Source of the DNA: a virus
Lineage: Duplodnaviria; Heunggongvirae; Uroviricota; Caudoviricetes
Virus record (IMG/VR): IMGVR_UViG_2693429713_000009
Reading direction: 5' to 3' (one strand)
Length of the DNA: 64,000 nucleotides
In this document: positions 1 to 64,000 of the stretch, in pieces
Position numbering within the stretch: position 1 is the first letter of the stretch
Layout: every line of letters starts with the position of its first letter
Notes under the pieces: generated by a model
Databases searched by the model: none
The model's input: only the letters and a program-made list of their open reading frames with translations
What the model was told of the DNA's origin: nothing
Program-made: the position numbers and the translations under genes

Positions 1-49
1 ATGTGTTAGCCGTGCTCAACAGGGGGATCTTTTCACCGCTTGTTCCGAG

Positions 50-75
50 TTCTCTTAAACCAAGGTTTAGGATTG
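50..75. promoter_or_regulatory. cix/gix-like inversion crossover site
   Basis: Imperfect dyad TTCTCTTAAACC-AA-GGTTTAGGATTG with AAACC-AA-GGTTT core typical of hix/gix/cix sites; overlaps 3' end of the invertase gene at the window edge. Confidence 0.45.
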
Positions 76-627
76 AAATGATGATGCCGGAAACTTCTTA
101 TAAAGCGTGGAAACAGCCACATCATAGATGATTGCAACCTGCTTACGAGGGATGCCCTTCTCCAGCAATCGCCGCATTTGCTGCCATGTTTCTTCTTGGT
201 ATTTAGGCCGACGCCCACCTATACGACCTTCTGCGCGAGCTGCATCAAGTCCAGCGCGTGTACGTTCAATGATAAGCTCACGTTCCATTTCTGCCAGCGC
301 ACCCATTACGTGAAAGAAAAAGCGCCCCATTGGTGTACTGGTGTCGATGGAGTCAGTGAGACTCCGGAAGTTAATGCCTCTGTCACGCAGCTCTTCCACC
401 AGCACAACCAAGTGACGCATGCTGCGCCCAAGGCGATCTAACTTCCATACGACCAGGGTGTCACCTCTGGAAAGAATACGCAGAACCTTTTTTAACCCTG
501 GGCGTTCAGCCTTTTTGCCGCTCGCCTTATCCTCAAAAATTAGCTCACATCCTGCGCTTTCAAGGGCGTTTCGTTGTAAAGCGGTGTTTTGGTCATTAGT
601 TGATACGCGAATGTATCCAATAAGCAT
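67..627 (-). CDS. cin: DNA invertase, Cin/Hin/Gin-family serine recombinase
   Basis: 186 aa; N-terminus MLIGYIRVSTNDQ with catalytic Ser, C-terminal HTH; strong resemblance to Hin/Gin/Cin/Pin. Confidence 0.9.
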   Translation of the reverse strand: MLIGYIRVSTNDQNTALQRNALESAGCELIFEDKASGKKAERPGLKKVLRILSRGDTLVVWKLDRLGRSMRHLVVLVEELRDRGINFRSLTDSIDTSTPMGRFFFHVMGALAEMERELIIERTRAGLDAARAEGRIGGRRPKYQEETWQQMRRLLEKGIPRKQVAIIYDVAVSTLYKKFPASSFQS

Positions 628-732
628 ATGTCCCCCCTTGTATGTTAAGGGGGGAGATTCTAGAAGATGTCCTGTAAGGAAATAACAAACTGACTAAGTT
701 AGTGGCGCATTAGATGTTATTTCTGGAGGGGT

Positions 733-1059
733 ATGTTTGCAGATTATGAAAATCTGGCTGTAGTAGTCATAACATCCCTACTAAGTGGAACCGGCGTATT
801 CCTTCTCGGAGTTAGAGACGGGCGCATTTCTGCGTCCCTGCTCAATCTTGCGAGTGAATTGTTTACTGCGGTAACAGCCGGGCTTGCGGGGTATGGGGTG
901 GCGGTTAGCCAAGAATGGCCTGAAGGTATCATTTTCTGCGTTGTTCTGATTGCCAGTAACAACGGTAGTGAAATTTTACAGGGCTTGAAGTCCAGAGCTA
1001 GTAACGTCTTGAATCTCTTAAGCGTAATAGCGAATGGGGGAAAAGGTGGAGAGAAATAA
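733..1059 (+). CDS. holin-like small membrane protein
   Basis: 108 aa with about three hydrophobic segments; first gene of the rightward Dar operon. Confidence 0.4.
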   Translation: MFADYENLAVVVITSLLSGTGVFLLGVRDGRISASLLNLASELFTAVTAGLAGYGVAVSQEWPEGIIFCVVLIASNNGSEILQGLKSRASNVLNLLSVIANGGKGGEK

Positions 1060-1505
1060 TGGGTAACTTTGGAAATTATTTCATTTTTATCATGGCATTT
1101 GTTGCCATCATTGACCGTTTCATTTTTCGTCGCAAGAGTGTTGAGATTTTGAGTATTGGTGACGCTGTAGTGAAAGAATCCGCTATAGCATTTCCTGTTT
1201 CGCTACGTGTTAAGCGAAGCTGGGTCAGCAATGCTCAAATCGAATATTGGTTGCAAGACCTGAAAAATCCATCTGTGGTTATTTCAGGGAAAACGCGACC
1301 AGTTGACGCCTCAAAACGCGGTGAGAGAGAAGAGTATTTGCTCATCGATACGAAATATCTTGAGCCAACGAAGTGGGATCTGAAAGTCACATTGACTAAC
1401 GGTAACTGTCGACTGAATCCGCTTTATCGCATTTTCCCTATCAATGACTGCATAGAGCGCCAGTTTACGATCGAAAAGCGTGAAGGAGACTGGGATGTCA
1501 AATAA
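1059..1505 (+). CDS. hypothetical protein with N-terminal membrane anchor
   Basis: 148 aa, hydrophobic N-terminus FIFIMAFVAII; start overlaps upstream stop. Confidence 0.4.
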   Translation: MGNFGNYFIFIMAFVAIIDRFIFRRKSVEILSIGDAVVKESAIAFPVSLRVKRSWVSNAQIEYWLQDLKNPSVVISGKTRPVDASKRGEREEYLLIDTKYLEPTKWDLKVTLTNGNCRLNPLYRIFPINDCIERQFTIEKREGDWDVK

Positions 1506-2115
1506 GAATAATTATGTTCTTCTTAATTATGATGAGTTAAACGAAAAGGGGCTGGCAAAACTCGTCAAAGAAATCAGCAAAGGTGGTTACAAGATAGCGA
1601 GGGTGATCCCTGCAAGTAATGGCAGGAAGAAAGATGGGATCATGACGCGCACGTTTACCCTTATTGGTATTGATGAACAGACAATGGAAGTTCAGGTTAA
1701 CGATACCGGTGATATATCTGGGATCAAACTGAATGGTAAAACAGTACCATTCAAGCCAGTAAAAACAATGTCGGCTTTGGGGCAATCTCTTGCGGCTTTA
1801 TTTAATCGCGGAGCAACTTCTTTCCAGAAGTCATTAGCTCGAAAACTTGCTCGTGCAGCAAAAAATATTGATGACGGAAATAAGAAGCGGCAGGGAGTTA
1901 AATCTAACGCTCAGAAATTAGCTGAAGCGAAAGAATCACGTGATGCACTCCGTGAAGATATCGCTAATGCTAACGACAAACTGTCTAAACTCCAGAGCAA
2001 GTCAGACAAAGTAATGCAAGATACGGGTAACGTTAAAGCTGCCTTGTCTCAGGAAGTAGCTAAGACACGTGCTCTTAAAGAAGAAATCGCGCGCCTGGAG
2101 GATGAGCATGATTAA
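1495..2115 (+). CDS. Hdf-like Dar-operon protein
   Basis: ATG at 1495 preceded by AAGGAG; Lys/Ala-rich coiled-coil C-terminus; position immediately upstream of DarA-like gene. Confidence 0.45.
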   Translation: MSNKNNYVLLNYDELNEKGLAKLVKEISKGGYKIARVIPASNGRKKDGIMTRTFTLIGIDEQTMEVQVNDTGDISGIKLNGKTVPFKPVKTMSALGQSLAALFNRGATSFQKSLARKLARAAKNIDDGNKKRQGVKSNAQKLAEAKESRDALREDIANANDKLSKLQSKSDKVMQDTGNVKAALSQEVAKTRALKEEIARLEDEHD

Positions 2116-4063
2116 CAATCCTTTACGAATTAATATTCAGTCTACTTTTGCTGATACGATCCCCGGCTATATGCCAAGTCGCTGGTCTTCAGAAGAATTA
2201 AGCGAAGATGACCTGATTTTTGAGGCGGCGACCTTAGAAGATATTGAGCTTGCCTATATGGGCAATGAAATTCTGGTTGTGTCTGACGAAGCTATGTTTG
2301 AGTCCATAACTACAACCAGAATTCGGTTAGCTCAAACAATGCGAGCTTTCGTCCGTGCGCTGAATCGTGGCCTGAATGGTACGAATATTATGGCAGGGAC
2401 TGATGAAGCTGGGACCGATGAAAATGGACGTAATTGTATTGGAGGTGCGATTATCGGTCGTGTACGTCGGGTAGCTAATATCCCTGTTTTGACCGCGCAG
2501 ATACCGCTTACTGACGGGCAGAGTACAAGCATAATTTTCCACTCTCCAACAGCTGACGGGGCAAAAATAAAGAGTAACGACGAGCTTGTTGCATTTCAGT
2601 TTTTACTTAATAAGCGTAACGTAACTCACGTTGTCGCCCCGATTGGTGGGAGAGATGTTTCTTTAAGCCAGGTATGCCAGGCGCTATCTAATTTGATTGA
2701 GCGTAACAGCGAAAAATTTAAGAAAGCAAAAGAGCGCCAGGACAAAATGAAGGCAGATATTGAGAGTTATCTCAATGAAGCAGATAAACTGGCAGAAGAA
2801 CGGTCAATAATGATTGATCAGGTGGACGTTGCGCAACGTGGGCTGACTGAAAAGCGTGCTGCTCTTACGGAGATGCAAAAAAAACTTGATGCCCAGAAAG
2901 CCATCAACGAGGAATTACAAGAAAAACGCGATAAATTGTTGTCTGCTAAAGGTGAAAAAACGAAGGAACGAGCGTTTAGTGACCAGCTGCGACATGTAAA
3001 ACATAATCTTGCCATTGACGGAAAAACAGTGCTGGATAATGGCGCTGAAGTTAATTATGTCACGTCCGGCAGTGACAATTTCGTTACGATAGTAGCACCT
3101 GAAGGTAAATTCAGTATTGATGCCAGTGCTGTCAAAGGAGGCAGTTTGGCAGATGCTGCAACCAAATTACTTAAAGCCTACCGAGAGCATAACGCAGATA
3201 AATATAAAGTTGATGTGTTACCAGGCCAGCAGGAAGACTCCGAACCACCACAGACAGACCCCGAGACGAACCCAGTATCACAATCAGAAAGCCAAGATGT
3301 AGGTAAATACCACTATGCACTTCAATCTCGCCCGGCTGGTGTTGGTGCTGTGCCGGATGGAAATAAAGCCGTGCTTGATCGTCCTGACCAGGCTGATCAG
3401 TATTACGAATATGCTCGTCACGGTATCATTACGTATGACCGTAAACTGACAGATGAAGAAGTCAGCCAGTACGAGTTGCTCTATCTTCCTGATGAAGATG
3501 AGCTGAAAGATTTTGCAGACCAATTGGTTGCGTCCAGCATGTCGAAACATATTGATGGCTATGTGGACCTGTTTGGCAGTGACCTGAAAACATTCAAGGC
3601 GCAAGTGAAAATTCTTTTCCGCAAAGCGTTTCCAAACGTGGCGTATCCACTTAGTGATGGGGAGAACCTTTTCATTATGGACGTGTATAACGCCCTTCAA
3701 AATCATTCAAGCGAAGTAAAAATAGAGCATATGGTTGAGCCAGAATCACAACCACAACCACAACCACAACCACAACCACAACCACAACTACAACCAGCAC
3801 CAGAACAGGAGCCAGAAGAAACGGGTGAATCAGCAAGTGAAGCTGATCAGGAGGCAGATAAAGCACTGGAGTACCTGAAATCCGTGCCGGAGCAGTTTAC
3901 ATCCCGCGATCTGACGGTCATCAGTGCTGAACTTGATCATGTGCAGGAAGCAGCAAACGCTCTAATCAGTGCAGGTCGATACGACGAGAACGAAGCCACT
4001 GTTGGTGAAGCAGTTGACTACCTGATCAACATTCTGGCTGAAATTCAGCAGGGAGGTGCTTAA
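2102..4063 (+). CDS. darA: DarA-like antirestriction / internal head protein
   Basis: About 650 aa, size and operon position as in P1 darA; internal PQ repeat; overlaps upstream gene. Confidence 0.45.
   Translation: MSMINNPLRINIQSTFADTIPGYMPSRWSSEELSEDDLIFEAATLEDIELAYMGNEILVVSDEAMFESITTTRIRLAQTMRAFVRALNRGLNGTNIMAGTDEAGTDENGRNCIGGAIIGRVRRVANIPVLTAQIPLTDGQSTSIIFHSPTADGAKIKSNDELVAFQFLLNKRNVTHVVAPIGGRDVSLSQVCQALSNLIERNSEKFKKAKERQDKMKADIESYLNEADKLAEERSIMIDQVDVAQRGLTEKRAALTEMQKKLDAQKAINEELQEKRDKLLSAKGEKTKERAFSDQLRHVKHNLAIDGKTVLDNGAEVNYVTSGSDNFVTIVAPEGKFSIDASAVKGGSLADAATKLLKAYREHNADKYKVDVLPGQQEDSEPPQTDPETNPVSQSESQDVGKYHYALQSRPAGVGAVPDGNKAVLDRPDQADQYYEYARHGIITYDRKLTDEEVSQYELLYLPDEDELKDFADQLVASSMSKHIDGYVDLFGSDLKTFKAQVKILFRKAFPNVAYPLSDGENLFIMDVYNALQNHSSEVKIEHMVEPESQPQPQPQPQPQPQLQPAPEQEPEETGESASEADQEADKALEYLKSVPEQFTSRDLTVISAELDHVQEAANALISAGRYDENEATVGEAVDYLINILAEIQQGGA
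3747..3792 (+). repeat. (CAACCA)n hexanucleotide microsatellite inside DarA-like CDS
   Basis: About seven tandem CAACCA units encoding QPQPQPQPQPQP. Confidence 0.7.
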
Positions 4064-4431
4064 TGACCATCTCTGTTTTAGACCGCCTGAAATTAGGTAA
4101 AGAGCTATCAGATCTAATGCAGGCGCAGAAAACTGCGCCAGTATTGCAACGCGTCACCATTGGTAAGCAGATTGTTGATGTGATGCTGAAATTGGGCCTG
4201 GGGACTGCCGCGCAACCGGCAGCGGAACCGCAACAACAGACTGATCCTGTTGTAGATGAAGTCCCTAAGATAGTGACTGACTTCTTGGGCGGTGTGTTCA
4301 CAAAGTCCACACAAATGGAATTTATTGATGCGCTGCGTGGGATCTCAAACTATGTTGGCGAGTTCCTTACGTTGGAGCAGGCTAAAGAGCAGACCATAAG
4401 CTGGGTGAAAGCTAACGGTTATGCCGGGTAA
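4063..4431 (+). CDS. small Dar-operon protein (DdrA-like)
   Basis: 122 aa, start overlaps DarA-like stop. Confidence 0.4.
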   Translation: MTISVLDRLKLGKELSDLMQAQKTAPVLQRVTIGKQIVDVMLKLGLGTAAQPAAEPQQQTDPVVDEVPKIVTDFLGGVFTKSTQMEFIDALRGISNYVGEFLTLEQAKEQTISWVKANGYAG

Positions 4432-4513
4432 TCAAAAGGGGCTGAAATGCCCCTTTCACTTATCTGTTCTCACATAAATCACACACTTTTTACACTCACA
4501 GCTTTCTCTATAG

Positions 4514-5911
4514 TTGGAGTGTATTTTGAACAAATCCGTTACTTCTGCGCTTTCCGGGGCCACAGATATTAACAGCGTCATTGCTCTGGTTTCTTCATTA
4601 GAGAGGAAAGAAACACGCCTGGGGCGAAGTAGCTACGTAGTCACCAGCAAAGGTGCAGAGGTAAAGACGGCTTTTAAGGTCGTTGATGCCAGCAGTCTGA
4701 TCATTTCGAACAACCTTGACGGTACGATTAACCCGGCCTTCCCGGAAGAACTCCAACCACGAGATCGTACCCGGCTATCCAGCAAACTCCAGGTTAACCG
4801 TATTGCCTCCAATTTACGCCCGGCACAATTAACGGATTCCGGTATGAGCAGCCACGGAGCGCCGATAGTTGGTCCGGACAACGTTGTTGAATCCGGCAAC
4901 GGAAGGAGTATGGGTATCTGGCGTGCCTATGAGCAAGGACAGGCGGATGAGTATCGCCAGTACCTGATCGACCATGCGAAAGAGTTTGGTCTGAATCCTG
5001 ACGAAATTTCGCAAATCTCTATGCCCGTACTGGTGCGAGAAAGACTCACAGATGTAGACCGCGCTCAATTTGCCCGCGATTCAAACATTAGCGATCTGCA
5101 AGAGATGGCAGCAAGTGAAAAAGCGTATGCGGATGCGCAATTTCTCACTGAGAGCGTCATGGCGCTATTTAATCCTTCAGATGATGGAAATCTGCTGGCG
5201 CGGTCCAATGATGCGTTTATTCGTGCGTTTTTGCGCGAAATTGGCGATACAGCGACGGCAGGCTTGCTTACTGCCGATGGGCGTCCCACGAAACAGCTTA
5301 TCGATCGCATCCAGAATGCAATTTTTGCCAAAGCGTACAAGGATGAAAGGCTTGTTCGGCTGGTGTCGGAAGAGCCAGATCCGGAAATGCGTAATATCCT
5401 GACCGCATTAAATACGGCAGCCAGCGATTTTGCGCAAATGCAGTCGCTGTCTGGCGACGCTCACCATGACGCAGTAACAGGCTTAGTGGACGGTATAGAG
5501 CAGGTTAATGGCCTGGATACACAGGCGATAGCAGCACTCCAGGAAGCAATTAATCTTGTACGTGAAGCCAAAGACAACGGTCAGGCCGTTGAAGAAGTGA
5601 TCGCCCAAAGGGGGTTATTCGGCGATAGTACACCGGAAGCTGAGGCATTGGCGTTATTCATCGTAGCAAATAATCGCAGTGCGAAGCGTATGGGGGCAGC
5701 ATTCAAAAAAATGGCGCAAAAAATCAACGACGAGCTGACTCATAAACAACAGGCATTGGGCGATATGTTCGGCGGTGGCGATGTTGATCTGCGTCGTATT
5801 TTGTCTGCTGTATCTGATGAAATTGAGGGTGAATTTGGCGAAGGGAAAGGTCTGAACTTTGCTATGTTTGAAAATTCTACAGGTCTAAATAATTGCCGTA
5901 CGGAAAACTAA
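4514..5911 (+). CDS. hypothetical protein, head/Dar module
   Basis: 465 aa ORF, same strand operon, no motif recognised. Confidence 0.35.
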   Translation: MECILNKSVTSALSGATDINSVIALVSSLERKETRLGRSSYVVTSKGAEVKTAFKVVDASSLIISNNLDGTINPAFPEELQPRDRTRLSSKLQVNRIASNLRPAQLTDSGMSSHGAPIVGPDNVVESGNGRSMGIWRAYEQGQADEYRQYLIDHAKEFGLNPDEISQISMPVLVRERLTDVDRAQFARDSNISDLQEMAASEKAYADAQFLTESVMALFNPSDDGNLLARSNDAFIRAFLREIGDTATAGLLTADGRPTKQLIDRIQNAIFAKAYKDERLVRLVSEEPDPEMRNILTALNTAASDFAQMQSLSGDAHHDAVTGLVDGIEQVNGLDTQAIAALQEAINLVREAKDNGQAVEEVIAQRGLFGDSTPEAEALALFIVANNRSAKRMGAAFKKMAQKINDELTHKQQALGDMFGGGDVDLRRILSAVSDEIEGEFGEGKGLNFAMFENSTGLNNCRTEN

Positions 5912-5975
5912 ACCAACCGCTGAAATCACATACTGATTATGCTGCCGCAAAACTGGAAACAATTTGCGGTGATTC

Positions 5976-7658
5976 ATGGCAACGAAAGACAAAAACAAAG
6001 GCTTTCTGTCAGCATTGAAGAAAGCCTTCAACGGTGGTGATGTTACGCCCGCCGATCCGGTCGTTTTTACGAGCGGACATAGTGTCGTTGCTCGTTCCGG
6101 CCTGTCTGCTTTACGTCCAGGCATCCTGGGGAGCAATAGCGATGGCATGACGAGTGAAGCAGATTCAATTTCTTTATCCGCTGAACTGCCCGGCGAGCGC
6201 CTGCAAAAGTACAACATCCTGGAAACGATGGCTAAAAGCCCGACTATCTCGACGGCTTTAAATATTCACATTGCACATGCGCTTGCGCCTTCAAAAAAAA
6301 CCGGACAAGCATTCATCCTTTCGCCAAAGGATGGTTCCGATGCCGAGGCAGTAAGTAGATGTGAAGAGTTAACCGCTGATTTGGGGGCGATGATTAATGA
6401 CGGACTTCCTTCATGGGCCATGATTATGGCGATCTTTGGGGTGTCTTATGTCCGCCCTTATGCTGAACAGGGCAGGGGGATAACAGGCATTGAGTCCAGT
6501 TATTACACTCTGCCACACTTCGTCCAAGAGTTTTATCGTGGTAGCCAGCTGGTAGGTTTCAGTGGTGATTACATCCTGGATACGCATAGTTTGCGCAGAG
6601 TAATAACCGAACCGTGGAATCTGGTTTCCATGAAAAATCCCTATTGGACGCCGCAGCATAAAGTTATTCCGGTTAGCTACGGCACGAAAGGGTACTCACT
6701 GTTAAGTGAGCAGGCTGATAAGCCGTTAATGGAGACGCAGAATTACGGTACTTCATTCCTTGAATACAGCTATGAACCTTACCTGAATTTATGTGCTGCG
6801 CTCGCCGCGCTGAAATCAACGCGAAATAATGCAGCCAAAATTGACCGCCTGATTGCTCTTACGACGAACACACTGGACCCGGTTAATGCGGCGAACTATA
6901 CGCGTGGCGTCAGCCAGGCATTGAAGCGTCATAGTGACCTGGTGGCGCAAAGGTCGATTAATGCCAACGCTATTCCGACTGTGCTTAACCATCTGATACC
7001 TGTTATGGGAGACGGGAAGAACGGCATCACCATTGATACGCAATCCATACCCGCAGATATCAGTGGTATCGAAGACGTTATGTTTCACCTCCGGCAGCTT
7101 GCTGCAAGCCTAGGCATTGACGCAACAATGCTTGGCTGGGCTGATCAGATGAGTGGTGGACTTGGGGAAGGAGGTTGGCAGCAAACAGCTATCCAGGCCG
7201 CATTACGTGCGAACTGGATCAGACAGGCCGCCCAGCGAACTATTTATCGGCTTCATGATATTCACCTCGCTTATAAATACGGGAAGGTTTACACCGAAAA
7301 AAACCGTCCTTATGACGTGCAATTCAACTCAATGAACACTGCTATCCAGGAAGAGGAAAACCGGGAACTGGATGCACGCGCCAACTTTGTTGCTGTCATC
7401 TCCCAAATTATGGACCAGATCCAGAACAACCCGAAACTGGCTGGTAGTGACGCGTTTATGCGTTATCTGTTCACCGAGCAGTTGCACATCGATGATGACA
7501 CTCTCAACACCATGATCAAAGAGTTTAAGGCGAATGAATCAGAGCAAAACAACGAGCATGGTATGTACGAATCCTCGCCGTTGTCGTCCGGTGACGATCC
7601 GGAAAACTGGACGCCAGAACAGTTAATAAACTTTGCAAAATTTGTGATGAGCAATTAA
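5976..7658 (+). CDS. hypothetical protein, possible portal or head morphogenesis protein
   Basis: 560 aa; size and position in head-associated operon only. Confidence 0.3.
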   Translation: MATKDKNKGFLSALKKAFNGGDVTPADPVVFTSGHSVVARSGLSALRPGILGSNSDGMTSEADSISLSAELPGERLQKYNILETMAKSPTISTALNIHIAHALAPSKKTGQAFILSPKDGSDAEAVSRCEELTADLGAMINDGLPSWAMIMAIFGVSYVRPYAEQGRGITGIESSYYTLPHFVQEFYRGSQLVGFSGDYILDTHSLRRVITEPWNLVSMKNPYWTPQHKVIPVSYGTKGYSLLSEQADKPLMETQNYGTSFLEYSYEPYLNLCAALAALKSTRNNAAKIDRLIALTTNTLDPVNAANYTRGVSQALKRHSDLVAQRSINANAIPTVLNHLIPVMGDGKNGITIDTQSIPADISGIEDVMFHLRQLAASLGIDATMLGWADQMSGGLGEGGWQQTAIQAALRANWIRQAAQRTIYRLHDIHLAYKYGKVYTEKNRPYDVQFNSMNTAIQEEENRELDARANFVAVISQIMDQIQNNPKLAGSDAFMRYLFTEQLHIDDDTLNTMIKEFKANESEQNNEHGMYESSPLSSGDDPENWTPEQLINFAKFVMSN

Positions 7659-7671
7659 CCGGAGGGAAATA

Positions 7672-8670
7672 ATGCAATCACTGAATACTGTTACGGATCG
7701 CTTCTCCCTGGTAGAGAAAATCCGCAAACACACACCGCAGAACAACCGAAATTACGTCATTCAGTCGGTACGAGACACATTCAACTCGCCAGAAACAAAA
7801 GAGCGTATCGCGCTGGGTGAGATGTATGGTTATTACGGTCATGGTCGCCGGGCGATGCACTATAACAAAACGAAAAGCCTGAACTTGCCGGAAGTCTCTG
7901 TTGTGATGGTAGATGGGAAGCCTGTTGTATTGGAGAACGTGCCGTCAAACAGGACTATCGACATTTCGATTGACGACAACGGCATTGTTACGCATACGCA
8001 GGAAATACTGGATACAGACACCGGGCGTATTGTTCAGGGCATGATTAATTCTGGTGCTGGTGGTTGGTCGTGGGCTACATCTGGTCCAGATTCATCGGTA
8101 TCCTTGGTAAAGTCTTTCCACGGCTTTGATTACGTAACTGTGCCTAACTATATCAGCCTCGACAAGAAAAGCCTGATGCTTGAATCAGCAGAAGAGCGCG
8201 ATGCGGCTATTCATGCAGCACTTATCGAACAAGGTTTTACCGATAACGCAGCTACGGATCTGGTTCACCACTTTTCAGCAATGAAAAATCAGCAAGCCAT
8301 GCTCGAATCTGCACATCGTGAAGCCCTGGAATCAGAATTGATGCTCCTTGAAGTGGAAAACATACAGCTTCGAGATAAGCTGCGCGCTCAAACAGCGATG
8401 ATGGAAAGCCAAGGGGAAAATGCAAAGCAATGCCGCCGGATTTTGCGTGACGCTATCCAGGAAATGCCTGTTTTTATCAGCGCAGAACAGCGCCGGGCGC
8501 TCTGCCGTATGCAGTCTGAAGATGATGCCCGCATAGTGGCTGCGATGCTTGAATCTCTTGGGGCAAATGCTACTTATGGCTTACCGGTATCAGGCAAGAA
8601 AGAACCAGAGTTATCACCGAAGGAGAACAAAAACACCACCCCGTTACTCTTCGTTTCTAGAAGGGGGTGA
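7672..8670 (+). CDS. hypothetical protein, possible prohead protease/scaffold
   Basis: 332 aa, 13 nt after upstream gene; helical acidic C-terminal half. Confidence 0.3.
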   Translation: MQSLNTVTDRFSLVEKIRKHTPQNNRNYVIQSVRDTFNSPETKERIALGEMYGYYGHGRRAMHYNKTKSLNLPEVSVVMVDGKPVVLENVPSNRTIDISIDDNGIVTHTQEILDTDTGRIVQGMINSGAGGWSWATSGPDSSVSLVKSFHGFDYVTVPNYISLDKKSLMLESAEERDAAIHAALIEQGFTDNAATDLVHHFSAMKNQQAMLESAHREALESELMLLEVENIQLRDKLRAQTAMMESQGENAKQCRRILRDAIQEMPVFISAEQRRALCRMQSEDDARIVAAMLESLGANATYGLPVSGKKEPELSPKENKNTTPLLFVSRRG

Positions 8671-8688
8671 TTGCCTTGTTAAGTTAAA

Positions 8689-8697
8689 TTTCTAACA
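8689..8697. promoter_or_regulatory. C1-type operator-like motif TTTCTAACA
   Basis: Member of recurring TGTTAGAAAA/TTTTCTAACA family; followed by AGTGTA-N6-TACACT dyad and a cluster of three GATC sites (8721-8750) upstream of RepL-like gene. Confidence 0.45.
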
Positions 8698-8785
8698 TAG
8701 TGTATTTATATACACTGTTGATCCTGGTGGATGGGATCGAGTAGGATCGCGGTCACTGCTCCGGTAGCGACTGCCAAAAAAGCAA

Positions 8786-8808
8786 AAGCCGCTGAGAAGC
8801 GGCTTTTT
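8786..8808 (+). terminator. intrinsic terminator
   Basis: AAGCCGC-TGAGAA-GCGGCTT followed by TTTTT. Confidence 0.6.
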
Positions 8809-8870
8809 GGGCGTATAAATCCACTGCCATAGATTTATACGGTAGATAGATTTTTTCACGGAACTATCTG

Positions 8871-9833
8871 GTGAGTATTTTAAATTCAGTTTCAGTAACT
8901 TTCAACACTTCTGAGTATAAAAACAACACTGAATACCACAAAAAAATCAAAGGTCATCAGTTGAGTTTTTTTGCTCGTCATAGCGGTCTTCTTTCCCCTT
9001 CACATAGCGCCATTATTGCCGAGTTCGCCAACCTGGCAGGGTCTACCGATGAATACATGATCCGTCGCTCATATGCTGATATGTCCGAGATTACAGGACG
9101 CAGTATTTCTACTGTGCGCCGGGCATTTGCTGAAGCGACGAAGTGCGGAATGCTTGTTAAGCAACATCAGGTAGCGAATAACAATGCCCAGGTGTGTAAC
9201 GTATATCGGTTTACGACACAATTTCTCCACTTCATTCATGTAGCAATGGAGATAGGGGGTAAGCAGGGCATCAAATTTGCCAACGCCACAAAACTGGTTA
9301 AGCAGTTGATTTCAAAGGTTCGTTATTTTTTTGAAACTGGGAACCCCCTGTTCAAATTGAACAAGTCCCCCCATGTTCAAATTGAACAGCCAATAGAAAA
9401 TAAGAGTCACTCTATAGCAAAAAGAAGAGAAAGATCATGCGCGGTTCAGCCAAAGGCTTCACCAGCAGATAGTTCTCAAGCGGATAATGGGGTACTGGAT
9501 AAAAAACCAGTAATCAGGGAAGAACATACCAACCACTGCCTGGCGGCGGCAAAAGCGAGAGCTGCAAAGCGTCGTTCAGACGAGGGGCACGCAAAACGGC
9601 AGGCTCTGTATCGTACCGCTGAAAAGCTGGCAAAAAAATTTGCATGGATACGTAGTGCCGCTACCGCAGTGAATAAGCCTAAACAATCCAGTGCCCTGGA
9701 TTTCTCAATGGATTATTCTGGCTCCCAGGGGTGTGCAACCATTGGTGAAGCCTTTGACCTGATGAAACAGCGTGGCTATCGGTCTGAATTTGACCGTGAG
9801 GATTGGTCAATCCCGGCGGGCTTTAGGGGATGA
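8871..9833 (+). CDS. RepL-like replication protein
   Basis: 320 aa with HTH-like ITGRSISTVRRAF; operator-controlled promoter; internal twin palindromes. Confidence 0.4.
   Translation: MSILNSVSVTFNTSEYKNNTEYHKKIKGHQLSFFARHSGLLSPSHSAIIAEFANLAGSTDEYMIRRSYADMSEITGRSISTVRRAFAEATKCGMLVKQHQVANNNAQVCNVYRFTTQFLHFIHVAMEIGGKQGIKFANATKLVKQLISKVRYFFETGNPLFKLNKSPHVQIEQPIENKSHSIAKRRERSCAVQPKASPADSSQADNGVLDKKPVIREEHTNHCLAAAKARAAKRRSDEGHAKRQALYRTAEKLAKKFAWIRSAATAVNKPKQSSALDFSMDYSGSQGCATIGEAFDLMKQRGYRSEFDREDWSIPAGFRG
9349..9388. repeat. two copies of 15-bp palindrome TGTTCAAATTGAACA inside RepL-like CDS
   Basis: Perfect dyads at about 9349-9363 and 9374-9388; candidate origin element. Confidence 0.5.
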
Positions 9834-9887
9834 CCTGTGTGTCTACAAAACATCCCAATGATCGGAAAATGCTCGCTCGATGATTTG

Positions 9888-9917
9888 TGTTAGAAAATTA
9901 ATTTGATGTTTCTAAAT
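9888..9917. promoter_or_regulatory. paired operator-like motifs TGTTAGAAAA-N11-TTTCTAAAT
   Basis: Inverted pair of the recurring motif upstream of the icd/antirepressor unit. Confidence 0.5.
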
Positions 9918-10019
9918 CGGAATGTATGATCTGCATCATCGACTGAAGTCATCCATTGCTGAAATTTTTAGTTGATCTTCCATGTTTTCAGGCTTATATT
10001 CATGCCGTCGTAGCAAATT

Positions 10020-10215
10020 CTGCGACCGGGTTTGACAGCCTGAATACTTACGCGGACAACCGCACATTTCCGATATTGCGGTATTTTTGTGTCCGTAAAA
10101 CCACGTTACGCCCGAATTATGGTGGGGCGTGATGGGGAGGCTTCGGCCTGCTGGTTTCGTAAGTGCCAGTCTGTCAACCCTGTCACGTCCTGCCACCTGT
10201 TTGACAGCGGGTCGC
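10020..10215 (+). ncRNA. candidate c4-like antisense RNA region
   Basis: Non-coding leader upstream of icd-like gene with direct repeats GTTTGACAGC (about 10029 and 10199) and complementary CTGTCAACCCTGTCAC (about 10172). Confidence 0.25.
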
Positions 10216-10246
10216 AGGTTGTTTATCAACTTACGAGGCCGTAACT

Positions 10247-10471
10247 ATGGTTAATGCCAATCCTTGCTCACGCCCAGAATTCATCTGGCGTTTCCACTCC
10301 CTGCAAAAACACTGCGATCACTTCGCAATTGCCGCAACCGAAAAAGAAGCCCGTTCTCTGATCCCTGATCAGTATGGTGTTCTTACTGGTCGTTTCTCTA
10401 CTTCCCCACAACCAAACACTAATCCCTGGTATCGCAATATTACCAATCCCGGAATTGCGGAGGCACACTGA
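10247..10471 (+). CDS. Icd-like small protein
   Basis: 74 aa ORF ending in TGATG overlap with antirepressor start, as P1 icd-ant. Confidence 0.35.
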   Translation: MVNANPCSRPEFIWRFHSLQKHCDHFAIAATEKEARSLIPDQYGVLTGRFSTSPQPNTNPWYRNITNPGIAEAH

Positions 10472-11178
10472 TGGAAATCTGCATTCTTGAAAAGCCATCA
10501 ATGACCAGCATTGAGATCGCGGAGCTGGTGGGAAGTCGCCCGGATAACGTTAAACGCACTATTGAACGCTTGAGTAAATCAGGTGTTATTCCACTTCCTC
10601 CAATGGAGGTTTCCGAAAATATCAATAACTTAGGATTTAAAGTTAAAAATTCACACTACGTCTTCGAAGGCGAGCAAGGCAAGCGTGACAGTATCATTGT
10701 CGTTGCGCAGCTTTCTCCCGAATTTACCGCCCGGCTGGTGGACCGCTGGCGCGAACTGGAAGAACAAGTACGCCAGCCGTTGACCGAAATAGAGATGATC
10801 GCCGCAATGGCTGCAAATGCAGTTCAGCAGCAAAAGCGGCTTCATGTTGTTGAGTCAAAGGTTAGCCAGGTGGTAGAAACCGTCGAGCAAATCAAGAAGG
10901 GCAACATGCCAGATGGTTACATTGGCTACCGCCAGCTGGCTGCGAAATGTGGCCTGACCGAAGCCAAATGCCGCAACCTTGTCAACGCTTACCGGATTCC
11001 CACCGATACACATGAGTTTTTAACTCCAGAGGGGGTATTGTCGCGTCGTTCCATCGTGGCCTTATCTCCCTTCATGAATGCTTTTAACCGGATGATGTCG
11101 GAGGCTGAACACCGAGGAAAACGCTGGTATCACCCCAAAATGGGGCAATTCCAGGTGATCGGTTGGGGAGGTGAGTGA
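10471..11178 (+). CDS. antirepressor, Rha/Ant family
   Basis: 235 aa; N-terminal Rha-like regulatory domain. Confidence 0.5.
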   Translation: MEICILEKPSMTSIEIAELVGSRPDNVKRTIERLSKSGVIPLPPMEVSENINNLGFKVKNSHYVFEGEQGKRDSIIVVAQLSPEFTARLVDRWRELEEQVRQPLTEIEMIAAMAANAVQQQKRLHVVESKVSQVVETVEQIKKGNMPDGYIGYRQLAAKCGLTEAKCRNLVNAYRIPTDTHEFLTPEGVLSRRSIVALSPFMNAFNRMMSEAEHRGKRWYHPKMGQFQVIGWGGE

Positions 11179-11375
11179 TGGACATCATGCAGGCGGTAAA
11201 AAAAATCAGGGAAGGACAGGCTGAAGTGTGCCGCCGTAAAGCATGGAGTGTTGGTGTATGGGCCTGGCCTGATAATTACTCTACTACCGGATGGTTTTGT
11301 ATTAATGGACTCCAGATCCGGGAAGTTGATTTATCGACGGCTGATATAGTCGGTAATGATTGGATCGTGACTTGA
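11175..11375 (+). CDS. DUF2829-like small protein
   Basis: 66 aa; REGQAEVCRRKAWSVGVWAW and C-terminal DWIV resemble DUF2829/Tad2 signature; ATGA overlap with upstream gene. Confidence 0.35.
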   Translation: MMDIMQAVKKIREGQAEVCRRKAWSVGVWAWPDNYSTTGWFCINGLQIREVDLSTADIVGNDWIVT

Positions 11376-11383
11376 AGCGTGAT

Positions 11384-11408
11384 GCCCCGGCCTGGCCGGG
11401 GCTTTTTT
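11384..11408 (+). terminator. intrinsic terminator
   Basis: GCCCCGGCC-T-GGCCGGGGC then TTTTTT. Confidence 0.6.
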
Positions 11409-11893
11409 CATGCCTCATTAGTTGAGGTTGCTGCGTCTCCGACTGGTAACAGAGCGGTATTGCGTGGTTCGCCAGCAGGCCAGCGATAGCCAGACACTCT
11501 TGATGTTGGGAATGCGCGAATATTAACCGCATCCCCCTGGTTCCCACCCAGGACAAGCAGATCGCCATTGGCGCGGCGTCCGACAACGAAGCCTACGTGC
11601 CCACCGCCTACGCGGGTAAATACAACGATACATCCGTATGCCGGTGTATCTAATTTCTCGCCCCAATCCAGATAGGATTTTGCCGACTCAAATCTTGTTG
11701 AGCGGATGCCTACACGTTCCAGCATTGCACCGACAAATGCTGCGCACCACGGCGTTTCATCGTCTTTAATTCCGCCGCGCTTGATGTCGCGCCAGAACTG
11801 AACGATTTCAGGGTTGTGTTTAGCGCCTTTTATTTCAGTCAGGCCAATGTGCTTACGGGCTTCAATTAGCCAGCGAGGTTCAATGTTTGCCAT
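11408..11893 (-). CDS. CHAP/NlpC-P60-like cell wall peptidase
   Basis: 161 aa; catalytic-like Cys in TPWCAAFVG and His in GGHVGFVVG. Confidence 0.5.
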   Translation of the reverse strand: MANIEPRWLIEARKHIGLTEIKGAKHNPEIVQFWRDIKRGGIKDDETPWCAAFVGAMLERVGIRSTRFESAKSYLDWGEKLDTPAYGCIVVFTRVGGGHVGFVVGRRANGDLLVLGGNQGDAVNIRAFPTSRVSGYRWPAGEPRNTALLPVGDAATSTNEA

Positions 11894-12044
11894 ATTTTTC
11901 TCCCGGTCATGGGTTAATAAGTAGGCAAACTATGGGGAGTATGTGATTTTGACGGTAGTATCGTCCCCCTGAAAATAACATTCTCCATACCCTCTCAACC
12001 GTACCGCATAGCGGAATTTTTTACGGTTTAGAGGGGGAAATCCT

Positions 12045-15000
12045 TTGGACAAACTACTTCATTCAATCAGTGAAGCCTCCAGCTTAGGCGAACTGATTGA
12101 AATTGTTAGTCGGTTGCATAAATTACGTGCTGTTGCGACCTTTGGCGTCAGGAAAGCCGATGGCGTCAGTATTCAGAAAACACGCCGGGCAGCAAACAAT
12201 GCCGCAGTAAATCTTCTTAATTCCCTTCCGCCCGGCTTCGATGGGGCGAAATTAACTGACGAACAACGTCAGATTCTTGCTGGGTATACCGGTGAAGGCG
12301 GCCTGACAGATGGTGAGGGCAGCCAATACGAATACTACACGCCACAGTTTATGGCTGAAGGTATATGGGATCTGTTTGCTGACTACGGTATTGATGGCGG
12401 GCACGTACTGGAACCATCAGCGGGCACAGGTATTTTCCAGGAGACAAAACGGCAGGGCATGATAATGACCAGCGCGGAACTGTCTCCGATTTCTGGTCGA
12501 ATAAACCAGCTTTTGCACCCGGAAGACGATGTGAATATCGGGGCGTTTGAGGCGCTGGCGGCGAAAGATGCAATGTATGACCACGCTGTTGGTAACGTAC
12601 CGTTTGGTGAAGGGCGTTCCGGCGTTGCCGGGCTTGATCCGGCATATGCAAACGAGAAGAACGTTGGCAATTACTTTGTGCTGCGCACGATCGACAAGGT
12701 TAAGCCTGGTGGGCTTATCGTATTGGTGGTGCCAAATGGCATGACCGATGGTACGAAATATAAAAAATTGCGCGATAAAGTCAGCCGTAAAGCGGAATTT
12801 TTGGGCGCACATCGTATGCCTTCCGGTACGTTCAGCGAATCCGGTACAGATACCGTGGTGGACGTATGGGTATTGCGTAAACACCCGGAAACCTTCCTGG
12901 AGATGATCCCCGACACGGATGATTCAACACTCAAATCGGCAAACGTCCTTTGGGATACCTTCCTCAAAGGAAAATGGTTTACAACCGAAGGGAAGCGATT
13001 TGTTTACGGCGACATGGAACGTACCAGCTTCCGCAATACCTTGGTGGTGAAAAAAGACGGTCGTGTATCCAATGAGTCGATGAAAACCGCGCTATCTCGT
13101 CGCTTTGATAGTCGCATCAATTGGGATTTGCTCGGCGTAACTACTCAGGCATGGCAGGGCGCGAAAGTGGGCGATAAACGCCTTGTAGGCGGTATCTGGC
13201 ATGAGTTTGATGGTCTGAAATGGGTTAAGGACACGACAACCAAATCCTCCGCGCTTGATGTAAGTCGATATGGTGTTTCGACGTTTGGCGATCTGCAGAT
13301 CGCGTTCCAGTCAACAAACGGGATTCTGGCTTTGTCATGGGACCAGATATCGGCGATCGCGTCCGACTATCCATCGGTTGTCAGTGATGAAGTGGCAGCA
13401 ATGATTCGCTTTGCTGGCAAGCAGCGAGAAAAAGACAGGGAGCGCGTTATGCGCGGTGCGCTGATAGGTCAGTTGATCAACAAGGCACTTGATTTGCGTA
13501 ACCTGGGTGTGAACGTTGATGACAAACTGGCAGATGCATCCCGCCTGGCGGCAGCAGAAGTTGCGAAGTATGGACCACCGCACGCCATTAAGCTGAATGG
13601 GCTTGCTGAAGCTGGCGCTAAAAACTGGATGACGTTCACTGGCAATGTGAAACAGGATGGTTCCACTTCTGACCTTCTGGCAGGGCGACTTGATGTAACG
13701 GATGGTGCTGCCGGTATTGACTTTACACGTCCTGAACAAGTGATAGCACATCTTTTCAGTGATGTAGCCCTTAATCCTATAACGCTGGGAGACTTTCGTG
13801 AGGCGTTTGCTGGTGAACTGCCAGAGGACGACGACGCGGCCCTTGAATACCTGGCGAAATTTGATGATATCGCTATTGATGGGTATGGCTGCCTGCTGCC
13901 GATGGACCGCGCCACCAGCGGCGATATTGCAACCAAAACAGCATTGCTGATGGGCTGGCGTGATGCGTCAACAGGTGAGCAGAAAGCGAACTTTGAGCGT
14001 CAGTTGGCGAAAATCGAAGAGAAACGTATTTTCACGCCACTAAATAAAGTCACCGTTAATCTGAATGCCCGCTGGCTGGATCGCCGCTTGATAAAAGAGT
14101 TCCTGGCAGAGCAGGGCTATGACGAGTTTAAGTACACTGAACCTGATCTGAAGGTCGTCGATGGCATTCTGGTATCTCCGGACGATTACGAAGGTAAGGA
14201 CGGGGTATTTACCGGCTATCAGCTACGAACCGTAAACGGCAAAAACGGGAATGAGTTCAAGAAGGCCAACAATAAAGACGGCTTCCTGAACCAGTTAGAA
14301 AACTACCTGAACGGTGTTAAACCGCGTGGGCAGAACGCTAACGAGTACCTGGATAAAATTGCTCAACTGGAAGTTAGTTTTAACGACTGGTTACGCACTC
14401 ACCCGCAGGCTGATCAGATAGCCCGCGAGTATAACGACGCATTCAATGGTTTCATTCCGTTCACGCATTCTGACGCACCGCTTGGCCTGGAAGGGCTTAG
14501 TGGAAAGCGCATTCCTCTTACTTATCAGAATGAAGAAGTTCGGCGCTTGTCAGAAGATGGGCGCGGCATCATGGGATTTGGTACCGGGCTGGGTAAAACC
14601 ACGACCGCGCTTGCGCTTGAGGCGTATAACTTCGAAACAGGTCGCACTAAACGCACGTGTATTGTTGTTCCGAAGGCGGTTTATCAGAACTGGTATCACG
14701 AGGCACAGAGTTTCTACAGTGCTGATGCCTTTGCCAATATGATGTTTATCGGTTTGGATGAAGTTCGTGATGACAGCGGAAATATTCTGACCGCGCCGGT
14801 GCTTGATGAAAATGGCGAACCACGCCTCGACAGTAACGGGCAGCCTCTTACCAGAAATGTTGTGAAAGAGTCCGCCAGCGCCGTTATCGTTCAGCGCATG
14901 AACATGATCCCGTCGTCAAATTGGCGAACGGTCATCATGACAAAAGAACAATTCGCGTCTATCCCGCTACGAGAAAAAACCATCGAGGAGAACTCACAGC

Positions 15001-18000
15001 AAGCTGTCTTTAATGCTGTGGAAATGGGGCGTCTTGACCTGGCGTCCGGTAAACACCGTGATGCGCAGAAGAAGAACAAGATTAAGGATCAGGCCGCGAA
15101 TACCGGTACAACGAAGAAGCAGAATATCCCGTACTTTGAGGATATGAACTTCGATAGCGTGATTGCCGACGAGGGGCATAACTACCGCAACTCCTTTAAT
15201 GCCGGGCGTGAAGCGGGACAACTGGCATATTTGCCTAACCCGGCAGTATCCAAGATGGCCCGCGACATGGCTGTAAAAGCTGCGTACATGATGAAACGCA
15301 ACAACGGGCGTGGTGTAGTCATGCTGACGGCAACTCCGCTGGTGAACAGTCCGATTGATGCCTTCAACATGCTGTCTACTGTCATTCCGCAGGAAGAGTG
15401 GATGCGCATGGGCATCATTACGCCTGATGATTTCGTTCGTGTGTTTGGCAAAACAGCCACAGTTCAGGTCCAGAAAATTTCCGGGGAAGTGGAAGAGAAG
15501 CAGGGGCTGGTGGGCTTCCAGAACCTTGACGGCCTGCGTGGTATTTTCCATCGTTGGACCACTCTGAAGACTGCTGCAGATGTCGGAGCGACGGTTAAAA
15601 TTCCCGACATCATTGAGAACACCTTGCAGATCCCGATGACAGGGGAGCAGGAGATTGCTTATGAAGAGCTTCGTAAGCGTGCTCAGGAGTTAAGTCGCAA
15701 TGATGAGCTGACAGTCGATGAAAACGGGCATATCACTAACGACAAACCGGATGATTTCATCTTCTCCATCATCCGTGACATGGACAAGGTTGCTATAGAC
15801 CCGGATCTGTATGCCAGTGCGATTACATTCCAGTTCCCCGTTGAGCTTGCAGACCAGGTAAAAGCTATTGCTGATGCCTTGCCAAAAGTAGCTGGCGGTA
15901 AAGTGGCAGATGATGTTGATGAGGCCGAGGAAGACGGCGCTGGCGGGCTGGTCAGTACGCGTACCAGCAAGGTAGTGAAGACCGCTTTTAGTGAACATCC
16001 GACGCATGTTGAAATACGTGCCAGCATTGAACTGGAAGCTGAAATACTTAAGGCTATTGCGGCTGCCGGTATTGATATGCAGCAGGTATCGCACCCCATC
16101 CCGCCGAAGTATGCCGCGCTGATCGAAAATCTTCGTGAAGGTCTGAAGAACGGTAAGCAGATCGTCTTTATTGATGAAAAAGCCCAGCACCAGAAGTTGC
16201 GCCGTATTATCGCCAGTGCACTGCAAATGCCGGAACAGGAGATTGGCATTATCAATGCGACGACAGTTAGCCAGGCTGGCGGCATCAAGCTGAAGAAGGT
16301 GAATAAGCCGACCGAACCTACTCCAAACAAAAACGGTGAATACAAAGAAGGGGCATGGGAAACCTACTACAGCAAACTTGCCCAATATGAGGATTATCTC
16401 TCAGCTAAAAATGATGCTGGCCTTGAGGGCATGGAAGGTATTGCCGCCGACTATAACGAAGGTCGCACGCGTATCATAATCTGTAACAAGAAGGCTGAAG
16501 TAGGTATTAACCTGCACATCGGGACAACCGATATCCACCACCTGACACTACCCTGGACACCAGCCAGTATCGACCAACGAAATGGGCGCGGTGCGCGCGT
16601 AGGTTCACCGCAAGAGAAGGTCAATGTTCACTACTATTGTGGCAAAGGCACATTCGACGACTTCCGTCTGGATACGCTGAAACGTAAGAAAGACTGGATC
16701 AAGATGGTGATGACCTCCGACATGTCAGAGATCGCCAATGGTGATGCGGATGATGCTGATGAACGCGCCATTATGCTGGCGGCAAACCCGGAAGAACGCC
16801 GCGCAATCATGGCTCGCCAGGCGCAAGAGCGTGAAGAACGTCTGAAACTGAAAGCACAGCGCGAGGCCAACAATGCTCTCGATATCTACCTGAAAGCGGC
16901 AAACGCCGCCGGAAAAGATATCGGCATGATGGAGACAGAACTGAAAAGCGCGATGGAACAGATAGAGTATTACCAGCGCAATCTTGACGACCTGATAAAA
17001 GCGGGTACGAACAGGAATGGGCAAAAATACGCGCTTGAGCAGTTGAGTAGCTACAGAAAACGTGCGCGGGTGCTGCGGTTTGCGATCACCAGGGCAAAAG
17101 ACGCGGATACCATAATGAAACGCTCTCGTGGTGATGTGGAGCGCGCTATTAAGTCTGGTGTGCTGGATATCAGTATCGATGTTATTCAGAACCCACAGGA
17201 ATATATGCGCACTGACAAGAATATCCTGTTGCATAAAGGTAGTTATTACCGTGCAGTCATTGATGATCGCGAAACAACAGCGATTGTCCGGGTGGAAAAA
17301 ATTGACGGTGAAAAAGCACAATACCTCTGCCGTATCGCCTGGCTGGATAGAGCAAGTCGTTACGCTCGAGCACCGGGGTCAATCGTTACATTGCCGTTTG
17401 ACTCTGTGATTGAAGCGGTAACTTTTGAAGAGGGGGTAGCTGAATCGCGCGCAACGGCTGCGCGTGGTGTTCAGTGCCACCAGCTATCAACAATACTTAC
17501 TCGCGATCAGTTCTATGATGCTATTCGCAATGGGGTAATGAATGTTATTGCTGGTAAACCTGGTAATGCATGGGGCGGTGGGTCAGCTATTAAATACTGG
17601 GCTTATCGCACAGATGATGGTCAGATCGCGCTGTCATCGACCTATGATGGCATGATAGGACAGAAAATCGGGCGTACATCGGATATTGCACCAGAGCAGT
17701 GGATTTACCCTGATATCAACAATGAGGCGCTGAAGCGTGAAGTGGCAAAAATACAAGCCAGTGATAATCCGCTGAATATCGTGGACGGAGAGGGATTCCT
17801 CCAGGCATTGTATGGGTATGATTACATCCAGGGAATGCAGGCATGGGGCGCACAAGCAACGATGGATGATGTTGCCCAGGAGTTCGAAAACTGGATGGCT
17901 GGGCGTGGTCTGTCAGGTCGTTCGCTTAATAAAGTCACTTCTGAAGATATTCTTAGCTTGTTCCGTAAACCGTCCGGAGAAGGTCTGGAATCATTCTGGA

Positions 18001-18881
18001 GGACCGTGCTGGCATACCGTTTATTCCAGGGCAGGATGAAAGCCTTTAGCAATATCGATGATATTGAACGGATGTTTAATCAGGTCAAGATCGCGAAAAT
18101 TAAGGCGAAGATCGAAAAAACACGTTCTGCGCTGGTGGCCTGGCGCGATGCATTGTTTGAGCAATATAAATCACTCAGTGATGCAGATGGATGGGCGGCA
18201 TTGGAACAGCTGGCGAATAATGGGGTAGATGGAGCGAAACTCGCCATTGTTCAGGCTGATAACCCCTTGGAATCACCGGCAGCACAGTGGATTAAGGTTG
18301 GGGCTGTCATCAATGCATTTGATGAAAAACACATTAGTAAGGACGATTTTGCTGATGCTGTTTCTGTTAATCGCCTGGTAGAAATGGCTACCCGTCGCGC
18401 CCGTGAGTTGAAAGACGGCGACTATGTGAATGAGTTGCCGGATGCGCTCAAATCGGCAACGTGGCAGGACTATGTATCGCTGAAAAACGGCGGGGCCACT
18501 GAATCAGAGATCGCGAAAAGGCTTGAGCAGGCTGAAAGCAAAAGAGAAGAGCAGGCGGCAGTGGCTGAAGCCAGAGCTGATGAAGCGGCGAATGATGACT
18601 ATATCATTGTGGTTAATGATAAGCCGATTCGCGCTAAGGCGCGTGTTCGCGGGCGCTGGTGGAGCGTCAGCGAAGACGTTGGCGCGGTTTATCTCATTGC
18701 CGACCAGCCAGGTTCCTCGACAATACGGAACGCCAAAGACGCGATTAAGAAGATTGGCGGGCGTTTCTGGAATTTTGAAGCAAACCCGGTTGCTGATGTG
18801 AACTTTGACCGTCCGGCGTGGATGGTATCTACGCGTTACTCGGTAGATGAACTGCGTAAAATAATCGCCGATGCGGCCTAA
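12045..18881 (+). CDS. darB: DarB-like antirestriction protein, N6-adenine methyltransferase plus helicase
   Basis: 2278 aa; TTG start after GAGGGGG; SAM motif VLEPSAGTGIF and NVPFG; helicase Walker A GFGTGLGKTT and DEGH box. Confidence 0.8.
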   Translation: MDKLLHSISEASSLGELIEIVSRLHKLRAVATFGVRKADGVSIQKTRRAANNAAVNLLNSLPPGFDGAKLTDEQRQILAGYTGEGGLTDGEGSQYEYYTPQFMAEGIWDLFADYGIDGGHVLEPSAGTGIFQETKRQGMIMTSAELSPISGRINQLLHPEDDVNIGAFEALAAKDAMYDHAVGNVPFGEGRSGVAGLDPAYANEKNVGNYFVLRTIDKVKPGGLIVLVVPNGMTDGTKYKKLRDKVSRKAEFLGAHRMPSGTFSESGTDTVVDVWVLRKHPETFLEMIPDTDDSTLKSANVLWDTFLKGKWFTTEGKRFVYGDMERTSFRNTLVVKKDGRVSNESMKTALSRRFDSRINWDLLGVTTQAWQGAKVGDKRLVGGIWHEFDGLKWVKDTTTKSSALDVSRYGVSTFGDLQIAFQSTNGILALSWDQISAIASDYPSVVSDEVAAMIRFAGKQREKDRERVMRGALIGQLINKALDLRNLGVNVDDKLADASRLAAAEVAKYGPPHAIKLNGLAEAGAKNWMTFTGNVKQDGSTSDLLAGRLDVTDGAAGIDFTRPEQVIAHLFSDVALNPITLGDFREAFAGELPEDDDAALEYLAKFDDIAIDGYGCLLPMDRATSGDIATKTALLMGWRDASTGEQKANFERQLAKIEEKRIFTPLNKVTVNLNARWLDRRLIKEFLAEQGYDEFKYTEPDLKVVDGILVSPDDYEGKDGVFTGYQLRTVNGKNGNEFKKANNKDGFLNQLENYLNGVKPRGQNANEYLDKIAQLEVSFNDWLRTHPQADQIAREYNDAFNGFIPFTHSDAPLGLEGLSGKRIPLTYQNEEVRRLSEDGRGIMGFGTGLGKTTTALALEAYNFETGRTKRTCIVVPKAVYQNWYHEAQSFYSADAFANMMFIGLDEVRDDSGNILTAPVLDENGEPRLDSNGQPLTRNVVKESASAVIVQRMNMIPSSNWRTVIMTKEQFASIPLREKTIEENSQQAVFNAVEMGRLDLASGKHRDAQKKNKIKDQAANTGTTKKQNIPYFEDMNFDSVIADEGHNYRNSFNAGREAGQLAYLPNPAVSKMARDMAVKAAYMMKRNNGRGVVMLTATPLVNSPIDAFNMLSTVIPQEEWMRMGIITPDDFVRVFGKTATVQVQKISGEVEEKQGLVGFQNLDGLRGIFHRWTTLKTAADVGATVKIPDIIENTLQIPMTGEQEIAYEELRKRAQELSRNDELTVDENGHITNDKPDDFIFSIIRDMDKVAIDPDLYASAITFQFPVELADQVKAIADALPKVAGGKVADDVDEAEEDGAGGLVSTRTSKVVKTAFSEHPTHVEIRASIELEAEILKAIAAAGIDMQQVSHPIPPKYAALIENLREGLKNGKQIVFIDEKAQHQKLRRIIASALQMPEQEIGIINATTVSQAGGIKLKKVNKPTEPTPNKNGEYKEGAWETYYSKLAQYEDYLSAKNDAGLEGMEGIAADYNEGRTRIIICNKKAEVGINLHIGTTDIHHLTLPWTPASIDQRNGRGARVGSPQEKVNVHYYCGKGTFDDFRLDTLKRKKDWIKMVMTSDMSEIANGDADDADERAIMLAANPEERRAIMARQAQEREERLKLKAQREANNALDIYLKAANAAGKDIGMMETELKSAMEQIEYYQRNLDDLIKAGTNRNGQKYALEQLSSYRKRARVLRFAITRAKDADTIMKRSRGDVERAIKSGVLDISIDVIQNPQEYMRTDKNILLHKGSYYRAVIDDRETTAIVRVEKIDGEKAQYLCRIAWLDRASRYARAPGSIVTLPFDSVIEAVTFEEGVAESRATAARGVQCHQLSTILTRDQFYDAIRNGVMNVIAGKPGNAWGGGSAIKYWAYRTDDGQIALSSTYDGMIGQKIGRTSDIAPEQWIYPDINNEALKREVAKIQASDNPLNIVDGEGFLQALYGYDYIQGMQAWGAQATMDDVAQEFENWMAGRGLSGRSLNKVTSEDILSLFRKPSGEGLESFWRTVLAYRLFQGRMKAFSNIDDIERMFNQVKIAKIKAKIEKTRSALVAWRDALFEQYKSLSDADGWAALEQLANNGVDGAKLAIVQADNPLESPAAQWIKVGAVINAFDEKHISKDDFADAVSVNRLVEMATRRARELKDGDYVNELPDALKSATWQDYVSLKNGGATESEIAKRLEQAESKREEQAAVAEARADEAANDDYIIVVNDKPIRAKARVRGRWWSVSEDVGAVYLIADQPGSSTIRNAKDAIKKIGGRFWNFEANPVADVNFDRPAWMVSTRYSVDELRKIIADAA

Positions 18882-18917
18882 CAGATAAGGAGCGGCCCCA
18901 ACCGGGGCCGAATTTGA

Positions 18918-19352
18918 ATGACGACACTAATTGACACTGTAAAACCGACGGAATCCTACCTTGAGGAAATCTTGCCGCAGGCGCTCAATGGCAGGAGTGA
19001 AGAAGAATACCTGACAGTTTATCTTGATGGCATGGTAGAAAGACTGAAGAAAAATCCACAGCTTTATCACCTTTATGGTCCGTGGTGGCCCGCGCTCAAA
19101 ACGATATTGCTGGAGCGCGGCGACATATCATTTGGACAAGTTGTAGATAGTGATGTGGCAGAGATCTACAAAATGAGTCGCCCGGCGCTTACGGTTTTGG
19201 CTGGGCATCTGTATTCGAGCGATCGCCTGGAAAATGACGCGGTATACAATCCCGTTCATGCTCTGGAAGTCGCACCTTATGCTGATGATACAGAGCCATA
19301 CGTGTACATAAGTTACGACGAGTCTATAGAGAAATATCGAATCATGGGGTAG
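18918..19352 (+). CDS. hypothetical protein
   Basis: 144 aa ORF immediately downstream of darB. Confidence 0.4.
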   Translation: MTTLIDTVKPTESYLEEILPQALNGRSEEEYLTVYLDGMVERLKKNPQLYHLYGPWWPALKTILLERGDISFGQVVDSDVAEIYKMSRPALTVLAGHLYSSDRLENDAVYNPVHALEVAPYADDTEPYVYISYDESIEKYRIMG

Positions 19353-19354
19353 CC

Positions 19355-19615
19355 ATGCGAAAGAATCGTAGGTTTACGGTCGAAGACCTAAAGGAATATT
19401 CCATATCGAAGGGGTATGTCCTTGAGTTCCACCGTTACAAGAAGGTTTTTACGCTGCGAAAAGCAGAAAACCCAGCGAGCTGGAGCTGGGTATACTTCCC
19501 TCATACAGAAGACAAACTGGTAGAGCTTGTTGATGATTTAACCTATGAAGGGTGGTTGATCGCAATCGACAAGACAATCACAGAAATATCCGAACAGGAT
19601 AAAATAACCCTTTAA
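19355..19615 (+). CDS. hypothetical protein
   Basis: 86 aa ORF 3 nt after upstream stop. Confidence 0.35.
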   Translation: MRKNRRFTVEDLKEYSISKGYVLEFHRYKKVFTLRKAENPASWSWVYFPHTEDKLVELVDDLTYEGWLIAIDKTITEISEQDKITL

Positions 19616-19751
19616 AAATAACAGGTTGGGTAAATGCCATGCGATTTACCCTCCTTGTTGATTAAGGTCACTCTTTACTCTAAAAGCAAATCCGACCTGT
19701 TGCATATAGACCATCCTTGAGTAGTATCTCTCTTGTTTTACAAATCTAACG

Positions 19752-20246
19752 TTGTTGTTATTATTTCGCATATTTACTATCAATGGGTGTGTTAGAAAAA
19801 TAGCGCGAAAGAGAAGGCGTCGCAGTGAATATTCTGAAACATCCCCACATGCCGCAGCTCTTAGAGAACTGGAGAAAAATCCAGATCTAATCAAAAGGAA
19901 CCATGAGCATTACGAGCAGGTTCGCGTCCTGGACTGGTTGTATCGCAATATGCGTTATGTGTATGAGCATACTCACGCCACTCCAAACGGTGGCCTGCGA
20001 GGCATAAGGACGGCAATAAAAATGGTGGCAGAGGGCCAAAAGAAGGGATATCCCGATCTTTCTATAGACCTTGCTTGTGGGGGATACCACGGAATGCGCA
20101 TTGAGATGAAACATGGGAGAAATCGCCTGACTCCCGAACAACTCGTCTGGATGACCCGCCTCACTGAAGCCGGTTACTACTGCTTTGAGGCGCGCAGTGC
20201 CGCTGAAGCCATAAAAGCTATCACGGAGTATGTTTGTCTTGATTAA
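19752..20246 (+). CDS. VRR-NUC domain nuclease
   Basis: 164 aa; GYPDL and E-x-K signature; start uncertain (TTG in track, operator-like motif at 19790-19799 lies inside predicted N-terminus). Confidence 0.5.
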   Translation: MLLLFRIFTINGCVRKIARKRRRRSEYSETSPHAAALRELEKNPDLIKRNHEHYEQVRVLDWLYRNMRYVYEHTHATPNGGLRGIRTAIKMVAEGQKKGYPDLSIDLACGGYHGMRIEMKHGRNRLTPEQLVWMTRLTEAGYYCFEARSAAEAIKAITEYVCLD

Positions 20247-20260
20247 ACGGAGAAATCGTT

Positions 20261-20461
20261 TTGCGTTTACTTAACGTGGCAGAACTTATCCCTGCAGGAA
20301 CTAATGCTATCGCTCGTCGTCGCTCATGGCAGCAGGCTCTATGTATTGAGATCTCGAAACGTATCAATGGAAGTTTTGAAGCTCACAATATTGTTACTGG
20401 CGATAAGGTTCACATAACCCCGGAAAGTGCAAGCGCTGATGATTGGGAGTTTGTACATTGA
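20261..20461 (+). CDS. hypothetical protein
   Basis: 66 aa ORF. Confidence 0.3.
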   Translation: MRLLNVAELIPAGTNAIARRRSWQQALCIEISKRINGSFEAHNIVTGDKVHITPESASADDWEFVH

Positions 20462-20757
20462 GCAAAAAATATTATGTGAGTCTGGCGTTCGCTGACGATG
20501 CGGGGAGGACGCGGAGTATCACGTTGAGCACACCGGTTAAGGCTGTGACAGCGCCGTTAATCCGTGAAGCTCTCAGAGAGCTGGAATTGGGGGAAAACTC
20601 GGCACTGTTGTCGGTTAGTTGGTTAGGGAAAATGTCAGAGAAACAATACGTGGATGGAGTTACCCCAATAACAGTAATGAGGCTACTTTCATTGCTGCAA
20701 TGGGCCATCGTACCTGTATTTATCGCGTATCTTATTTATCAGGCTGCAACACAGTAA
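20443..20757 (+). CDS. hypothetical protein with C-terminal transmembrane segment
   Basis: 104 aa, hydrophobic C-terminus; followed by terminator. Confidence 0.35.
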   Translation: MGVCTLSKKYYVSLAFADDAGRTRSITLSTPVKAVTAPLIREALRELELGENSALLSVSWLGKMSEKQYVDGVTPITVMRLLSLLQWAIVPVFIAYLIYQAATQ

Positions 20758-20766
20758 TTGCATAAA

Positions 20767-20790
20767 AACCCGCCAATTAGCGGGTTTTTT
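20767..20790 (+). terminator. intrinsic terminator
   Basis: AACCCGC-CAATTA-GCGGGTT then TTTTTT. Confidence 0.65.
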
Positions 20791-20832
20791 GTTTATTGCA
20801 TCTTCCGATACCGTCATCAAACTAATAAAATA

Positions 20833-20842
20833 TGTTAGAAAA
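20833..20842. promoter_or_regulatory. operator-like motif TGTTAGAAAA
   Basis: Upstream of 407-aa gene. Confidence 0.45.
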
Positions 20843-20855
20843 CTAATTTAACAAA

Positions 20856-22079
20856 GTGACGGGAACAGCAATGAGTCAACACACTGATACTTCTAATCTG
20901 GAAATTATCTCGACAGCAATTGAAACGCTGCGCACACAAATCGCTCTTATACAGAAACGGAATCCGGGTGATGACCTGTCAAAGCGACTGCACGAGAGTG
21001 TCATTGCCACTACAGATAACCTGGTGGCGGAAATCAACAAGCTGCTTGATGATGGGGCAGTTGATTACAATAAGCTGGTGGATCAGTTTGAGGAATACCA
21101 ACAAGCCGTTAATGATGGCTTGATCCGTTTTTCACAAGTCACAGGCGTATCAGCGACAGTTGAAAGCCTGGGCGATGCAGTTAATCAATTTGCCGCGAAT
21201 ATGCGTAATGAGATCGGCAATCTGGAAGCGCGTCTTGAACAGGCAAATACACTGCGTAAATCTGCCGAAGCTGATTTGAACCGTTACAAAAAAGACTATC
21301 CGCCCAGCCTGACAAAGCGGCTGGATGTTGCGGAGAAGGATAACCGCACGCTGAAAAGAGAGCGCCGGGAACTAAAAGAGCGTTTAACCAAGCTCAATCA
21401 GCAATGCATTGATTATCAAGGCGAAGGCGTCACACTGCGTAAAAAGTTGGCTACAGCGCAGAGCATTATCGAAACATTAAAGCGAGAGTGCTCACAGCTT
21501 GGTCACGATCTGAACCGTGCTTGTGGCATGGGACAAAGACCAGAGACATTTCCACTTATGTATGACGGAAGGGATGCCATTGCCTACATCCATGAGTATC
21601 CGCACGGCCTGGTTGCGGAAACTGGGCAGCGTGGCGAAGCACTGCTGACGGCTAATTACCATCAACAAATCAGAACCAATCGCCTGTTAACGATGGATGT
21701 GATCCCATCGGTATGGGGAACGCCGCTTTACTATCGCCTGCCGGGCTTCGAAAAGGACTGGAATACCGACATAGACGAATGTCTCGCAGATAAAATTATG
21801 GCGTACCTGGAGACGGATTTTCCGCGCTTATATCGCCGGATTATGGACTCTAAGGATGCGCCAATCGATGAATTAAAAATGCGTCCGGAGACGCTGGAGG
21901 CAATCAAGCAGACGGAGTTTGATACTGTATTCAGTGTGGCCTGCATTCCAAGCTGTTTCCATGAAAGCATTCCGTTCATGCAAGGAGATCGTCGTCAGGA
22001 AATCATTGACGCTTGCCGGGTATGGGCGAACGAATGGGATAAGAAGAATGGGGGTGTAGAAGATCTTTACGGGAAATAA
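20856..22079 (+). CDS. hypothetical coiled-coil protein
   Basis: 407 aa; GTG in track, alternative ATG at 20871. Confidence 0.45.
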   Translation: MTGTAMSQHTDTSNLEIISTAIETLRTQIALIQKRNPGDDLSKRLHESVIATTDNLVAEINKLLDDGAVDYNKLVDQFEEYQQAVNDGLIRFSQVTGVSATVESLGDAVNQFAANMRNEIGNLEARLEQANTLRKSAEADLNRYKKDYPPSLTKRLDVAEKDNRTLKRERRELKERLTKLNQQCIDYQGEGVTLRKKLATAQSIIETLKRECSQLGHDLNRACGMGQRPETFPLMYDGRDAIAYIHEYPHGLVAETGQRGEALLTANYHQQIRTNRLLTMDVIPSVWGTPLYYRLPGFEKDWNTDIDECLADKIMAYLETDFPRLYRRIMDSKDAPIDELKMRPETLEAIKQTEFDTVFSVACIPSCFHESIPFMQGDRRQEIIDACRVWANEWDKKNGGVEDLYGK

Positions 22080-22081
22080 TG

Positions 22082-22091
22082 TGTTAGAAAT
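22082..22091. promoter_or_regulatory. operator-like motif TGTTAGAAAT
   Basis: At start of the non-coding RNA locus. Confidence 0.4.
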
Positions 22092-22237
22092 CTAAAATCA
22101 CAATTCGAATGTATTGATTGTGAAGGTAACTTAACATAGAATTTTCCTTGCTGGTGGGCGGTACCCACGTTTCGCTTGCTGGGCTTGATAGTCACTTATT
22201 GGTTATTGTTCACCCACCAGCATTTAACAAATTAAAG

Positions 22238-22247
22238 TGTTAGAAAA
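22238..22247. promoter_or_regulatory. operator-like motif TGTTAGAAAA
   Basis: Second site upstream of the tRNA/hairpin locus. Confidence 0.4.
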
Positions 22248-22588
22248 GTATAGTAACGCAAGAGCACGCTTTGGCACCGTGCAGGCCAAAGTTCAGTAGG
22301 TTTAGTGCGGAAAGTGGTTTCAGAGAGAGCACTTTGCGAAGTAAACGACAATACATGTTGAGCCACGGAAGGTCTTTTTAAGGTGTTCATTGATGATGGT
22401 CCGGCAGAGAGTAACGGTACATGCTGCATCTAATCATCAATGCACATCTTCAACATTAAGGAGGCATAGGGATTTTTGTGGCGGTTACCTTTTGCCCTGA
22501 GTCTCCTTAATGTTGCAGTAATGCACCTATGCGGATGTGGCCTTGCATTGTGTCTTGAAAGAATGGGGTAAGGCCGGGGATATCCCCA

Positions 22589-22603
22589 GGGGGAGGCACC
22601 CCC
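22589..22603 (+). repeat. GGGGG-AGGCA-CCCCC hairpin (GGAGGCACC family)
   Basis: One of three hairpins with identical loop AGGCA and covarying stems. Confidence 0.5.
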
Positions 22604-22829
22604 GCTGCAACGAACAGCCACAGACGGCAGTCGAGTGATGGAAACGTGCAAAGACTTTAAACCTCGTTACGGCTGGCGTGGCAAACGCGACAACCGAGAC
22701 AGAGCGGTGACGGGCGGAGAGAGTGCCGCATCAAGAAAGAAGCCGACTTGTGATCCCTTTCAGCGGGCATTTGAAAGTGAATCCAGCTCAGGCAGTCGGC
22801 TTCTTTCTTGTGTGAGATGTAGCGTATTT

Positions 22830-22853
22830 GCCCATCTTCGGGTGGGCTTTTTT
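22830..22853 (+). terminator. intrinsic terminator
   Basis: GCCCA-N-TGGGC hairpin followed by TTTTTT. Confidence 0.5.
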
Positions 22854-23290
22854 AGGGTTTTCGTCATGGTTAGCGACTTTGCGGCGGTTTAGAAACCGAC
22901 CATTAAAGTAAATGCAAACGATGATCTGATGATGGTAGCGGCCTAAGAAGCCAGACGCCACGGGGTATGAGTCGTCCCCCGTCAAAAAATCGACCGCAGA
23001 GTGTCCCCGTCTGTGTATTAGGGAACGGGGAGGCATAACAGGCAAGGGCGCTGGTGTGATTAACCAGATGAATGAGAAGGGTCAGGTCTTTCTGGTCAGC
23101 GCCCTTACCTGTTACGTCCCTCCCGCGTAACAGCCATTGCTTAATGGCATCCTGGGGGAATTTCTTGTAACGGGTATATCCCGTCATGCTGAAGGCGCTA
23201 ATCACGCTGGAAGCCAGGGTTATGCATCCCCTGTTACTGAATTGCAGCCAGGGCGCGGTGCGCCGAAAAGCATACGGAGGTGGAAGCCCT

Positions 23291-23313
23291 CGCCGGAGAC
23301 GTACCCGGCACAG
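23291..23313 (+). other. tRNA leader motif, diverged copy
   Basis: CGCCGGAGACGTACCCGGCACA resembles the conserved leader found at 23754, 24149, 24471. Confidence 0.35.
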
Positions 23314-23314
23314 T

Positions 23315-23391
23315 GGTGGTGTAGCTCAGTAGGATAGAGCAGCAGCCTTCTAAGCTGTCGGTCGGTGGTTCGAATCCACCCACCATCGCCA
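23315..23391 (+). tRNA. tRNA-Arg (anticodon TCT)
   Basis: Cloverleaf by eye: acceptor GGTGGTG/CACCATC, D arm GCTC..GAGC, anticodon loop CTTCTAA, T arm GGTGG-TTCGAAT-CCACC, encoded CCA. Confidence 0.75.
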
Positions 23392-23396
23392 ATTTA

Positions 23397-23483
23397 GGGG
23401 AGTTAGTCCGTAGGGGTAGCGGGGTAGACTGTAAATCTACTGTCATTGCGACTCGGATGGTTCGACTCCATCACTCCCCACCA
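23397..23483 (+). tRNA. tRNA-Tyr (anticodon GTA), long variable arm
   Basis: Acceptor GGGGAGT/ACTCCCC, anticodon stem-loop GTAGA-CTGTAAA-TCTAC, variable arm TGTCATTGCGACTCG, T arm GATGG-TTCGACT-CCATC, CCA. Confidence 0.65.
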
Positions 23484-23487
23484 AATT

Positions 23488-23563
23488 GCCGGTTTTGCTC
23501 AGTTGGTAGAGCGCCTGCCTTGTAAGCAGGATGTCAGCGGTTCGAGTCCGTTAACCGGCACCA
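23488..23563 (+). tRNA. tRNA-Thr (anticodon TGT)
   Basis: Acceptor GCCGGTT/AACCGGC, D arm GCTCAGTTGGTAGAGC, anticodon loop CTTGTAA, T loop TTCGAGT, CCA. Confidence 0.8.
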
Positions 23564-23564
23564 A

Positions 23565-23673
23565 CACAACAGGTAAGGGTATTTTGCGACGTCGGAGATC
23601 GCCGAGCTTGGCAGAGGGTTCGAATCCCTACGAAGTACCCTTACCGTTGTGATGAATGCGCAGGCTGATGCGC
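23565..23673 (+). repeat. long-stem hairpin repeat unit A (tRNA trailer element)
   Basis: CACAAC(A)GGTAAGGGTA pairs with TACCCTTACCGTTGTG; encloses T-arm-like AGGG-TTCGAAT-CCCT; followed by GATGAATGC and GCGCA-GGCTGA-TGCGC hairpin. Confidence 0.6.
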
Positions 23674-23753
23674 GAAAGACATTGCAGCTATTGCGGAAAA
23701 GAGCTGTCCGGCGGGGCAATTAAACGCCCGTGAGAGTCTGAAATAACCGCAAG

Positions 23754-23778
23754 CCGGAGATCAGCACCGGTCATCACA
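23754..23778 (+). other. conserved leader motif CCGGAGATCAGCACCGGTCATCACA
   Basis: One of three near-identical 25-nt copies preceding tRNA or trailer elements. Confidence 0.45.
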
Positions 23779-23856
23779 ACACAACAGGTAAGGGCATTCT
23801 CCTTATGGGGCTTGGCTTAAATGCATCGAGTGCTCTTACCGTTGTGATGAAGTGCA
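23775..23856 (+). repeat. long-stem hairpin repeat unit B
   Basis: ACAACAGGTAAGGGCATTC pairs with GAGTGCTCTTACCGTTGTG, then GATGAAGTGC tail. Confidence 0.55.
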
Positions 23857-23984
23857 GCTCTTAGAAGCAACCAGAAGATAAGCATCTGGCTTCACAACAT
23901 AAACCGCAGGAACGACCAATAAACGGTAGTCCGTATGGAGAACACCCCGTTGAGGAAGAGGCCTGGCCGGAACCGTAACCGGCA

Positions 23985-24101
23985 CTACAACGTTGAGAAC
24001 ACTGGCGTAACGGGGTCATATCCCAATCTATGAATAAATGTTGCGTTGCCGCGTGACAACCAGTGTTCTCAACATTGTGGTGAATGCACAGGCTGATGTG
24101 C
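23985..24101 (+). repeat. long-stem hairpin repeat unit C
   Basis: CTACAACGTTGAGAACACTGG pairs with CCAGTGTTCTCAACATTGTGG; stem sequence differs from unit A but flanks ACAAC and GTGGTGAATGC plus GCACA-GGCTGA-TGTGC hairpin are conserved; preceded by a tRNA-Thr-like 3' remnant. Confidence 0.55.
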
Positions 24102-24148
24102 CGCAACTACAGTAGTGCGCGCTTTGCGGGGCTTGCTACAACCCTGTG

Positions 24149-24173
24149 TCGGAGTTCAGCACCGACCATCACA
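24149..24173 (+). other. conserved leader motif TCGGAGTTCAGCACCGACCATCACA
   Basis: Second copy of 25-nt leader. Confidence 0.45.
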
Positions 24174-24260
24174 GTTTGATTCTCTGGCATGAGCATAACG
24201 CTGAAATAAGTCCAGTCTGGTGCGGTCTGATCACCCGCCGTTAGCTCCACGAAACGGAGC

Positions 24261-24371
24261 GCACAACAGGTAAGAGTATTTGTAGAGTTCGACTCTCTAC
24301 CGTGGGCTTTTTCCCGCGATGCGAGCCATAAATGCTCTTTCCGTTGTGGTGAATGCGCGTTGCTGGCGCGC
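24261..24371 (+). repeat. long-stem hairpin repeat unit D
   Basis: GCACAACAGGTAAGAGTATTT pairs with AAATGCTCTTTCCGTTGTGG; encloses T-arm-like GTAGAG-TTCGACT-CTCTAC; GTGGTGAATGC plus GCGCG hairpin. Confidence 0.55.
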
Positions 24372-24470
24372 AAGTCCGCCCTATGGCAACGAGGCGGTGT
24401 AGTAAATATCGATGCCTCAGTCATCAAGCGTACTGACCGGCCTTATGGGCTATGAAAAAAAGAGGCGCAG

Positions 24471-24494
24471 TCGGCGATCAGCACCGACCATCAC
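24471..24494 (+). other. conserved leader motif TCGGCGATCAGCACCGACCATCACA
   Basis: Third copy, directly upstream of tRNA-Ser-like element. Confidence 0.45.
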
Positions 24495-24501
24495 AATCAC
24501 T

Positions 24502-24588
24502 GGAGAGTAGGGAGCATGGTGCTCAAGCGGCCTTGAAAACCGTCCCATTGCGCAAGCGATGATGGTTCGATTCCATTACTCTCCGCCA
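24502..24588 (+). tRNA. tRNA-Ser-like (anticodon TGA) element, possibly degenerate
   Basis: Acceptor GGAGAGT/ACTCTCC plus G-CCA, anticodon loop CTTGAAA as in bacterial tRNA-Ser(UGA), T arm GATGG-TTCGATT-CCATT, long variable region; D arm and anticodon stem imperfect. Confidence 0.4.
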
Positions 24589-24720
24589 GTGCAACGTTAA
24601 GAGTATTTGGCTAATTAAGCGAATGCCGGAAGCAGAACCGGATCACCAAATGCGTACAGGCGTCATCGCCGCCCAGCCAGCCAAGTGCTCTTACCATTGC
24701 GGTGAATGCGGCTAAGCGCA
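24589..24720 (+). repeat. long-stem hairpin repeat unit E
   Basis: CAACGTTAAGAGTATTTGGCT pairs with AGCCAAGTGCTCTTACCATTGCGG; GTGAATGC plus TGCG-GCTAAG-CGCA hairpin. Confidence 0.5.
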
Positions 24721-24796
24721 CGCGGAACAGTTAAAACAATTTTCCTTAATAGTTAAGTCAAACATCCCGGCGTTAATTGTTAACTGGTTAACGTCA

Positions 24797-24811
24797 CCTG
24801 GAGGCACCAGG
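24797..24811 (+). repeat. CCTGG-AGGCA-CCAGG hairpin (GGAGGCACC family)
   Basis: Same loop as 22589 and 25605 copies with compensatory stem changes. Confidence 0.5.
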
Positions 24812-25211
24812 CACCGCAATCTAATAAAGTTTCAAGCAATGGAGTTTTTGTTGTCAGACTTCAGATATAGATGGTTGTGGAAGGAGAGCCTGTGCATAGT
24901 GCAGTTATTTCTTCCGCTATTTGTCTGCTTTTTCATGCTTCCTGAGCTGAAATACGCAATTTCAGACACTTTAAGCACTATCGTTACTTTTGTGTTTTAT
25001 CTTTACTTTGATTACTTATTGAGCACTAAAATCAATGAATTATCCGAGGAAATGCAAGGTGGCTGTAAGTGATGAATTTTTGGGCGTTTGCCGATAAGAA
25101 CCCTGGTTGGACATTTTTATTTTTGCTGGTGGTTGCATATGGGGTCGAGCAAGCGGCAAAAGCCTTACGCGGTTCTGGCAAAAAGCGTAAGCGGAATTAA
25201 CAGTAATCTGG

Positions 25212-25287
25212 CCCTTTAGCTCAGTGGTTAGAGCAGGCGACTCATAATCGCACGGTCACCGGTTCAAATCCGGTAGGGGCCACCATA
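25212..25287 (+). tRNA. tRNA-Ile2 (anticodon CAT, lysidine type)
   Basis: Near-identical by recall to E. coli ileX: GGCCCTTTAGCTCAGTGGTTAGAGCAGGCGACTCATAATCGC...TTCAAATCC...GGGGCCACCA. Confidence 0.75.
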
Positions 25288-25467
25288 TTTGGTTGTAACA
25301 CGGCGTCTGGCACATGCGTCGTTAGCGGTCTGGTGTAGCTGTTAGGTACCTTACTAACACTGCATGGGCACATCAGGTAGCCGGAATGTGCAAGTCACCG
25401 CTGGAGGGATAGCGGACTCAGGGACTCACCATCCTGGCGATTCGGTGTGACAGCCGGAATAGCACGG

Positions 25468-25537
25468 CGCACAACAGGAAAAGGCGTTTAATTAACGCGA
25501 GCGCCGTTTCCGTTGTGGTAATTGCGGCTATGCGCTC
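25468..25537 (+). repeat. long-stem hairpin repeat unit F
   Basis: CACAACAGGAAAAGGCG pairs with CGCCGTTTCCGTTGTGG; GTGGTAATTGC tail. Confidence 0.45.
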
Positions 25538-25604
25538 GTGACGAAGCCATTTTCATTCACTACGTTCTGATAAGTGACGTCGCCGGGAGTGGCTAACCTG
25601 GCAG

Positions 25605-25619
25605 GTGGAGGCACCACCG
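25605..25619 (+). repeat. GGTGG-AGGCA-CCACC hairpin (GGAGGCACC family)
   Basis: Third copy of loop AGGCA hairpin. Confidence 0.5.
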
Positions 25620-25739
25620 CCACAACTCCTCTCAATTCATCATATAGCCGCTCAGGCTGTACCTCTTAATTAATACGAAGTTACGACATCACTACCGGTA
25701 CTTCCGGGGGATAGTCGCGCGTGTAAAAAAGGAGACGTT

Positions 25740-26315
25740 ATGTTAATGGCGAACGATAACGCATATGCAGAAGAAGATCTCATTTTGAGTGACTTCATAG
25801 GGAAGCGGGAACGCTGGACCCAAAAGCGAGAGGAACTTTACGCCTCATTAGTTCGCAAAGGCGTCAATATCGAAACCGCACAGAGCGGCGATATGACAGT
25901 GGTAAGCGTTGGATTGCACGGTGTAAGCGTGTCAGCAATCAATCATGAGCCATACGTTGCGTTATCCGAGTCAATGGTAAGGTTAGTTAAGTTCCTGAAG
26001 TACACAGAAGCGAATAATGTAATCATTGGCAAAAAGAATATCCCTTTTTCCTCGGCTTTTTACTGGATGATGAAAGGGCTTGATGCCCGGCGGACATCAT
26101 GGCCTAAAGGGAGCTATATATCGATGTTCCGTGGCAGCATTGGCAGCAAAGAAAAGCTCTTCGAATTCTTGCCGGAAGAGGCATTCGATATTGTGGAAGG
26201 GTGCGATGTGATGGTGATGCCTCGCCTGGTAATGATGAATGGGGATTTACAGGCGCAGACAGACTGGTTTGCAACTGGTGTGGATATTATCGCGACTGAC
26301 TGGGAGGCTTTCTGA
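25740..26315 (+). CDS. hypothetical protein with DUF2829-like region
   Basis: 191 aa; SSAFYWMMKGLDARRTSWPKGSYISMF and C-terminal ATDWEAF resemble DUF2829. Confidence 0.4.
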   Translation: MLMANDNAYAEEDLILSDFIGKRERWTQKREELYASLVRKGVNIETAQSGDMTVVSVGLHGVSVSAINHEPYVALSESMVRLVKFLKYTEANNVIIGKKNIPFSSAFYWMMKGLDARRTSWPKGSYISMFRGSIGSKEKLFEFLPEEAFDIVEGCDVMVMPRLVMMNGDLQAQTDWFATGVDIIATDWEAF

Positions 26316-26707
26316 TGTACGGGACTACCAAATTAAGTACTCAACAGGCCACCAATATGGAGTGGTCTATCGCTAACTGTAAGATCGTGTCATGCAATGC
26401 CACGCGTACTGATGTGGGCCATAAAAGCACTATAACAGGCTATCTAGTAATGACCACCAGGGGGATGAGGGTTAGATTTCGCTGGAAAGCAGAGCAAGTA
26501 ACGCCATTCAGAGAGCCATCAATGCCGCTGCAGGTTGAGCAGGATTATCTATGTTTACCAGAAATAGATGGAGGAATGCTGGTGGAGTCTGATGGTAGTA
26601 AGGCTGATTTTGAAGCCAATTTGAAGCTGGCACAGGCCGTAATCAATAGTTATCGCGGAAAGTGGATCGCAAAAGTGAAACATGTTGTTCGTTTGTCTCG
26701 CTGGTAG
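26315..26707 (+). CDS. hypothetical protein
   Basis: 130 aa, start overlaps upstream stop. Confidence 0.4.
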   Translation: MYGTTKLSTQQATNMEWSIANCKIVSCNATRTDVGHKSTITGYLVMTTRGMRVRFRWKAEQVTPFREPSMPLQVEQDYLCLPEIDGGMLVESDGSKADFEANLKLAQAVINSYRGKWIAKVKHVVRLSRW

Positions 26708-26727
26708 CGTTAGGTGTTTAATATTAA

Positions 26728-26737
26728 TTTTCTAATA
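26728..26737. promoter_or_regulatory. operator-like motif TTTTCTAATA overlapping TATAAT
   Basis: Variant of recurring motif fused to a -10-like hexamer upstream of Lpa-like gene. Confidence 0.45.
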
Positions 26738-26815
26738 TAATCATCTTTTTACCAGTCTATACAGTTTTAACATTCTCATTATCATCCCCTCGGTCATTTC
26801 CTGCCCGGGGGATTA

Positions 26816-27208
26816 ATGGAACAAATCAGCAGCGCAGAAATTGCGGATATCATGATCAGGGCTGACTGCTATCTGACAGTCACTGAAATTACCACTCTCG
26901 CCAAAGAAAAATACCCTCATCTCCATGTTTCACGAGTAAGTGTAACTAACATCATTCGTCATTTTGTTCGTTCAAGCAGGGCAATCTGTGAGCTGGATGA
27001 TCGTGTGTATCCACGAAAATACTGGCTACATGGTCTGAACGGATATCAGTTCAAGGTGCGCGGGCGCACGCCTGAATACGGTAGCTTACTGGTTAAAAAC
27101 TGTAGCAGGAAATCAGTCGAACAGGCGCGAAAAGAGCAACGAGAGCTGGTGGACATGGCGAATAAGCTGTGGAATGCCGCCGTTAAAAAGCGTGGTGTTG
27201 CTTTATGA
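26816..27208 (+). CDS. possible late promoter activator (Lpa-like)
   Basis: 130 aa immediately upstream of pacA with operator-controlled promoter, as lpa in P1; assignment by position. Confidence 0.3.
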   Translation: MEQISSAEIADIMIRADCYLTVTEITTLAKEKYPHLHVSRVSVTNIIRHFVRSSRAICELDDRVYPRKYWLHGLNGYQFKVRGRTPEYGSLLVKNCSRKSVEQARKEQRELVDMANKLWNAAVKKRGVAL

Positions 27209-28569
27209 GTCTGGTTAATTGGGAGGAGCACCGCGCCCGCTTTATAGCGTTGCGTGAAGAAAAAGGGATCACTGTAAAGGAATACTGTGAGGAGCATGGC
27301 CTTAGCTTCAATACAGCCAGAAAGCATCTCAATATGAAAAAAAATGAGGTGCGGTCGCAGGTAAAGACAACAAAAAAAAGCACCAAATCACCTGAAAAAA
27401 AACGGGCGGGAAGAGCAACAAAAAAGCTGGAAGAGGGTGCAGAAAAAACAAAATTTACAGAAATTGACAATTCGCAGGGCGCAGGTTCTTTCCGAAGTAT
27501 GCCGAGAAAGAAAACTTCGGATCATGAAAATAATGCAAATAATAACAATGAGATAAAAGAATCTGTCAGGAGATCATTGCGCGAAAAAATGGCGAAAATG
27601 ATCCCCGAAGAAGATAAAAGCGCCCCAAAAATTGAGGGATCTTCAGCAATGATCCCTGGCGGTGCTGTGCAGCGTGCCACATTGCCCACTACGAATGTGG
27701 CTCGCGATATGATGAAGAACGGCGCAGAAGAACACCTGCGGTTAGCAATTCAAATGGCGCAAGAGCGCGCACTTCAGTATCAAAGCATTGTTGATCAGGA
27801 GGCCGAACGTCTACAGGCGGAAATAGACGCCTTGGGCGATAAAGAGCCAGAAGGAATGCACCCTGGGCAGCGCCTTCTCGGTCTAATCAGTGACGCGGCC
27901 TACTACATGAATGATTTTATCAGTAGGTTGGCAGCTATATATCAGTCCGAACAAAAGCTGCGACAGGGGGATGAAAAGCTTCGTCAGAGCGCTCGCCAGC
28001 AAGCATTCAAAGAGGCTGAGGCCAGAGAAAAACTCGAATTAGCACGCCTACAGGCCGAACAGCGTGGCAAAGAGATTGAATATCGCATTGGCGCTGACGC
28101 ACGCGCTGCCAGAGTTATCGCCGCCGCTATACGTATGCGTGAGCGCGAGGAACTGGATGATATCGGTGTTGCTGAATACATCGAGCGCCAGGGGGTCAGC
28201 GTCCCGGCTATCCTCGCGGCGCGCGCGGCGAAAGCTATCACTCTTCTCGAACCACCTGTTTCTGACGTCAATGATGTTGATGATGAACAGCTGGACAAAG
28301 AGGCAAGGGAGTTTGCAACGCTTCAGGCTAACCATCCGCAATGGCTGGCAGAGCGCCGGGCGGATGTGGCAACCATTGTTGAAGAATTGGGGTGCGGAGA
28401 TTACGACCGCAATGGCGAGCGTAAAGCTGGAGAATTCGAGGCCAACGACGAAGAGCTGGATATTGACCCTTCGGCAACGGCTGAAATTTACGGTGATTAT
28501 GATGCATCTGATGCAGGGTATGACGCCGGAGATGATGATATCGCGATAGAACCGCCGGAGGATGATTAA
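27205..28569 (+). CDS. pacA: terminase small subunit PacA-like
   Basis: 454 aa, coupled to terminase large subunit; contains internal GATC-rich pac-like cluster. Confidence 0.65.
   Translation: MSLVNWEEHRARFIALREEKGITVKEYCEEHGLSFNTARKHLNMKKNEVRSQVKTTKKSTKSPEKKRAGRATKKLEEGAEKTKFTEIDNSQGAGSFRSMPRKKTSDHENNANNNNEIKESVRRSLREKMAKMIPEEDKSAPKIEGSSAMIPGGAVQRATLPTTNVARDMMKNGAEEHLRLAIQMAQERALQYQSIVDQEAERLQAEIDALGDKEPEGMHPGQRLLGLISDAAYYMNDFISRLAAIYQSEQKLRQGDEKLRQSARQQAFKEAEAREKLELARLQAEQRGKEIEYRIGADARAARVIAAAIRMREREELDDIGVAEYIERQGVSVPAILAARAAKAITLLEPPVSDVNDVDDEQLDKEAREFATLQANHPQWLAERRADVATIVEELGCGDYDRNGERKAGEFEANDEELDIDPSATAEIYGDYDASDAGYDAGDDDIAIEPPEDD
27520..27654. promoter_or_regulatory. candidate pac site (GATC hexamer cluster)
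   Basis: Five GATC-containing hexamers (GGATCA, AGATCA, TGATCC, GGATCT, TGATCC) within about 135 bp inside pacA, as in the P1 pac site. Confidence 0.45.
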
Positions 28570-30077
28570 TGGCTGGCGGGCGCAAGATTAAATGCGTCAC
28601 CAGCGATCCACGCTGGCGCGATATGGTAATCAAATACCGCTACAACTTTACCCAGGCTGTTGTCGATATTTTTGGGATGTTCCCCTCCCACCAGCAGCAG
28701 CAGATCATTCAGTCAGTGCAGGAAACGGGGAGTAGGACGACCGTCACGTCCGGACACGGAACGGGGAAGTCGTCCCTTACCGCGATGTTGCTGTTGATTT
28801 TTATGATCCTGTTCCCCGATGCCCGTGTCATCATTGTTGCTAACAAGATAGGCCAGGTAAAAACAGGCGTATTCAAATACGTTAAACAGTATTGGGCGAA
28901 TGCAGTTAAGCGTCATGGGTGGTTGCAGACCTATTTTGTCCTCTCTGACACCATGTTTTATGAGCGCTCCCGTAAGGGGATTTGGGAAGTTCTCTGCAAA
29001 GGTTATCGACTCGGCAACGAAGAAGCGCTGGCGGGGGAACATGCGGCACATTTGCTTCTAATTCTGGATGAAGCATCTGGTATATCTGATAAGGCGATCG
29101 GCGTAATGACCGGTGCTCTTACTGAAGAAGATAACCGGATGTTGATGCTATCCCAGCCAACAAGGCCAAGTGGTTATTTCTACGATTCGCACCATTCTCA
29201 AGCAAAAACCCCAGACAACCCGAAAGGGATCTGGACAGCAATTGTTCTTAACTCGGAAGAATCACCGTTCGTCACACCACAATTCATCAAGCAGAAGCTT
29301 CTGGAATATGGCGGGCGCGATTCTATTGAGTACATGGTCAAGGTGCTTGGTCAGTTCCCACGAGAAATTAACGGCTATTTGCTTGGTCGTGATGAATGCG
29401 ATCGCGCAGCTCGCCGCAAGGTGTTGTTGGAGAAAAACTGGGGATGGGTGGCAACGGCTGACGTTGGTAATGGGCGAGATAAGTCGGTCCTCAACATCTG
29501 CAAGGTATCTGGTCACAGGGATAAGCGGCGCGTTGTTAACTTTAAGGTAATGGAGATGCCTGGCACTATGGACCCATTGGCCTTTGCTGACTTCATATAT
29601 AACGAATGTACGCCGGAAAAATACCCGAATATAACAATCGCGGTTGATGCCGATGGTTTTGGTTCTGATACGTGTGCGCAGTTGGTGCGTCGTGGTGCGA
29701 ACCCGGTACGTATTCGGTGGGGAAAACCCATGTTTGCGAACAAAGACAGGGAGCGATTTGTTAATCAGCGTGCCTACGCAAATATTATGGCGCGTGATGC
29801 CATAAAGTCAGGGCGTATGCGGATAGACAGTGACCCTAAAACGGCAGAGCAAGCGTCAAAAATCCCCTTTTTACTGAATGAGGAAGGGAAAATGGCGATG
29901 ATGCGCAAAGAGCACATGCGGCAAAAGCTAAACATCAAATCGCCTGACCGATGGGATACCTACTGCTTCACTATGCTGGTGGACTATGTGCCTGCTAATG
30001 AAGATATTGGTGCCGAAATGGCAACTTTCCGAGATCAGGTTCTGGCGGATATCGAAATGCCAGATCTGGATATATAA
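28569..30077 (+). CDS. pacB: terminase large subunit PacB-like
   Basis: 502 aa; Walker A SGHGTGKSS, Walker B LLLILDEASG. Confidence 0.85.
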   Translation: MAGGRKIKCVTSDPRWRDMVIKYRYNFTQAVVDIFGMFPSHQQQQIIQSVQETGSRTTVTSGHGTGKSSLTAMLLLIFMILFPDARVIIVANKIGQVKTGVFKYVKQYWANAVKRHGWLQTYFVLSDTMFYERSRKGIWEVLCKGYRLGNEEALAGEHAAHLLLILDEASGISDKAIGVMTGALTEEDNRMLMLSQPTRPSGYFYDSHHSQAKTPDNPKGIWTAIVLNSEESPFVTPQFIKQKLLEYGGRDSIEYMVKVLGQFPREINGYLLGRDECDRAARRKVLLEKNWGWVATADVGNGRDKSVLNICKVSGHRDKRRVVNFKVMEMPGTMDPLAFADFIYNECTPEKYPNITIAVDADGFGSDTCAQLVRRGANPVRIRWGKPMFANKDRERFVNQRAYANIMARDAIKSGRMRIDSDPKTAEQASKIPFLLNEEGKMAMMRKEHMRQKLNIKSPDRWDTYCFTMLVDYVPANEDIGAEMATFRDQVLADIEMPDLDI

Positions 30078-30078
30078 A

Positions 30079-30095
30079 GCCCCGCGATGCGGGGC
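30079..30095. terminator. hairpin terminator between convergent pacB and repressor genes
   Basis: GCCCCGC-GAT-GCGGGGC. Confidence 0.45.
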
Positions 30096-30104
30096 CAGTT
30101 GTGA

Positions 30105-31142
30105 TTACCAGAGCTTCGCGGCGTACTGCGTTTGGGGGAATGTGTATCCGTAACGTTCTTCGATTGCTTTGCCGTATTTTTTACGAGCTTCATTCAGTTT
30201 AATGCCGGTCAGGTCGTCTCCAGAGGCCATCATTACGTCTAACAATTCCAGATCCATTTTATCCAGCCTTGCCATTGCTTCACGTGATGTACGTATCTTA
30301 CGCTCAATGATATGGCGAATAGCCGGATCGGCATCCTCCAGCATCTTAGCGGATTTCTGCTTAAGGCTTTCATTGCGAATATCGATGTTCCTTAAGATGT
30401 ACGACTTCGCAACGTAGCTTGGCTGGTGTTTTTCCAGGTCACGAACACGATATAAGTTAAAATCGCCGAGAAGGCTGCAAGGTACCGATTCGACGCCAGA
30501 ATAAATTGTAATGCTCCGGCGTTCACCAACATTATTGACAACGGGGATCGTTGTCTTCGGTAGTCTTGCGAAAACCAATGCGCCATGTGCGCCAACTCTA
30601 AAGCGAGAAAGGGCATTGCTGCCTTCGATGTTTGTTGTCAGCACAACATCTGTATATGCCTCTTTACGCGCCCGGTAGATCTCGCCTTCAGGCTCAGCTT
30701 CAAAGAAGCGCTGTTCTTCTTCAAGAGCACCTACGATTTGAGAAAAAACCCTATTTTTCAGGCTTTTCTTTATGATTTTGTCGTATTTTTTGAGCAATTG
30801 TTCACGTGTAAATGTACGTGTTGTTGTAGCGCTTTGCACAACAACATGCGTGCTTTGATTGGTGTCCTCAATGATGAATGGGATCGGAGAATATACAGAC
30901 TCAACAATGTTCGACGCTTTGCCGTCGGCATCGCGACACATGTCAACGAAGGCTTTCCATTCAGCAAGACATTTTTCAGCTTCTTCTAATATGTTTTGGT
31001 CATGCGTTAATGCAACATGGCGGAATTCCTCGCCAGCATAACTGGTATCATGGAAAACAGAGTTTGCGACCACCAGCTCTTTCCACCGTTCAGCGGTTTG
31101 CAGGAACCGTTTGTACTCTTTCTCGATCGACTTCTTACTCAT
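30105..31142 (-). CDS. C1-like primary repressor (by position)
   Basis: 345 aa, convergent with pacB and divergent from lox-cre as c1 in P1; operator-like motif in its own promoter. Confidence 0.4.
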   Translation of the reverse strand: MSKKSIEKEYKRFLQTAERWKELVVANSVFHDTSYAGEEFRHVALTHDQNILEEAEKCLAEWKAFVDMCRDADGKASNIVESVYSPIPFIIEDTNQSTHVVVQSATTTRTFTREQLLKKYDKIIKKSLKNRVFSQIVGALEEEQRFFEAEPEGEIYRARKEAYTDVVLTTNIEGSNALSRFRVGAHGALVFARLPKTTIPVVNNVGERRSITIYSGVESVPCSLLGDFNLYRVRDLEKHQPSYVAKSYILRNIDIRNESLKQKSAKMLEDADPAIRHIIERKIRTSREAMARLDKMDLELLDVMMASGDDLTGIKLNEARKKYGKAIEERYGYTFPQTQYAAKLW

Positions 31143-31160
31143 TATTCCTACTCGATTTAG

Positions 31161-31170
31161 TTTTCTAACA
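31161..31170. promoter_or_regulatory. operator-like motif TTTTCTAACA in repressor promoter
   Basis: 19 nt upstream of repressor start codon. Confidence 0.5.
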
Positions 31171-31351
31171 TAAAATTACTATGACAAATTTATGTCGAAT
31201 AACAGAGTGAGTAAAGGATCGAACTGTGATTTTTTGTCATCAATTTTAGAAAACCAACTGTATAAACCACACTTCGCAAATTAAAGACCATGAAGGCAAC
31301 GTGTTACTGGTCAGAATCAATCTGTGATGGATTAAAAAAAATCGCCATTTT

Positions 31352-31385
31352 ATAACTTTAAATAATTGGCATTATTTAAAGTTAG
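31352..31385. promoter_or_regulatory. lox-like recombination site
   Basis: ATAACTTTAAATA-ATTGGCAT-TATTTAAAGTTAG: 13-bp inverted arms (12/13) around 8-bp asymmetric spacer, arm ends ATAACTT as in loxP. Confidence 0.7.
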
Positions 31386-31536
31386 GCTATAATCATGTGT
31401 AGATGAACAGTGTTGACATCACTGAAAATACGTGCCTCGAATCAAAGGCTTGTATTTTGAAAATTAACTTATAGCTACCCTGTCATTTTTATATTTTTCG
31501 CGTAGCGTCATCTGTATATAGAGGTCAAATAGTTTC

Positions 31537-32565
31537 ATGAGTGAATTAATTATCTCTGGCAGTTCCGGTGGTTTTCTGCGCAACATTGGCAAAGAGTACC
31601 AGGAAGCCGCAGAAAACTTTATGCGGTTCATGAATGACCAGGGGGCTTATGCGCCGAATACTCTGCGCGACCTCCGTTTGGTGTTTCATTCCTGGGCGCG
31701 CTGGTGTCACGCTCGCCAGCTTGCCTGGTTTCCGATCTCACCAGAAATGGCCCGCGAGTATTTTCTTCAGCTGCATGATGCCGATCTGGCTTCGACCACC
31801 ATTGATAAGCACTACGCCATGCTGAACATGCTGCTTTCGCATTGTGGCCTTCCGCCACTTTCGGATGATAAAAGTGTTTCTCTGGCTATGCGGCGCATCC
31901 GGCGCGAAGCGGCAACTGAAAAAGGCGAACGAACAGGCCAGGCTATACCGCTGCGGTGGGACGATCTGAAACTGCTCGACGTCCTGTTGTCCAGGTCAGA
32001 ACGGCTGGTGGACCTGCGCAACCGGGCTTTTCTCTTTGTTGCATACAATACGCTGATGCGTATGTCGGAAATATCGCGTATTCGTGTAGGTGATCTGGAC
32101 CAAACAGGTGACACTGTCACGCTACATATTTCACACACGAAGACAATAACGACCGCCGCCGGGCTTGATAAGGTGCTTTCCCGTCGCACTACCGCTGTGC
32201 TGAATGACTGGCTGGATGTTTCCGGGCTTCGCGAACACCCTGACGCAGTGCTGTTCCCGCCGATACACCGTAGCAATAAGGCCAGGATCACGACAACGCC
32301 ACTTACTGCACCTGCAATGGAGAAAATATTCAGCGACGCCTGGGTGTTGCTGAATAAAAGAGATGCTACGCCAAACAAAGGAAGATACCGGACGTGGACC
32401 GGGCATAGTGCACGCGTCGGGGCCGCTATTGATATGGCTGAAAAGCAGGTGTCTATGGTGGAGATCATGCAGGAAGGAACCTGGAAGAAACCGGAAACAC
32501 TTATGCGGTATCTCCGCCGTGGCGGCGTGTCTGTGGGGGCTAATAGCCGCCTGATGGATTCGTAA
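31537..32565 (+). CDS. cre: Cre-like tyrosine recombinase
   Basis: 342 aa; SWARWCHARQLAWFP and C-terminal GHSARVGAA closely parallel P1 Cre. Confidence 0.9.
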   Translation: MSELIISGSSGGFLRNIGKEYQEAAENFMRFMNDQGAYAPNTLRDLRLVFHSWARWCHARQLAWFPISPEMAREYFLQLHDADLASTTIDKHYAMLNMLLSHCGLPPLSDDKSVSLAMRRIRREAATEKGERTGQAIPLRWDDLKLLDVLLSRSERLVDLRNRAFLFVAYNTLMRMSEISRIRVGDLDQTGDTVTLHISHTKTITTAAGLDKVLSRRTTAVLNDWLDVSGLREHPDAVLFPPIHRSNKARITTTPLTAPAMEKIFSDAWVLLNKRDATPNKGRYRTWTGHSARVGAAIDMAEKQVSMVEIMQEGTWKKPETLMRYLRRGGVSVGANSRLMDS

Positions 32566-32572
32566 ATTAAAT

Positions 32573-32581
32573 TTCTAACAC
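32573..32581. promoter_or_regulatory. operator-like motif TTTCTAACA
   Basis: Between cre and downstream gene. Confidence 0.4.
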
Positions 32582-32638
32582 ATCTTTTTAGATTAACATC
32601 TTTGCTGTAAAGTACCCTCGCCTACTTAGGAGGGTGCT

Positions 32639-32983
32639 TTGCAGAGTCAAATCACGGAATCAAGACGCTTCAAGGTGGATGGTTACACCGTAACCTTCGC
32701 CGCTGGTGTTAAGAACAGTCATGCTGTCGTTGTGTTCGGCATCATGACCGGGCTTGAGGCCGTCCCTGTGTTTACCCTCGAAAAAAACTGGCGAAATCTG
32801 GCGGAAGCAGAAAGCTACGTCCGGAAAGTAACCATCATTGCCGCCGAAAAACTCCTGGCCCACTATCAGGAAAATTATCGCACTATGGTCGAGAAGATTA
32901 ATCTCGCTTTCACTCGCCCCACTACCGGCTTTATTGCACCGGATACTAATGCAGGTCGATATCCTGCAAGGGGGCGTCGGTGA
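32639..32983 (+). CDS. hypothetical protein
   Basis: 114 aa ORF. Confidence 0.4.
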   Translation: MQSQITESRRFKVDGYTVTFAAGVKNSHAVVVFGIMTGLEAVPVFTLEKNWRNLAEAESYVRKVTIIAAEKLLAHYQENYRTMVEKINLAFTRPTTGFIAPDTNAGRYPARGRR

Positions 32984-33456
32984 AAACTTATTACCCATCT
33001 CTGAATTGTTACCCATCTTCCTATCCAGAATTATCCGGGAAGCTGTTAGCTCTATTAGCTAAAGCACCTACGGAATGGTTTAAGCCAGTCGTTATCAATC
33101 CACACTTCCTGGATTACGGAACTGTTCGCACTCGTAACGAACTCAAAAACCTACTGGCGCATGGATTCATTCGACACCGTGCCGGGAAAGGCTATCAGTT
33201 AGCGATTGCGCCAGAAGAGGCCGTGCGGCTATTCGCATATCGTGACAGCCAGACAAAAGCTCGGGTAATAGCTCAAATACTTCATAACGGCAGCACCTAT
33301 GCCCGCCAGTTTGGCGGCGACACGTCGCAGTTCTTGCGGGCGGTGCGATCGCTGGAGGAGCAAGGAGTTATTGAAAGTTCCTGTCTTCCTGTTCCTACCG
33401 TTCCACATATCAAACGTCGGGTTTACACCTTCACGCAGAGAGCTAAAAAACAATGA
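32980..33456 (+). CDS. hypothetical protein
   Basis: 158 aa ORF, coupled. Confidence 0.4.
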   Translation: MKTYYPSLNCYPSSYPELSGKLLALLAKAPTEWFKPVVINPHFLDYGTVRTRNELKNLLAHGFIRHRAGKGYQLAIAPEEAVRLFAYRDSQTKARVIAQILHNGSTYARQFGGDTSQFLRAVRSLEEQGVIESSCLPVPTVPHIKRRVYTFTQRAKKQ

Positions 33457-33947
33457 TTTACGTAAAAGTGAAACGCCTACATCCGGCAGCAAAACTTCCA
33501 GCTTATGCCACCTCCGGATCGGCGGCGATGGATTTTGAGGCTGTTGAAATAAAACCATGCGTCGATAGCAATGGTGCAATTTCCTCAAGCTGGTGGGTGT
33601 ACACCGGACTGGCTATGGAGATCCCGCCCGGCTGGTGTCTGAAACTCTATCCGCGCTCCGGATTGGGCTGCAAAAAACATACTCGCCTGGCTAACTGCGT
33701 AGGAATTATCGACTCCGATTATCGCGGTGAAATCATGGCAAAACTGATTACTGATCCAGGCGGGGAAGTCGTTCGTCTCAAGCCTGGAATGGCTGTCATG
33801 CAAGGCATTTTTGAGCGTGTTGAACAAGTCTCACTAGTCGAGGTTGAGGAACTCAACGAAACGGAACGTGGTGCTGGTGGCTTTGGTAGCACATCGGAAG
33901 ACCACTTTGAAATCAAGCGCACACCGCTTCAGTACGCAAAGTTTTAA
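33453..33947 (+). CDS. dut: dUTP diphosphatase
   Basis: 164 aa; GIIDSDYRGE and RGAGGFGST motifs. Confidence 0.8.
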   Translation: MIYVKVKRLHPAAKLPAYATSGSAAMDFEAVEIKPCVDSNGAISSSWWVYTGLAMEIPPGWCLKLYPRSGLGCKKHTRLANCVGIIDSDYRGEIMAKLITDPGGEVVRLKPGMAVMQGIFERVEQVSLVEVEELNETERGAGGFGSTSEDHFEIKRTPLQYAKF

Positions 33948-33961
33948 GCAGAGGAAAGGCT

Positions 33962-34612
33962 ATGAATTACATGGCAACGAAAGAGCTTTTTAAGTTCCTT
34001 CCCAAATACAAAGCTCACAAAAACGTTAGTGCATCGAAAATCAAAAATGTTGTTATTTTCGGAGTAACTGATGCCCCACTTTGGGGCTGCATTGAACTCG
34101 TTGAACCAAAAGGGGCAACAGTTTGTGTTGACGCAATATTTTTACAAAAACACCGACCAAAAACTGGCGGGTATCTGATCGTTTATGAAAACGGTTATCT
34201 GTTCTATGCCCCGGAGAAACCATTTGAGGAATGCTATGGCCTGGTTAACGACGCCTCCGAAAATGGAACCACGGTCATCATTACGGATGACAACGGCGTG
34301 ATGATTAATATTACCGGGAGCGTAACTATTTCTGCTGGTGGTACCACTACCCAGCAAGAGGAAATCGACCTTGAAGCAGCCGACTTTTCTGATGCGCTAA
34401 TGTGGCTGAAAGAAGGAAAAAATGTAGCTCGACGCGAGTGGAAAGGCGAAAAGCAATTCTGCTGGTTAGTTCTCGCTGGGAGCGTCAATTTACACGACAT
34501 TCAGGTTCCTTATGGTGACCATTTCGTATTGAAAGATGCACAAAATATGGACAGCGTTTGGTTGCCGTCTGTTGATGATTTACTGGCTTGTGACTGGTTT
34601 GTAGTGGAGTGA
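33962..34612 (+). CDS. two-domain protein with C-terminal DUF2829 (Tad2-like) domain
   Basis: 216 aa; C-terminal FSDALMWLKEGKNVARREWKGEKQFCWLV...ACDWFVVE. Confidence 0.5.
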   Translation: MNYMATKELFKFLPKYKAHKNVSASKIKNVVIFGVTDAPLWGCIELVEPKGATVCVDAIFLQKHRPKTGGYLIVYENGYLFYAPEKPFEECYGLVNDASENGTTVIITDDNGVMINITGSVTISAGGTTTQQEEIDLEAADFSDALMWLKEGKNVARREWKGEKQFCWLVLAGSVNLHDIQVPYGDHFVLKDAQNMDSVWLPSVDDLLACDWFVVE

Positions 34613-34618
34613 TTTGAC

Positions 34619-35386
34619 ATGGAAAGCACCAAAACAATTCAATACCGCTTGCGTAATGGCCTGCTGGTGGCTGTTAACGCCGACATGTCACTGCCGTTTG
34701 ACACGATTGAACGCACTATCATGACGTATCTCGGCTTTAATGAAGAGCTGAATGAAGAGCATGGCGTAGCTATATGGAGTGATGCAGACAGCGGCGTTCG
34801 TCGTTACATCACCGCCAGGGGCAAAGACTACTCTCTGGAAGAACTGTTTGCCCTTGCGCAGTCTTTCGAATGTGTAGCATTAGACCTGTTTAATGATCCT
34901 GCTATAGCGCAACGACTTATACGCGAGCTTGGGCTATCCGTTACACCAATTATCTTTAAAAATGGCAGCCTGACTGGCACATGGCGCGTAGAACGCATCT
35001 CAAACTACCTTCCATATAACCGACAGTTAAATGGAGTAATCTCCGGCGTTAATCAGCCCGTAGCGTGTGAAAATGTAAACCTGGTTGTCGCTGTTTTGGC
35101 AACCGCATGTCGTGTTATCGGTTTGGCTAAACAGGCATTTATTCATTTCCCAAATGGTGCAGAAGGTAGCGCAGAGATTATCGCGTGTGATTTCGAATTT
35201 ACCTGGATGCTACGCGAATATCTGGACCAAACAGTGTTCCGCGCCGAAGAACTGGATATGTATATCACGTCAACGATTCCTGATGATGTGCGTGCTGAAG
35301 CAATCGCTACAGCAAGGGCCAAATGCCGTGCGGCGATTGCAGAGCAGGCCAAAGAAGAAGTTAAGGAAGTGGCAGATGGCGACTAA
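34619..35386 (+). CDS. hypothetical protein coupled to terminase-like paralog
   Basis: 255 aa; stop overlaps start of downstream gene (ATGGCGACTAA). Confidence 0.4.
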   Translation: MESTKTIQYRLRNGLLVAVNADMSLPFDTIERTIMTYLGFNEELNEEHGVAIWSDADSGVRRYITARGKDYSLEELFALAQSFECVALDLFNDPAIAQRLIRELGLSVTPIIFKNGSLTGTWRVERISNYLPYNRQLNGVISGVNQPVACENVNLVVAVLATACRVIGLAKQAFIHFPNGAEGSAEIIACDFEFTWMLREYLDQTVFRAEELDMYITSTIPDDVRAEAIATARAKCRAAIAEQAKEEVKEVADGD

Positions 35387-36470
35387 GAGCAATATTTATA
35401 AAGATCCGCGCTGGCTGTCGCTGGTGGAGAAATATAAAGACAATTGGGTTCTGGCAGCAAAAGAATTGTTTGATATTGATTTAAGCCACCAGCAACAACA
35501 AATTGTTGAAGCTATACAGCCCAATAATGCAAAAGCTACTGTCACCACTCCGCATGGGATCGGACGACCGCAAGTGCTTGCTGTTATTAGTACCCTTTAT
35601 ACGATTATGTATCCTGATTCCCGGACAGTAATTGTTTATCCAAAATCAAATGCTTGCAAAAAAGGAATTGTTGCATATGTGTGGCAATGTTGGGAGGCAT
35701 TACTGAAAAAACAACCTTTTATCATTGAGTATTTTAAGGTCGGTGATAGCGGTCTGATGTTCAATGAATTTTGGGGAATGTGCTTTTGTAACTACCGCCT
35801 TAACTATGAAGATAGCATTGCAGGTCACTACGCCGACCATCTGTTATTCATTATTGTGGATTCCGCACATATAAGCGATCGGGCATACAGTATTGTGTGG
35901 GCAAGCATGACTAGTGGTGATTCACGCATATTGCTCACTTCAATTCCGTCACCAGAGGAAATAGGATTTTTTTATGATTCTCATCATGGGCGTGCTTTAG
36001 CTGAAGATAATCCGAGTGGTGTCTATAAAGCCATTAAGCTGAGTGCTGAGGATTCACCATTTATTACCCAAGAATATCTTGATCATTTTGCCGAAAGGTA
36101 TGGCGGGCGAAATAGTGATGACTACCGTCGTATGATTCTTGGTGAGTTCCCTGGTATTAGGGAGGCTGTTCTTGAATCAGATATGCCGAAAACAATGCGT
36201 TTTTCAATGCCTGATGGCAGTGAATGGACAATGCCATTACGAGTGATAGCCAAGCATCATGCACAGCACCACGCCAAAAAACATGGCGTTACAACATTAG
36301 AGTGGTTGAAATCGCACACCATTCCACTCTTCACTGCAGATCACAATGCTATCGTTGAGTGGGCAAAAACAATTCCGTGGGGGAATGTCGCTGAATACGC
36401 CCACATGCTAAAACCGCCGAAAGACAGGCAAGAAATTAGCTGGCTGACAGCAGAAAAAATCATTGAGTGA
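35376..36470 (+). CDS. degenerate terminase large subunit paralog (ATPase motifs inactivated, nuclease domain absent)
   Basis: 364 aa; aligns with PacB (DPRW, HQQQQI, FYDSHH, EDSPF) but Walker A is HGIGRPQ and Walker B is IIVDSAH. Confidence 0.6.
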   Translation: MATKSNIYKDPRWLSLVEKYKDNWVLAAKELFDIDLSHQQQQIVEAIQPNNAKATVTTPHGIGRPQVLAVISTLYTIMYPDSRTVIVYPKSNACKKGIVAYVWQCWEALLKKQPFIIEYFKVGDSGLMFNEFWGMCFCNYRLNYEDSIAGHYADHLLFIIVDSAHISDRAYSIVWASMTSGDSRILLTSIPSPEEIGFFYDSHHGRALAEDNPSGVYKAIKLSAEDSPFITQEYLDHFAERYGGRNSDDYRRMILGEFPGIREAVLESDMPKTMRFSMPDGSEWTMPLRVIAKHHAQHHAKKHGVTTLEWLKSHTIPLFTADHNAIVEWAKTIPWGNVAEYAHMLKPPKDRQEISWLTAEKIIE

Positions 36471-36478
36471 TAGTAGAA

Positions 36479-36507
36479 AGCCCGCCTGGTTGAGCGGGCT
36501 TCTTTTC
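36479..36507 (+). terminator. intrinsic terminator
   Basis: AGCCCGC-N8-GCGGGCT then TCTTTTC. Confidence 0.55.
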
Positions 36508-36886
36508 AAATATTGGAACCATATAGTTCACGTAGTTTTTCCGCTACTGAAGATACGGGGATTTCACCAGTTGCAGCCCCCACCGCAAGTTCCACCAGCA
36601 CGGGAGAATCATATACCTGTATACCGTTACGGCGTAGAAATAGCAGCGCACTGTTTAGCGCGGTACGCTTATTGGCATCATTGAATATATGCCCTCTCGC
36701 TGTAGCCACCAGGTAGGTGGCGGAGACTTCGAAAAGGTCGGTGATCTCTTCGTAGGCAACTCTGGCCTGAACTCTCCCGATAATGGCCTCTGCCCTACCC
36801 GGATCTGACATTCCCGGCAGGCCGCCGTAGCGGTTTATATTCGCATCATGAAGCGCAATAAGTTCTTCCGGTGATATATGCCTCAT
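36506..36886 (-). CDS. doc: Doc toxin (Fic family)
   Basis: 126 aa near-identical to P1 Doc as recalled. Confidence 0.9.
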
Positions 36887-37107
36887 TATCGGTTAACCAG
36901 TTCCTTGTTGGTGGAGTCCAGGGTGTCAAACAGGGATGCAAATTCAGCATCCAGCGCCGCTTTTTTGTAGGCTTCGAAAGTAGCCTTGCTGACAATTACT
37001 GCTGGCTCACGGCCTCTGCGGGTGATTTCAACCTCTTCCCCGGCTTCAACATTGTTGAGCACTTCAGAAAGGTTGCCGCGCGCGGTACGGAAGTTAATGG
37101 ATTGCAT
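36886..37107 (-). CDS. phd: Phd antitoxin
   Basis: 73 aa [16 protein letters not shown]..., overlaps doc start. Confidence 0.9.
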
Positions 37108-37179
37108 AAACACCTCGTGTACTCGTTATGTGTACACAATTATAAACCTCACAGGCATAAAGCACCAGACCTTTGCAGC

Positions 37180-37569
37180 TTAAATAACCGGACAATCATC
37201 AAACTCCCCACTTCGGGCATCATTGATGACATGAGTGATCACACCAAAAACAGCATTACTCCCCGTGCATCCATCGTCATCCACTGGTAACGCCTCTTTC
37301 TTCCCAGTGCTTAAATCCTCCAGGTGCTGGCGCGGATACTTCCGGTATCTCTTTATGCGATATTCACCCTCCATAGCGCAGACAAGTAGCGAACCATCAA
37401 CCGGAGTAAGTGAGGAATCGACCACCAGCAAAGCACCCTGCAATATTCCCTCACGGTGATGGCTATCAGCTGCCCGCATGAAGTAGGTTGCTGATGGATG
37501 CCTGATTAGTTGCTGATCAAGAGAAATTCGGCTTTCAACATAATCCGCCGCAGGAGAAGGGAAGCCCAT
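37180..37569 (-). CDS. humD: UmuD-like protein HumD
   Basis: 129 aa; S24 peptidase-like with conserved Ser (AADSH) and Lys (RIKRY). Confidence 0.75.
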   Translation of the reverse strand: MGFPSPAADYVESRISLDQQLIRHPSATYFMRAADSHHREGILQGALLVVDSSLTPVDGSLLVCAMEGEYRIKRYRKYPRQHLEDLSTGKKEALPVDDDGCTGSNAVFGVITHVINDARSGEFDDCPVI

Positions 37570-37588
37570 AGCGTTTTCACCTTAATGA

Positions 37589-37608
37589 TACTGTTCATTT
37601 ATACAGTA
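37589..37608. promoter_or_regulatory. LexA (SOS) box
   Basis: TACTGTTCATTTATACAGTA matches CTGT-N8-ACAG about 20 nt upstream of humD. Confidence 0.7.
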
Positions 37609-37834
37609 TACATTAAAGGGACACCTTTGGTGCAAACGCGTTACGTACATCAACCACCGCTGATGATTTTGTGCTCTTTGCTACTATTCATCACCAACGG
37701 ATCAGCGTAACCAAGCCCAGCATGAAGTAGTTCTGAACCGGATTAGAGAAATGCAAAACGATAATAGAGGCTAAATCGAGGTAGAAAACACATTGTTTAA
37801 GGCCACTAATTGTGGCCTCAAAGGGGAGAGATGC

Positions 37835-38359
37835 TTATTGGCTATGGCTAAAAATCAAATGAGACACTTCATGTGGTTGTAGCTCGTCAAGATCCGGGGC
37901 CACAAAACCTTTTCCGAAAGACTTCACAAGTAATTCACCAGCCGCATCATTGTCACCTATTACACGAAAGTCATACGGCAGCATCGCAAGTTGACGGCGT
38001 AATCCTGCGGAGAAAGTCGAACCTAACAGCGCCCACGAATTGCCGCCCGCGTTGTGTACAGCTGCGCTCTTAAAAATAGACTCAGTTATCCATATTGGGC
38101 CATCTTTTAAAGGAAGATAGGTTCCCCAAAGTAACTGTCTGCCGTGTGATCGCGTGAAATACCGGGCCATCTTCGGATTGCTATGCTGCTTAGGTGCACC
38201 TGGTCTATATGTCTGATACCCAGCCAACATCCCATCAAACCTGTAGAGAGGGAATGTAACTACTCCTTCGCTTTCATCGATCCACTGTCTATATGGGTGT
38301 ATATCATGGCGGTAGTTGCGAGTTAGCAAATGAGCTTCCAGCTTTCCAAATTTTGTCAT
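37835..38359 (-). CDS. hypothetical protein
   Basis: 183 aa in track; probable start at internal Met giving ATGA overlap with upstream gene. Confidence 0.4.
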   Translation of the reverse strand: MTKFGKLEAHLLTRNYRHDIHPYRQWIDESEGVVTFPLYRFDGMLAGYQTYRPGAPKQHSNPKMARYFTRSHGRQLLWGTYLPLKDGPIWITESIFKSAAVHNAGGNSWALLGSTFSAGLRRQLAMLPYDFRVIGDNDAAGELLVKSFGKGFVAPDLDELQPHEVSHLIFSHSQ

Positions 38360-38661
38360 ATTCCGTTCTTCCTGCATACTGGGCATGTGTTCTCTGTGAA
38401 ATATGGGAAACTATTATCCAGCTCATCTACCCACTGTTTATGGTCGAAGCAGAAAAATATCTCCCACGGCATTCCATATTCTTCCATCCATAGGCGGATC
38501 TGCATTTCTATTGGAATCGGCGGTATTGCAGACACCATATCAACAGGATAACAGTTCAGACGACGTTCCAGTTCTTCTACTCTCTTCTGGAGATGAAATA
38601 TCCGATCCAGATGCACACGCCGCTCCCGTGCCATTTTAAAATAAAGCTCGCCGGTCATCAT
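38356..38661 (-). CDS. hypothetical Cys-motif protein (paralog pair member)
   Basis: 101 aa; C-terminal W..F.C.DH..W.DELD.SFPYF...CP.CR shared with next gene. Confidence 0.4.
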   Translation of the reverse strand: MMTGELYFKMARERRVHLDRIFHLQKRVEELERRLNCYPVDMVSAIPPIPIEMQIRLWMEEYGMPWEIFFCFDHKQWVDELDNSFPYFTENTCPVCRKNGI

Positions 38662-38957
38662 TAACGCCTACATTCAGGGCAAGAGTTCCCTTCTGCAAAA
38701 TAGGGGAAACTGCTATCAAGCTCATCACACCATCCGCGATGGTCGTAGCACCAAAACGCCTCCCACGGCGCACGGAAATACTTCATCCACCAGGACACTC
38801 GATCTGGTATATCTGCTGGTGGCAGCTCTTCTGGCAATAATTTGCCTGATAATTCCCTTTCCGCCCGTGCCAGCATTCCTTTTAGACTCGCGTTTTCTTT
38901 TTCAAGAATCTCTACGCGAGCCTGTAACTCAGCTTTCGTTGGCATGGCCCGCCTCAT
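38661..38957 (-). CDS. hypothetical Cys-motif protein (paralog pair member)
   Basis: Shares C-terminal motif with 38356-38661; start trimmed to internal Met. Confidence 0.4.
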   Translation of the reverse strand: MRRAMPTKAELQARVEILEKENASLKGMLARAERELSGKLLPEELPPADIPDRVSWWMKYFRAPWEAFWCYDHRGWCDELDSSFPYFAEGNSCPECRR

Positions 38958-39693
38958 GTTTATCAGCCACCAGCGGCAATAAAGCCTTAGCCATTTCATG
39001 AACCAACATGGCATCAATAACGCCTAGCGTATGGCCTGGCTTAATCTTTAATGCGGCCTCAAGATAGCCTCTTTCCAGAGTGGTTTTTACGCTTTTCCTG
39101 GGCGCTTGTTGGGAACTATCCGGAAGAACCGGATGGTTCCCAGCCTCATAGGCTACCCGCAACCAGTGCATGAATGTTTCCGCAGACACACAGCCGCAGT
39201 CCACATCGATTTCCCCGCGTTGCTGCTCCAGCCATTGCTCAAAATCTAACTTGTAAGCCTTACTTTCAGGTTCATCACCATTGAACTCGACTTTCTGCGA
39301 CGCTATGAGAGCGGCTTCGTACTGTTCGCGAGTGACAACCGATGTAAACGCACTGCGATCAAGGTCACTGATATCGCAAATAATGCCATCAATGGAATAA
39401 TTCTTTGATGATTGGTAATTTTTATGGTGCGTACCAAAAAGAACCATAGCGCGACTACTACCTGGCATCGTAATGGATAGATGGCAAAAATCTTTTCCAT
39501 CAGGCCATCCACGCCCCTTAGATAATTCCTTCACTAACAAGTCAATCAGTGTCATAGCGTTACCATCCTTGCAAGGCGCTAAAGCTATTTTGGCAAGCTC
39601 CAATACTTCATCTGCTGCGTATCCAGCACTGTGACCATACATTTCGATGCTGGTGATAATCTCTGATATGCGTTTTTTAGTGATTCTTGTCAT
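38929..39693 (-). CDS. hypothetical protein
   Basis: About 254 aa. Confidence 0.4.
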   Translation of the reverse strand: MTRITKKRISEIITSIEMYGHSAGYAADEVLELAKIALAPCKDGNAMTLIDLLVKELSKGRGWPDGKDFCHLSITMPGSSRAMVLFGTHHKNYQSSKNYSIDGIICDISDLDRSAFTSVVTREQYEAALIASQKVEFNGDEPESKAYKLDFEQWLEQQRGEIDVDCGCVSAETFMHWLRVAYEAGNHPVLPDSSQQAPRKSVKTTLERGYLEAALKIKPGHTLGVIDAMLVHEMAKALLPLVADKHEAGHANES

Positions 39694-39899
39694 AGTTTTA
39701 TTTCCTTGCATGGTTCGCCTTTACGGCAAACAGCTACACGGTCATTTCTTACATTAACCACAGTCACCGTTCCGTCATCGCATTGAATAACGATGAAAGG
39801 GTGTTCATTCTCTTTTGTGCAATGTTGCTGTTCTCCAGCCATTGCAGCCGGAGGAGCAAATAGCGCCAGAACAAATGCCAGCCTTAAAAAATGCTTCAT
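39690..39899 (-). CDS. small exported protein
   Basis: 69 aa with signal peptide MKHFLRLAFVLALFAPPAAMA. Confidence 0.45.
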   Translation of the reverse strand: MKHFLRLAFVLALFAPPAAMAGEQQHCTKENEHPFIVIQCDDGTVTVVNVRNDRVAVCRKGEPCKEIKL

Positions 39900-39984
39900 T
39901 TGGCCTTATCCGTTATCAAAATTGGAATATCCGTTATCACGAGAGTGATATCCGTTATGAAGTGGGGAATAAGACCACTTATCA

Positions 39985-40158
39985 ATACCCTCCGCCTGAC
40001 TCAAAGTTGGCGATAAGCCAGGCTGCGAAAAGAGTAACCCCACTCCAAAAACCACACCCCACCGTACCCCATTTAACACCACCAGCTAATAAAACAAATA
40101 AACCGCAAAGGCATACAAACAAAAAAGTAATCCAAAATTTCTTTCTGTTTTTCATTAT
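39985..40158 (-). CDS. small membrane protein (not in ORF track)
   Basis: 57 aa MKNRKKFWITFLFVCLCGLFVLLAGGVKWG..., two hydrophobic segments, ATGA overlap with upstream gene. Confidence 0.4.
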
Positions 40159-40448
40159 GGTTGACTCCAGTTATCTTCAATAGCAATGCTCAATCTTTGT
40201 AACCATTCTGCTAATTTCAGCATTGCTTCTCTTTCGCTTAAACCACGCGGAAAATCATCAAGCGCTATTGTTGGCTTGAAGTTCCCAAAATTATCCATTT
40301 CAACGGTCAGATTTTGCTCCAGCACGGTATTTCTTACGCGACTATTGTGCCGAAGCAAATATACTGAACGTGATTTATTGGTTTTGTGGTCGAACGTATA
40401 TTCGGTAAGTATCATCTGACTTCCGCCATGATTATTACCGCGCCACAT
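40155..40448 (-). CDS. hypothetical protein
   Basis: 97 aa. Confidence 0.4.
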   Translation of the reverse strand: MWRGNNHGGSQMILTEYTFDHKTNKSRSVYLLRHNSRVRNTVLEQNLTVEMDNFGNFKPTIALDDFPRGLSEREAMLKLAEWLQRLSIAIEDNWSQP

Positions 40449-40471
40449 AATTACTCCGTGTTAATTGAAAT

Positions 40472-40774
40472 TTAGCTATTAATCTTCACTTTTATCGCGA
40501 ACACCTTTACCGGTTTATCACCGAAGTGTGGATGTGTGATTGTTTTTATTTCATATCCGTTATACGGGACGTCAATTCTGCGACTGAAGTCGTCGCGCTT
40601 CGGATATCCCTTTGTGATAATCAGGCGGTCATATTCCCGGAACATGATTCGCTTATTCCAGTAGTCATTACACAGGCGATACTCTTCCGTTTTATCTCCG
40701 CGAATCATGGCATCGAAGTATTCACCTTTGACGGCAAGTTGCAGGTTAGCCATTACCGCTCCTCCAGTCTCCAT
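40472..40774 (-). CDS. hypothetical protein
   Basis: About 95 aa; start probably internal Met. Confidence 0.4.
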   Translation of the reverse strand: METGGAVMANLQLAVKGEYFDAMIRGDKTEEYRLCNDYWNKRIMFREYDRLIITKGYPKRDDFSRRIDVPYNGYEIKTITHPHFGDKPVKVFAIKVKINS

Positions 40775-41013
40775 ACTGCCTGACCAATCCGGCTGGCATG
40801 TTTATCTTTAGATACTGTTCCGTCTTTAGCAATCTCCATAAGAATTTTGCGCAAATCTGCCGAACGCCATTCTTCATCAGGAAATTCCTTCTCCATTGCC
40901 AACCGCAGATTCCAGGTTGCTATCGTGAATGGATATTCCCCGCCGAGAGCTTTCTCTTGCAGGGCAGCACGGGAACGTATCACCTGCAATACCTTCTCTT
41001 TTACATCCATCAT
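40753..41013 (-). CDS. hypothetical protein
   Basis: 86 aa. Confidence 0.4.
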   Translation of the reverse strand: MMDVKEKVLQVIRSRAALQEKALGGEYPFTIATWNLRLAMEKEFPDEEWRSADLRKILMEIAKDGTVSKDKHASRIGQAVWRLEER

Positions 41014-41477
41014 TTTGTCTCCTGCGGCGGTTCTGGTAGCGGCATCCAGTGAGTTGCTTGCTCAATACCATTACCCGGCTTAATCGTTGCATCTCCGCGC
41101 CGAAAGGTGCTTCCGGTATAGCGTGCGGAGCATATTAGCGGTTCAACCAGAGAGCTATCGAAATTCACCGAAATAAGCACGTTCTGGCCCTTTTCAGGCA
41201 TTCGCTCACTACAGCTTATCCAACCATCCGGAGTTACCGAAACTGGCGACGCGGCATATAGTGGTTTAGGCGATATCTCCGCGCGTTTTGCGTATGCTTC
41301 AACTGTGTCAGGGTTAAACAGGATTATGTTTTCACCGCATTCCCACGCTATCGGTTCTGCTTCCAGCGAGGCTAACGCTATTTCATAAGCACGGCGCTCA
41401 ATATTGTCTCTCACGTCCAGGCTACCTATGCGCTCTTTGATTTCTTTAATCAGTTCTTTGTCGGTGAAAGTTGTCAT
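41010..41477 (-). CDS. hypothetical protein
   Basis: 155 aa. Confidence 0.4.
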   Translation of the reverse strand: MTTFTDKELIKEIKERIGSLDVRDNIERRAYEIALASLEAEPIAWECGENIILFNPDTVEAYAKRAEISPKPLYAASPVSVTPDGWISCSERMPEKGQNVLISVNFDSSLVEPLICSARYTGSTFRRGDATIKPGNGIEQATHWMPLPEPPQETK

Positions 41478-41480
41478 GTG

Positions 41481-41789
41481 TTAGTCCTCATCCACTTCAA
41501 CGCCATCTTTCAGCGTGATGCCGTGCCAATCATCAGCCCAACTGGTTAGCCCTGGCGCATCAATGCTAGGCATATAAACGCTTGCAGTGTGGTAGCCCTT
41601 ATCGTTATCAATGCTGGCAACGTGCTCGCCGTTGTATGCGCTCAGCGTGTCCAGGACGCTATAAAACTTTCCTCCGGCTGCCCTGAAATCCTTTACAGCC
41701 TTCACAAGGCGATTCCACGCTTTTTCCTGTTCTGGCGTCAGGTCGATTAATTCCTGCAAAGTTGCCATATCACTCTCCTTTGATGTCAA
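41481..41789 (-). CDS. hypothetical protein
   Basis: 102 aa. Confidence 0.4.
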   Translation of the reverse strand: MTSKESDMATLQELIDLTPEQEKAWNRLVKAVKDFRAAGGKFYSVLDTLSAYNGEHVASIDNDKGYHTASVYMPSIDAPGLTSWADDWHGITLKDGVEVDED

Positions 41790-42219
41790 TGTTTACAGCT
41801 TGGCAAGCCTCTTTGAGCACCCAGTCAACAGCGTCTTTCCATGCTCCGGTTTCGACTGGCGGATTTTCACGCTTAACCTGTTCATAGAAGCGCACTGCTT
41901 TAACCAGTCCTTCTGATGTCACCGGGACTGGCGGGGCAGTGAATAAGGCCTGAATCTCATAGCTCGGCCTGTCGTTGCAATCCTCTTTTGTCGGTACATA
42001 TTTCCAGTCACCAACCCACGAATCCCCCTGAGAGTCCGTAACACCTTTTTTCACGTAGCGATATCGCCACGCGACTGGCTCTGCTTCCAACGATGCCAGT
42101 GCGATACGAAACACATTGGCAAGCAGACTGCTTGAAGATTGGTTATCGTGCGCCGGGTCGCTCAGGAAACCAGTGATGAATGATTTAATTTCCGCGTTTT
42201 CTCTGGTAATAGTGGTCAT
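41770..42219 (-). CDS. hypothetical protein
   Basis: 149 aa. Confidence 0.4.
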   Translation of the reverse strand: MTTITRENAEIKSFITGFLSDPAHDNQSSSSLLANVFRIALASLEAEPVAWRYRYVKKGVTDSQGDSWVGDWKYVPTKEDCNDRPSYEIQALFTAPPVPVTSEGLVKAVRFYEQVKRENPPVETGAWKDAVDWVLKEACQAVNIDIKGE

Positions 42220-42476
42220 TTATTAATCCTCAAAACTTTATGCCCGGGCGCAAAAGCACGTGTTTTGTCTTTGCTTATTCGCCAGCCATCCTTGCGCGCC
42301 TCTTTTGCACAGCCAGCCCATGACGTACCGATATACTCACCGAAGTCTGGCGTTTGATATTTACCATTTGTACACTGGCGACAATCACAGTAGAGATGCA
42401 TGGTGTAACTTGCAGCGATAGCCACATCACTCTCCTTTAGTACGCAAGTGGTTTTTCCAGCGGTTTTGCGCCGCAC
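42216..42476 (-). CDS. hypothetical Cys-rich protein
   Basis: 86 aa with CDCRQC...C pattern. Confidence 0.35.
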   Translation of the reverse strand: MRRKTAGKTTCVLKESDVAIAASYTMHLYCDCRQCTNGKYQTPDFGEYIGTSWAGCAKEARKDGWRISKDKTRAFAPGHKVLRINK

Positions 42477-42619
42477 TGGGCTTTTTGCAACAACTGTGAC
42501 CCATCACCCCGCAACACCCCGCCAACCTCACTCGTCTGTTACTAATCCTCAACCAGCGCCAGATCCCAACACCGTTTCTGCGAGCTAACAGAATTTTTGC
42601 TTTACGGTTTTTCATCGCT

Positions 42620-43402
42620 TTACTCTTCTTCCTCACGCCCAAGATATGAAAGAGATGTGACTGCTGTTGCATGGAAACCACAAACCTTGCTAAGTGCGCT
42701 TTTAAACTCTTCAAGGTCGGATTGCGATTTGATTCTGAAAGGTGACTGCGCAATCCCGGACATGGTAATGCCACTAACATTGCTCACTGCGTTGTAGTGA
42801 TATACGTGCCTATTAGCTGATTGAGTCACGCGTTCCTGTTGGCTGTTTATATTGGCATCCTGCCCTGTGGTGGTCTTCTCCAACTCTTCGATACGTTCAG
42901 CCATCGCAGCACACTCTTCAAAATTGCTTAATGCTTTCCGCTCCCATTCAGCGCATTGTTTTTTCAGTTCTGCAATGCGCTTCTCTGCGGATTCCAGCGC
43001 CGCAACCAATTCGTCTACAGTTCCGGAAGCTTGCAGTGCGTAATCGGTAATAGCCATCTCATGATCAATTTCAGTACCGTTCTCATTCGTTGAGGTGATA
43101 GCAAAATAATCAGAGTCGATTTCGTTATCAGCTAAGTGGCGTAGCGTATCGGCAACAAGCCGGCCGTTTTCGATTAGCAGCTTCCCTACCGTTAGCGCAA
43201 TATCCTCGTTCTCCTGGTCACGGCGTTTGATGTATTGCTGGTTCCTTTCCCGTTCTTCCAGAAGCGCCAGCACAATATGTGGCGTTATCAAGGACTTAAA
43301 TTCGGCAACAGCTTGCTCGCCTCGCTTGTAATTCTTAATCCCACCTAAATTTTTCGCGTTCTGTGCCGCCTCACGCAGTGCCTGGTAATTAATTTCGCTC
43401 AC
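42620..43402 (-). CDS. Ea22-like coiled-coil protein
   Basis: 260 aa; N-terminus MSEINYQALREAA paralogous to next gene. Confidence 0.4.
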   Translation of the reverse strand: MSEINYQALREAAQNAKNLGGIKNYKRGEQAVAEFKSLITPHIVLALLEERERNQQYIKRRDQENEDIALTVGKLLIENGRLVADTLRHLADNEIDSDYFAITSTNENGTEIDHEMAITDYALQASGTVDELVAALESAEKRIAELKKQCAEWERKALSNFEECAAMAERIEELEKTTTGQDANINSQQERVTQSANRHVYHYNAVSNVSGITMSGIAQSPFRIKSQSDLEEFKSALSKVCGFHATAVTSLSYLGREEEE

Positions 43403-43847
43403 TGGTTGCCTCCTTATTAATCAGTTTATACAGGTGCACCACAGTCACAGAGAGTGCATCCATCGCTCGTTTATCCAGGCGCGGGGCCAGAGCAACCAGT
43501 TCATTTATTGCAATCTGAATACGCTGCTCCGCCGCCAGCGTCGCGCGATTGCTCTCCAGTTCTGCAATTCGGCACATGGCATCAATATTTGTGTCTTCCA
43601 GGCGCTTAATTTCGCCCAGGAGTGCCAGCGCAACTTTTGGTGGGATAGCCGCGATATAACGGGCATTAGCACCAGCATTCCTTTGTCCATCAATGCCAGG
43701 CCAGTCAATAAAGTATCCGCAATGCCTACCTTCAGACGTGCGCGCAGGATAAATGCCGTTATGACCCGGCAAAATATATGCTACCCATTCATCTTGCGTT
43801 GCCTGTTCCGCCGCCTCGCGCAGTTCTTGATAGTTAATTTTGCTCAC
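43389..43847 (-). CDS. Ea22-like protein (paralog)
   Basis: 152 aa; MSKINYQELREAA and LESNRATLAAEQ. Confidence 0.4.
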   Translation of the reverse strand: MSKINYQELREAAEQATQDEWVAYILPGHNGIYPARTSEGRHCGYFIDWPGIDGQRNAGANARYIAAIPPKVALALLGEIKRLEDTNIDAMCRIAELESNRATLAAEQRIQIAINELVALAPRLDKRAMDALSVTVVHLYKLINKEATSERN

Positions 43848-44133
43848 TGGTTGCCTCCGCTTCCCACGTTTTCAGACTTTCACCACAGAATGGGCAAAAT
43901 GAAACTCGAATAGGCGATTTAGAAAATTCACCAGACCGCAGCATGATCAGGTCCTGTGAATGAATTAATTCATGGTTATAGACTTTGTATTTCAGCAGGC
44001 CTTTTCGCGTCGTGTATTCAGCATCCTGCTCCAGAGATTGTGCCAGCGCCGCGCACGGTTCTATTTTTCTGCCATTAATCAAACAAGTGGAGATTCTGCA
44101 CTTTGCAGCTCCGTCACCGTTACCTTGACTCAT
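43834..44133 (-). CDS. hypothetical zinc-ribbon-like protein
   Basis: 99 aa; C..C ... CPFC. Confidence 0.35.
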   Translation of the reverse strand: MSQGNGDGAAKCRISTCLINGRKIEPCAALAQSLEQDAEYTTRKGLLKYKVYNHELIHSQDLIMLRSGEFSKSPIRVSFCPFCGESLKTWEAEATSEQN

Positions 44134-44146
44134 TGCGTTGTTCCCA

Positions 44147-45142
44147 TCAGTTATTGAACGTGATCACTCCGCGCTCGATGGCGAAGTCGAAAAGCTGGTT
44201 AGCGGCTACATAAAGGCGTATGCCATGTGCTTTTTCCCATGCCCGGACATCGTTTTCTGCGCTTCTGGCGCAGTCATCGCAAAGAGGAACAGCCCAGCGG
44301 TCGTGTTCGTTTAACGAGCGGGCACGGTACATGAACGGGTGATTAACCTTGCCACCGCAGCCTACACACGGACGAGACACCACAAACCGGAGATAAGCCT
44401 GGCTTTTTCCGAGTAAGGTTTTTGGACGGCGCATATATAGGAGGCCAGAATCCTCATCGACGGACAGATTGACGATCTGCTCTGCGGAAATATCCACCAG
44501 CTCGCGGGTACTATGCTCCCAGGTAATATCCGACTCTTTCAGAGTGCCGGTAGGGATTTCAGTTTTTGGCTGACAAAATGCAATGCGACCAGCTTCATCA
44601 GGCAGTTCGTCTTTAAGATTCCGGCGAATGGCCCAAAAGGTGAGTTCAACCATGCTCAGATCGCGATCTGGCGGAAGTTTTAACTCGCTGGCAGCCCAGT
44701 TCATAATCCAGTTGGCGCGATTCCGTGACAGTTGGTCTTCCAGCTTGCCGTATCCCTTCATCATGTATTCCGCATCATGCTTCCAGCACAGGCGAACGGC
44801 AGAACCGTTATAGAAATGGGTGGTTAGCTGGTGGCTGCAATCGCGCTTATCATGCGCCTGGCAATCGTGAATGTTGGTGCTAACCCAGTGAACGAGAGAA
44901 TCCTCACCACCTAACGCGTTAAATACGCGCTCACTTTGAAAAAAGGGTGCCAGTGACTGGTTGGCAACCAGTGAATAATTCAGGTCAACGACACCATCAG
45001 GGGTTTTTTCAGCCTGTTCACGCGGTAATGGGGATATAAGAAAACGGCGTCCTGCGCCGATGTAATTGCTGGTGGGCTTATCTACAGGAAAGACAGCCAC
45101 ACCAGTTTCATTTACGACATATGGGGTGATTATTGCACTCAT
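44147..45142 (-). CDS. hypothetical protein, DUF968-like
   Basis: 331 aa; C-terminal Cys cluster CVGCGG...CDDC; family assignment from memory. Confidence 0.35.
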   Translation of the reverse strand: MSAIITPYVVNETGVAVFPVDKPTSNYIGAGRRFLISPLPREQAEKTPDGVVDLNYSLVANQSLAPFFQSERVFNALGGEDSLVHWVSTNIHDCQAHDKRDCSHQLTTHFYNGSAVRLCWKHDAEYMMKGYGKLEDQLSRNRANWIMNWAASELKLPPDRDLSMVELTFWAIRRNLKDELPDEAGRIAFCQPKTEIPTGTLKESDITWEHSTRELVDISAEQIVNLSVDEDSGLLYMRRPKTLLGKSQAYLRFVVSRPCVGCGGKVNHPFMYRARSLNEHDRWAVPLCDDCARSAENDVRAWEKAHGIRLYVAANQLFDFAIERGVITFNN

Positions 45143-45184
45143 AATGCATACCGACTCTGTTTTGTTCCGATCGGTAAAATAATA

Positions 45185-45213
45185 TGTTAGAAAACTAAAA
45201 TCAATGTTCTAAC
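45185..45213. promoter_or_regulatory. paired operator-like motifs TGTTAGAAAA-N11-GTTCTAAC
   Basis: Intergenic between phosphatase gene and downstream gene. Confidence 0.45.
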
Positions 45214-45240
45214 GTGATTTTGAGTGCGTAAATGATTTGA

Positions 45241-45933
45241 TCAGACTTTAAGCTGCCCTCCCTTCACCTGCATTAGCGTCAGATTTCCGCAAAAAACCGC
45301 GCCCGTGTCTATGTAGTGCTGATTCCAGTATGCTTTTGGTCTTCGTACCGGTGTGTGCCCAAAGATAAAGCGATCTGCGCCTGTGATTTCTCCACCAATG
45401 CCATCTATCGAATCACCGACGCGACTGCGCGACCAGACAACATCAAAAAGCGACACATCCTTACCGAACTGGTACTCTCCACCTGGATAGTCGGCATGGG
45501 CTATAACGATAGTTTCATGCCCGGTGTTCAACTCAATGATATAGGGCAGACGTCTTACCAGCTCCACCAGCGCCCTGGCTAATATTTCCTGATCAGCGTC
45601 CAGCATGAAGAACCATTGTCCGCCATTCATTAGCCAGTTATTCACGTTGCCATCAGGACTTAACGCATCGATCATTAATCGCTCGTGGTTTCCCATAACC
45701 GACCGAAACCAGGGCATCTGCAATAGCTCCAGGCATTCAACATTTTCGGTGCCGCGATCGATAAGGTCGCCAACCGATATCAGTAAATCCTGCGCCGGGT
45801 CAAAATCCACACGATGGAGTTCGGACATCAGTCTGGTGTAGCAACCATGCAGATCACCAACAACCCATATGTTTCTGTAGCCAGAACCATCAATACGGCT
45901 ATATAAATTCACTTCATGCATAGCCTGGATCAT
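45241..45933 (-). CDS. ppp: Ser/Thr protein phosphatase (lambda PPase-like)
   Basis: GDLHG, GDLIDRG, GNHE metallophosphatase motifs; start trimmed to internal Met. Confidence 0.8.
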
Positions 45934-46241
45934 GCGGCAACCTTCTCCCGCAGCCAGATACAAACTGGACCATCTTCAGTGTCATGGATAGAGCCAACAA
46001 ACCAGCCTTCACCCTCTGGTCGCTCCGGTTCCCAGGCGGCAATATCGGGTCCAGCTGCGTCCAGATCAAAATCATCTTCATCCATACTGCGAATAGTCCA
46101 CTGAAGATTATTTTCCTTCATCCAGGCGTCAAATTCCTCAGTGGAAATATATTCACGACCTGCGCAAAACTTCTCATACTCCGGATGTGTCCAGCAGCCA
46201 TATTCATCACGTTCTACCGGCATTTCTTTAATGATGCTCAC
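45930..46241 (-). CDS. hypothetical protein
   Basis: 103 aa. Confidence 0.4.
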
Positions 46242-46462
46242 TCTTCATCCTCCAAGTCGGCAACGGCCTCCATCACATCAGAACCGCGAATAACCTCAAA
46301 AGCACGGCAGGCCATTTCAAACACCTGTTGTTCTTGCGGATGCGGTGACTCCCAATACTTAAAACCAGGTCGATGCTCGTAACCCATCATGGAATAAAAA
46401 TCGCCAGCAAGTTCAATCGCGGCATCAACAAGTTCGCGATTTGTCATCGTCTGTTCTGTCAT
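46238..46462 (-). CDS. hypothetical protein
   Basis: 74 aa. Confidence 0.35.
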   Translation of the reverse strand: MTEQTMTNRELVDAAIELAGDFYSMMGYEHRPGFKYWESPHPQEQQVFEMACRAFEVIRGSDVMEAVADLEDEE

Positions 46463-46734
46463 TTGGTTTTCTCCTGTCTGAACATCACTATCATCAGGTC
46501 GCCTTTTGTCGCTATTCTGGCTGTTGTGCCTGGTTCAATGCGGCTAAGCTCAAATGCGTCATAGAACGCTTCTAATGCCTTCTGGCGTAGTTCCTGTTTG
46601 CGCCGTTTTTTCCACTCTTTTAGGAAAATGGACCCCAGCCATCGCCAGGTACGGGACATGATGTAAAGCCAACCGAAAAGTGCCAGACCGGTATTTAGGG
46701 CCGTATCGATTGTTATCGTGGTGTCGATATTCAC
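46459..46734 (-). CDS. hypothetical membrane-anchored protein
   Basis: 91 aa with hydrophobic N-terminus. Confidence 0.35.
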   Translation of the reverse strand: MNIDTTITIDTALNTGLALFGWLYIMSRTWRWLGSIFLKEWKKRRKQELRQKALEAFYDAFELSRIEPGTTARIATKGDLMIVMFRQEKTK

Positions 46735-46979
46735 TGTGGTGGCTCCTGCTTTTCTGCCTTCAATACCATGCGAGAACCATCATCCAGCTCCCAATTAATT
46801 TCACCGCCTTCTGCCATGACCAGATGCCAGACGAGTTGAGCGGCCTCGTTGGTTACATCACGACCGCGATCATTGCCAACACGACGTTTTGTTCCATCCC
46901 CTAAGTCACGCATTTTTGCCAACACGATGGTTTTTGATAGCGGTGAAAAACCAAGCTGTAGTCGTGCGGTATTACTCAC
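46731..46979 (-). CDS. hypothetical protein
   Basis: 82 aa. Confidence 0.35.
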   Translation of the reverse strand: MSNTARLQLGFSPLSKTIVLAKMRDLGDGTKRRVGNDRGRDVTNEAAQLVWHLVMAEGGEINWELDDGSRMVLKAEKQEPPQ

Positions 46980-47773
46980 TGTTTACCTCCTTTTCGAAGC
47001 TGTTCGGCGATATCTTCGAGAACGCCATCAGAGAATGAACGGTCAAAATCGCCTTCCCGCGCATTAGCCATAAACTCAGTAGAGGTAAGAATCATCCGGG
47101 CAATATCCGCGGCGTTCTTCGCAGTATCATCAATAAAACCAGCTTCCCAAGCAGCCAGCATCCTGTTCGCCACAAAGTAAGCGCCCTCCTTGCGTGCTTC
47201 AGTCTTCACTTCATCCAGGAAAGTGTCGGTCGCAGGAGTGGTTTTTTGTGGTGATAGGGCGATACGAATTGTTTCAAGCGCTGGATCTATTTCCACTGTT
47301 GGCACCTTGATAAAACCAAGCTGCACGCCATTCATAATGAACGTGCGGCGATCCTCACATATCGCCTTCAGTCTCGCATTCTCCGCAGCCAGCGCCGCGC
47401 GATTACCCTCCAGCTCTGCAATGCGCTGTTTTGCGGTATCAAGTTCAATCGATAATTTTTCCAACTGCTCTTTATGCTTCTTGTATTCCTGATATGCGTG
47501 CCAGGACTGACCTTTGCGCACACTATCAGTAATATCAGTAATCTGTTCTGGTGTTAGCGTAGTCAGTGGCTGTGCTGGGAAAATCAGCACTTTCCCGGAA
47601 TCCCAATCAAAACCAGCGTGAATTGACTGAACCTCAACTGAGGGTGTTGAACCAATGCTGCCAGGCGAATGAACAACGATCGTTACATCCATATCGCGAC
47701 GATGGCTGTGGTTGTTGGACAAAATACGATTCACCAACTCAGAAAATTTGGAGAATTTCATGCGGAGCCTCAA
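46976..47773 (-). CDS. Ea22-like protein
   Basis: 265 aa; LEGNRAALAAENARLK and C-terminal block shared with 48177-48665. Confidence 0.4.
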   Translation of the reverse strand: MRLRMKFSKFSELVNRILSNNHSHRRDMDVTIVVHSPGSIGSTPSVEVQSIHAGFDWDSGKVLIFPAQPLTTLTPEQITDITDSVRKGQSWHAYQEYKKHKEQLEKLSIELDTAKQRIAELEGNRAALAAENARLKAICEDRRTFIMNGVQLGFIKVPTVEIDPALETIRIALSPQKTTPATDTFLDEVKTEARKEGAYFVANRMLAAWEAGFIDDTAKNAADIARMILTSTEFMANAREGDFDRSFSDGVLEDIAEQLRKGGKQ

Positions 47774-48171
47774 TATGCAAAATAGACCGTTGCCACGCCG
47801 TTATAGTGATCAAACGATACGGCGTTTACTTCATAGCTGGCAGGGAGCTTCGAGCCGAGAACATATCCGGGCCACGTTTTCCATGGAATTTCTCTACTCT
47901 CACTATCCCCATATACCGTACATCCAAGTGAACCTACAGCCTCGTCAGAACGTTTGCCGCATGTTATGAAACCTATATTTTTCTTGCCGGTCTTAATGGC
48001 GATTGGGTGAACACTGGCTGATGCATTGGCAGCACGCTGTGACTGTTGGTTTGCGATATTCGCAGAGTTCGCAGCAGCTACAGCAGCCGTGGTCGCGGCG
48101 GTAGATGCCACAATAACTGCTGAAGCCTGCGCCTGTTGGGTAATGGTCAGCAATGCCGCCACAAAAATCAT
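47770..48171 (-). CDS. exported protein with signal peptide
   Basis: MIFVAALLTITQQAQA signal-like N-terminus after trimming start. Confidence 0.4.
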   Translation of the reverse strand: MIFVAALLTITQQAQASAVIVASTAATTAAVAAANSANIANQQSQRAANASASVHPIAIKTGKKNIGFITCGKRSDEAVGSLGCTVYGDSESREIPWKTWPGYVLGSKLPASYEVNAVSFDHYNGVATVYFAY

Positions 48172-48176
48172 CCTCT

Positions 48177-48665
48177 TCACTTGCCAGCTCCTTTGCGAAT
48201 CTGTTCCGCCCATTCTTCAAGGGATTTCTCCGCATATTCACCAGACAGGCCATCAATCGGATGCGCTTCATTAGCCAACTCTTCTTTCGCTGACAAAATC
48301 ATGCGTGTAACGTCGAAAACTTCACGCAAAGACTTATTGATAAATCCGTGATTGAACGCAGCAGCAAGACGGCTGGCGGTATAGTTAATCCCCTCGTTGC
48401 GTGCTTCCGCACGTACTTCAGCCAGGAAAGCATCGGTGGCTGGAGTTTCGCTGTGGTGCAGGGCATCGTTGATAATCATTGCAGCAACTCCGGCCTGCCC
48501 TGCATCCGTGACCGACACATGCTCAAGAGTTACAGCCATTGCATGTTTCAGCCCAGCATTCTCCGCCGCTAGCGCAGCACACGCTTTCTCAAGTCGGGAA
48601 ATTTCCGTTACATACTCAGCGTTACGCTCTGCCAGTTGTGCGGGCGTTAAACCTTCAGACTTCAT
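48177..48665 (-). CDS. Ea22-like protein (paralog)
   Basis: 162 aa sharing ALAAENAGLK and C-terminal block with 46976-47773. Confidence 0.4.
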   Translation of the reverse strand: MKSEGLTPAQLAERNAEYVTEISRLEKACAALAAENAGLKHAMAVTLEHVSVTDAGQAGVAAMIINDALHHSETPATDAFLAEVRAEARNEGINYTASRLAAAFNHGFINKSLREVFDVTRMILSAKEELANEAHPIDGLSGEYAEKSLEEWAEQIRKGAGK

Positions 48666-48972
48666 ACACTCTCCTTTCGAAATAAACGTACTGATTAATC
48701 ATGCCCAGGGGCATTTCGAGTTTTTCCGCGATCTCACGGCGGGGAACACCACACTGATGAAGCTGCCGTGCCAGTTCTATATCGCTCTGCCGGTATTTGG
48801 CTGACGGATGAAAGTCTCCTTTCAGAATCATGCTGATCCCCAACTCCCGCGCTTTAGTCCTGACGGCATCACCGGTACGACCGATCAGCTTCCCAATACT
48901 CTCGACCGTCATAGTTCCGGCGCACTGGCGGAGTATCATGATTTCTGCCCTTCCCCATCCCCGCCAGCTCAC
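48655..48972 (-). CDS. small HTH DNA-binding protein
   Basis: 105 aa; two HTH-like segments. Confidence 0.4.
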   Translation of the reverse strand: MSWRGWGRAEIMILRQCAGTMTVESIGKLIGRTGDAVRTKARELGISMILKGDFHPSAKYRQSDIELARQLHQCGVPRREIAEKLEMPLGMINQYVYFERRVYEV

Positions 48973-49580
48973 GCAGAACTCCTTCTAACCAAAAGAACGC
49001 CATCTTCAGAAACAACGTTGCAGGACTTCAGGTAATTCATTGCCTCTTTCGGTAATGGATTCTTTGGATCGGCGTTTGCCAGGGATTTCGATAACCTCAT
49101 GATAAATTTGATCATTACCTTCTGGCGGAGCTTGTGCTCATGAGATAAAGAAAGGTAATAGGAAATGGTATGGGCTAAACGCTCACGAAGCTGTTCTGTG
49201 CCGTGATATACAGCAGCGATATCACGCAGTGCATTGACCAGTTCCCGGTAAATATGTGGAGCAACCTGGCATTCAATGTTGGTTGGTGACTCATAAATTA
49301 CAGTCAGCCCCAGCTTTTCAGCCAGCGCGTGCTCTGCACGAGCACCAACCGATTCTTCCCATCGATTGAGCAAATAGATCGCATCAGCAGAACGCACCAT
49401 TGCCAGGCAAATATCCATGTATTCACTCTGGCAAAGGCCACCAGGTAACACCGCTGGATTCAGAACGATATGCCCTTCAGCCATCAGCTCGATCGCTTTC
49501 GCATTAAACGCCGCACGGTTGTAATCTGGATAACCAGTCATCGGCCCCGCGATGTAAATTTTCAAAACACGTTTCACCAT
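48969..49580 (-). CDS. nucleoside 2-deoxyribosyltransferase-like / DUF4406-like protein
   Basis: N-terminal KIYIAGPMTG motif; start trimmed. Confidence 0.4.
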   Translation of the reverse strand: MVKRVLKIYIAGPMTGYPDYNRAAFNAKAIELMAEGHIVLNPAVLPGGLCQSEYMDICLAMVRSADAIYLLNRWEESVGARAEHALAEKLGLTVIYESPTNIECQVAPHIYRELVNALRDIAAVYHGTEQLRERLAHTISYYLSLSHEHKLRQKVMIKFIMRLSKSLANADPKNPLPKEAMNYLKSCNVVSEDGVLLVRRSSA

Positions 49581-49735
49581 CAAAATTTCCCCAAAATCGT
49601 GACGCAAAACATAAGCACTGCGAAAAGCTCAATACCAAGTTCAAGTAGCGCCAACGCCCCGAAAAACAACACATAGAACAGGCCAATCTCATTCACAGAT
49701 GGCTGGTGGATCGCACTTAAAGCTATAAGCATCAT
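49580..49735 (-). CDS. small hydrophobic membrane protein (not in ORF track frame)
   Basis: 51 aa MMLIALSAIHQPSVNEIGLFYVLFFGALALLELGIELFAVLMFCVTILGKF, preceded by GGAGGA; first gene of leftward operon. Confidence 0.4.
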   Translation of the reverse strand: MMLIALSAIHQPSVNEIGLFYVLFFGALALLELGIELFAVLMFCVTILGKF

Positions 49736-49774
49736 GTCCTCCAAACAGTTATCAGGAATGATATTAATGTTTTG

Positions 49775-49805
49775 TGTTAGAAAATCTATTTTGAATATCT
49801 AACCA
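49775..49805. promoter_or_regulatory. operator-like motifs in divergent promoter region
   Basis: TGTTAGAAAA at 49775 and ATCTAACCA at 49797 between leftward operon and ref. Confidence 0.45.
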
Positions 49806-49852
49806 TTTTGATCAATCATAGAAAAATCGCTGAAAAGTAAGAGGCTGCCATC

Positions 49853-50431
49853 ATGCAGAAACAGAGCTATTGGGAGAAACAGAGGCAAAAAGCCATGCAA
49901 AAATTGGCTGACCCGGCCTGGCGAGAGGAACAAAGGGCAAAGCGCCTTCAACAAGCTCAACGCCAGCAGCAGCGAGCGAGAGAAAAAGCCGCATCGCCTG
50001 AATATCGGCAAAAAAAAATTGAAAAAGCAAAGCAATATGACCAGCGGAGAAAAGAGAAAGCTGTATCCGCTCCGTCCAAAAAAACACGCACGTCACGCGG
50101 CCTGAAGGGCAGATCACTCACAGCCGATGAACGCCGGATACAGACCGCTATCGGTACTCTCCCCTGCATTGCCTGCCATATTCACGGGAAACATAGCCCA
50201 GTGGTATCCCTGCACCATATCTTCGGGAGAACGGCAGAGAACGCACATAAATATGTCCTCCCTTTGTGTAAATGGCACCACCAGTACGCAGCGCCAGCCG
50301 AGGTCCGAGAACAATATCCCTGGCTGGTCCCTGTTCATGCTGATGGAAAAATAGGCGGAAAAGCAGATTTCATACGGCACAATGCCGATGAAATGGCGTT
50401 GTATCAGATGGCGATTGAATTGATAAATTAG
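49853..50431 (+). CDS. ref: Ref HNH endonuclease
   Basis: 192 aa; LPCIACHIHG...SLHHI.GRT...LPLCKWHHQYAAPAEVREQYPWLVPVHADG matches P1 Ref as recalled. Confidence 0.8.
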   Translation: MQKQSYWEKQRQKAMQKLADPAWREEQRAKRLQQAQRQQQRAREKAASPEYRQKKIEKAKQYDQRRKEKAVSAPSKKTRTSRGLKGRSLTADERRIQTAIGTLPCIACHIHGKHSPVVSLHHIFGRTAENAHKYVLPLCKWHHQYAAPAEVREQYPWLVPVHADGKIGGKADFIRHNADEMALYQMAIELIN

Positions 50432-50440
50432 TTTTCTAAC
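50431..50440. promoter_or_regulatory. operator-like motif TTTTCTAACA
   Basis: Immediately after ref stop. Confidence 0.4.
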
Positions 50441-50763
50441 ATTTTAAGTTGAATTGTGAATTTCCCCGATGTACATTCACTACCGATTGGTACACCGGTC
50501 AACTTTTTGAGACAAACTGTTTAGTTTTTCGTATTATTGCCGCCGCCATACCTATGGCGGTGCAATATAGGTGGCTGAAAAGCCCCCGTTGACTCACGGT
50601 GTTCCAGCCTTTATTGCGCCGCCACCAGACCGTGGAACAGTCGATGGCGGCTCCGAAAGCAAGGAGTCACTACACTATGAACAACTACAGTCTTTTCCCA
50701 TCACTCGTCGTCCACCACTCACGCGATAATCTGCATTCTTTACTCGCGCCGGGGGTGTCAAAA

Positions 50764-50937
50764 TGACTGTTCGCTACCTCAACTTTCAAATCAAGAACAT
50801 TACTGGCGGTTGCTATGACTGGTTTGTCACTCTCGGAAAAGAAGTGATTACTGGTAAACTGGATGAAGTGAAAGCTAAAGCAATGGCCTACGCCTGCAAG
50901 CAAACCAGGAAGAAATCAACCAAGCATAAAGCCTGAA
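50764..50937 (+). CDS. small hypothetical protein (not in ORF track)
   Basis: 57 aa ORF with GGGGGTG upstream. Confidence 0.3.
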
Positions 50938-50998
50938 GGTGTAGGGTTACCCGGGGTCGTCGGGGCTTTAACTACTAAATAACCGGATTCTCCGCACG

Positions 50999-51310
50999 AT
51001 GAAGAAAATAGATTTCACTTACTCTGCTGCCACAATCCAGCGACGTTTCAGTCTCATAAGGGAAGTAGAACTATCAAAAAACTGTTATCAAATTCTACTG
51101 GATGAAGAGTTTTCGCTGATGATAATGGCAGAAAAATTGGCTATGCCGAATGACCGGCACAAAGTCATTGCCAGCCTGGATCTGGTGACAAATAGATACA
51201 GGGAAACAGAGGAACTACGTGAAGCGGGAGCAATGCGTGACCTGATGGATAATTCCGTTCCCCGTCGTTATCGTACGGGGAACGACATCTCCGTGATTAA
51301 AGGGGCTTAA
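50999..51310 (+). CDS. hypothetical protein
   Basis: 103 aa. Confidence 0.4.
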   Translation: MKKIDFTYSAATIQRRFSLIREVELSKNCYQILLDEEFSLMIMAEKLAMPNDRHKVIASLDLVTNRYRETEELREAGAMRDLMDNSVPRRYRTGNDISVIKGA

Positions 51311-51699
51311 AGCTCACCTGTGCGCTGTTTTTCAAGCACAGATTTAACATTTGGCGCTTTCCCTTTAAAAGAATGGAAAGTGCCACATTTTTCTGTTTTA
51401 ACCTCGCGCAGAGCTTCTCCATCGGCGTTCTGCCATTGATGGGATAATGTCATATCACCGCGAGAAGGAACATCCAGCGAGTACAGCGTATAAGTTCCCC
51501 CCATCTCCGCATACTCCTGGAACACATAGCTCATTACGTCAGATTCAGTTTTTCGGTGTGCGTTATCAACCTTATTCCCATTCAGAAATATGGCATCCGG
51601 ATAGATTTTTATATCAAACCGACCGCACTTAACTTGTAAATTTCCGGCGCTCGCGATCAAAGGGAAAGACGCCAGTAAAGCAATAGCCAATCTTTTCAA
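51307..51699 (-). CDS. exported protein
   Basis: 130 aa; signal peptide MKRLAIALLASFPLIASA. Confidence 0.5.
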   Translation of the reverse strand: MKRLAIALLASFPLIASAGNLQVKCGRFDIKIYPDAIFLNGNKVDNAHRKTESDVMSYVFQEYAEMGGTYTLYSLDVPSRGDMTLSHQWQNADGEALREVKTEKCGTFHSFKGKAPNVKSVLEKQRTGEL

Positions 51700-51719
51700 T
51701 TCTGCCTCCGCTGCGTAAC

Positions 51720-52343
51720 TTATTGCCCGTATTTTTTACACCATTGCTCTGCCATTTGTTTGGCTAAAGGCCCGGCTACTGCACTGTATTCTGCTGTTTT
51801 ACTTTGCACACATGAAGCAGATGGTTTTTTATTTCGCTGCTCGGTTAGTTTGCGCTCATAAGCCATCATGCTATCGAACCCGGCAATATCACTTTGGCGA
51901 AGCATTCCCTTTTTAACCAAAAATTGCTGCCCCTCGGGCACCAATGCAAGCATAAAAAGTGGTTGCAATAACTCACCTAATCCTTGCTGGCGATACACTT
52001 CGAATTGCTGCCATCCCTGACTTAATCTGGAAAGAGTATCTTTGGTTGAGTAACCTGTTTTTGTTATAGCTTTGTCCGTCAGATATGCTGTATATGCAAA
52101 AACGCAAAAGTCAGTTTTACCAATAAACTGAGTTCCAACAGGCCGTAATGGAATGCCCTCCCTCTTGCAAAAGTCCATAATGGCCGCTTGTGAATGATCC
52201 CCACCAGCGTTATTCATAACCTGCTGCCCTGCCCTGAATTGTGCAGGTAACGCAGTTGCATTGGCAGTATTAGCAGATACGCATCCCAACATAGCCGCGA
52301 GCGCGGCCCCTAAAACCCTTAACTTCACTACACCATCCTTCAT
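51720..52343 (-). CDS. putative lipoprotein
   Basis: 207 aa; signal peptide with lipobox-like MLGC. Confidence 0.5.
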   Translation of the reverse strand: MKDGVVKLRVLGAALAAMLGCVSANTANATALPAQFRAGQQVMNNAGGDHSQAAIMDFCKREGIPLRPVGTQFIGKTDFCVFAYTAYLTDKAITKTGYSTKDTLSRLSQGWQQFEVYRQQGLGELLQPLFMLALVPEGQQFLVKKGMLRQSDIAGFDSMMAYERKLTEQRNKKPSASCVQSKTAEYSAVAGPLAKQMAEQWCKKYGQ

Positions 52344-52438
52344 GTAAACAAAATGAAGTTTTATGTTATAAAAACAATTAACTACATCAACATGATTTAG
52401 GCCAAATTTCGGTCAAAAAATAAAATCCACAAAAAGTG

Positions 52439-52584
52439 GTTGACACTATTTTGGAAATCACAAACTGCACATAATCCATCGCGCTAACGGCTCCCGTTGA
52501 AGGTTCTTTTGACGATTAACTTTCAGCCGAAGCGCGGTAGGGAGTCATAACGCCAAAGCAGGCCGCCATGTGCGGCCTTTTTTT
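52439..52584 (+). ncRNA. candidate leader or small RNA (promoter-like TTGACA to terminator)
   Basis: TTGACA at about 52439, then about 110 nt ending in AGGCCGC-CATGT-GCGGCCT plus TTTTTTT directly upstream of the 52612 gene. Confidence 0.3.
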
Positions 52585-52611
52585 GTATCCGTCATCCGTG
52601 GAGGAAGGACA

Positions 52612-53265
52612 ATGGAAAAGATCGCAATATTCAGCCTGACCACCAGCAAGCCTCAAATGCTCACTGCAATACTGAAAGACGGTGCTCTCATTATTAACGA
52701 AGTAAAACCCCTTCCCGCGTCAGCATTGGAGCAAAAGCAAAAAATTCCTCCAGCTATAGCAGCCCTGCGGAAAAGCAAATTCAAGGTTCTAGTAGACGAA
52801 ATTACGCCAACGATCTCCGCTGGCACCGGAGCAAGCCAGGTGACTCTCAAGACCCGTCATGCCGATGGTAGAGCAGCAATCATCGTCGGGATGGAAAGAT
52901 ACAGAGAGTTAAAACTCCAGAAACTATTATCCCTGCCGCAAAATAACAAAGGTGCTTTCGAAATCCCCGACTCTATCGTTGATACCGAATACAACGGTAA
53001 CGGAGAAGAAGTCTACAGGGTGAACTGGCAGGATATCAGGCCGGAGCATATTCTGATGATCCTGTGTTGCTACGCGACCGTATACCACAACGTTGCCAGT
53101 GCAGATTACGTAGAGCAGATGACCGGTACAGTCGAGAAAGAGCAAAAAACAGGCATACTCGCTTCGTTCCTGTCCATTATTGGGCATGAAAAAGTTAAAG
53201 CAGGCACCTCCCAGCCAAAGTCACTGGCTGGGAAAGAAGTTGATGAAGATACCGTGATACTTTGA
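52612..53265 (+). CDS. hypothetical protein
   Basis: 217 aa from ATG with GGAGGAAGG upstream. Confidence 0.45.
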   Translation: MEKIAIFSLTTSKPQMLTAILKDGALIINEVKPLPASALEQKQKIPPAIAALRKSKFKVLVDEITPTISAGTGASQVTLKTRHADGRAAIIVGMERYRELKLQKLLSLPQNNKGAFEIPDSIVDTEYNGNGEEVYRVNWQDIRPEHILMILCCYATVYHNVASADYVEQMTGTVEKEQKTGILASFLSIIGHEKVKAGTSQPKSLAGKEVDEDTVIL

Positions 53266-53400
53266 TCACATTAGTAGCTTTGTTAACTCCCTCAATACCA
53301 GGTAGAAGAGTAACAAAAATATTGACGCGAGTATTTGAGTGGTCAATGAAGCGTTCATAAACAGATCAATTAGCATTAATAATTCGAAGATAACATCCAT
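53266..53400 (-). CDS. small hydrophobic peptide (candidate membrane toxin-like)
   Basis: 44 aa MDVIFELLMLIDLFMNASLTTQILASIFLLLFYLVLRELTKLLM with GGAG upstream; hairpins in its 5' region. Confidence 0.25.
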   Translation of the reverse strand: MDVIFELLMLIDLFMNASLTTQILASIFLLLFYLVLRELTKLLM

Positions 53401-53593
53401 GTCATTCACTCCGTTTAATTTTTAATCTAATGCCAGCAAATGAAGCTGGCCCCCGCATAAAGATTAATGAAAGTCACTTGTCACCAGTGAGGGGATTTAT
53501 GAACCACATCCCCCTGAACTGGTGGCCTGTCTGTTTCTCGCATTTCACACCCTGCATACAGTTTCCCCCAGGTTATGACTGAGAGGCTTTGTT

Positions 53594-53923
53594 ATGGGCT
53601 ATAGCAGACTCGACGATAGGTACATTGAAGACGATATTTTTCGTGCGCTGTTTCACCAGGAAATGATTAAGCGGGTATCGGAGTATCACTCTGATAATTT
53701 CCAGTACACGATAAAGATTGATGAAGTATATCGTTCAGACCTTGCAGCCTACAGGGCGTATGGCAATGCAGATTTGCGCTGGGTATTCCGGGTGCTGGTG
53801 GGCCATGAGTCAGAAATGGAAGAAATGCCCGCCGGGACCACGTTAACTCTTCCTGATGTGGCATGGCTGAGGAACAAGATCCGTGATTACGCGAGCGCGG
53901 AACCGGAGATAGAAAATGCCTGA
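53594..53923 (+). CDS. hypothetical protein
   Basis: 109 aa, overlaps start of SWIM gene. Confidence 0.4.
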   Translation: MGYSRLDDRYIEDDIFRALFHQEMIKRVSEYHSDNFQYTIKIDEVYRSDLAAYRAYGNADLRWVFRVLVGHESEMEEMPAGTTLTLPDVAWLRNKIRDYASAEPEIENA

Positions 53924-55112
53924 TTTCCTGAAAAACCAGGACGGGCGCTATATCACTGACGGCCTGTCCTCTAAGGACTTCACGCGTTTATTCGACCTTA
54001 TCAGGAAAGAACAAACCCGTAAGCGCCGACAAGCTCACCGGACGCTGACGCCAGGTAGACTGAGGAACAAATCCGCCGAAGATATTCTCAAGTTAGGGAA
54101 GAAAAAAGGCGGCACGTTCTTCACGCGAGACGACCTGAAAGGTTTCGAAAAGCTACGGAGTAAAACACGCGAAAAATATGACAGCAAGACGGCTGGCATC
54201 ACATACGCCCAGCTGGTGGCATCCAGCCAAGCAATCGATATTAAGCGTGCAAATAACGCCGTGGATGACGGATCTGGTATCAAAAGAGCTACACCCGTAT
54301 CTCTTCGCCACAACGTGATTAATATCCGCGTAGAAGCATCGGATATATCCGTCCACCAGCACCATATCGTCCGGATACGCTTTGAAGAATGGGATCAGAT
54401 GGTCGATGACATCGCAGAAGACGATAAATCAGCCCTGAAAATCACTAAATCACTGTGCGCCGGGCGGGTGTCTTTCGATTGTGACTGTGGTCGTCATCAA
54501 TACTGGTATCGTTACATCGCTACTGCGGGTAACTTTGCCCTGGCCCCGCCAAAAGAATACGCCTATCCAAAAGTTCGTAACCCTAAGCTACAAGGCGTCG
54601 CCTGTAAACACGTGATCCACTCAATGACGCGGTTACAGTCCGCTAGTTGGCAAATGAGTATTGCTCGTGCGTTACAAAAGGCCGCAACGCAAATTGCATT
54701 TGGTGACGATCGCCGCCGTACAACCAAACACTTCTCAAAAGAAGACGAGAGGGAGTTTAATCGCAATCGCAACAGTAAAACAAACGTTGACGTTGCCAAG
54801 CGCGAATGGAGGCTCTATCAGAAGCGCCAGGCCGCTTTAAGCACAAAACTGGCAAAGGACAACGGCAAAATTGACAAGCTACGTGACCAATTGACCAAAG
54901 CCAGAAAGTTGTCAGACGCACAGAAAAAACGGGCGGCAGCAAAAGAAGCGGCCTTGCAACGTGAGAAACAGAAAAACAAGGAGCTTCAGCAACGCCTTGC
55001 CGATCAGTTCGCACTGAAGAAGCAGGCGTTCATTGATGCGCTTGTCATGGCAGGAACGTCACCTGAGCAAGCTGAAAAAATGTTTATGGAGTATGTGAAG
55101 AAAGGTTCTTAA
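53916..55112 (+). CDS. SWIM zinc-finger protein with basic coiled-coil tail
   Basis: 398 aa; CDCGRH...CKH pattern; Lys/Arg-rich helical C-terminus. Confidence 0.45.
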   Translation: MPDFLKNQDGRYITDGLSSKDFTRLFDLIRKEQTRKRRQAHRTLTPGRLRNKSAEDILKLGKKKGGTFFTRDDLKGFEKLRSKTREKYDSKTAGITYAQLVASSQAIDIKRANNAVDDGSGIKRATPVSLRHNVINIRVEASDISVHQHHIVRIRFEEWDQMVDDIAEDDKSALKITKSLCAGRVSFDCDCGRHQYWYRYIATAGNFALAPPKEYAYPKVRNPKLQGVACKHVIHSMTRLQSASWQMSIARALQKAATQIAFGDDRRRTTKHFSKEDEREFNRNRNSKTNVDVAKREWRLYQKRQAALSTKLAKDNGKIDKLRDQLTKARKLSDAQKKRAAAKEAALQREKQKNKELQQRLADQFALKKQAFIDALVMAGTSPEQAEKMFMEYVKKGS

Positions 55113-55121
55113 TTTACAACA

Positions 55122-55146
55122 AAGGCGGTTATCCCGCCTTTTATAT
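55122..55146. terminator. hairpin terminator
   Basis: AAGGCGG-TTATC-CCGCCTT then TTTT. Confidence 0.5.
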
Positions 55147-55883
55147 TACTTGTCCTTTGATGTCGATTGAGACTCATATATTGTCTCCACGTCATCTATT
55201 AATTTATTAATACCCCACAATCCAGTGTCTTTATAAAAATCACTTTCTTCAATTGCTTTTAATAAATCGGCAAAATCTTCTTTGGTGGAAATCCTTTTAT
55301 CTTTTGCTTTATATATATCAACAATTACTTTTATACCGTGATACAGAGCCACTCTGGCACTCTCAATCTCTCTCTTCTTTTCTTCGATTGTATTCAGTAT
55401 TTTTTGTTGACCTTCTATTTGTTCCTCTAATTTTAAAAGCTCTTCCTCTTTTTTCTTTAGGTTTCTCAGTAACGCCTTTACTCTTGCTTTCTCTTCTGAG
55501 TCAAATTCATGGTCAATGTATCTTATTTGCGCATAATTTCTACCAGTTAGTTTTGATATACGCATAGTAATATAAGGCATTACTATGGACGCAATAGTGC
55601 CATATATAAACGGCATCACAAAGTGAGCTAAAAACGGAGATACAATGAAGGTTCCAAAATAAGGGATTTGATATTTATCCCCTACCCATACTATAGACAG
55701 TGTTGTGTATATATCATATTTAGATTTAAACAAAATTAGTATTTCTTGCCAATTAACGACAAAAAATGAAACCACCACATATGCAAATAATTTATTAAAT
55801 AATTTATCTTTTATGGCTTCATCCATTGTGCCCTTGATTGAGTCAATTGTAGATGTGTTTTCTGTTGATGAATTTTTGCTCAT
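55146..55883 (-). CDS. AT-rich membrane protein with cytoplasmic coiled coil
   Basis: About 245 aa; GC content by eye roughly one third, far below flanks; multiple TM segments then Lys/Glu-rich coiled coil. Confidence 0.5.
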   Translation of the reverse strand: MSKNSSTENTSTIDSIKGTMDEAIKDKLFNKLFAYVVVSFFVVNWQEILILFKSKYDIYTTLSIVWVGDKYQIPYFGTFIVSPFLAHFVMPFIYGTIASIVMPYITMRISKLTGRNYAQIRYIDHEFDSEEKARVKALLRNLKKKEEELLKLEEQIEGQQKILNTIEEKKREIESARVALYHGIKVIVDIYKAKDKRISTKEDFADLLKAIEESDFYKDTGLWGINKLIDDVETIYESQSTSKDK

Positions 55884-55945
55884 ACAAGCTATCAAACCTT
55901 CTAATTTTTATTTTAGATAAAAAGCGGTCCTCCAGACCGCCAAAC

Positions 55946-56305
55946 TTAAACACCAACCAGACTTTCCAGTGGAATACCAAACTGGGCATGTAAACGACGA
56001 ATCATAGGTAACGTCAAATTTCGTGTCCCATTAAGCACTTCGTAAACACGGTTTGACTTACCAATTGCCGGTTCCAGATCCTTCACGGTCAGCCCTTGCT
56101 GTTCCATACGGAATTTAATGGCCTCAATAGGTGATGGTGGCTCAATTGGGTAATGTTTTTTCTCGTACTCCTCAATGAGAAGACACATAACCTCAAAGAA
56201 ATCGCCTTCCGGTGTGTTCATTTCCGGTTCATTATCGAACATCGGTTCGACCGCACGCAGTGCGGCCTCATAATCTTGTTCTGTACGGATAGGTTTAATG
56301 TTCAT
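55946..56305 (-). CDS. higA: HigA-like antitoxin (HTH)
   Basis: 119 aa with C-terminal HTH; downstream of toxin. Confidence 0.65.
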   Translation of the reverse strand: MNIKPIRTEQDYEAALRAVEPMFDNEPEMNTPEGDFFEVMCLLIEEYEKKHYPIEPPSPIEAIKFRMEQQGLTVKDLEPAIGKSNRVYEVLNGTRNLTLPMIRRLHAQFGIPLESLVGV

Positions 56306-56308
56306 GAT

Positions 56309-56611
56309 TTACTCCAGTTCTATTGTATCCGCTTCAATGGCATCGTATTCCTTATGTGTTCCAATAAACTTAACGAACATCCATCCTCGCTGATAAGCAA
56401 TTGCGACAATTAACCTGTAATCATTTCCCTTAATATTGAACACCACGCGCCTGTTTTTAAGGATGCTGGCTGTCCGGTACTGTTCTTTGATCTCAGCCGG
56501 ATTTTTCCAGTCAGCCTTTGTTGCTTCATCAACCCATGCCTTTAATGGCTGTTCTGCATCGGGATTCTTCGCCCAGAAATCCCTTAGTGTTTTTACCGAA
56601 ATTATTTTCAT
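56309..56611 (-). CDS. higB: HigB-like toxin (RelE/ParE superfamily)
   Basis: 100 aa from MKIISVKTLRDFW; THKEYD motif; toxin precedes antitoxin. Confidence 0.65.
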   Translation of the reverse strand: MKIISVKTLRDFWAKNPDAEQPLKAWVDEATKADWKNPAEIKEQYRTASILKNRRVVFNIKGNDYRLIVAIAYQRGWMFVKFIGTHKEYDAIEADTIELE

Positions 56612-56638
56612 CACAGATTCCTTCTCTCTGAAAGTATA

Positions 56639-56688
56639 GTAGTCCCAATATGGGACAATGTAAAGCACTTTAGTCCCATGCTGGGATA
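56639..56688. promoter_or_regulatory. higBA operator-like dyads
   Basis: Two TAGTCCCA-N4-TGGGA palindromes upstream of higB. Confidence 0.5.
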
Positions 56689-56756
56689 TGAATTGAAATC
56701 ACAATCTCCAGACAATGCACCCTCGATACCTGATAAATCGACCTTTGAGGATGCTT

Positions 56757-57548
56757 ATGGGCCGTTTTGACGAATGGTTTGCTGACGATGCAAACCTGGC
56801 AAGTAAGAAGTCAGAACATGACAGCACGCAGAGAGAAACGCCAGCGCCGATTGAAGCGAATGCAGGAGGCACGCCGGAACATGGCAATACCGGTTCGGAT
56901 TCATTCAGCATTCTGGAAGAGCAACCCGCCGCCAAAGCTGATAGCCATGATAATTTTGCTGATAGCAACGGTGGCCTTACTCCGGATGCTGGCGAATCAG
57001 ATATAGCCATACTTCCACCTTCCCTGGCTGGCAGAGAACCAACTCCACAGCTAAAAGCACGCTATAACGGGCATAAAGCCTTTAACGACCAAATCCGCGC
57101 AGACTGGATGCTGATTATTGAATCCAGCCCAGACGCGTTTCAGGCTCTCTTATATCGACCAGATGTTGGCACATATGGGGTAGTCAGCGACGAAACAGGA
57201 GAAGAGTCATTCACTGAACTGGATAACAACCAACGCGAACTGACTTACCAGGAACCTGAAATCGTTTATGTGCTGGATAACCCGGACGGGCGTGACTCTT
57301 TCCATGCGATTGACGCAGACGGTGAGCAGGATGGTTTAACCGATGATGTTCTGATTCTGCGTATTGCAGCAAATAACGTCCCCGTCGGATCAATTCTTGA
57401 ATGGAATGAAGAGATGGTAAACGGCGTAGCCCGCCGCTGGTGGTACGTGCACCGTATTTTTAGCTACGGCACACAGCATGTTGGTTCGCTTTACTACTGC
57501 ATACCTGCCAGAAATTTTGATACGACTCAAAACGGAGTGATCGAATGA
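56757..57548 (+). CDS. hypothetical protein, possible tail/baseplate module
   Basis: ATG at 56757 after GAGGATG; acidic N-terminal half. Confidence 0.4.
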   Translation: MGRFDEWFADDANLASKKSEHDSTQRETPAPIEANAGGTPEHGNTGSDSFSILEEQPAAKADSHDNFADSNGGLTPDAGESDIAILPPSLAGREPTPQLKARYNGHKAFNDQIRADWMLIIESSPDAFQALLYRPDVGTYGVVSDETGEESFTELDNNQRELTYQEPEIVYVLDNPDGRDSFHAIDADGEQDGLTDDVLILRIAANNVPVGSILEWNEEMVNGVARRWWYVHRIFSYGTQHVGSLYYCIPARNFDTTQNGVIE

Positions 57549-58312
57549 CTTCAAATAAAACCCTCCTGGCGCGAACAGGTGAATGGCAAACATCACGCAC
57601 AGGAAAATTCCAGACCACGGGCTTTGAAAACGTGGATAACGCGTTTGCTACGCTAATCAGCAATATCTTTTCTGATATCTTACTGGTGGCCCCCGCGCCG
57701 GAAGAAAAACGCTTTGCGTCATTCCTGAATCGTCCACCAGCAGAGCGTGTCTATGTGGCCCGTTTTGACAATGCGATCGAGTTTCTTAAAGCAGTTCGTC
57801 GCGCAAATGCCGGGCAAGGGAGAAAACCTGAAAACCAGAACATTAACCGGGATGCTCTCCCCCTAGTCAATATCTCACGCACTATGGATATCAATTATAT
57901 CAACGATGATCAGCAGATTGACCGCAAAAAAGTAGCCAGTTTTTGCGAACCAGATACCGGAATGCCTTTAGCAGAACTGGAATACACCCAGGCCATTCTG
58001 ACGTATGACGTTACGTTAATGGCAACTGATAAAGCGACCATGAGTCTGATGTGTAATTCGCTGGGCGCACGGCTTCGCCTGATGACAGGTACACAATTTG
58101 AAGCAACCACTCACCTTGTTCGTGTCCCGGTCCCGCTGATTTGCTCGATACAGGATGCCAAAGAAGTCGGCTTTACGGATGTTTCAGCACCAATTGGAGA
58201 AGAGCGTATTTATGCCACACAAGCGCCGATAAGTGTGATTGCAGACGTGATCACAGCATGGGAGTTGGACGCAAAACGTATTATTACCGAAACCTCGATA
58301 TCTATGGGGTGA
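57545..58312 (+). CDS. hypothetical protein, possible baseplate module
   Basis: 255 aa, overlapping starts. Confidence 0.4.
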   Translation: MTSNKTLLARTGEWQTSRTGKFQTTGFENVDNAFATLISNIFSDILLVAPAPEEKRFASFLNRPPAERVYVARFDNAIEFLKAVRRANAGQGRKPENQNINRDALPLVNISRTMDINYINDDQQIDRKKVASFCEPDTGMPLAELEYTQAILTYDVTLMATDKATMSLMCNSLGARLRLMTGTQFEATTHLVRVPVPLICSIQDAKEVGFTDVSAPIGEERIYATQAPISVIADVITAWELDAKRIITETSISMG

Positions 58313-58315
58313 TAA

Positions 58316-59296
58316 GTGGCCCAGGAGTTACAACAATATTTTCTACAGTCAGTGCTCATTAACGATAACAAAGTGCCACGAGACTGGATTTTTACCGCAG
58401 TATATGTAGAAAAAACCAGCCTCAAAGCCCCTTTGCTAAAACTGGAAATTCATGACGCTACCGGCACCGTAATTGATGACTGGAAAGCCAAATACGGTGC
58501 ATCGCTGGTGGCTGAAATGGGCGATCCAAACGGTAATGCAGGCACTTTTAAAACAGATTTCTTTGTTACGTCTGCAATGCTGGCTGGTGATGTTGTTACC
58601 GTTATTGCTGTCAGTGAAGACGTGCGTAGGTTTAAGATCCCCTCCCCGCGCACAAATTTACATACCAACAAAACACCAGACGCTATATTCAAGGCATATT
58701 CCGGCAAGCTTAAAATTACCAGCAGCGTGCTAAAACGCGCAGTTACATATCATCTGAATGCCGGTGACAAACCGTCAAAAATGCTTTCGGAGATAGCGCG
58801 AGACAAAGGTGCATTATGTTGGGTATGCCGGGGGGAATTTAACTTTTACACCCTGGCTGATCTGATGAAGCAAACGCCATCATTTACCTACGAGGGGAAT
58901 AACCCTAAAGCAGAATACACTTTGTCCAAAATGCGCCTACTCCAACAGGAACATGCGACAACAGCAAAGAATCAATATCGTTTTGTTGGGTATTCCATGA
59001 CCGATGGCTACGTCGAATATGGCGATAGCTCACTCCCAGTGCGTTATATATCCGACTCTGATATGGAAACTCTTCGCAATATGCAGCTGTCTCTCGTCCC
59101 CAAAATGGATATAGAAGTCGCAGGCAATCCTGATATAAAACCGGGGATGGTGATAGAGATTATCGTATACCGCTATGACCAGGAAAACCGCATTGATGAA
59201 TCAATGCCCCGTAAGCTAATAGTAAAAAATGTTGCGCACTTTGAAGACCGCGTAGGCTACACAACACGAATGATATTGGGAGTGCCGAACAAATGA
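58316..59296 (+). CDS. hypothetical protein, possible baseplate module
   Basis: 326 aa. Confidence 0.4.
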   Translation: MAQELQQYFLQSVLINDNKVPRDWIFTAVYVEKTSLKAPLLKLEIHDATGTVIDDWKAKYGASLVAEMGDPNGNAGTFKTDFFVTSAMLAGDVVTVIAVSEDVRRFKIPSPRTNLHTNKTPDAIFKAYSGKLKITSSVLKRAVTYHLNAGDKPSKMLSEIARDKGALCWVCRGEFNFYTLADLMKQTPSFTYEGNNPKAEYTLSKMRLLQQEHATTAKNQYRFVGYSMTDGYVEYGDSSLPVRYISDSDMETLRNMQLSLVPKMDIEVAGNPDIKPGMVIEIIVYRYDQENRIDESMPRKLIVKNVAHFEDRVGYTTRMILGVPNK

Positions 59297-59946
59297 AGCG
59301 TAGAGCGCAAATTGTTGGAACTGTGCACCCGGCAGGGCTTATGCGTGCTCAAGTCCGTGTTTTACCTGACTGGAATGGCGTTCCTGATGACGATCTACCC
59401 TGGGCGGAATACCTGTTACCCATCGGTAACGCTTTTGTACCCACAGTCAAAGGTGACCTGGTCTGGGTAGAGTTTCCTTATTTAGATGTTAACGGTCGAA
59501 TAGACACCAGACGCCCAATGATAGTTGGTGCCGCTCAGGATGCACCGGGAGGAATTCCAAACGTTGCACCAGAAGCATCTGGCAAAGGCAACGGCTGGAC
59601 GCCGCCGGAAGTAGATGGAGCACCTCCCCGCCCCCAAATCTCAGCAACGAAAGACTTCGTTATTCACCGCAACAATATTCTTGAAGTACGAACTGCTGGT
59701 GGCGGCTATGAAATTGCCAATACGGCAGCAGGCTCAAGGATTGGCATGAATGAGTCCGGGCAGATATATATCATTGGTCCGGCTGATGTAATCGTGAATG
59801 CAGGAGGGAGTGTTAACGTCAAATCAGCCAACAACATCAATGTTAAAGGGGAAAATATTGCTGTCACCGCTAACGGAGACATAGCTTTCAAGGCAGGAGG
59901 AACCTTTCAGGCCACTGCTAGCAACTTCGATTTCAAGAAAGGATAG
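59293..59946 (+). CDS. possible baseplate spike / gpV-like protein
   Basis: 217 aa; N-terminal OB-like region then Gly/Asn-rich repetitive beta-strand-like tail. Confidence 0.4.
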   Translation: MKRRAQIVGTVHPAGLMRAQVRVLPDWNGVPDDDLPWAEYLLPIGNAFVPTVKGDLVWVEFPYLDVNGRIDTRRPMIVGAAQDAPGGIPNVAPEASGKGNGWTPPEVDGAPPRPQISATKDFVIHRNNILEVRTAGGGYEIANTAAGSRIGMNESGQIYIIGPADVIVNAGGSVNVKSANNINVKGENIAVTANGDIAFKAGGTFQATASNFDFKKG

Positions 59947-59962
59947 AAAATGCACCCATTTA

Positions 59963-59992
59963 TGTTAGATAATTAACATGCATTTTCTAACA
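59963..59992. promoter_or_regulatory. paired operator-like motifs TGTTAGATAA-N10-TTTTCTAACA
   Basis: Inverted pair upstream of rdgC. Confidence 0.5.
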
Positions 59993-60005
59993 CAAATGGT
60001 GAGAC

Positions 60006-60911
60006 ATGAGATCAGTCGCTTTCAAAAATATCTTCATCTATCGTCTTTCACGCGAAGTTAGCTGGGATACTGCAGAAGTAAATGCAGCCCTTAGCAAGTT
60101 TGTGTTTACCCCATGCGGTTCTCAGGATATGGCTAAAGCTGGTTGGACCCCCGTTCTTGGCGACAACCTCACCCATGAATACCAGGGTTTTCTTCTGATA
60201 CAGCATAAACGAGAGGAAAAAATCCTACCCTCTCAAGTGCTCAAAGAAGAGTTACAGAAAAAAATCCTGACACTTGAAGAAGAGCAAGACAGAAAGCTGA
60301 AGAAGACTGAAAAAGATTCGCTGAAGGATGAAGTGCTTCACTCTCTGCTTCCTCGTGCTTTCACGAGAAAATCAGTCGCTAAAATCCTGATAGACCGAAG
60401 CAATCATCTGGTTTTTGTCGAGGCCAGCAGTGCTAAAAAAGCAGAGGATCAGCTGGCTTTGTTACGGAAATCGCTTGGCAGCTTGCCCGTTGTCCCCTTC
60501 TCTCCGAAAGACCCATTAGAACTGACCATCACTGGCTGGATTAAAAATGGCTTCCCGAACGGTTTCCGTGCCGGTGAGGAAGCGACCTTAAAAGCATTGC
60601 TTGATGATGGCGGCGCGGTCCGCTGCAAAAAAGTGGACCTGCTATCCGACGAGATCATGAGTCATATAGAAGCTGGTAAGGTTGCAACCACAGTTGCGGT
60701 TAACTGGCAAGACCGTGCATTTTTCAGACTGAATGACGATATGAGTATCAAGGCTTTGTCGTTCAGCGACGAATTGTACGACCAGAACGACGATATTGAT
60801 CGAGAGGATGTTGCGCAACGATTTGACGCTGACTTTATCCTGTTTACTGCTGAATTATCCGCGATGTTCACTTCGCTGGTGGAGGCCGTTGGTGGTGAAG
60901 CAGAACGTTAA
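60006..60911 (+). CDS. rdgC: recombination-associated protein RdgC
   Basis: 301 aa; [29 protein letters not shown]-terminal [17 protein letters not shown] match RdgC. Confidence 0.8.
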
Positions 60912-60924
60912 CAATAGACCTCTG

Positions 60925-61575
60925 ATGGTGAGTCTTTGTGATTTCACGGGGAAAATGGTCGCCCCCTGGCTGGAGCATGGTATAGATGCTGTTATCGTCG
61001 ATCCACAACACGCAGAGACCAGAGATGAGCTGATGCAATCAGGCGCAGTTCTGACACGTATCAGTGCGATTATCGATAGTGATGAAGTTTATGCTTTTCT
61101 CCGAAATAATTTACAACGTATTGTGTTTTTAGCTGGTTTTCCGCCGTGCACGGACCTTGCTGTTTCCGGTGCGCGCTGGTTTGCGCATAAGGCTGACAAA
61201 GATCCGTTTTTCCAGTTCAAAGCGATGCAGGTCGTCTGGCAGTGTTACGATATTGCAAAGATGATTGGTTGCCCGTACATGATTGAAAACCCGGTCAGCC
61301 AAATATCGACATTCTGGCGTAAACCTGATCACATCTTCCATCCTTACCACTTCACTGCATATTGCAAGGAAGACAATTACACCAAAAAAACATGCCTCTG
61401 GAGCGGGCAAGGCTTTGTCATGCCTGATGCCCTAATGGACGAATCATTAGGCAAGCCAGATAACAGAATCCATACCGCGCCACCTGGACCTGAAAGGGCT
61501 AATTTTCGAAGTGCTACTCCGCATGGATTCGCAAAGGCAGTTTTCGAAGCGAATAAGGGGGTGCTCTATGAGTAA
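60925..61575 (+). CDS. short DNA methyltransferase-like protein (C5-cytosine MTase motifs)
   Basis: About 216 aa; GFPPCTDLAVSG (PC motif) and MIENPV (ENV motif). Confidence 0.4.
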   Translation: MVSLCDFTGKMVAPWLEHGIDAVIVDPQHAETRDELMQSGAVLTRISAIIDSDEVYAFLRNNLQRIVFLAGFPPCTDLAVSGARWFAHKADKDPFFQFKAMQVVWQCYDIAKMIGCPYMIENPVSQISTFWRKPDHIFHPYHFTAYCKEDNYTKKTCLWSGQGFVMPDALMDESLGKPDNRIHTAPPGPERANFRSATPHGFAKAVFEANKGVLYE

Positions 61576-62473
61576 ATCTATAGCAAGCATAGCCATAGAA
61601 AAACAGGATACGATGGCTGAAATTAGCTATATGCGCACCATTCGGACTCAGGATGAATATGAGCGCCCGATCTTCAAATGGGTAGGCGGTAAATTCTCAG
61701 AGTTGCCTACAGTGCTTGAGCATCTACCACACGGCAAGCGGTTAATAGAACCATTCGTTGGTGGCGGTTCCGTATTTACAAATGCAGGATTTCGCCACAA
61801 CCTGCTTAATGATATTAACGGTGACCTGATTAACTTCTATCAGACATTGCAGCGAGAAGGACATTCGCTCGTCACGCTGTCATATAGTTTTTTCCAAAAT
61901 TACAACAACGCTGACGCTTACCTAGAAGTGCGTGAGGCATTTAACAGAGGAAAGTATGACCAGCTACATCATGCTGCCGCCTTTTTGTACCTTAATCGGC
62001 ACTGTTTTAATGGCGTAACGCGGTACAACCAAAATGGCGAGTTCAACGTGGGGTATGGCAAATACAAAGCGCCCTACTTCCCACATGCAGAGATGGAGGC
62101 ATTTTTGGCTGATGACGTACTCAAAAACACGTCCTTTGTATCAGGTGACTTTGCTGGCGTCATCGAGGCGGCTGGTGAAGGCGATGTGATTTTTTGCGAT
62201 CCGCCGTATGAACCGCTGCCGGATACAGAAGGGTTTACCAGTTATTCAGGAAATAGCTTCCGTTTCGACGAACAGAAACGGCTGGTATCTCTATTGGTGG
62301 AAGCCCACCAGCGCGGCGCTAAGGTAGTGATAACAAATAGTGGTGCGCCAAACATCCGTGAACTATATGAAGGAAACGGGTTTAAAGTACATCATATGGC
62401 AGCCAGACGGTCGGTGTCCTGCAAGGCGTCAACACGTGTAGTTGCTAACGATATAATTGCAATAATGAAGTAA
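61568..62473 (+). CDS. dam: DNA adenine methyltransferase (Dam family)
   Basis: About 301 aa; FKWVGGK, PFVGGGS and DPPY motifs. Confidence 0.8.
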   Translation: MSKSIASIAIEKQDTMAEISYMRTIRTQDEYERPIFKWVGGKFSELPTVLEHLPHGKRLIEPFVGGGSVFTNAGFRHNLLNDINGDLINFYQTLQREGHSLVTLSYSFFQNYNNADAYLEVREAFNRGKYDQLHHAAAFLYLNRHCFNGVTRYNQNGEFNVGYGKYKAPYFPHAEMEAFLADDVLKNTSFVSGDFAGVIEAAGEGDVIFCDPPYEPLPDTEGFTSYSGNSFRFDEQKRLVSLLVEAHQRGAKVVITNSGAPNIRELYEGNGFKVHHMAARRSVSCKASTRVVANDIIAIMK

Positions 62474-62475
62474 AA

Positions 62476-62504
62476 AACGCCGCAGTAGCGGCGTTTACTT
62501 TTTT
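62476..62504. terminator. bidirectional intrinsic terminator shared by dam and glnS
   Basis: AACGCCGC-AGTA-GCGGCGTT flanked by A-run and T-run. Confidence 0.7.
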
Positions 62505-62521
62505 ATGTGGCGAAATACCTA

Positions 62522-64000
62522 TTAACCTAACTTCGCCCAGGTATCACGCAGCCCAACGGTGCGGTTAAATACCGGTTTTTCCGCCGTAGAATGGCGGCTG
62601 TCGAGGCAGAAATAACCTTCACGCTCAAACTGGAATGCTTTACCCGCTACCGCTTCTTTCAGCGACGGTTCAGCAAAACCCTGTTTGATCACCAGCGATT
62701 CCGGGTTAATCACCGACAGGAAATCATCCGCAGCACCTGGGTTCGGCACGCTGAACAGACGATCGTACAGGCGGATTTCAACCGGCAGCGCATGTGCCGC
62801 GCTCACCCAGTGAATAACGCCTTTCACTTTACGACCATCTGCCGGATCTTTGCTTAAGGTGTCGGCGTCATAAGTACAGAAGATGGTGGTGATATTGCCT
62901 TCGGCATCTTTCTCCACGCGTTCAGCCTTAATGACGTAAGCATTACGCAGACGCACTTCTTTACCCAGCACCAGACGTTTGTACTGCTTGTTAGCTTCTT
63001 CGCGGAAATCGGCGCGGTCGATCCAAATCTCACCGCTAAACGGCACCTGACGGCTACCCATTTCCGGTTTGTTTGGATGGTTCGGCATGGTGACCATTTC
63101 GCCTTCGCCCTGGTAGTTTTCGATAACCAGTTTCACCGGATCGATAACCGCCATTGCGCGCGGCGCATTTTCGTTGAGATCTTCACGGATGCAGGATTCC
63201 AGCGACGCCATCTCAATGGTGTTGTCCTGCTTGGTCACGCCGATGCGTTTGCAGAACTCACGAATAGAAGCCGCAGTGTAACCACGACGACGCAGACCGG
63301 AAATGGTCGGCATACGCGGGTCATCCCAGCCTTCAACGTGCTTGTCGGTCACCAGCAGGTTCAGCTTACGCTTGGACATCACAGTGTATTCCAGATTCAG
63401 GCGCGAGAATTCGTACTGGCGCGGGTGAACAGGAATGGTGATGTTGTCCAGTACCCAGTCATACAGACGACGGTTGTCCTGGAACTCAAGCGTACACAGA
63501 GAGTGCGTAATACCTTCCAGCGCATCGCTGATGCAGTGGGTGAAGTCGTACATCGGGTAGATGCACCACTTATTGCCAGTCTGGTGGTGTTCAGCAAACT
63601 TAATGCGGTACAGCACCGGGTCGCGCATCACGATAAACGGCGAAACCATGTCGATTTTCGCACGCAGGCAGGCTTTACCTTCTTCAAAACCACCGGCACG
63701 CATTTTTTCGAACAGCGCCAGGTTCTCTTCAACGCTGCGGTCGCGGTACGGGCTGTTTTTACCCGGCTGCGTCAGGGTGCCGCGGTATTCGCGGATCTGT
63801 TCCGGCGTCAGTTCGTCAACATACGCCAGGCCTTTGTTGATCAGTTCAACAGCATAGGCATGGAGTTTGTCAAAATAATCGGAGGAGTAACGGATGTTGC
63901 CAGACCAGTGAAAACCTAACCATTCAACGTCGTTTTTAATCGACTCGACGTACTCGATATCTTCTTTTACCGGGTTAGTGTCGTCGAAACGCAGGTTGCA
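62522..64000 (-). CDS. glnS: glutaminyl-tRNA synthetase, 3' portion (gene continues beyond window)
   Basis: C-terminal 490+ aa ending [29 protein letters not shown], very close to enterobacterial GlnRS; host-like codon usage. Confidence 0.9.

What the first reader, a model, noticed from the sequence alone, without database searches (positions are those of the whole stretch)
27520..27654. GATC-hexamer cluster inside pacA as candidate Dam-controlled pac site
Five GATC-containing hexamers within about 135 bp resemble the organisation of the P1 pac site, where methylation state controls cleavage. The element also encodes its own Dam.
Basis: partly seen in the sequence, partly recalled or inferred. 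Interest (0 to 1): 0.45.

Follow-up and report, generated by a model that had tools for sequence, protein, structure and literature searches.

The report
Likely packaging site of phage-plasmid D6
Five conserved GATC motifs inside the small-terminase gene of a D6-like phage-plasmid are most likely where its DNA-packaging enzyme binds, a rearranged version of the classic methylation-gated pac site of phage P1; this is expected rather than surprising, and it has not been tested experimentally.

Summary
Five GATC lie at 27520, 27572, 27600, 27638 and 27651, inside pacA (27205-28569) of an element 99.4% identical to Escherichia phage D6.

Density alone is weak evidence: 12-19% of simulated 64-kb windows hold an equally tight cluster. 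Three other results make it real:
- It lies in the part of pacA that holds P1 pac. A fixed 400-nt segment holds such a cluster with P about 0.0012.
- In D6-clade lineages only 59-63% identical across this stretch, all 20 GATC core bases are invariant (permutation P = 2.5e-5). The motifs use three reading frames and two orientations, and they survive amino-acid changes.
- All seven PacA clades surveyed carry a GATC array in the same part of pacA.

The element encodes a Dam-family methylase (61511-62473).

The organisation is not P1's. P1 has seven TGATCA/G hexamers in 4+3 arms around an IHF site and the cut. D6 has five copies of a non-palindromic motif, GGGATCAT / ATGATCCC: one lone copy and two inverted-repeat pairs. 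It has no left arm and no IHF-like site nearby.

Best reading: a PacA recognition array of a variant P1-type pac site, probably methylation-sensing. The cut position and Dam dependence are inferred. I found no published or annotated D6 pac site, but the D6 genome paper could not be read. Interest is modest.

The parts
27205..28569 (+). pacA (small terminase / pacase A subunit, 454 aa). The N-terminal about 45 aa form an HTH-like domain; residues about 50-170 are a hypervariable linker that carries the GATC array.
   Evidence: ORF. 99.4% nt identity to D6 pacA. 21% identity to P1 PacA, pairwise E = 6e-10. Weak HTH_23 hit at residues 7-42. Linker variability seen in A2.
27518..27525 (+). Motif 1, CGGATCAT (GATC 27520-27523): a lone half-site.
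   Evidence: CGGATCA is invariant in the four compared D6-clade lineages. Absent in the sister clade L009, which has TGATTC.
27570..27577 (+). Motif 2, GAGATCAT (GATC 27572-27575): left arm of inverted repeat A.
   Evidence: (I4). It reads GGGATCAT in L006-L008. The encoded residue changes R/G while GATC is kept.
27598..27605 (-). Motif 3, ATGATCCC, the reverse complement of GGGATCAT (GATC 27600-27603): right arm of inverted repeat A.
   Evidence: AAATGATCCC is the longest invariant run in the region and is also kept in L009.
27636..27643 (+). Motif 4, GGGATCTT (GATC 27638-27641): left arm of inverted repeat B.
   Evidence: It reads GGGATCAT in L006 and GAGATCAT in L007/L008. The encoded residue changes G/R while GATC is kept.
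27649..27656 (-). Motif 5, ATGATCCC (GATC 27651-27654): right arm of inverted repeat B.
   Evidence: AATGATCCC is invariant in the D6 clade and in L009. It is a direct repeat of motif 3, 51 bp away (D7).
27452..27470 (.). Conserved DNA island (AATTTACAGAAATTGACAA) about 50 bp upstream of motif 1. A candidate cleavage or bending region; this is inference only.
   Evidence: The invariant runs AATTTACA and TGACAA lie in an otherwise diverged stretch and are also conserved in L009. In L009 the island sits at the midpoint of the 199-bp hexamer-free spacer, where P1 is cut in its own spacer.
28569..30077 (+). pacB (large terminase / pacase B subunit, 502 aa): the presumed nuclease and ATPase that cuts at pac.
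   Evidence: 56% identity to P1 PacB over 488 aa. Weak Terminase_6N hit. Annotated pacB in D6.
26816..27208 (+). lpa (late promoter activator). Its stop codon overlaps the pacA start.
   Evidence: PF25716 BPP1_LPA, E = 5e-57. D6 annotation.
61511..62473 (+). Dam-family N6-adenine DNA methyltransferase encoded by the element. The start codon is uncertain.
   Evidence: PF02086, E = 2.3e-56. TIGR00571 'dam', 249 bits against a cut-off of 115. DPPY motif. D6 annotation 'site-specific DNA-adenine methylase'.
31353..31384 (+). rox recombination site (the D6 counterpart of P1 lox), 3.7 kb downstream of the cluster.
   Evidence: Identical to the annotated D6 rox in AY753669 4909-4940.

Best explanation
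The five GATC motifs are the PacA recognition array of the D6-type pac site, a rearranged relative of the phage P1 pac site.

Proposed mechanism (the DNA element, its conservation and the genes are shown; the steps are inferred):
1. Late in lytic growth PacA binds through its N-terminal helix-turn-helix domain to the 8-10-bp motif GGGATCAT / ATGATCCC. The motif is present as one lone copy and two inverted-repeat pairs.
2. The bound PacA recruits PacB.
3. PacB cuts the concatemer nearby. The most likely cut position is within about 100 bp upstream of or inside the array, around 27450-27575.
4. Headful packaging then proceeds rightward through pacB and c1 towards rox. This places rox in the terminal redundancy of the first headful, as lox is placed in P1.
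5. Every motif is centred on a Dam site, and GATC is the only feature kept in all PacA clades even though the flanking bases and the PacA recognition helix differ. Cleavage is therefore probably gated by N6-adenine methylation, as in P1: fully methylated sites are cut and freshly replicated hemimethylated sites are spared. The host Dam and the element's own Dam-family enzyme would supply the methylation.
For: Shown:
- Position in pacA matches P1 pac.
- PacA and PacB homology and P1-like synteny, including rox at 3.7 kb.
- All 20 GATC core columns are invariant across D6-clade lineages 59-63% identical in this stretch, permutation P = 2.5e-5. All 7 third-codon positions inside the cores are invariant against 39% background. 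The longest invariant runs in the region are the motifs themselves.
- The motifs occupy three reading frames and two orientations, and encoded residues change (G/R) while GATC is retained. The constraint is therefore on DNA, not on protein.
- All seven PacA clades (P1, Pantoea, Serratia, Citrobacter, Leclercia, Enterobacter, D6) have 3-9 GATC in pacA nt 120-520, against about 1.4 expected.
- A Dam-family gene is on the element.
- P(cluster in a fixed 400-nt segment) = 0.0012.
- No promoter-like site lies in the cluster.

From the literature: P1 pac is 161 bp inside pacA, has seven TGATCA/G repeats containing Dam sites, and its processing is regulated by adenine methylation (PMC10028697, citing Sternberg & Coulby 1987 and 1988 and Skorupski 1994).
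Against: - No experimental end-mapping for D6 was available to me, and neither D6 GenBank record annotates a pac site.
- The architecture departs from P1: five motifs rather than seven, a different hexamer, no bipartite arms and no IHF consensus nearby.
- Every other clade, including the sister clade L009/L051, has a left arm that the D6 clade lacks. The array may therefore be only half of a site whose other half I could not recognise.
- Natural variants have lost one GATC each (L023 and L049, both GATC to GACC), so single motifs are dispensable or those elements are impaired.
- Conservation of the longer motif AATGATCCC fits plain sequence recognition as well as methyl sensing.
- The cluster is not significant by density alone in a window-wide scan.
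Confidence: 0.6

Rival explanations
1. It is the D6 pac recognition array, but methylation plays no regulatory part. GATC is simply the core of the sequence that PacA reads.
For: The conserved unit is longer than GATC: AAATGATCCC and AATGATCCC are invariant 9-10-mers. It forms inverted-repeat pairs typical of sites for dimeric HTH proteins. No experiment on D6 methylation dependence is known to me.
Against: GATC is the one element shared by all seven PacA clades. The flanks differ (TGATCA/G versus TGATCC/GGATCA), and PacA is only 21-34% identical between D6 and the clades outside the D6/Enterobacter lineage. A pure protein-DNA co-evolution model would allow drift away from GATC in some clade. 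P1, the only tested member, is methylation-dependent (PMC10028697). The element keeps its own Dam-family gene.
Confidence: 0.2
2. It is a conserved GATC-based DNA element with a function other than packaging initiation. Examples: SeqA/Dam-dependent timing of pacA-pacB expression, or an operator for another dimeric DNA-binding protein. The real pac site would lie elsewhere.
For: The conservation test shows selection on the DNA but does not say for what. The inverted-repeat pairs look operator-like. The D6 clade lacks the bipartite layout of all other clades. A second, unexplained GATC triple exists at 8720-8748.
Against: No sigma-70-like promoter lies in or next to the cluster. The array sits where the experimentally defined P1 pac sits, in the homologous gene, and all clades have arrays there. 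No other comparable GATC cluster exists in the 64-kb window. The only other close inverted GATC-motif pairs, at 21080 and 30032, are isolated.
Confidence: 0.12
3. It is a chance cluster or a by-product of coding for the PacA linker peptide.
For: 12-19% of simulated 64-kb windows contain an equally tight 5-GATC cluster. The extended motif RGATCAT is not enriched window-wide (19 observed, 18.5 expected). Motifs 3 and 5 both encode Met-Ile-Pro.
Against: Permutation P = 2.5e-5 for invariance of all 20 core bases in a region with 46% invariant columns. All 7 third-codon positions in the cores are invariant. The motifs use three reading frames and two orientations, and residues change while GATC persists. 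The same feature recurs in every clade.
Confidence: 0.03

Closest known systems
Bacteriophage P1 pac site (Sternberg & Coulby 1987, 1988; Skorupski et al. 1992, 1994; annotated in AF234172)
   Same: - It lies inside the 5' third of pacA, in the variable linker after the N-terminal HTH.
- It is built from short repeats centred on the Dam site GATC.
- It is served by homologous PacA and PacB, with the same lpa-pacA-pacB-c1-lox/rox gene order.
- The recombination site lies about 4 kb downstream.
- The element encodes its own Dam-family methylase.
   Different: - P1 has seven TGATCA/G hexamers, mostly self-palindromic, in a 4+3 bipartite layout with a 90-bp spacer. The spacer carries an IHF site and the staggered cuts.
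- D6 has five copies of a non-palindromic motif (TGATCC / GGATCA, extended to GGGATCAT): one lone copy plus two inverted-repeat pairs.
- The largest internal gap is 52 bp, there is no left arm, and no IHF core with one mismatch or fewer lies within 27300-27700.
- PacA is only 21% identical.
- P1's cleavage and methylation dependence are experimental; D6's are inferred.
GATC arrays in pacA of other P1-related phage-plasmids: Pantoea, Serratia, Citrobacter and Leclercia plasmids, and Enterobacter hormaechei p60214CZ_1 (L009)
   Same: All carry GATC arrays at pacA nt about 150-480. The Enterobacter clade (PacA 56% identical to D6) shares the GGGATCAT / ATGATCCC motif, the inverted pairs and the upstream conserved island.
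   Different: All of these are bipartite. The left arm has 2-7 hexamers, often at a strict 12-bp period, followed by an 83-199-bp start-to-start gap without hexamers and a right arm. The D6 clade has only the right-hand array, plus a new motif at nt 316. None of these sites has been tested experimentally as far as I could find.
pac sites inside small-terminase genes of other headful phages (P22, SPP1, Sf6); from general knowledge
   Same: The recognition site is embedded in the small-terminase coding sequence, and packaging is headful from a preferred start.
   Different: Those sites are not built on Dam sites and are not known to be methylation-gated. Their small terminases are unrelated in sequence: there are no PDB relatives of D6 PacA.

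Membership tests
P1-type pac site | Located within the pacA (small terminase) coding sequence, next to pacB | tested here: met
   The cluster is at nt 316-450 of pacA (27205-28569), and pacB follows at 28569-30077. P1 hexamers are at pacA nt 195-376.
P1-type pac site | Seven hexanucleotide repeats TGATCA/G | tested here: not met
   There are five motifs: GGATCA, AGATCA, TGATCC, GGATCT and TGATCC. The clade consensus is TGATCC/GGATCA, and none is TGATCA or TGATCG within the cluster.
P1-type pac site | Bipartite 4+3 arrangement of the repeats around a central spacer of about 90 bp | tested here: not met
   Start-to-start spacings are 52, 28, 38 and 13 bp. No left arm lies at nt 150-260, where all other clades have one.
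P1-type pac site | Each repeat contains a Dam methylation site (GATC) | tested here: met
   All five motifs contain GATC, and all 20 core bases are invariant across the compared D6-clade lineages.
P1-type pac site | IHF binding site between the repeat arms | tested here: not met
   No WATCAANNNNTTR match with one mismatch or fewer lies in 27300-27700. The only nearby match (27778-27790, perfect) is 124 bp downstream and is not conserved in L006-L008. This was a consensus scan only, so a weak or atypical site cannot be excluded.
P1-type pac site | Cleavage by PacA and PacB at staggered positions in the centre of the site | not testable with these tools
   This needs virion end mapping or an in vitro pacase assay. 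There are only indirect hints: the conserved island at 27452-27470 and one assembly break at 27524-27533.
P1-type pac site | Cleavage depends on adenine methylation of the repeats | not testable with these tools
   Inferred from the universal retention of GATC across PacA clades and the element's Dam-family gene. There are no experimental data.
P1-type pac site | Cognate PacA and PacB terminase homologues | tested here: met
   PacB is 56% identical to P1 PacB. PacA is 21% identical, pairwise E = 6e-10, and collinear over the full length.
Dam family DNA adenine methyltransferase (the element's enzyme) | Match to the D12-class / Dam family profile above the curated cut-off, with a DPPY catalytic motif | tested here: met
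   PF02086 at 191.8 bits (cut-off 22). TIGR00571 at 249 bits (cut-off 114.85). DPPY motif. The score is below the equivalog cut-off for E. coli Dam (240 against 441), so GATC specificity is inferred, not shown.

The most novel reading that the evidence does not exclude
The D6 clade may have turned the ancestral two-armed, P1-type pac site into a one-armed site. In this reading PacA reads inverted-repeat pairs of a non-palindromic GATC-centred 9-10-mer on the packaged side only, and the cut falls outside the array at the conserved island about 50-70 bp upstream (27452-27470). Together with the retention of GATC in all seven PacA clades, this would mean two things. Methyl-adenine sensing would be an ancestral and obligatory property of this whole terminase family. 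The second arm and IHF-assisted bending, thought to be essential in P1, would be dispensable.
Probability: 0.3. Interest if true: 0.5.

Novelty: new variant of a known kind. Interest (0 to 1): 0.33.

Why it matters
P1 pac is the only well-studied case in which DNA methylation state gates the start of phage genome packaging, and it underlies P1 transduction and phagemid tools.

D6-like phage-plasmids are common in E. coli and Salmonella from food animals and humans: 142 plasmid records carry this PacA. They are likely generalized transducers.

A defined D6 pac site would allow three things:
- D6-based phagemids and packaging vectors that are orthogonal to P1.
- Prediction of where chromosomal pseudo-pac sites lie.
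- A natural experiment on which features of the P1 site (arm number, hexamer palindromy, IHF site) are really required.

The family-wide survey also gives a simple rule for annotating pac sites in P1-related plasmid prophages. None of this overturns current understanding.

Tried and rejected
- Window-wide density statistics do not make the cluster significant on their own, so I did not rest the case on them.
- The D6 genome paper (Gilcrease & Casjens 2018, PMC5800970) and the P1 genome paper (PMC523184) are not held. I could not check whether a D6 pac was already mapped. Full-text searches found no paper describing one.
- tblastn of D6 PacA against the phage collection found only D6.
- No PDB relative of PacA was found.
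- An IHF consensus scan found nothing convincing near the cluster. The perfect site at 27778-27790 is not conserved.
- A promoter scan found no sigma-70-like site in the cluster, so the internal-promoter idea was dropped.
- The single-strand fold has z = -3.1, but this only reflects the inverted motif pairs. I rejected it as evidence for an RNA or ssDNA structure.
- Shared k-mers between the P1 spacer and the D6-clade region: many chance 7-8-mers occur. The match of ACTGACAA (L006-L008) to the reverse complement of the P1 cut-site TTGTCAGT is suggestive only, and the window itself reads ATTGACAA.
- Contig ends as a proxy for physical DNA ends: only one assembly (IMG 2537562191) breaks inside the cluster, and 29 other IMG/VR contigs run through it. 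It is an anecdote.
- The GTDB genome scan added only 7 loci.
- The GATC at pacA nt 63 (GGGATCAC) as a distant left arm: it lies in the conserved Gly-Ile-Thr codons of the HTH, so protein constraint explains it. It is neither supported nor excluded.

Full report
**What the window is.** Window 27000-30100 is 99.4% identical to Escherichia phage D6, a P1-related phage-plasmid. The D6 records annotate lpa, pacA, pacB and c1 here, with rox and dre beyond.

In window coordinates the genes are:
- lpa, 26816-27208
- pacA, 27205-28569 (454 aa)
- pacB, 28569-30077
- c1, 30105-31142 on the minus strand
- rox, 31353-31384, identical to the D6 sequence

PacB is 56% identical to P1 PacB. PacA is only 21% identical to P1 PacA (pairwise E = 6e-10) but is collinear with it over its full length. 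Neither D6 GenBank record carries a pac feature.

**The observation.** GATC occurs at 27520, 27572, 27600, 27638 and 27651, which is pacA nt 316, 368, 396, 434 and 447. The D6 reference has the same five. The eight differences between the window and D6 pacA all avoid them.

This is the tightest five-GATC cluster in the window, at 135 bp against 270 bp for the next independent one. GATC is not enriched overall (227 observed, 249 expected). In Markov simulations 12-19% of 64-kb windows contain an equally tight cluster, so density alone is unconvincing. For a fixed 400-nt segment chosen in advance, such as the P1-homologous part of pacA, the probability is about 0.0012.

**Comparison with P1.** In AF234172 the P1 hexamers lie at pacA nt 195, 202, 214 and 229 (all TGATCA) and at 325, 337, 348 and 376 (TGATCG, TGATCA, TGATCA, TGATCG). 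The first seven are the canonical 4+3 set; the TGATCG at nt 376 is an eighth GATC just outside it. An annotated IHF site sits at nt 256-268, and the primary cuts at about nt 276-285 in the middle of the spacer.

The literature describes a 161-bp site with seven TGATCA/G repeats containing Dam sites (HEX4 and HEX3), an IHF site and a central cut. Hemimethylated pac is proposed to be bound but not cut until it is fully methylated (PMC10028697). PhageTerm recovers the same termini from virion reads (PMC5557969).

The D6 cluster is therefore in the right gene and the right third of it. Its motifs and their layout are different.

**Conservation within the D6 clade.** I fetched pacA from plasmids whose PacA is 96, 94, 74, 73, 68 and 56% identical to the window's and aligned the first 600 nt (A1). 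The five GATC stand out as islands in a strongly diverged, Lys/Asn-rich linker region.

I then compared four lineages: the window, L006, L007 and L008. L007 and L008 are 91% identical to each other in nt 140-480; all other pairs are 59-63% identical. Results:
- 46% of columns in the region are invariant, yet all 20 GATC core columns are invariant. Random placement of five 4-mers gives P = 2.5e-5.
- All 7 third-codon positions inside the cores are invariant, against 39% for the region.
- The longest invariant runs are AAATGATCCC, AATGATCCC, CGGATCA and GATCATT.

The motifs sit in three reading frames and two orientations. The encoded residues change while GATC is kept, for example Arg-Arg-Ser-Leu against Arg-Gly-Ser-Phe at motif 2, and Gly against Arg at motif 4. 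The constraint is therefore on the DNA, not on the protein.

In 25 distinct D6-clade sequences the five positions are retained, with two exceptions. L023 and L049 each lost one site by GATC to GACC. In L023 that change is the only difference from the window in 600 nt.

**Anatomy.** The common unit is GGGATCAT, equivalent to ATGATCCC on the other strand. As a hexamer it is TGATCC/GGATCA, which is not a palindrome.
- Orientations are + + - + -.
- Motifs 2 and 3 form one inverted-repeat pair (27569-27606). Motifs 4 and 5 form a second (27636-27656).
- In L006 these pairs have perfect 10-bp and 9-bp arms; the second reads GGGATCATT-GCA-AATGATCCC.
- Motif 1 is a lone half-site.
- In the window two motifs have drifted at flanking bases (AGATCA, GGATCT), while the GATC cores are intact.

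**Family-wide survey.** PacA relatives came from plasmids, GTDB genomes and IMG/VR, giving 63 distinct 5' sequences. They fall into seven clades, and every clade has 3-9 GATC in pacA nt 120-520, against about 1.4 expected from flanking density.

| Clade | Left arm (nt) | Right arm (nt) |
|---|---|---|
| P1 | 195-229 | 325-376 |
| Pantoea | 154-237, strict 12-bp period | 363, 379 |
| Serratia | 199-255 | 338-375 |
| Citrobacter | 175, 187 | 327, 354 |
| Leclercia | 175-192 | 318 |
| Enterobacter (L009/L051) | 157-181 | 380-471 |
| D6 | none | 316-447 |

All clades but D6 are bipartite, with an 83-199-bp start-to-start gap without hexamers. The Enterobacter clade is the sister of D6 and uses the same GGGATCAT motif and inverted pairs. 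It still has a three-copy left arm inside a 12-nt insertion relative to D6. The simplest history is that the D6 clade lost the left arm and gained motif 1.

The flanking base differs between clades: T/A in P1-like clades, G/C on one side in the D6 and Enterobacter clades. The putative recognition helix differs in parallel: NTARKHL in D6 and Enterobacter, against NTARRE/Y/Q-L elsewhere. That is one evolutionary event, so it is weak co-variation.

What never changes across clades is GATC. That is the argument for an external, invariant reader or writer, namely Dam methylation, being part of the mechanism.

**The Dam gene.** Window 61511-62473 (+) matches PF02086 (E = 2.3e-56) and TIGR00571 'dam' (249 bits, cut-off 115), and has a DPPY motif. 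D6 annotates it as a site-specific DNA-adenine methylase, next to a putative cytosine methylase and glnS. GATC specificity is inferred from family membership only.

**Where the cut might be.** This part is inference.
- A second conserved island (AATTTACA...TGACAA, 27452-27470) lies about 50 bp upstream of motif 1 and is also conserved in L009.
- In L009 the island sits at the midpoint of the spacer between the arms, which is where P1 is cut in its own spacer.
- In L006-L008 the island reads ACTGACAA, the reverse complement of TTGTCAGT at the P1 cut. The window reads ATTGACAA, and chance 7-8-mer matches between these regions are common.
- One IMG isolate assembly breaks at 27524-27533, just 3' of motif 1. 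The 29 other IMG/VR contigs run through.
- No IHF core with one mismatch or fewer lies in 27300-27700. The perfect core at 27778-27790 is not conserved.

**Rivals.**
- A coding by-product or chance is disfavoured by the conservation test.
- An internal promoter is not supported.
- A different GATC-dependent function, such as SeqA-timed expression or an operator, cannot be excluded. It is less parsimonious, given the homologous position of the experimentally defined P1 site and the family-wide pattern.
- A pac site that is not methylation-gated remains a serious alternative. The conserved unit is longer than GATC, and no D6 experiment exists.

**Verdict.**
This is very probably a functional DNA element, and most likely the PacA-binding array of the D6 pac site.
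- It does not have the P1 organisation, so I class it as a variant of the P1-type pac site rather than a member in the strict sense.
- Cleavage position and Dam control are inferred.
- I could not read the D6 genome paper, so prior description cannot be ruled out. GenBank annotation and the searchable literature contain none.
- Interest is modest. It is an expected feature of a P1 relative, with a somewhat unexpected one-armed, inverted-repeat architecture that could be tested directly by virion end sequencing.

Noticed in passing
window 27452-27470: A conserved DNA island (AATTTACAGAAATTGACAA) lies in the hypervariable pacA linker and is also kept in the Enterobacter sister clade. In L006-L008 it reads ACTGACAA, the reverse complement of TTGTCAGT at the P1 pac cut. 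It is a possible cut or bending site, but the k-mer match is weak evidence.
   Followed up: partly
L054 (end) and L043 (start); window 27524-27533: Two contigs of one IMG isolate assembly (2537562191) end and start here with a 10-bp overlap, immediately 3' of the first GATC. The 29 other IMG/VR contigs span the region. This could be a physical DNA end or an assembly accident.
   Followed up: partly
window 27778-27797: A perfect IHF core consensus, TATCAAAGCATTG (one of 8 perfect matches in 64 kb), is followed 2 bp later by TGATCA, 124 bp downstream of the cluster. Neither is conserved in the L006-L008 lineages.
   Followed up: partly
L023 nt 2870 and L049 nt 2898 (pacA nt 370 and 398): Natural D6-like variants have each lost one of the five Dam sites by GATC to GACC. 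In L023 this is the only difference from the window in 600 nt.
   Followed up: yes
L013, L017-L019, L062-L079 (Pantoea clade), pacA nt 154-237: Six or seven TGATCA hexamers occur at a strict 12-bp period, encoding repeated x-Asp-His-x tetrapeptides in PacA. This is a much more regular left arm than in P1.
   Followed up: partly
L015 about 1000-1260 (plasmid assigned to Acinetobacter venetianus): The pacA reading frame is broken by a stop and frameshift just before the TGATCA array. This is a pseudogene or a sequencing error. The element otherwise looks like the Pantoea type.
   Followed up: no
window 8720-8748: Three GATC occur within 29 bp (TGATCC, GGATCG, GGATCG) in an intergenic gap, between an ORF with no Pfam hit (7672-8670) and one with a weak HTH_36 hit (8871-9833). 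This may be an origin or a regulatory site.
   Followed up: partly
window 39361-42561: A 3.2-kb stretch has no GATC at all, where the mean spacing is 282 bp. Its GC content (41-50%) is unremarkable, and it holds several short minus-strand ORFs.
   Followed up: no
window 62522-63703 (-): A glutamine-tRNA ligase homologue (TIGR00440, 765 bits) whose ORF covers only model positions 135-524. It is also annotated as glnS in D6.
   Followed up: no
window 60796-61575 (+): The ORF just upstream of dam, overlapping it, has a GFPPC motif. D6 annotates it as a putative DNA-cytosine methylase, but it has no Pfam or NCBIfam hit. In P1 the methylase Dmt is a single large protein (from memory, not checked here).
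   Followed up: no
window 25740-26315 (+): An ORF with a Thoeris anti-defence Tad2-like domain (PF11195, E = 1e-9) lies two genes upstream of lpa. RefSeq names its homologues in related plasmids 'MW1434 family type I TA system toxin'.
   Followed up: no
window 27205-27208: The lpa stop codon overlaps the pacA start (ATGA). In P1 an 85-bp gap holds the late promoter LPpac. D6 pacA may therefore be co-transcribed and translationally coupled with lpa.
   Followed up: no

Follow-up and report, generated by a model that had tools for sequence, protein, structure and literature searches.

The 64,000-nucleotide viral sequence analysed here (the window) carries a short motif, TGTTAGAAAA, that recurs in front of many genes, among them the gene of a candidate repressor. 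This raises the question of which protein reads the motif, and whether the motif marks an immunity type separate from that of phage P1. Based on the analogy with P1 and on comparison with related phage-plasmids, we consider it very probable that TGTTAGAAAA forms the core of the operator to which the C1-type master repressor of a D6-like phage-plasmid would bind.

A P1-type phage-plasmid related to D6

Over most of its length the window aligns with Escherichia phage D6 (MF356679, AY753669) at 97-99% identity in a mosaic fashion, and positions 33000-57000 (24 kb compared) are 99.9% identical to Salmonella enterica plasmid NZ_CP028198.1. Judged by these alignments, the window is a plasmid prophage of P1 type that belongs to the phage D6 lineage, and we transferred the D6 gene map to it by tblastn. 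Phage D6 is the source of the Dre-rox recombination tool. Neither of the two D6 GenBank records annotates an operator, and the open literature that we searched, which did not reach the primary D6 papers, gave nothing relevant to one; the operator may already have been noted in those papers.

An open reading frame at 35085-36470 (+), which lies among accessory genes and far from the pacA-pacB operon, shares 37.6% identity with the large terminase PacB (residues 10-264). The Chi sequence GCTGGTGG is present in 46 copies against 1.7 expected across the whole window (for example at 8056, 10524 and 22150). Every related phage-plasmid locus that we examined shows an equal excess, L010 for instance with 45 copies of the 8-mer in 41 kb.

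A recurrent motif within a longer asymmetric site

The original prediction had described a recurrent 10-bp motif, and this recurrence is borne out: exact TGTTAGAAAA/TTTTCTAACA occurs nine times on the two strands of the 64-kb window (9888+, 19790+, 20833+, 22238+, 31161-, 45185+, 49775+, 50432- and 59983-), where 0.19 copies would be expected, and nine exact copies were not reached in any of 100 shuffles that preserved dinucleotides. Allowing up to one mismatch yields 19 matches in the window against 5.5 expected, the one-mismatch copies including those at 8688, 22082, 26728, 32571 and 59963. All site coordinates originally proposed proved correct to within 1-2 bp. When all 10-mers were counted without bias, TGTTAGAAAA was the commonest in the window and, Chi aside, no other repeated 10-mer competed with it. 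As a positive control, the same count on phage P1 returned ATTGCTCTAA, the known core of the C1 operator, so 10-mer counting recovers a true operator in a related genome.

Alignment of the flanking DNA extended the conserved block beyond TGTTAGAAAA to an asymmetric site of ~19 bp, TRTGTTAGAAAAYTAAWWT. The earlier reading had thus caught the 10-bp motif and missed the longer site that contains it, the fixed 30-bp geometry of the paired copies and the D6-type identity of the element. Scanning with a 19-bp matrix identified 14 strong sites of at least 20 bits and three weak ones (19734, 31242 and 52362); at 14 bits or more, the window contains 15 sites compared to 0.3 in Markov shuffles. The matrix is non-palindromic and the strong sites are dispersed over ~51 kb (8.7-60.0 kb of the window), an arrangement of many scattered asymmetric ~17-bp sites at promoters rather than one palindromic cluster. 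The same matrix gives 19 matches in the whole D6 genome. One further strong site of D6 lies beyond the window (D6 54201-54219, 24.3 bits), just upstream of orf52 by the major capsid gene.

Enrichment in intergenic DNA had been chosen beforehand as the result on which the prediction would stand or fall. We found 13 of the 14 strong sites in non-coding DNA, which makes up 11.4% of the window (binomial P = 7e-12), a result that leaves the prediction standing. The sole strong site inside annotated coding DNA, at 19788, falls in the 5' end of pmgM under the D6 annotation, a gene that PGAP calls shorter in relatives. The D6-style pmgM start is a TTG at 19752 and lies within a promoter-like TTTACA-16-TATTAT (19737-19764), and the PGAP call in relatives is a much shorter VRR-NUC gene; the D6 start is therefore probably placed too far upstream.

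Genes behind the sites

The original prediction had placed sites upstream of the repressor gene itself, ref, lpa, repL, the icd/antirepressor unit, an RNA locus and rdgC-dam, and both the transferred gene map and the Rfam matches agree with that placement (Table 1). Several of the products are recognisable: that of lpa, the late-promoter activator gene, matches Pfam BPP1_LPA (5e-57), that of ref matches RecA_dep_nuc (1.5e-34), and RdgC has a Pfam match at 5e-102. The pair at 9886 precedes c4-a1b1, the C4 RNA, icd and the antirepressor gene, with Rfam matches to c4-a1b1 at 9994-10046 and to C4 at 10115-10200. Downstream of the 22080 site the DNA is 93% identical to the dicF-like/tRNA region of P1, the 20831 site lies 7 bp before the annotated pmgS start, and the weak mat site has a D6 ortholog of 13.3 bits.

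We then compared this layout with the GenBank record of P1, which places C1 operators at ref, mat, ssb, c4, kilA-repL, rlf and uhr-hrdC-dmt and also at ban, 26/pmgL, ppp, pmgR/S, pmgT, lpa and c1. For 12 of these P1 operator loci the genes could be located in the window, and ten of the 12 show a D6-type site in the corresponding position. The sites match Oc1, Olpa, OrepL, Oc4, Oref, Odmt, Oban, O26/pmgL and OpmgR, and weakly Omat, which upholds the earlier claim that the controlled set mirrors the C1 regulon of P1; the candidate regulon covers c1, lpa, the lytic replicon, immI (c4-icd-ant), ref and dmt. One site, in front of the dut operon (32564), goes beyond the P1 set; we found no P1 counterpart for it, and it is conserved in D6 and in the related loci L007, L008, L009 and L014.

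In D6, icd/antirepressor genes follow the second C4-like RNA (D6 74000-75490). These genes are missing in the window after 50550-50629, so this second C4-like RNA locus appears orphaned.

Table 1. Candidate operator sites and associated features. Positions refer to the window except in the last line; scores in bits are from the 19-bp matrix unless stated otherwise.
Feature	Position	Strand	Score and context	Analog in P1
Candidate operator	8681..8699	-	27.3 bits; 172 bp upstream of repL	OrepL/Op53
Candidate inverted-pair (bivalent) operator	9886..9919	.	30.2 bits + degenerate partner ATTTAGAAAC	Oc4/Op51
Weak + strong direct candidate sites, pmgM promoter	19734-19752, 19788-19806	+	14.4, 20.2 bits	O26/pmgL
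Candidate operator between pmgR and pmgS	20831..20849	+	29.8 bits	OpmgR
Candidate operator, head of tRNA/ban-like operon	22080..22098	+	26.6 bits	Oban/Op72
Second candidate operator, tRNA/ban-like operon leader	22236..22254	+	20.3 bits; kept in D6 and L007	
Candidate operator	26721..26739	-	25.8 bits; 77 bp upstream of lpa	Olpa/Op94
c1, 345-aa C1-family repressor	30105..31142	-	tblastn 100% to D6 C1	
Candidate operator	31154..31172	-	26.7 bits; 12 bp upstream of c1 ATG	Oc1
Weak inverted operator-like site upstream of c1, TTTTAGAAAACC	31242..31260	+	11.8 bits	
Candidate operator at dre stop codon	32564..32582	-	28.5 bits; 57 bp upstream of orf117-orf116-dut operon	
Candidate inverted-pair operator, ppp/pdcB gap	45183..45216	.	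28.2 bits + partner CGTTAGAACA	
Candidate inverted-pair operator, divergent ref/orf88 operons	49773..49806	.	23.8 bits + partner GGTTAGATAT	Oref
Candidate operator	50425..50443	-	27.3 bits; ~107 bp upstream of second C4-like RNA	
Second C4-like RNA	50550-50629	+	Rfam RF01695, 40.2 bits (Rfam; gathering score 45), E = 4e-6	
Weak candidate site upstream of mat	52362..52380	+	13.0 bits	Omat (possible)
Candidate inverted-pair operator, directly upstream of rdgC(hrdC)-dcm-dmt	59961..59994	.	24.9 + 22.9 bits	Odmt/Op68
(G)CCTTAGAAT copies in Citrobacter plasmid NZ_CP099371 (L013)	5778, 13617, 18377, 26034, 26214, 39799		also in L011 and L012	

Inverted pairs and promoter overlap

Several of the sites had been described as inverted pairs, with three listed; the pairs are real and there are four of them. 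Each spans exactly 30 bp (9888-9917, 45185-45214, 49775-49804 and 59963-59992), and within each the two sites stand opposed, the AT-rich tails turned inward and overlapping. The partner half-site is degenerate in three of the pairs, scoring below 8 bits in the matrix scan. The same 15-bp offset is found in a relative in which further loci are paired. In locus L008 the lpa site is paired and both halves of the ref pair are strong. The 45183 pair is likewise paired in D6, L007 and L008.

At their centres the pairs carry a -35-like TTGATG, TTGATT or TTGAAT, with a -10-like hexamer just outside. The 9886 pair covers the -35 of TTGATG-16-TATGAT, the centre of the 45183 pair is a TTGATT, and the 59961/59976 pair has a -10-like GATAAT inside it. 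Three single sites run antiparallel to their gene, so that their TAACAT or TAATAT end is itself a -10-like hexamer behind a spaced -35. The 8681 site supplies its own TAACAT 16 bp after TTGCCT, and a TTGAAT-16-TAACAT overlaps the 50425 site. In all, promoter-like hexamers overlap sites at c4, pmgM, rdgC, repL, the second C4 locus, pdcB and ref, and a promoter-like TTGATT-17-TAGAAT lies at 22114-22142 in the leader of the tRNA/ban-like operon. A simple consensus scan gave no convincing overlapping promoter at lpa, at the orf117 operon or at 22236. Promoter-like sites in the window do not exceed shuffles in total, and we report individual overlaps alone; several sites are 60-200 bp from the nearest start codon. 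As judged from these consensus matches, the layout is the one expected for repression through promoter occlusion.

A distant homolog of the P1 repressor

The 345-aa protein originally put forward as the repressor is a distant homolog of P1 C1. Pairwise BLASTP aligns the two over 240 aa at 21% identity (E = 2e-8), and both belong to phrog_1678 (2.8e-170 for the D6-type protein and 2.6e-140 for P1 C1) and, by precomputed assignment, to Pfam PF27008, Phage_P7_repressor_C1. The D6-type protein falls far below the NCBIfam cut-off for C1 equivalogs (25 vs 500 bits). A profile search of a local Pfam copy with the D6-type protein returned no match and no recognisable DNA-binding domain, and we found no solved structural homolog of C1.

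The family is small: at 50% identity it amounts to 131 cluster representatives in a set of 1.84 billion proteins. Homologs of D6-type C1 are encoded by 149 PLSDB plasmids. In an alignment of 13 sequences the invariant residues are R41, P86, P88, R157, R159 and H186; in an alignment of 85 sequences only R159 and G187 are invariant, with R41 and P88 nearly so.

Three proposed operator types

The original prediction also held that the motif differs from the P1 operator. In agreement with this, the P1/P7 operator consensus ATTGCTCTAATAAATTT has no match in the window at up to three mismatches, and the D6-type matrix finds only three weak matches and no strong site in P1 (94.8 kb). Since the window and P1 each lack sites of the other's type, we predict from the operator sequences that the D6 group has an immunity specificity separate from that of P1/P7.

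Among the relatives examined, the motif goes with the type of repressor: those whose C1 proteins are 90, 80, 68, 51 and 42% identical retain (T)GTTAGAAAA in intergenic DNA at orthologous sites. When the c1-dre intergenic region was aligned across five lineages, the c1-adjacent site emerged as the best conserved block apart from rox. Its block TTTATGTTAGAAAAC is conserved in all five, down to 42% C1 identity, and TTTTCTAAA, which belongs to the weak 31242 site, is kept in the four closer lineages.

Two observations on this region stand beside the comparison. Next to rox (~31340-31352; alignment columns 185-200), relatives have AAAGTTAGAAA, an operator-like core placed like Oc1e by lox in P1, and the window has AAAGTTATAAAA, in which the core G is changed. 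In addition, the Salmonella Typhi plasmid pK91 (NZ_CP029912; L009) contains at 18557-21038 a dre-c1 fragment with a C1 of 68% identity and two operator sites, cut by IS26. As pK91 is a conjugative IncFIB resistance plasmid, the fragment is a D6-like remnant in an unrelated plasmid.

More distant relatives from Citrobacter, Leclercia and Pantoea, whose C1 is ~29% identical, have 0-1 matches to the D6 matrix and carry a recurrent intergenic CCTTAGAAT instead. The Citrobacter locus has six exact copies against 0.24 expected. All six fall between genes, close to rdgC, ref and lpa and behind the recombinase gene, and the c1 region contains further copies that differ at one position. This motif is probably the operator of a third immunity type. 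The three operator types have only a TTAGA core in common (on the reverse strand in P1, ATTAGAGCAAT).

Proposed mechanism and alternative readings

P1 C1 binds as a monomer. D6-type C1 most likely binds with one molecule per asymmetric site of ~17-19 bp, and its sites, which stand at promoters for early functions, replication, immunity and recombination, would keep the prophage silent. Since the sites overlap or abut sigma-70-like -35 or -10 hexamers, occupancy by C1 would block RNA polymerase; its predicted targets are the lytic replicon, the late activator, the immI antirepressor unit, several DNA-metabolism operons and c1 itself. Autoregulation would act through the site adjoining the c1 start and the weaker inverted one ~90 bp upstream, and the 30-bp pairs resemble the bivalent operators of P1. 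With lpa, repL and the c4-icd-antirepressor unit all carrying sites, loss of C1 activity would trigger both lytic replication and the cascade of late genes, as happens in P1.

Could a different regulator be responsible? On this account another phage or host protein (an Xre-like regulator, a Roi/Rha-type antirepressor, or IHF/Fis) binds the motif and C1 recognises something else. Such a reading draws on the indirect nature of the assignment to C1, on the failure of the Pfam search to recognise a DNA-binding domain in that protein, and on the AT-richness of a motif that sits in AT-rich promoter DNA. However, the sites fall at the same loci as the annotated C1 operators of P1, including directly before c1, and the motif is absent from P1, a phage with the same host and many of the same genes. 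The motif also changes with the type of C1 inside Enterobacterales, which argues against a host factor, and the window offers no competing repeated 10-mer but Chi. The link between motif and C1 builds on the P1 analogy and on co-variation across genomes that diverge as a whole, so some other co-evolving regulator is formally possible. Overall we regard binding by a regulator other than C1 as unlikely.

Less probable again is that the motif is a promoter element, such as a box for the late activator Lpa or for an alternative sigma factor. The motif does contain -10-like hexamers (TAGAAA, and TAACAT on the other strand) and does sit in promoter regions. Yet single copies point either way with respect to the gene behind them, others form inverted pairs, the motif precedes lpa and c1 themselves, and it is missing at the heads of the structural and lysis operons lydA, prt, darB, gp26-25 and gp7. 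P1 late promoters have a different -22 box, AAGTGACTT, and the P1-style late promoter box AAGTGACT...TAnnnT is not enriched in the window (17 vs 14 expected at two mismatches).

That the motif serves replication, partition or packaging (as an iteron, a centromere or a pac-like repeat), or has arisen by chance from the AT-rich make-up of intergenic DNA, is the least credible reading and highly improbable: iterons and centromere repeats are known from phage-plasmids, and the motif is rich in A and T, but its copies stand singly or in pairs over ~51 kb with no tandem arrays, none lies at a plasmid replicon in the window, the observed count is never equalled in dinucleotide-preserving shuffles, and orthologous copies are conserved where their flanks diverge. 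Taken together, both orientations, absence from the structural operon heads examined, absence from P1 and change between lineages with the same host disfavour all of these alternatives, and an operator of C1 is the reading that we retain.

A predicted Tus-like fold

To ask how C1 might hold an asymmetric site, we turned to structure prediction. An AlphaFold2 model of C1 built from 9 sequences had a pLDDT of 78.8, and one built from 21 sequences including P1-type C1s reached 84.6 (five models, 81.5-84.6; pTM 0.53). Both models lead to a single protein, Tus of E. coli in complex with Ter DNA. A Foldseek search of the PDB gave just four matches with E <= 0.001, all of them Tus (E = 4e-8 to 2e-6, probability 1.00, ~273 aligned columns), and the next match after the Tus entries had E = 0.11. 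TM-scores between the C1 model and Tus are low, at 0.34-0.40, with 7-10% identity. C1 is tentatively predicted to fold like the replication terminator Tus. Tus, a two-domain alpha/beta protein with a central beta-sheet that grips DNA, is a monomer that clamps an asymmetric site, and the predicted fold fits a C1 monomer on an asymmetric operator.

We rejected homology between C1 and Tus at the level of sequence. Alignment with hhalign gave probabilities of 0.7% and 4.8%, neither significant, with both alignments placing C1 ~113-179 on Tus ~179-247; C1 profiles found no match among PDB sequences, and the Pfam search with C1 found no match to the Tus sequence family (PF05472). The link is carried by the fold comparison. 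Also set aside as evidence was a similarity between the operator and TerB (TATGTT..AACTAA with a 2-bp gap), with TerB taken from the E. coli genome, as shuffling gives P ~0.15. In function the two proteins differ, C1 acting in transcriptional repression and not in fork arrest, and the comparison is between Tus and a model of C1 rather than a solved structure.

These observations allow a tentative proposal, which we hold to be possible while leaning against it. P1- and D6-like C1 repressors may share ancestry with Tus and may grip their ~20-bp asymmetric sites as monomers through a Tus-like cleft, in which case Tus-Ter, the chromosomal fork trap of Enterobacterales, would derive from, or be co-ancestral with, a phage-plasmid immunity repressor, and TGTTAGAAAA, CCTTAGAAT and ATTAGAGCAAT would be variants of one TTAGA-based mode of recognition. 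A Tus-like cleft would then explain a long-known oddity of C1, its monomeric and non-palindromic operators. If confirmed, the fold would give a first structural rationale for monomeric binding by C1 at asymmetric sites and would connect the Tus-Ter fork trap, in its origin, with repressors of mobile elements. The tus gene has been proposed to derive from a (domesticated) plasmid gene (PMC6549158); we found no paper on a link between C1 and Tus in the searchable literature.

Comparison with known systems

D6-like phage-plasmids are common in E. coli and Salmonella. Knowledge of their operator would give the immunity specificity of the group and a predicted regulon map for annotating such plasmids, and the repressor and operator, predicted to form a pair that does not cross-react with C1 of P1, could serve in engineering. 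The graded relatives, with TGTTAGAAAA, CCTTAGAAT and ATTGCTCTAAT, form a natural data set on how specificity changes within the C1 family.

Among the closest known systems is phage D6 itself. Its C1 is 100% identical to that of the window and it has an ortholog of every window site; the window is a mosaic variant that lacks the second icd/antirepressor unit and carries other accessory genes. The C1-like systems of the Citrobacter, Leclercia and Pantoea relatives belong to the same family, with the same genome architecture and an intergenic motif at the same loci, and differ in the motif, of which CCTTAGAAT and TGTTAGAAAA have the TTAGAA core alone in common.

In phage P1, C1 acts on 22 operators with an asymmetric 17-bp consensus and is modulated by Coi and Lxc (PMC8546580). 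No homolog of the co-repressor Lxc was detected in a D6-like plasmid (PMC6799933), so the details of control may differ from those in P1. The likeness to P1 and P7, with their dispersed operators Op2 to Op99, is otherwise extensive and includes a homologous repressor, single asymmetric ~17-bp sites scattered over a plasmid prophage of ~90 kb, the gene classes behind them (c1, lpa, repL, c4-icd-ant, ref, rdgC/dmt, the ban/tRNA operon, pmgM and pmgS) and the presence of some operators as overlapping inverted pairs. Within the pairs the geometry departs from that of P1: the bivalent operators Oc1ab and Obanab have their tails inward as in the window, but span 28 bp, and the TTAGA cores are convergent and 21 bp apart in the window whereas they are divergent and 13 bp apart in P1. 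Alignment of the D6 operator with that of P1 could follow either of two registers, on the 3' AT-rich tail or on the TTAGA core, which imply opposite orientations within pairs. D6-type C1 is also longer than P1 C1 by ~60 C-terminal residues, which form a helical domain in our models. The kind of system is already known from P1 C1 immunity; what differs here is the operator sequence, the geometry of its pairs and the longer repressor.

Follow-up and report, generated by a model that had tools for sequence, protein, structure and literature searches.

The question raised by this locus is whether a loxP-like palindrome and the gene for a Cre homolog beside it, carried on a stretch of 64,000 nucleotides of Caudoviricetes virus DNA (IMG/VR record IMGVR_UViG_2693429713_000009; hereafter the window), make up a recombinase/site pair with a specificity of its own, or a system that already has a name. 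The comparison with described phage elements answers in favor of the latter. We assign the module, with a probability of about 97%, to the Dre/rox site-specific recombination system of a D6-like phage-plasmid of the P1 family; the finding is real, yet it is already known, since Dre/rox was published in 2004 and is in routine use.

When positions 31100-32600 were compared with phage records by megablast, the D6 immC record AY753669.1 was recovered at 97.3% identity, and the features annotated under the match are c1, rox (region of crossover, Dre recombinase) and the dre tyrosine recombinase gene. The rox annotated in this record (misc_recomb, positions 4909-4940 of our locus L001) reads TAACTTTAAATAATTGGCATTATTTAAAGTTA and is identical to the 32 bp at 31353-31384 of the window, the flanking bases (A and G) being also the same in both. 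Moreover, the wild-type rox in print, 5'-TAACTTTAAATAATGCCAATTATTTAAAGTTA-3', is the reverse complement of the same 32 bp (PMC4777119), and the 34-mer used in another study, (A)TAACTTTAAATAAT TGGC ATTATTTAAAGTTA(G), equals the 34-mer of the window letter for letter (PMC3082901). The exact rox string, TAACTTTAAATAAT-TGGC-ATTATTTAAAGTTA, is present at these positions. Papers that use the system credit its first description to Sauer and McDermott (2004, Nucleic Acids Res 32:6086, as cited in PMC3082901 and PMC3553980). The first-pass annotation had itself held that identity to a described variant with known specificity would reduce the novelty of the site, and rox is such a variant.

The adjacent gene leads to the same assignment, its product being identical to Dre (AAV84949.1) at 342/342 residues (100%). 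The divergence from Cre that had been noticed at first is real, with 41% identity between Dre and P1 Cre over 322 aa. In a search of PDB sequences (E <= 0.001) no structure with the Dre sequence was found, only Cre and Cre-derived chains that are ~41% identical to it (E = 5e-69 for Cre chains). Furthermore, the protein matches the Pfam family Phage_integrase (PF00589, E = 5e-17, 62.6 bits vs. a cutoff of 27.1), and the catalytic set R175, K202, H290, R293, W316 and Y325 (numbering as in PMC4777119) is complete and aligned to the catalytic residues of Cre. The gene starts 152 bp downstream of the site.

Regarding the site itself, the initial reading that it keeps the outer ATAACTT of loxP and differs in the inner arm and spacer was accurate: in a position-by-position alignment 22/34 bases are identical and 12/34 differ, the outer ATAACTT and the inner ATA of the arms being common to both, and the differences falling at arm positions 8-10 and over most of the spacer. 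Its division into 13-8-13, taken from loxP, has to be replaced. The computed symmetry is that of two perfectly complementary 14-bp halves around a 4-bp non-palindromic core and, because complementarity ends at A 31352 and G 31385, which are non-complementary and fall outside the inverted repeat, the natural unit is 32 bp long and organized as 14-4-14. Although the asymmetric core measures 4 bp, it has been argued that crossover at rox functionally involves a region of ~8 bp, similar in length to that of loxP (PMC4777119). Within the 64-kb window, the 34-mer occurs once, even with up to 3 mismatches permitted, and no further rox-like site or half-site was found by this search with the full site; with the 14-bp arm and at most 2 mismatches, the sole other match is a lone one at 10632. 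The element therefore carries one rox only, which fits a site used for resolution or cyclisation. The features of the region are collected in Table 1.

Table 1. Features of the rox region in the window, and position of the site in four IMG/VR relatives (numbering of the respective locus).
Feature	Coordinates	Strand	Basis or remark
lpa, late activator	26816-27208	+	Pfam PF25716, E = 5e-57; D6 synteny
pacA, packaging	27205-28569	+	Gene order and 98.8% DNA identity to AY753669.1
pacB, packaging	28569-30077	+	Gene order and 98.8% DNA identity to AY753669.1
c1-type repressor gene	30105-31142	-	Corresponds to annotated c1 in the D6 immC record
34-bp site as first quoted	31352-31385		Reads ATAACTTTAAATAATTGGCATTATTTAAAGTTAG
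rox, 32-bp Dre recombination site	31353-31384	.	Identity to annotated and published rox
rox left arm	31353-31366		TAACTTTAAATAAT
rox asymmetric core	31367-31370		TGGC
rox right arm	31371-31384		ATTATTTAAAGTTA
Putative promoter	31366-31393	+	TTGGCA-16 bp-TATAAT, 11/12 consensus positions
dre, Cre-like tyrosine recombinase, 342 aa	31537-32565	+	342/342 identical to Dre
dut	33453-33947		Two small ORFs between dre and dut
Site in L006	2317-2348		Starts ~184 bp upstream of ATG
Site in L022	2317-2348		Starts ~184 bp upstream of ATG
Site in L036	2316-2347		Starts ~184 bp upstream of ATG
Site in L038	2318-2349		Starts ~184 bp upstream of ATG

The genomic context is likewise that of Dre/rox. The c1-type repressor gene, for whose product a Pfam search gave no match, and dre are divergent, with rox in the intergenic region between them, and the order lpa-pacA-pacB-c1-rox-dre-orf-orf-dut follows that of the D6 immC record collinearly, over 7.3 kb of DNA that is 98.8% identical. 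In this context, rox has c1 on one side and the recombinase gene on the other, within the pac-c1 region of a phage-plasmid related to P1. As far as sequence can tell, then, site and protein agree with Dre/rox on every criterion of identity and location considered here, and nothing contradicts the identification. A P1-type cluster of TGATCA/G hexamers marking pac was not evident in and around pacA, where one hexamer only was found (27792).

The window shares with Escherichia (Salmonella) phage D6 (AY753669.1, MF356679.1) the site and its flanking bases, the recombinase and the gene order; DNA identity is 98.8% in the immC region and 97.3% across c1-rox-dre, and the two are different replicons. 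The nearest match among the records recovered is pGMI14-002_2, a plasmid of Salmonella enterica serovar Concord and a circular, non-mobilizable molecule of 92,366 bp, which is 99.9% identical over the query and 99.6-99.8% identical over the 29.7 kb compared. One difference from D6 is an ORF at 35085-36470 on the plus strand (equivalent of the annotated start at 35376), downstream of an isaA-like gene, which is absent from D6 and has a counterpart in pGMI14-002_2 listed as a hypothetical protein. Its product, without a Pfam match, is a PacB paralogue in the N-terminal ATPase half (38% identity to PacB over 258 aa, E = 2e-62) with a degenerate Walker A motif, PHGIGRP vs. GHGTGKS in PacB.

Other elements of the window were recorded in passing. 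Just downstream of dut, at 33962-34612 on the plus strand, a 216-aa protein carries a C-terminal Tad2-like domain (Thoeris anti-defence 2, DUF2829; PF11195, E = 1e-17). A five-member tRNA cluster (Arg-TCT, Tyr-GTA, Thr-TGT, Ser-TGA and Met-CAT) and a P1-type C4 antisense RNA with a1/b1 target elements (immI-type immunity) were detected at 23315-25285 and 9994-10200, both on the plus strand, as well as a tandem hexamer array at 3747-3796 (8.3 copies of CACAAC, 95% matches).

Relative to the Cre/loxP system of P1, the enzyme family, the catalytic residues and an inverted-repeat site with an asymmetric center are conserved, whereas the two sites depart from each other at arm positions 8-10, in the core and in symmetry (13-8-13 in loxP, 14-4-14 in rox). 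The P1 lox site lies likewise between c1 and the recombinase gene on the P1 map. It is located ~420 bp upstream of cre, with cra and three annotated promoters in between, whereas 152 bp separate rox from dre. With 22/34 site positions and 41% protein identity, the module of the window is, by sequence comparison, a homologue of Cre/loxP and not a member of it.

Functional studies are on record for exactly the site and protein sequences of the window. In Escherichia coli, Dre recombines rox with rox, both in excision and in co-integration, and no cross-reaction between Cre/loxP and Dre/rox was seen there (PMC3082901). Activity of Dre on rox without cross-reaction of Cre and Dre has been reported repeatedly (PMC3082901, PMC3553980, PMC12331466), including the use of both enzymes without cross-talk in Bacillus subtilis (PMC12331466), and the absence of cross-recombination sets Dre/rox apart from the P1 system (PMC3082901, PMC12331466). 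Another comparable system is Panto/pox, a Cre-like recombinase and its site from Pantoea sp. aB, in which Panto is reported to be 52% identical to Dre, and the pox arms differ from rox at one position, with a different spacer (PMC4957104); its source is Pantoea, not an E. coli or Salmonella phage-plasmid of the P1 type. Since each of the two enzymes, Dre and Panto, also recombines the site of the other (PMC4957104), orthogonality is not absolute across the family. The proposal of a naturally orthogonal pair of the Cre/lox type was right in kind, the pair being Dre/rox, which has been known since 2004, its specificity included.

Regarding distribution, c1-rox-dre was matched in ~144 plasmids of PLSDB (118 from Escherichia, 16 from Salmonella, nine from Shigella and one from Enterobacter), mostly of ~90 kb among the matches listed. 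Among complete E. coli genomes, 124/5426 carry a match, and 126/129 of the places matched are plasmid-borne. In Salmonella Typhimurium ST213, D6-like plasmid prophages have been described, with the recombinase and its site listed as a multimer-resolution function (PMC6799933). In the scan of GTDB species representatives no D6-like locus was found, only distant relatives of Dre at 41-47% identity (L040-L113). These are common in Pantoea, Erwinia, Mixta, Rahnella and Chimaeribacter, occur on both large contigs and plasmids, and presumably represent the Panto/pox-type group.

Conservation was examined in IMG/VR, in 35 loci whose recombinases are 55-100% identical to Dre; in all of them (35/35), rox or a rox-like palindrome is separated by 151-153 bp from the ATG of the recombinase gene downstream. 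The 32-mer is identical in 21 of the 35 loci. One substitution, A to G in the left arm (variant arm TAACTTTAGATAAT), distinguishes nine more, or 10 when L032 is included, a locus that combines this change with the core TGGA and an altered right arm. Changes restricted to the core were identified in L022 (GGGG) and in L036 (TAGC), the latter encoding a Dre 70% identical to that of the window, and the most distant L038 and L039 (Dre 55-56% identical) display a distinct site, TAACTTTATATAA-TGTCAG-TTATATAAAGTTA.

The flanks of the site behave differently from each other among these relatives: the ~100 bp to its left (~31250-31352) fall into several unalignable types, whereas the right flank is conserved, as compared in L006, L010, L011, L027 and L031-L033. 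Since the site is kept while the left flank cannot be aligned between lineages, rox is constrained independently of its flanks. Moreover, L006 and L011 are 86% identical to the window over the left 2.3 kb (c1 side) and 96.6-97.9% identical over the right 2.6-3.7 kb (dre side). This jump in divergence at rox marks a mosaic junction; it fits with, and does not prove, an exchange between related plasmids at the site.

Alternative readings of the locus were weighed against these data. An undescribed orthogonal pair of the Cre/lox type, with a new specificity, might be suspected from the 12/34 site positions that differ from loxP and from a protein only 41% identical to Cre, and it is refuted because site and protein are each 100% identical to the published Dre/rox annotated in AY753669.1, so that we regard it as exceedingly improbable. 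A chance palindrome beside an unrelated integrase would be conceivable in an intergenic region as AT-rich as this one; nevertheless, none of 100 dinucleotide-preserving shuffles contained a match to the 34-mer, the two 14-bp arms are perfect, and the distance to the recombinase gene is fixed in 35 loci despite the unalignable left flank. Together with the identity to rox, these observations leave no room for this explanation.

A further possibility is that the palindrome serves chiefly as a transcription signal of dre, a promoter or operator, with recombination secondary or absent. Indeed, the only sigma-70 match of at least 11/12 positions in the 64-kb window, on both strands, overlaps rox and reads toward dre, its -35-like element falling within the core and right arm and its -10 hexamer beginning 3 bp past the site, and this TATAAT is kept across the D6-like loci L004-L036, in which the bases around it are variable. 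The identical sequence is, however, a proven Dre substrate in the literature, which refutes the version without recombination; a promoter role would add to recombination and not replace it, and the distant L038 and L039 keep the palindrome in variant form without TATAAT. We consider this reading very unlikely, and retain Dre/rox as the identity of the module.

A dual role of the site is a separate matter. Because the putative -35 element lies inside the core and right arm of rox, Dre autorepression is possible: rox may also serve as operator for a dre promoter, in which case bound Dre would repress transcription of its own gene, a suggestion that we make tentatively and hold to be rather doubtful. 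In the P1 annotation, by contrast, all three cre promoters are downstream of lox, none overlapping it. Our literature search, whose reach did not include Sauer and McDermott (2004), returned nothing relevant on promoter activity or autoregulation at rox. A terminator-like hairpin with a single weak 5-bp stem was also noted at 31434-31449 on the minus strand.

The mode of action of Dre can be proposed by analogy with Cre, given the 41% identity and the conserved active site. One Dre monomer would bind each arm of rox, and two sites would synapse within a Dre tetramer; Tyr325 would attack at either end of the ~8-bp crossover region, within or next to the asymmetric core, and strands would be exchanged in two steps via a Holliday junction, probably with no need for cofactors. 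The direction of the reaction would be set by the asymmetric core.

In P1, resolution of plasmid dimers and cyclisation of terminally redundant virion DNA are the demonstrated roles of Cre/lox. By extension, Dre and rox likely convert dimers of the phage-plasmid into monomers, favoring segregation and stable inheritance, and, judging by gene order, likely also circularize incoming terminally redundant virion DNA.

In brief, as a discovery the locus counts for little, Dre/rox being a standard tool of genome engineering. Dre is in standard use as a recombinase for mammalian cells and, since 2004-2009, the system has been a standard partner of Cre/loxP for intersectional genetics, with uses in mice, zebrafish, cell lines and bacteria. 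The case illustrates that a truly heterospecific recombinase/site pair is recoverable from raw sequence. Furthermore, the natural rox variants and the distant Dre relatives could interest engineers of new recombinase specificities, and exact Dre and rox circulate in many phage-plasmids of ~90 kb in E. coli, Salmonella and Shigella.

Follow-up and report, generated by a model that had tools for sequence, protein, structure and literature searches.

The gene at 33962..34612 (+; ATG start, stop codon included, as given in the ORF list) of the window, i.e., the whole 64,000-nt stretch of DNA that was analysed, codes for a 216-aa protein made of three parts: an N-terminal OB-fold domain (aa 13-97, 33998..34252, +) related to the decoration protein Dec of phage L, a beta-rich stalk or linker (aa 98-137, NDASENGTTVIITDDNGVMINITGSVTISAGGTTTQQEEIDLE, 34253..34372, +), and a C-terminal Tad2-like (DUF2829) domain (aa 138-216, 34373..34609, +) that carries a "K-type" pocket allele. 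The protein is probably a modular cytoplasmic counter-defence factor, in which the constant part is a minimal Tad2 sponge domain, its central pocket remodelled and its ligand uncertain, and the OB/stalk module is an independent unit habitually coupled to sponges. A counter-defence role had been proposed by an earlier, sequence-only reading of this DNA, and it is still the best-supported reading on the grounds of family membership, gene context, and fusion partners. While the presence of Tad2 and its annotation were already known, the purifying selection on the Lys-type pocket allele, the combinatorial shuffling of the modules, and the identity and associations of the Tad2 partner domain are new.

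The gene and its genetic context

The start codon is preceded, at a distance of 2 nt, by the Shine-Dalgarno-like AGAGGAAAGG (33950..33959, +; read directly from the sequence), and 15 nt separate the stop codon of the upstream dut gene from the gene start. RefSeq records a protein with the same coordinates in an identical plasmid (WP_052930497.1) under the product name "DUF2829 domain-containing protein", and phrog_872 covers the 216-aa protein over its full length (E 8.7e-46). Over the 2 kb surrounding the gene, identity is 100% to the Salmonella Concord plasmid pGMI14-002_2 (NZ_CP028198.1, 92 kb, circular) and 95.7% to phage D6, and 235 plasmid records match this region. On account of these identities, the element can be classed as a D6-like phage-plasmid; the sequence-only reading had rightly spoken of a phage-plasmid.

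The operon is composed, in order, of a divergent C1 repressor gene, rox, the Dre recombinase gene, two genes, dut (dUTPase, 33453..33947, +; PF00692 E 5.6e-15, phrog_135), the gene of the 216-aa protein, and two further genes, and it is followed by phd/doc. In the window, the gene is part of a single co-directional string that runs from a promoter-like site overlapping rox to a terminator-like hairpin (36484-36499). The two genes that follow that of the 216-aa protein complete a conserved module: the first codes for a 255-aa homologue of P1 isaA (34619..35386, +; phrog_2326), and the second for a 364-aa protein (35376..36470, +; phrog_5902 E 2e-165) with remote similarity to the ATPase of the terminase large subunit (phrog_2 E 2.9e-9). 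In P1-like phages, the homologue or module is located between ssb and the darA/ddrA/ddrB anti-restriction operon, and the isaA-like 255-aa gene (48% identity) and then the 364-aa gene follow in both the D6-like and the P1-like contexts. This context, accessory and not structural, was counted in favour of the sponge reading.

A rox-like 32-bp palindrome-armed site (TAACTTTAAATAATTGGCATTATTTAAAGTTA, 31353-31384) lies upstream of the Cre-like recombinase gene (31537-32565) and is presumably the rox site of the D6 Dre recombinase; in the D6 record, the "right half of rox site" is annotated at the same relative place. The strongest sigma-70-like promoter match of the region (31366-31393, 11/12) overlaps this site, and a weak promoter-like site (34489-34516, TTTACA-16-TATGGT, 9/12) falls within the coding sequence of the Tad2 domain, about 100 nt before the isaA-like gene, which it could drive independently unless it is a chance match. 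The scanned region holds two promoter-like sites, compared with 9.1 expected in shuffles, and the only strong one is that at rox, upstream of the recombinase, a point that was counted against the sponge reading. The gene divergent from the recombinase (30105-31142, -) is a C1-type repressor, PF27008 being recorded on its homologue in sister contigs; P1-type C1 operators (ATTGCTCTAATAAATTT, with up to 3 mismatches) are found nowhere in the window. Immediately downstream of the operon (36506-37113, -) come a toxin-antitoxin pair, phd/doc, and an S24 peptidase of the humD-like kind.

During lysogeny, no prophage gene of Kapi1, a lambdoid E. coli prophage, is expressed more highly than a Tad2-like one (PMC12922286), so there is a precedent for the expression of such a gene from a resident element, which the operon described here might permit.

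The C-terminal domain belongs to the Tad2 family

The Pfam profile PF11195 ("Tad2-like") matches aa 141-215 over positions 2-73 of its 73 (E 1.2e-17, 64.6 bits, against a gathering cut-off of 25), far beyond chance, and the predicted model shows the Tad2 fold, an N-terminal helix plus an antiparallel beta-sheet that is superposable on solved Tad2 structures. The sequence-only reading had assigned the C-terminal domain to DUF2829/Tad2 from the strings ALMWLKEGKNVARREW and DWFVVE, which do occur at aa 145-160 and 211-216, and had pointed to a Pfam search and a structural comparison as checks; both bear the assignment out. Among the PDB sequences, phmmer retrieves ModTad2 (9eib, 1e-9), another Myroides Tad2 (8v3e), and SPO1 Tad2 (8sme, 9e-6), and, as weak matches, SptTad2 and AcrIIA7/HgmTad2.

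The similarity to AcrIIA7, which is one of sequence and fold only, brings in the alternative of an AcrIIA7-type anti-CRISPR acting on Cas9. Type II-A CRISPR-Cas is not known from E. coli or Salmonella, which argues against a target of this kind. Moreover, Li et al. could not reproduce the inhibition of Cas9 by HgmTad2/AcrIIA7 either in vitro or in vivo, and an anti-CRISPR function is exceedingly improbable. The plasticity of the Tad2 family towards ligands is documented and was counted in favour of the sponge reading: 3'cADPR, His-ADPR, N7-cADPR, cUMP/cCMP, and cyclic dinucleotides each have a Tad2 homologue that binds them (PMC12393519).

A remodelled pocket under purifying selection

The residues that chiefly hold the ligand of SPO1 Tad2 are W25, W73, N26, and D79, with contributions from T78, S76, and other residues; in HgmTad2, the contacts include W21, N22, and G23 together with the S90/T92/D93 segment, and W21A/N22A cripples binding. 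The pocket Asn (SPO1 N26, HgmTad2 N22) touches the phosphates and hydroxyls of the ligand. In the 216-aa protein, alignment to SPO1 Tad2 places the first pocket loop at W160-K161-G162 (34439..34447, +), where characterised Tad2 proteins have WNG, and the second pocket segment at W200-L-P-S203-V-D205-D206 (34559..34579, +), aligned to SPO1 W73, S76, T78, and D79. Of the four main ligand contacts of SPO1 Tad2, three are retained (W25, W73, and D79 as W160, W200, and D206), and so is S76, as S203; the fourth, the Asn of the WNG loop, is replaced by Lys161, and the position before the pocket Asp, Thr or Gly elsewhere and T78 in SPO1, is Asp205.

The beta2-beta3 insert, of about 16 aa, is the shortest seen (24 aa in SPO1 Tad2, 41 aa in HgmTad2). 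In HgmTad2 and MoTad2, where it is long, the pocket for cyclic dinucleotides/cUMP is built from this insert; in SPO1 Tad2 it contributes to the dimer interface, where the region of helix alpha2 builds the V-shaped dimer. With an insert of only about 16 aa, no cyclic-dinucleotide pocket is expected, and, because the alpha2 region is largely absent from it, the Tad2 tetramer may not form as in the solved structures. Since the pocket is non-canonical, binding of the classical Thoeris signal cannot be assumed either. The Tad2 assignment of the sequence-only reading holds, but the pocket is not canonical, given Lys161, Asp205, and the minimal loop. The replacement of the ligand-contacting Asn and the largely missing alpha2 region were counted against the sponge reading. 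Li et al. predict an inability to bind gcADPR for only ~1% of Tad2 proteins, and with its Asn replaced the K-type allele is an outlier that might bind no known signal.

A census of the loop in 103 Tad2-like domains gives the canonical WN[G/A] in 78, WKG in 23, and the divergent WP in 2. All 23 WKG domains of this sample come from P1/D6-like elements, and in every one of them WKG is accompanied by WLPSV[D/A]D and the two motifs lie closest together (spacing of 37 residues, compared with 46 or 54), the Lys being invariant in all 23 K-type clusters. Nei-Gojobori estimates on the DNA sequences of five K-type alleles give, for the Tad2 domain, dS of 0.13-0.41 and omega of 0.05-0.32, and comparison of the window copy with three K-type alleles at dS of about 0.3 narrows omega to 0.05-0.09. 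The K-type Tad2 domain is under purifying selection and is not decaying. The OB domain, with omega of 0.36-0.86 and dN of 0.2-0.4, evolves more rapidly than the Tad2 domain.

Mosaic evolution of the gene

Among P1/D6-like elements, the gene is a mosaic of at least five N-domain alleles, two stalk alleles that are interchangeable among sister plasmids (T, TTVIITDDNG..., and V, VSLSIEGHNG...), and three Tad2 alleles (K37, N46, and N54), found in almost all combinations; K-type and canonical N-type Tad2 alleles swap at the same position in otherwise similar genes. This free reassortment fits independent modules under an arms race. In phage D6 (L008:2594-3034), an in-frame deletion of the OB core leaves a 146-aa product, in which the N-terminal 20 residues remain, as do the stalk and a Tad2 domain of the canonical type; the OB core is therefore dispensable for this phage, which was counted against the sponge reading. 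In several plasmids, a deletion at a shared GAGG has given rise to an in-frame dUTPase-Tad2 fusion of 241 aa (P0064). The Tad2 domain is the part that always survives these two rearrangements. In phage RCS47 (L003 5854-7293), the gene is interrupted by IS26. The locus is a hotspot for insertion sequences, and the neighbouring P1 gene is named isaA, "IS1-associated", in the annotation.

It could be argued that a K-type Tad2 domain no longer sequesters immune signals, having either taken on another conserved task (such as the binding of some other metabolite or of a protein, perhaps in concert with the two genes downstream) or become no more than a structural remnant in a shuffled locus. The substitutions of N by K and of T/G by D, the loss of the alpha2-containing insert, a locus that readily undergoes deletion and chimera formation (as in phage D6, in the fusion with dUTPase, in a chimera with a tail fibre, and with the IS26 of RCS47), and the conservation of the three-gene module in D6-like and P1-like contexts are in keeping with such a loss, but they are set against the strong purifying selection seen with the three alleles at dS of about 0.3, the retention of W160, W200, S203, and D206 next to a Lys that can still contact phosphates, and the mutual replacement of K-type and N-type alleles at the same position, as expected of functional alternatives. 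Loss of sequestration is, on this evidence, unlikely, and a sponge with an altered pocket is preferred.

The N-terminal module is an OB-fold related to Dec

The sequence-only reading had left the N-terminal domain as unknown, a description that no longer applies, as it is an OB-fold homologous to phage L Dec, followed by a putatively Dec-like stalk. The predicted model contains a confident beta-barrel over the OB-fold residues (pLDDT about 88), which include the family motifs PKYKAHK and QKHRPKTGGYLIVYENGYLFYAPEKPFEECY, and then 40 low-confidence residues (pLDDT <50 in the monomer model). A profile of the OB domain matches Dec (6E3C) over the whole OB-fold (E 1.1e-4), placing the domain among Dec-type OB-folds, and a single-sequence phmmer search aligns residues 60-126 with Dec 57-122 (MINITGSVTISAG vs TITLTGAVTGSAS), a weak match (E 0.047). 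The Dec spike is unfolded as a monomer and forms a three-stranded structure on capsids, and the low-confidence stalk of the 216-aa protein parallels it in this respect. Two other identities of the OB module were rejected: Lockin, a curved beta protein that forms hexamers and is absent from sequenced model phages, and TadIV-1, a T4 protein.

The OB module has no matching family in Pfam, NCBIfam, or the annotated PHROGs. A profile HMM search of 1.84 billion cluster representatives with the OB domain retrieves 4,843 proteins at E<=1e-3, of which 2,473 at E<=1e-10, mostly of 80-200 aa. The near-invariant residues of this family are a His-Lys pair, KH-P, GGY, Y-D-G-Y, two Ser, and FE-GY, only partly shared with Dec. 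As regards IDLEAADFSDALMWLKEGK, its near-invariance is partly an artefact of the word-based search, and it also appears in matches found via the N-domain alone. The top three matches of the OB profile (P0096-P0098) are giant proteins of 2,182-4,559 aa with 12-28 partial matches each to profile positions ~41-85 (GGY...Y), which may reflect genuine tandem copies of the domain's C-terminal half or an artefact of repeats.

Sponge partners of the OB family

A Pfam scan of the best 146 of the 4,843 OB-family representatives identifies, as fusion partners, Sequestin (PF21825) in 13, Tad2 (PF11195) in 12, Acb4 (PF13876) in 3, and the Acb2/Tad1 hairpin (PF24729) in 2, and the other Pfam matches in this set are two, both marginal. 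All four families are nucleotide-signal sponges. That the OB domain is elsewhere fused almost exclusively to known sponge domains strengthens the earlier suggestion that the fusion partner adds something, which may be a second ligand or target. Moreover, among 80 IMG/VR loci, picked by similarity to stand-alone OB members and scanned with dedicated HMMs, a sponge domain is part of 7 OB genes, and in 5 further loci Tad2 or Sequestin is encoded by a gene of its own no more than 4 kb away; the ORFs neighbouring the OB genes are small (median 130 aa), and 75% of them are on the same strand.

In annotated phages, the contexts of OB genes are mixed and mostly accessory. The OB-linker-Tad2 architecture, here with a canonical GWNG, recurs in gp55 of the Klebsiella phage SopranoGao, whose gene comes third in an early operon next to regulators; in phage Bas106, an OB copy of 95 aa follows the lysis cassette; the copy of the Pseudomonas phage Dolphis is labelled "capsid decoration protein" and is found among small early-type genes; and the homologue of the Ralstonia phage GP4 has the portal gene on one side and the major head gene on the other, with a CsrA-like gene next to it, a position that was counted against the sponge reading.

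The symmetries of a Dec-like trimeric stalk and a Tad2 tetramer are incompatible, which was likewise counted against the sponge reading. A different picture would be a capsid decoration or virion-bound protein like phage L Dec, with the OB legs on the head, a trimeric stalk, and a Tad2-like tip (e.g., an adhesin or a ligand-binding knob outside the cell). However, the gene does not lie in a late head operon, as that of a Dec-type protein would, but sits in the repressor-recombinase-dut (rox-Dre-dut) accessory operon; most OB-family members are small (80-120 aa) and lack a stalk; the partners of the OB domain are cytoplasmic sponge domains and the neighbouring genes are small; the near-invariant family residues (His, Lys, Asp, two Ser) are not those of Dec; phage D6 has lost the OB core and kept the stalk and Tad2 in frame; and a sponge outside the capsid could not meet an intracellular signal. 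A role in the virion is accordingly very unlikely, and the cytoplasmic counter-defence reading is retained. A look for virion proteomes from elements with an intact copy of the gene turned up none; in P1, whose proteome shows no decoration protein, tblastn with the OB domain gives no match to the gene.

According to the Methods of Hadary et al. 2025, homologues of Tad2 with a PF21825 or PDB 6E3C domain were dropped before testing; the OB-Tad2 architecture had thus been noticed elsewhere and left out of experiments on purpose. Tal et al. 2025 discovered Sequestin via its fusion to Tad2 or Acb4 by searching through Pfam, where the OB family is absent. A literature search for Tad2 linked to an OB-fold partner returned no paper.

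Proposed function and implications

In the proposed mechanism, the C-terminal 80 residues would act as a minimal Tad2 sponge, which, by analogy with solved Tad2 proteins, would oligomerise via helix alpha1 and the beta-sheet. The pockets between subunits would bind an ADP-ribose-derived or related nucleotide alarm signal produced by a TIR/Thoeris-type system of the host, so that the signal is soaked up and the effector is never switched on. The change of Asn to Lys and of Thr/Gly to Asp, together with the shortest beta2-beta3 insert, suggests a preference for a ligand other than 3'cADPR, which SPO1 Tad2 binds, and the absence of the second pocket (for cyclic dinucleotides/cUMP) that Tad2 proteins with long inserts have. 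The OB and stalk module, for its part, may bind a second ligand or target, or may serve as a scaffold or multimeriser of the sponge.

A bolder proposal, which we regard as rather doubtful, is that the Dec-like OB is a new and widespread phage counter-defence family, either a fifth signal sponge or a masker of a capsid-derived trigger, overlooked by virtue of being absent from Pfam and filtered from the Tad2 screen; the Lys-type pocket would then be directed to a different immune signal, the 216-aa protein would disarm two pathways, and the shuffled alleles would record an arms race over specificity in Enterobacteriaceae. Because the family comprises thousands of clusters and its only recognisable partners, in the best 146 representatives, are the four known sponge families, the OB domain is a cheap and well-defined candidate for a new counter-defence function, and the system would gain in interest if the family turned out to have such a function by itself.

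D6-like and P1-like phage-plasmids are common in clinically relevant lineages of E. coli, Shigella, and Salmonella, and nearly all D6-like ones carry the gene. If the protein is active, it would shape which hosts are open to such elements despite Thoeris-type immunity, and the natural Asn and Lys pocket alleles in near-identical genes are a ready-made experiment on the evolution of sponge specificity.

Comparison with known systems

The C-terminal domain shares with the Tad2 proteins SPO1 Tad2, ModTad2, and HgmTad2/AcrIIA7 the succession of helix alpha1, antiparallel sheet, and a C-terminal W-x-P-S-x-x-D-x-L-A-x-D-W segment, with 36-40% identity to ModTad2; both pocket Trp, the Ser, and the Asp are kept, and the gene is likewise carried by a mobile element. 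It differs from SPO1 Tad2 and HgmTad2 in the Lys for the pocket Asn, the Asp for Thr/Gly, and the shorter insert, and, whereas those proteins are free-standing (~90 aa), it is here the C-terminal third of a fusion.

With Dec, the protein shares the N-terminal OB-fold with a common PxxGGYL...FExxY core and the subsequent beta-rich segment of ~40 residues, the two proteins being collinear over about 130 residues and the segment being unfolded in the Dec monomer and of low confidence in the monomer model of the 216-aa protein. Conversely, the similarity is weak (profile E 1e-4), the C-terminal domain is an addition, and the gene lies outside structural operons; in the wider OB family, the conserved His, Lys, Asp, and Ser are not present in Dec, and the stalk is missing from most members.

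Fusions between sponges, i.e., Tad2-Acb4 and Tad2-Sequestin, have been validated experimentally (PMC12265669). As in these polyvalent sponges, of which Tad2-Acb4 is found in the Pasteurella phage Pm86, Tad2 is here joined by a linker to a second small phage domain; in the polyvalent sponges both domains are validated, whereas in the 216-aa protein the Tad2 domain alone is in a validated family. Some relatives of the protein combine OB, Tad2, and Sequestin, or OB, an Acb4-like domain, and Sequestin, in a single chain.

Lastly, a survey of phage-plasmids (bioRxiv 10.1101/2025.09.12.675607) lists "Tad2 AcrIIA7 (anti-Thoeris)" in 93% of D6-like and 56% of P1-like elements; it concerns presence only, as distinct from the domain architecture, the alternative pocket alleles, and the module shuffling described here. 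The copies in D6-like and P1-like phage-plasmids occupy the same locus as that of the window, are 59-95% identical to it at the protein level, and are followed by the same isaA-like gene.
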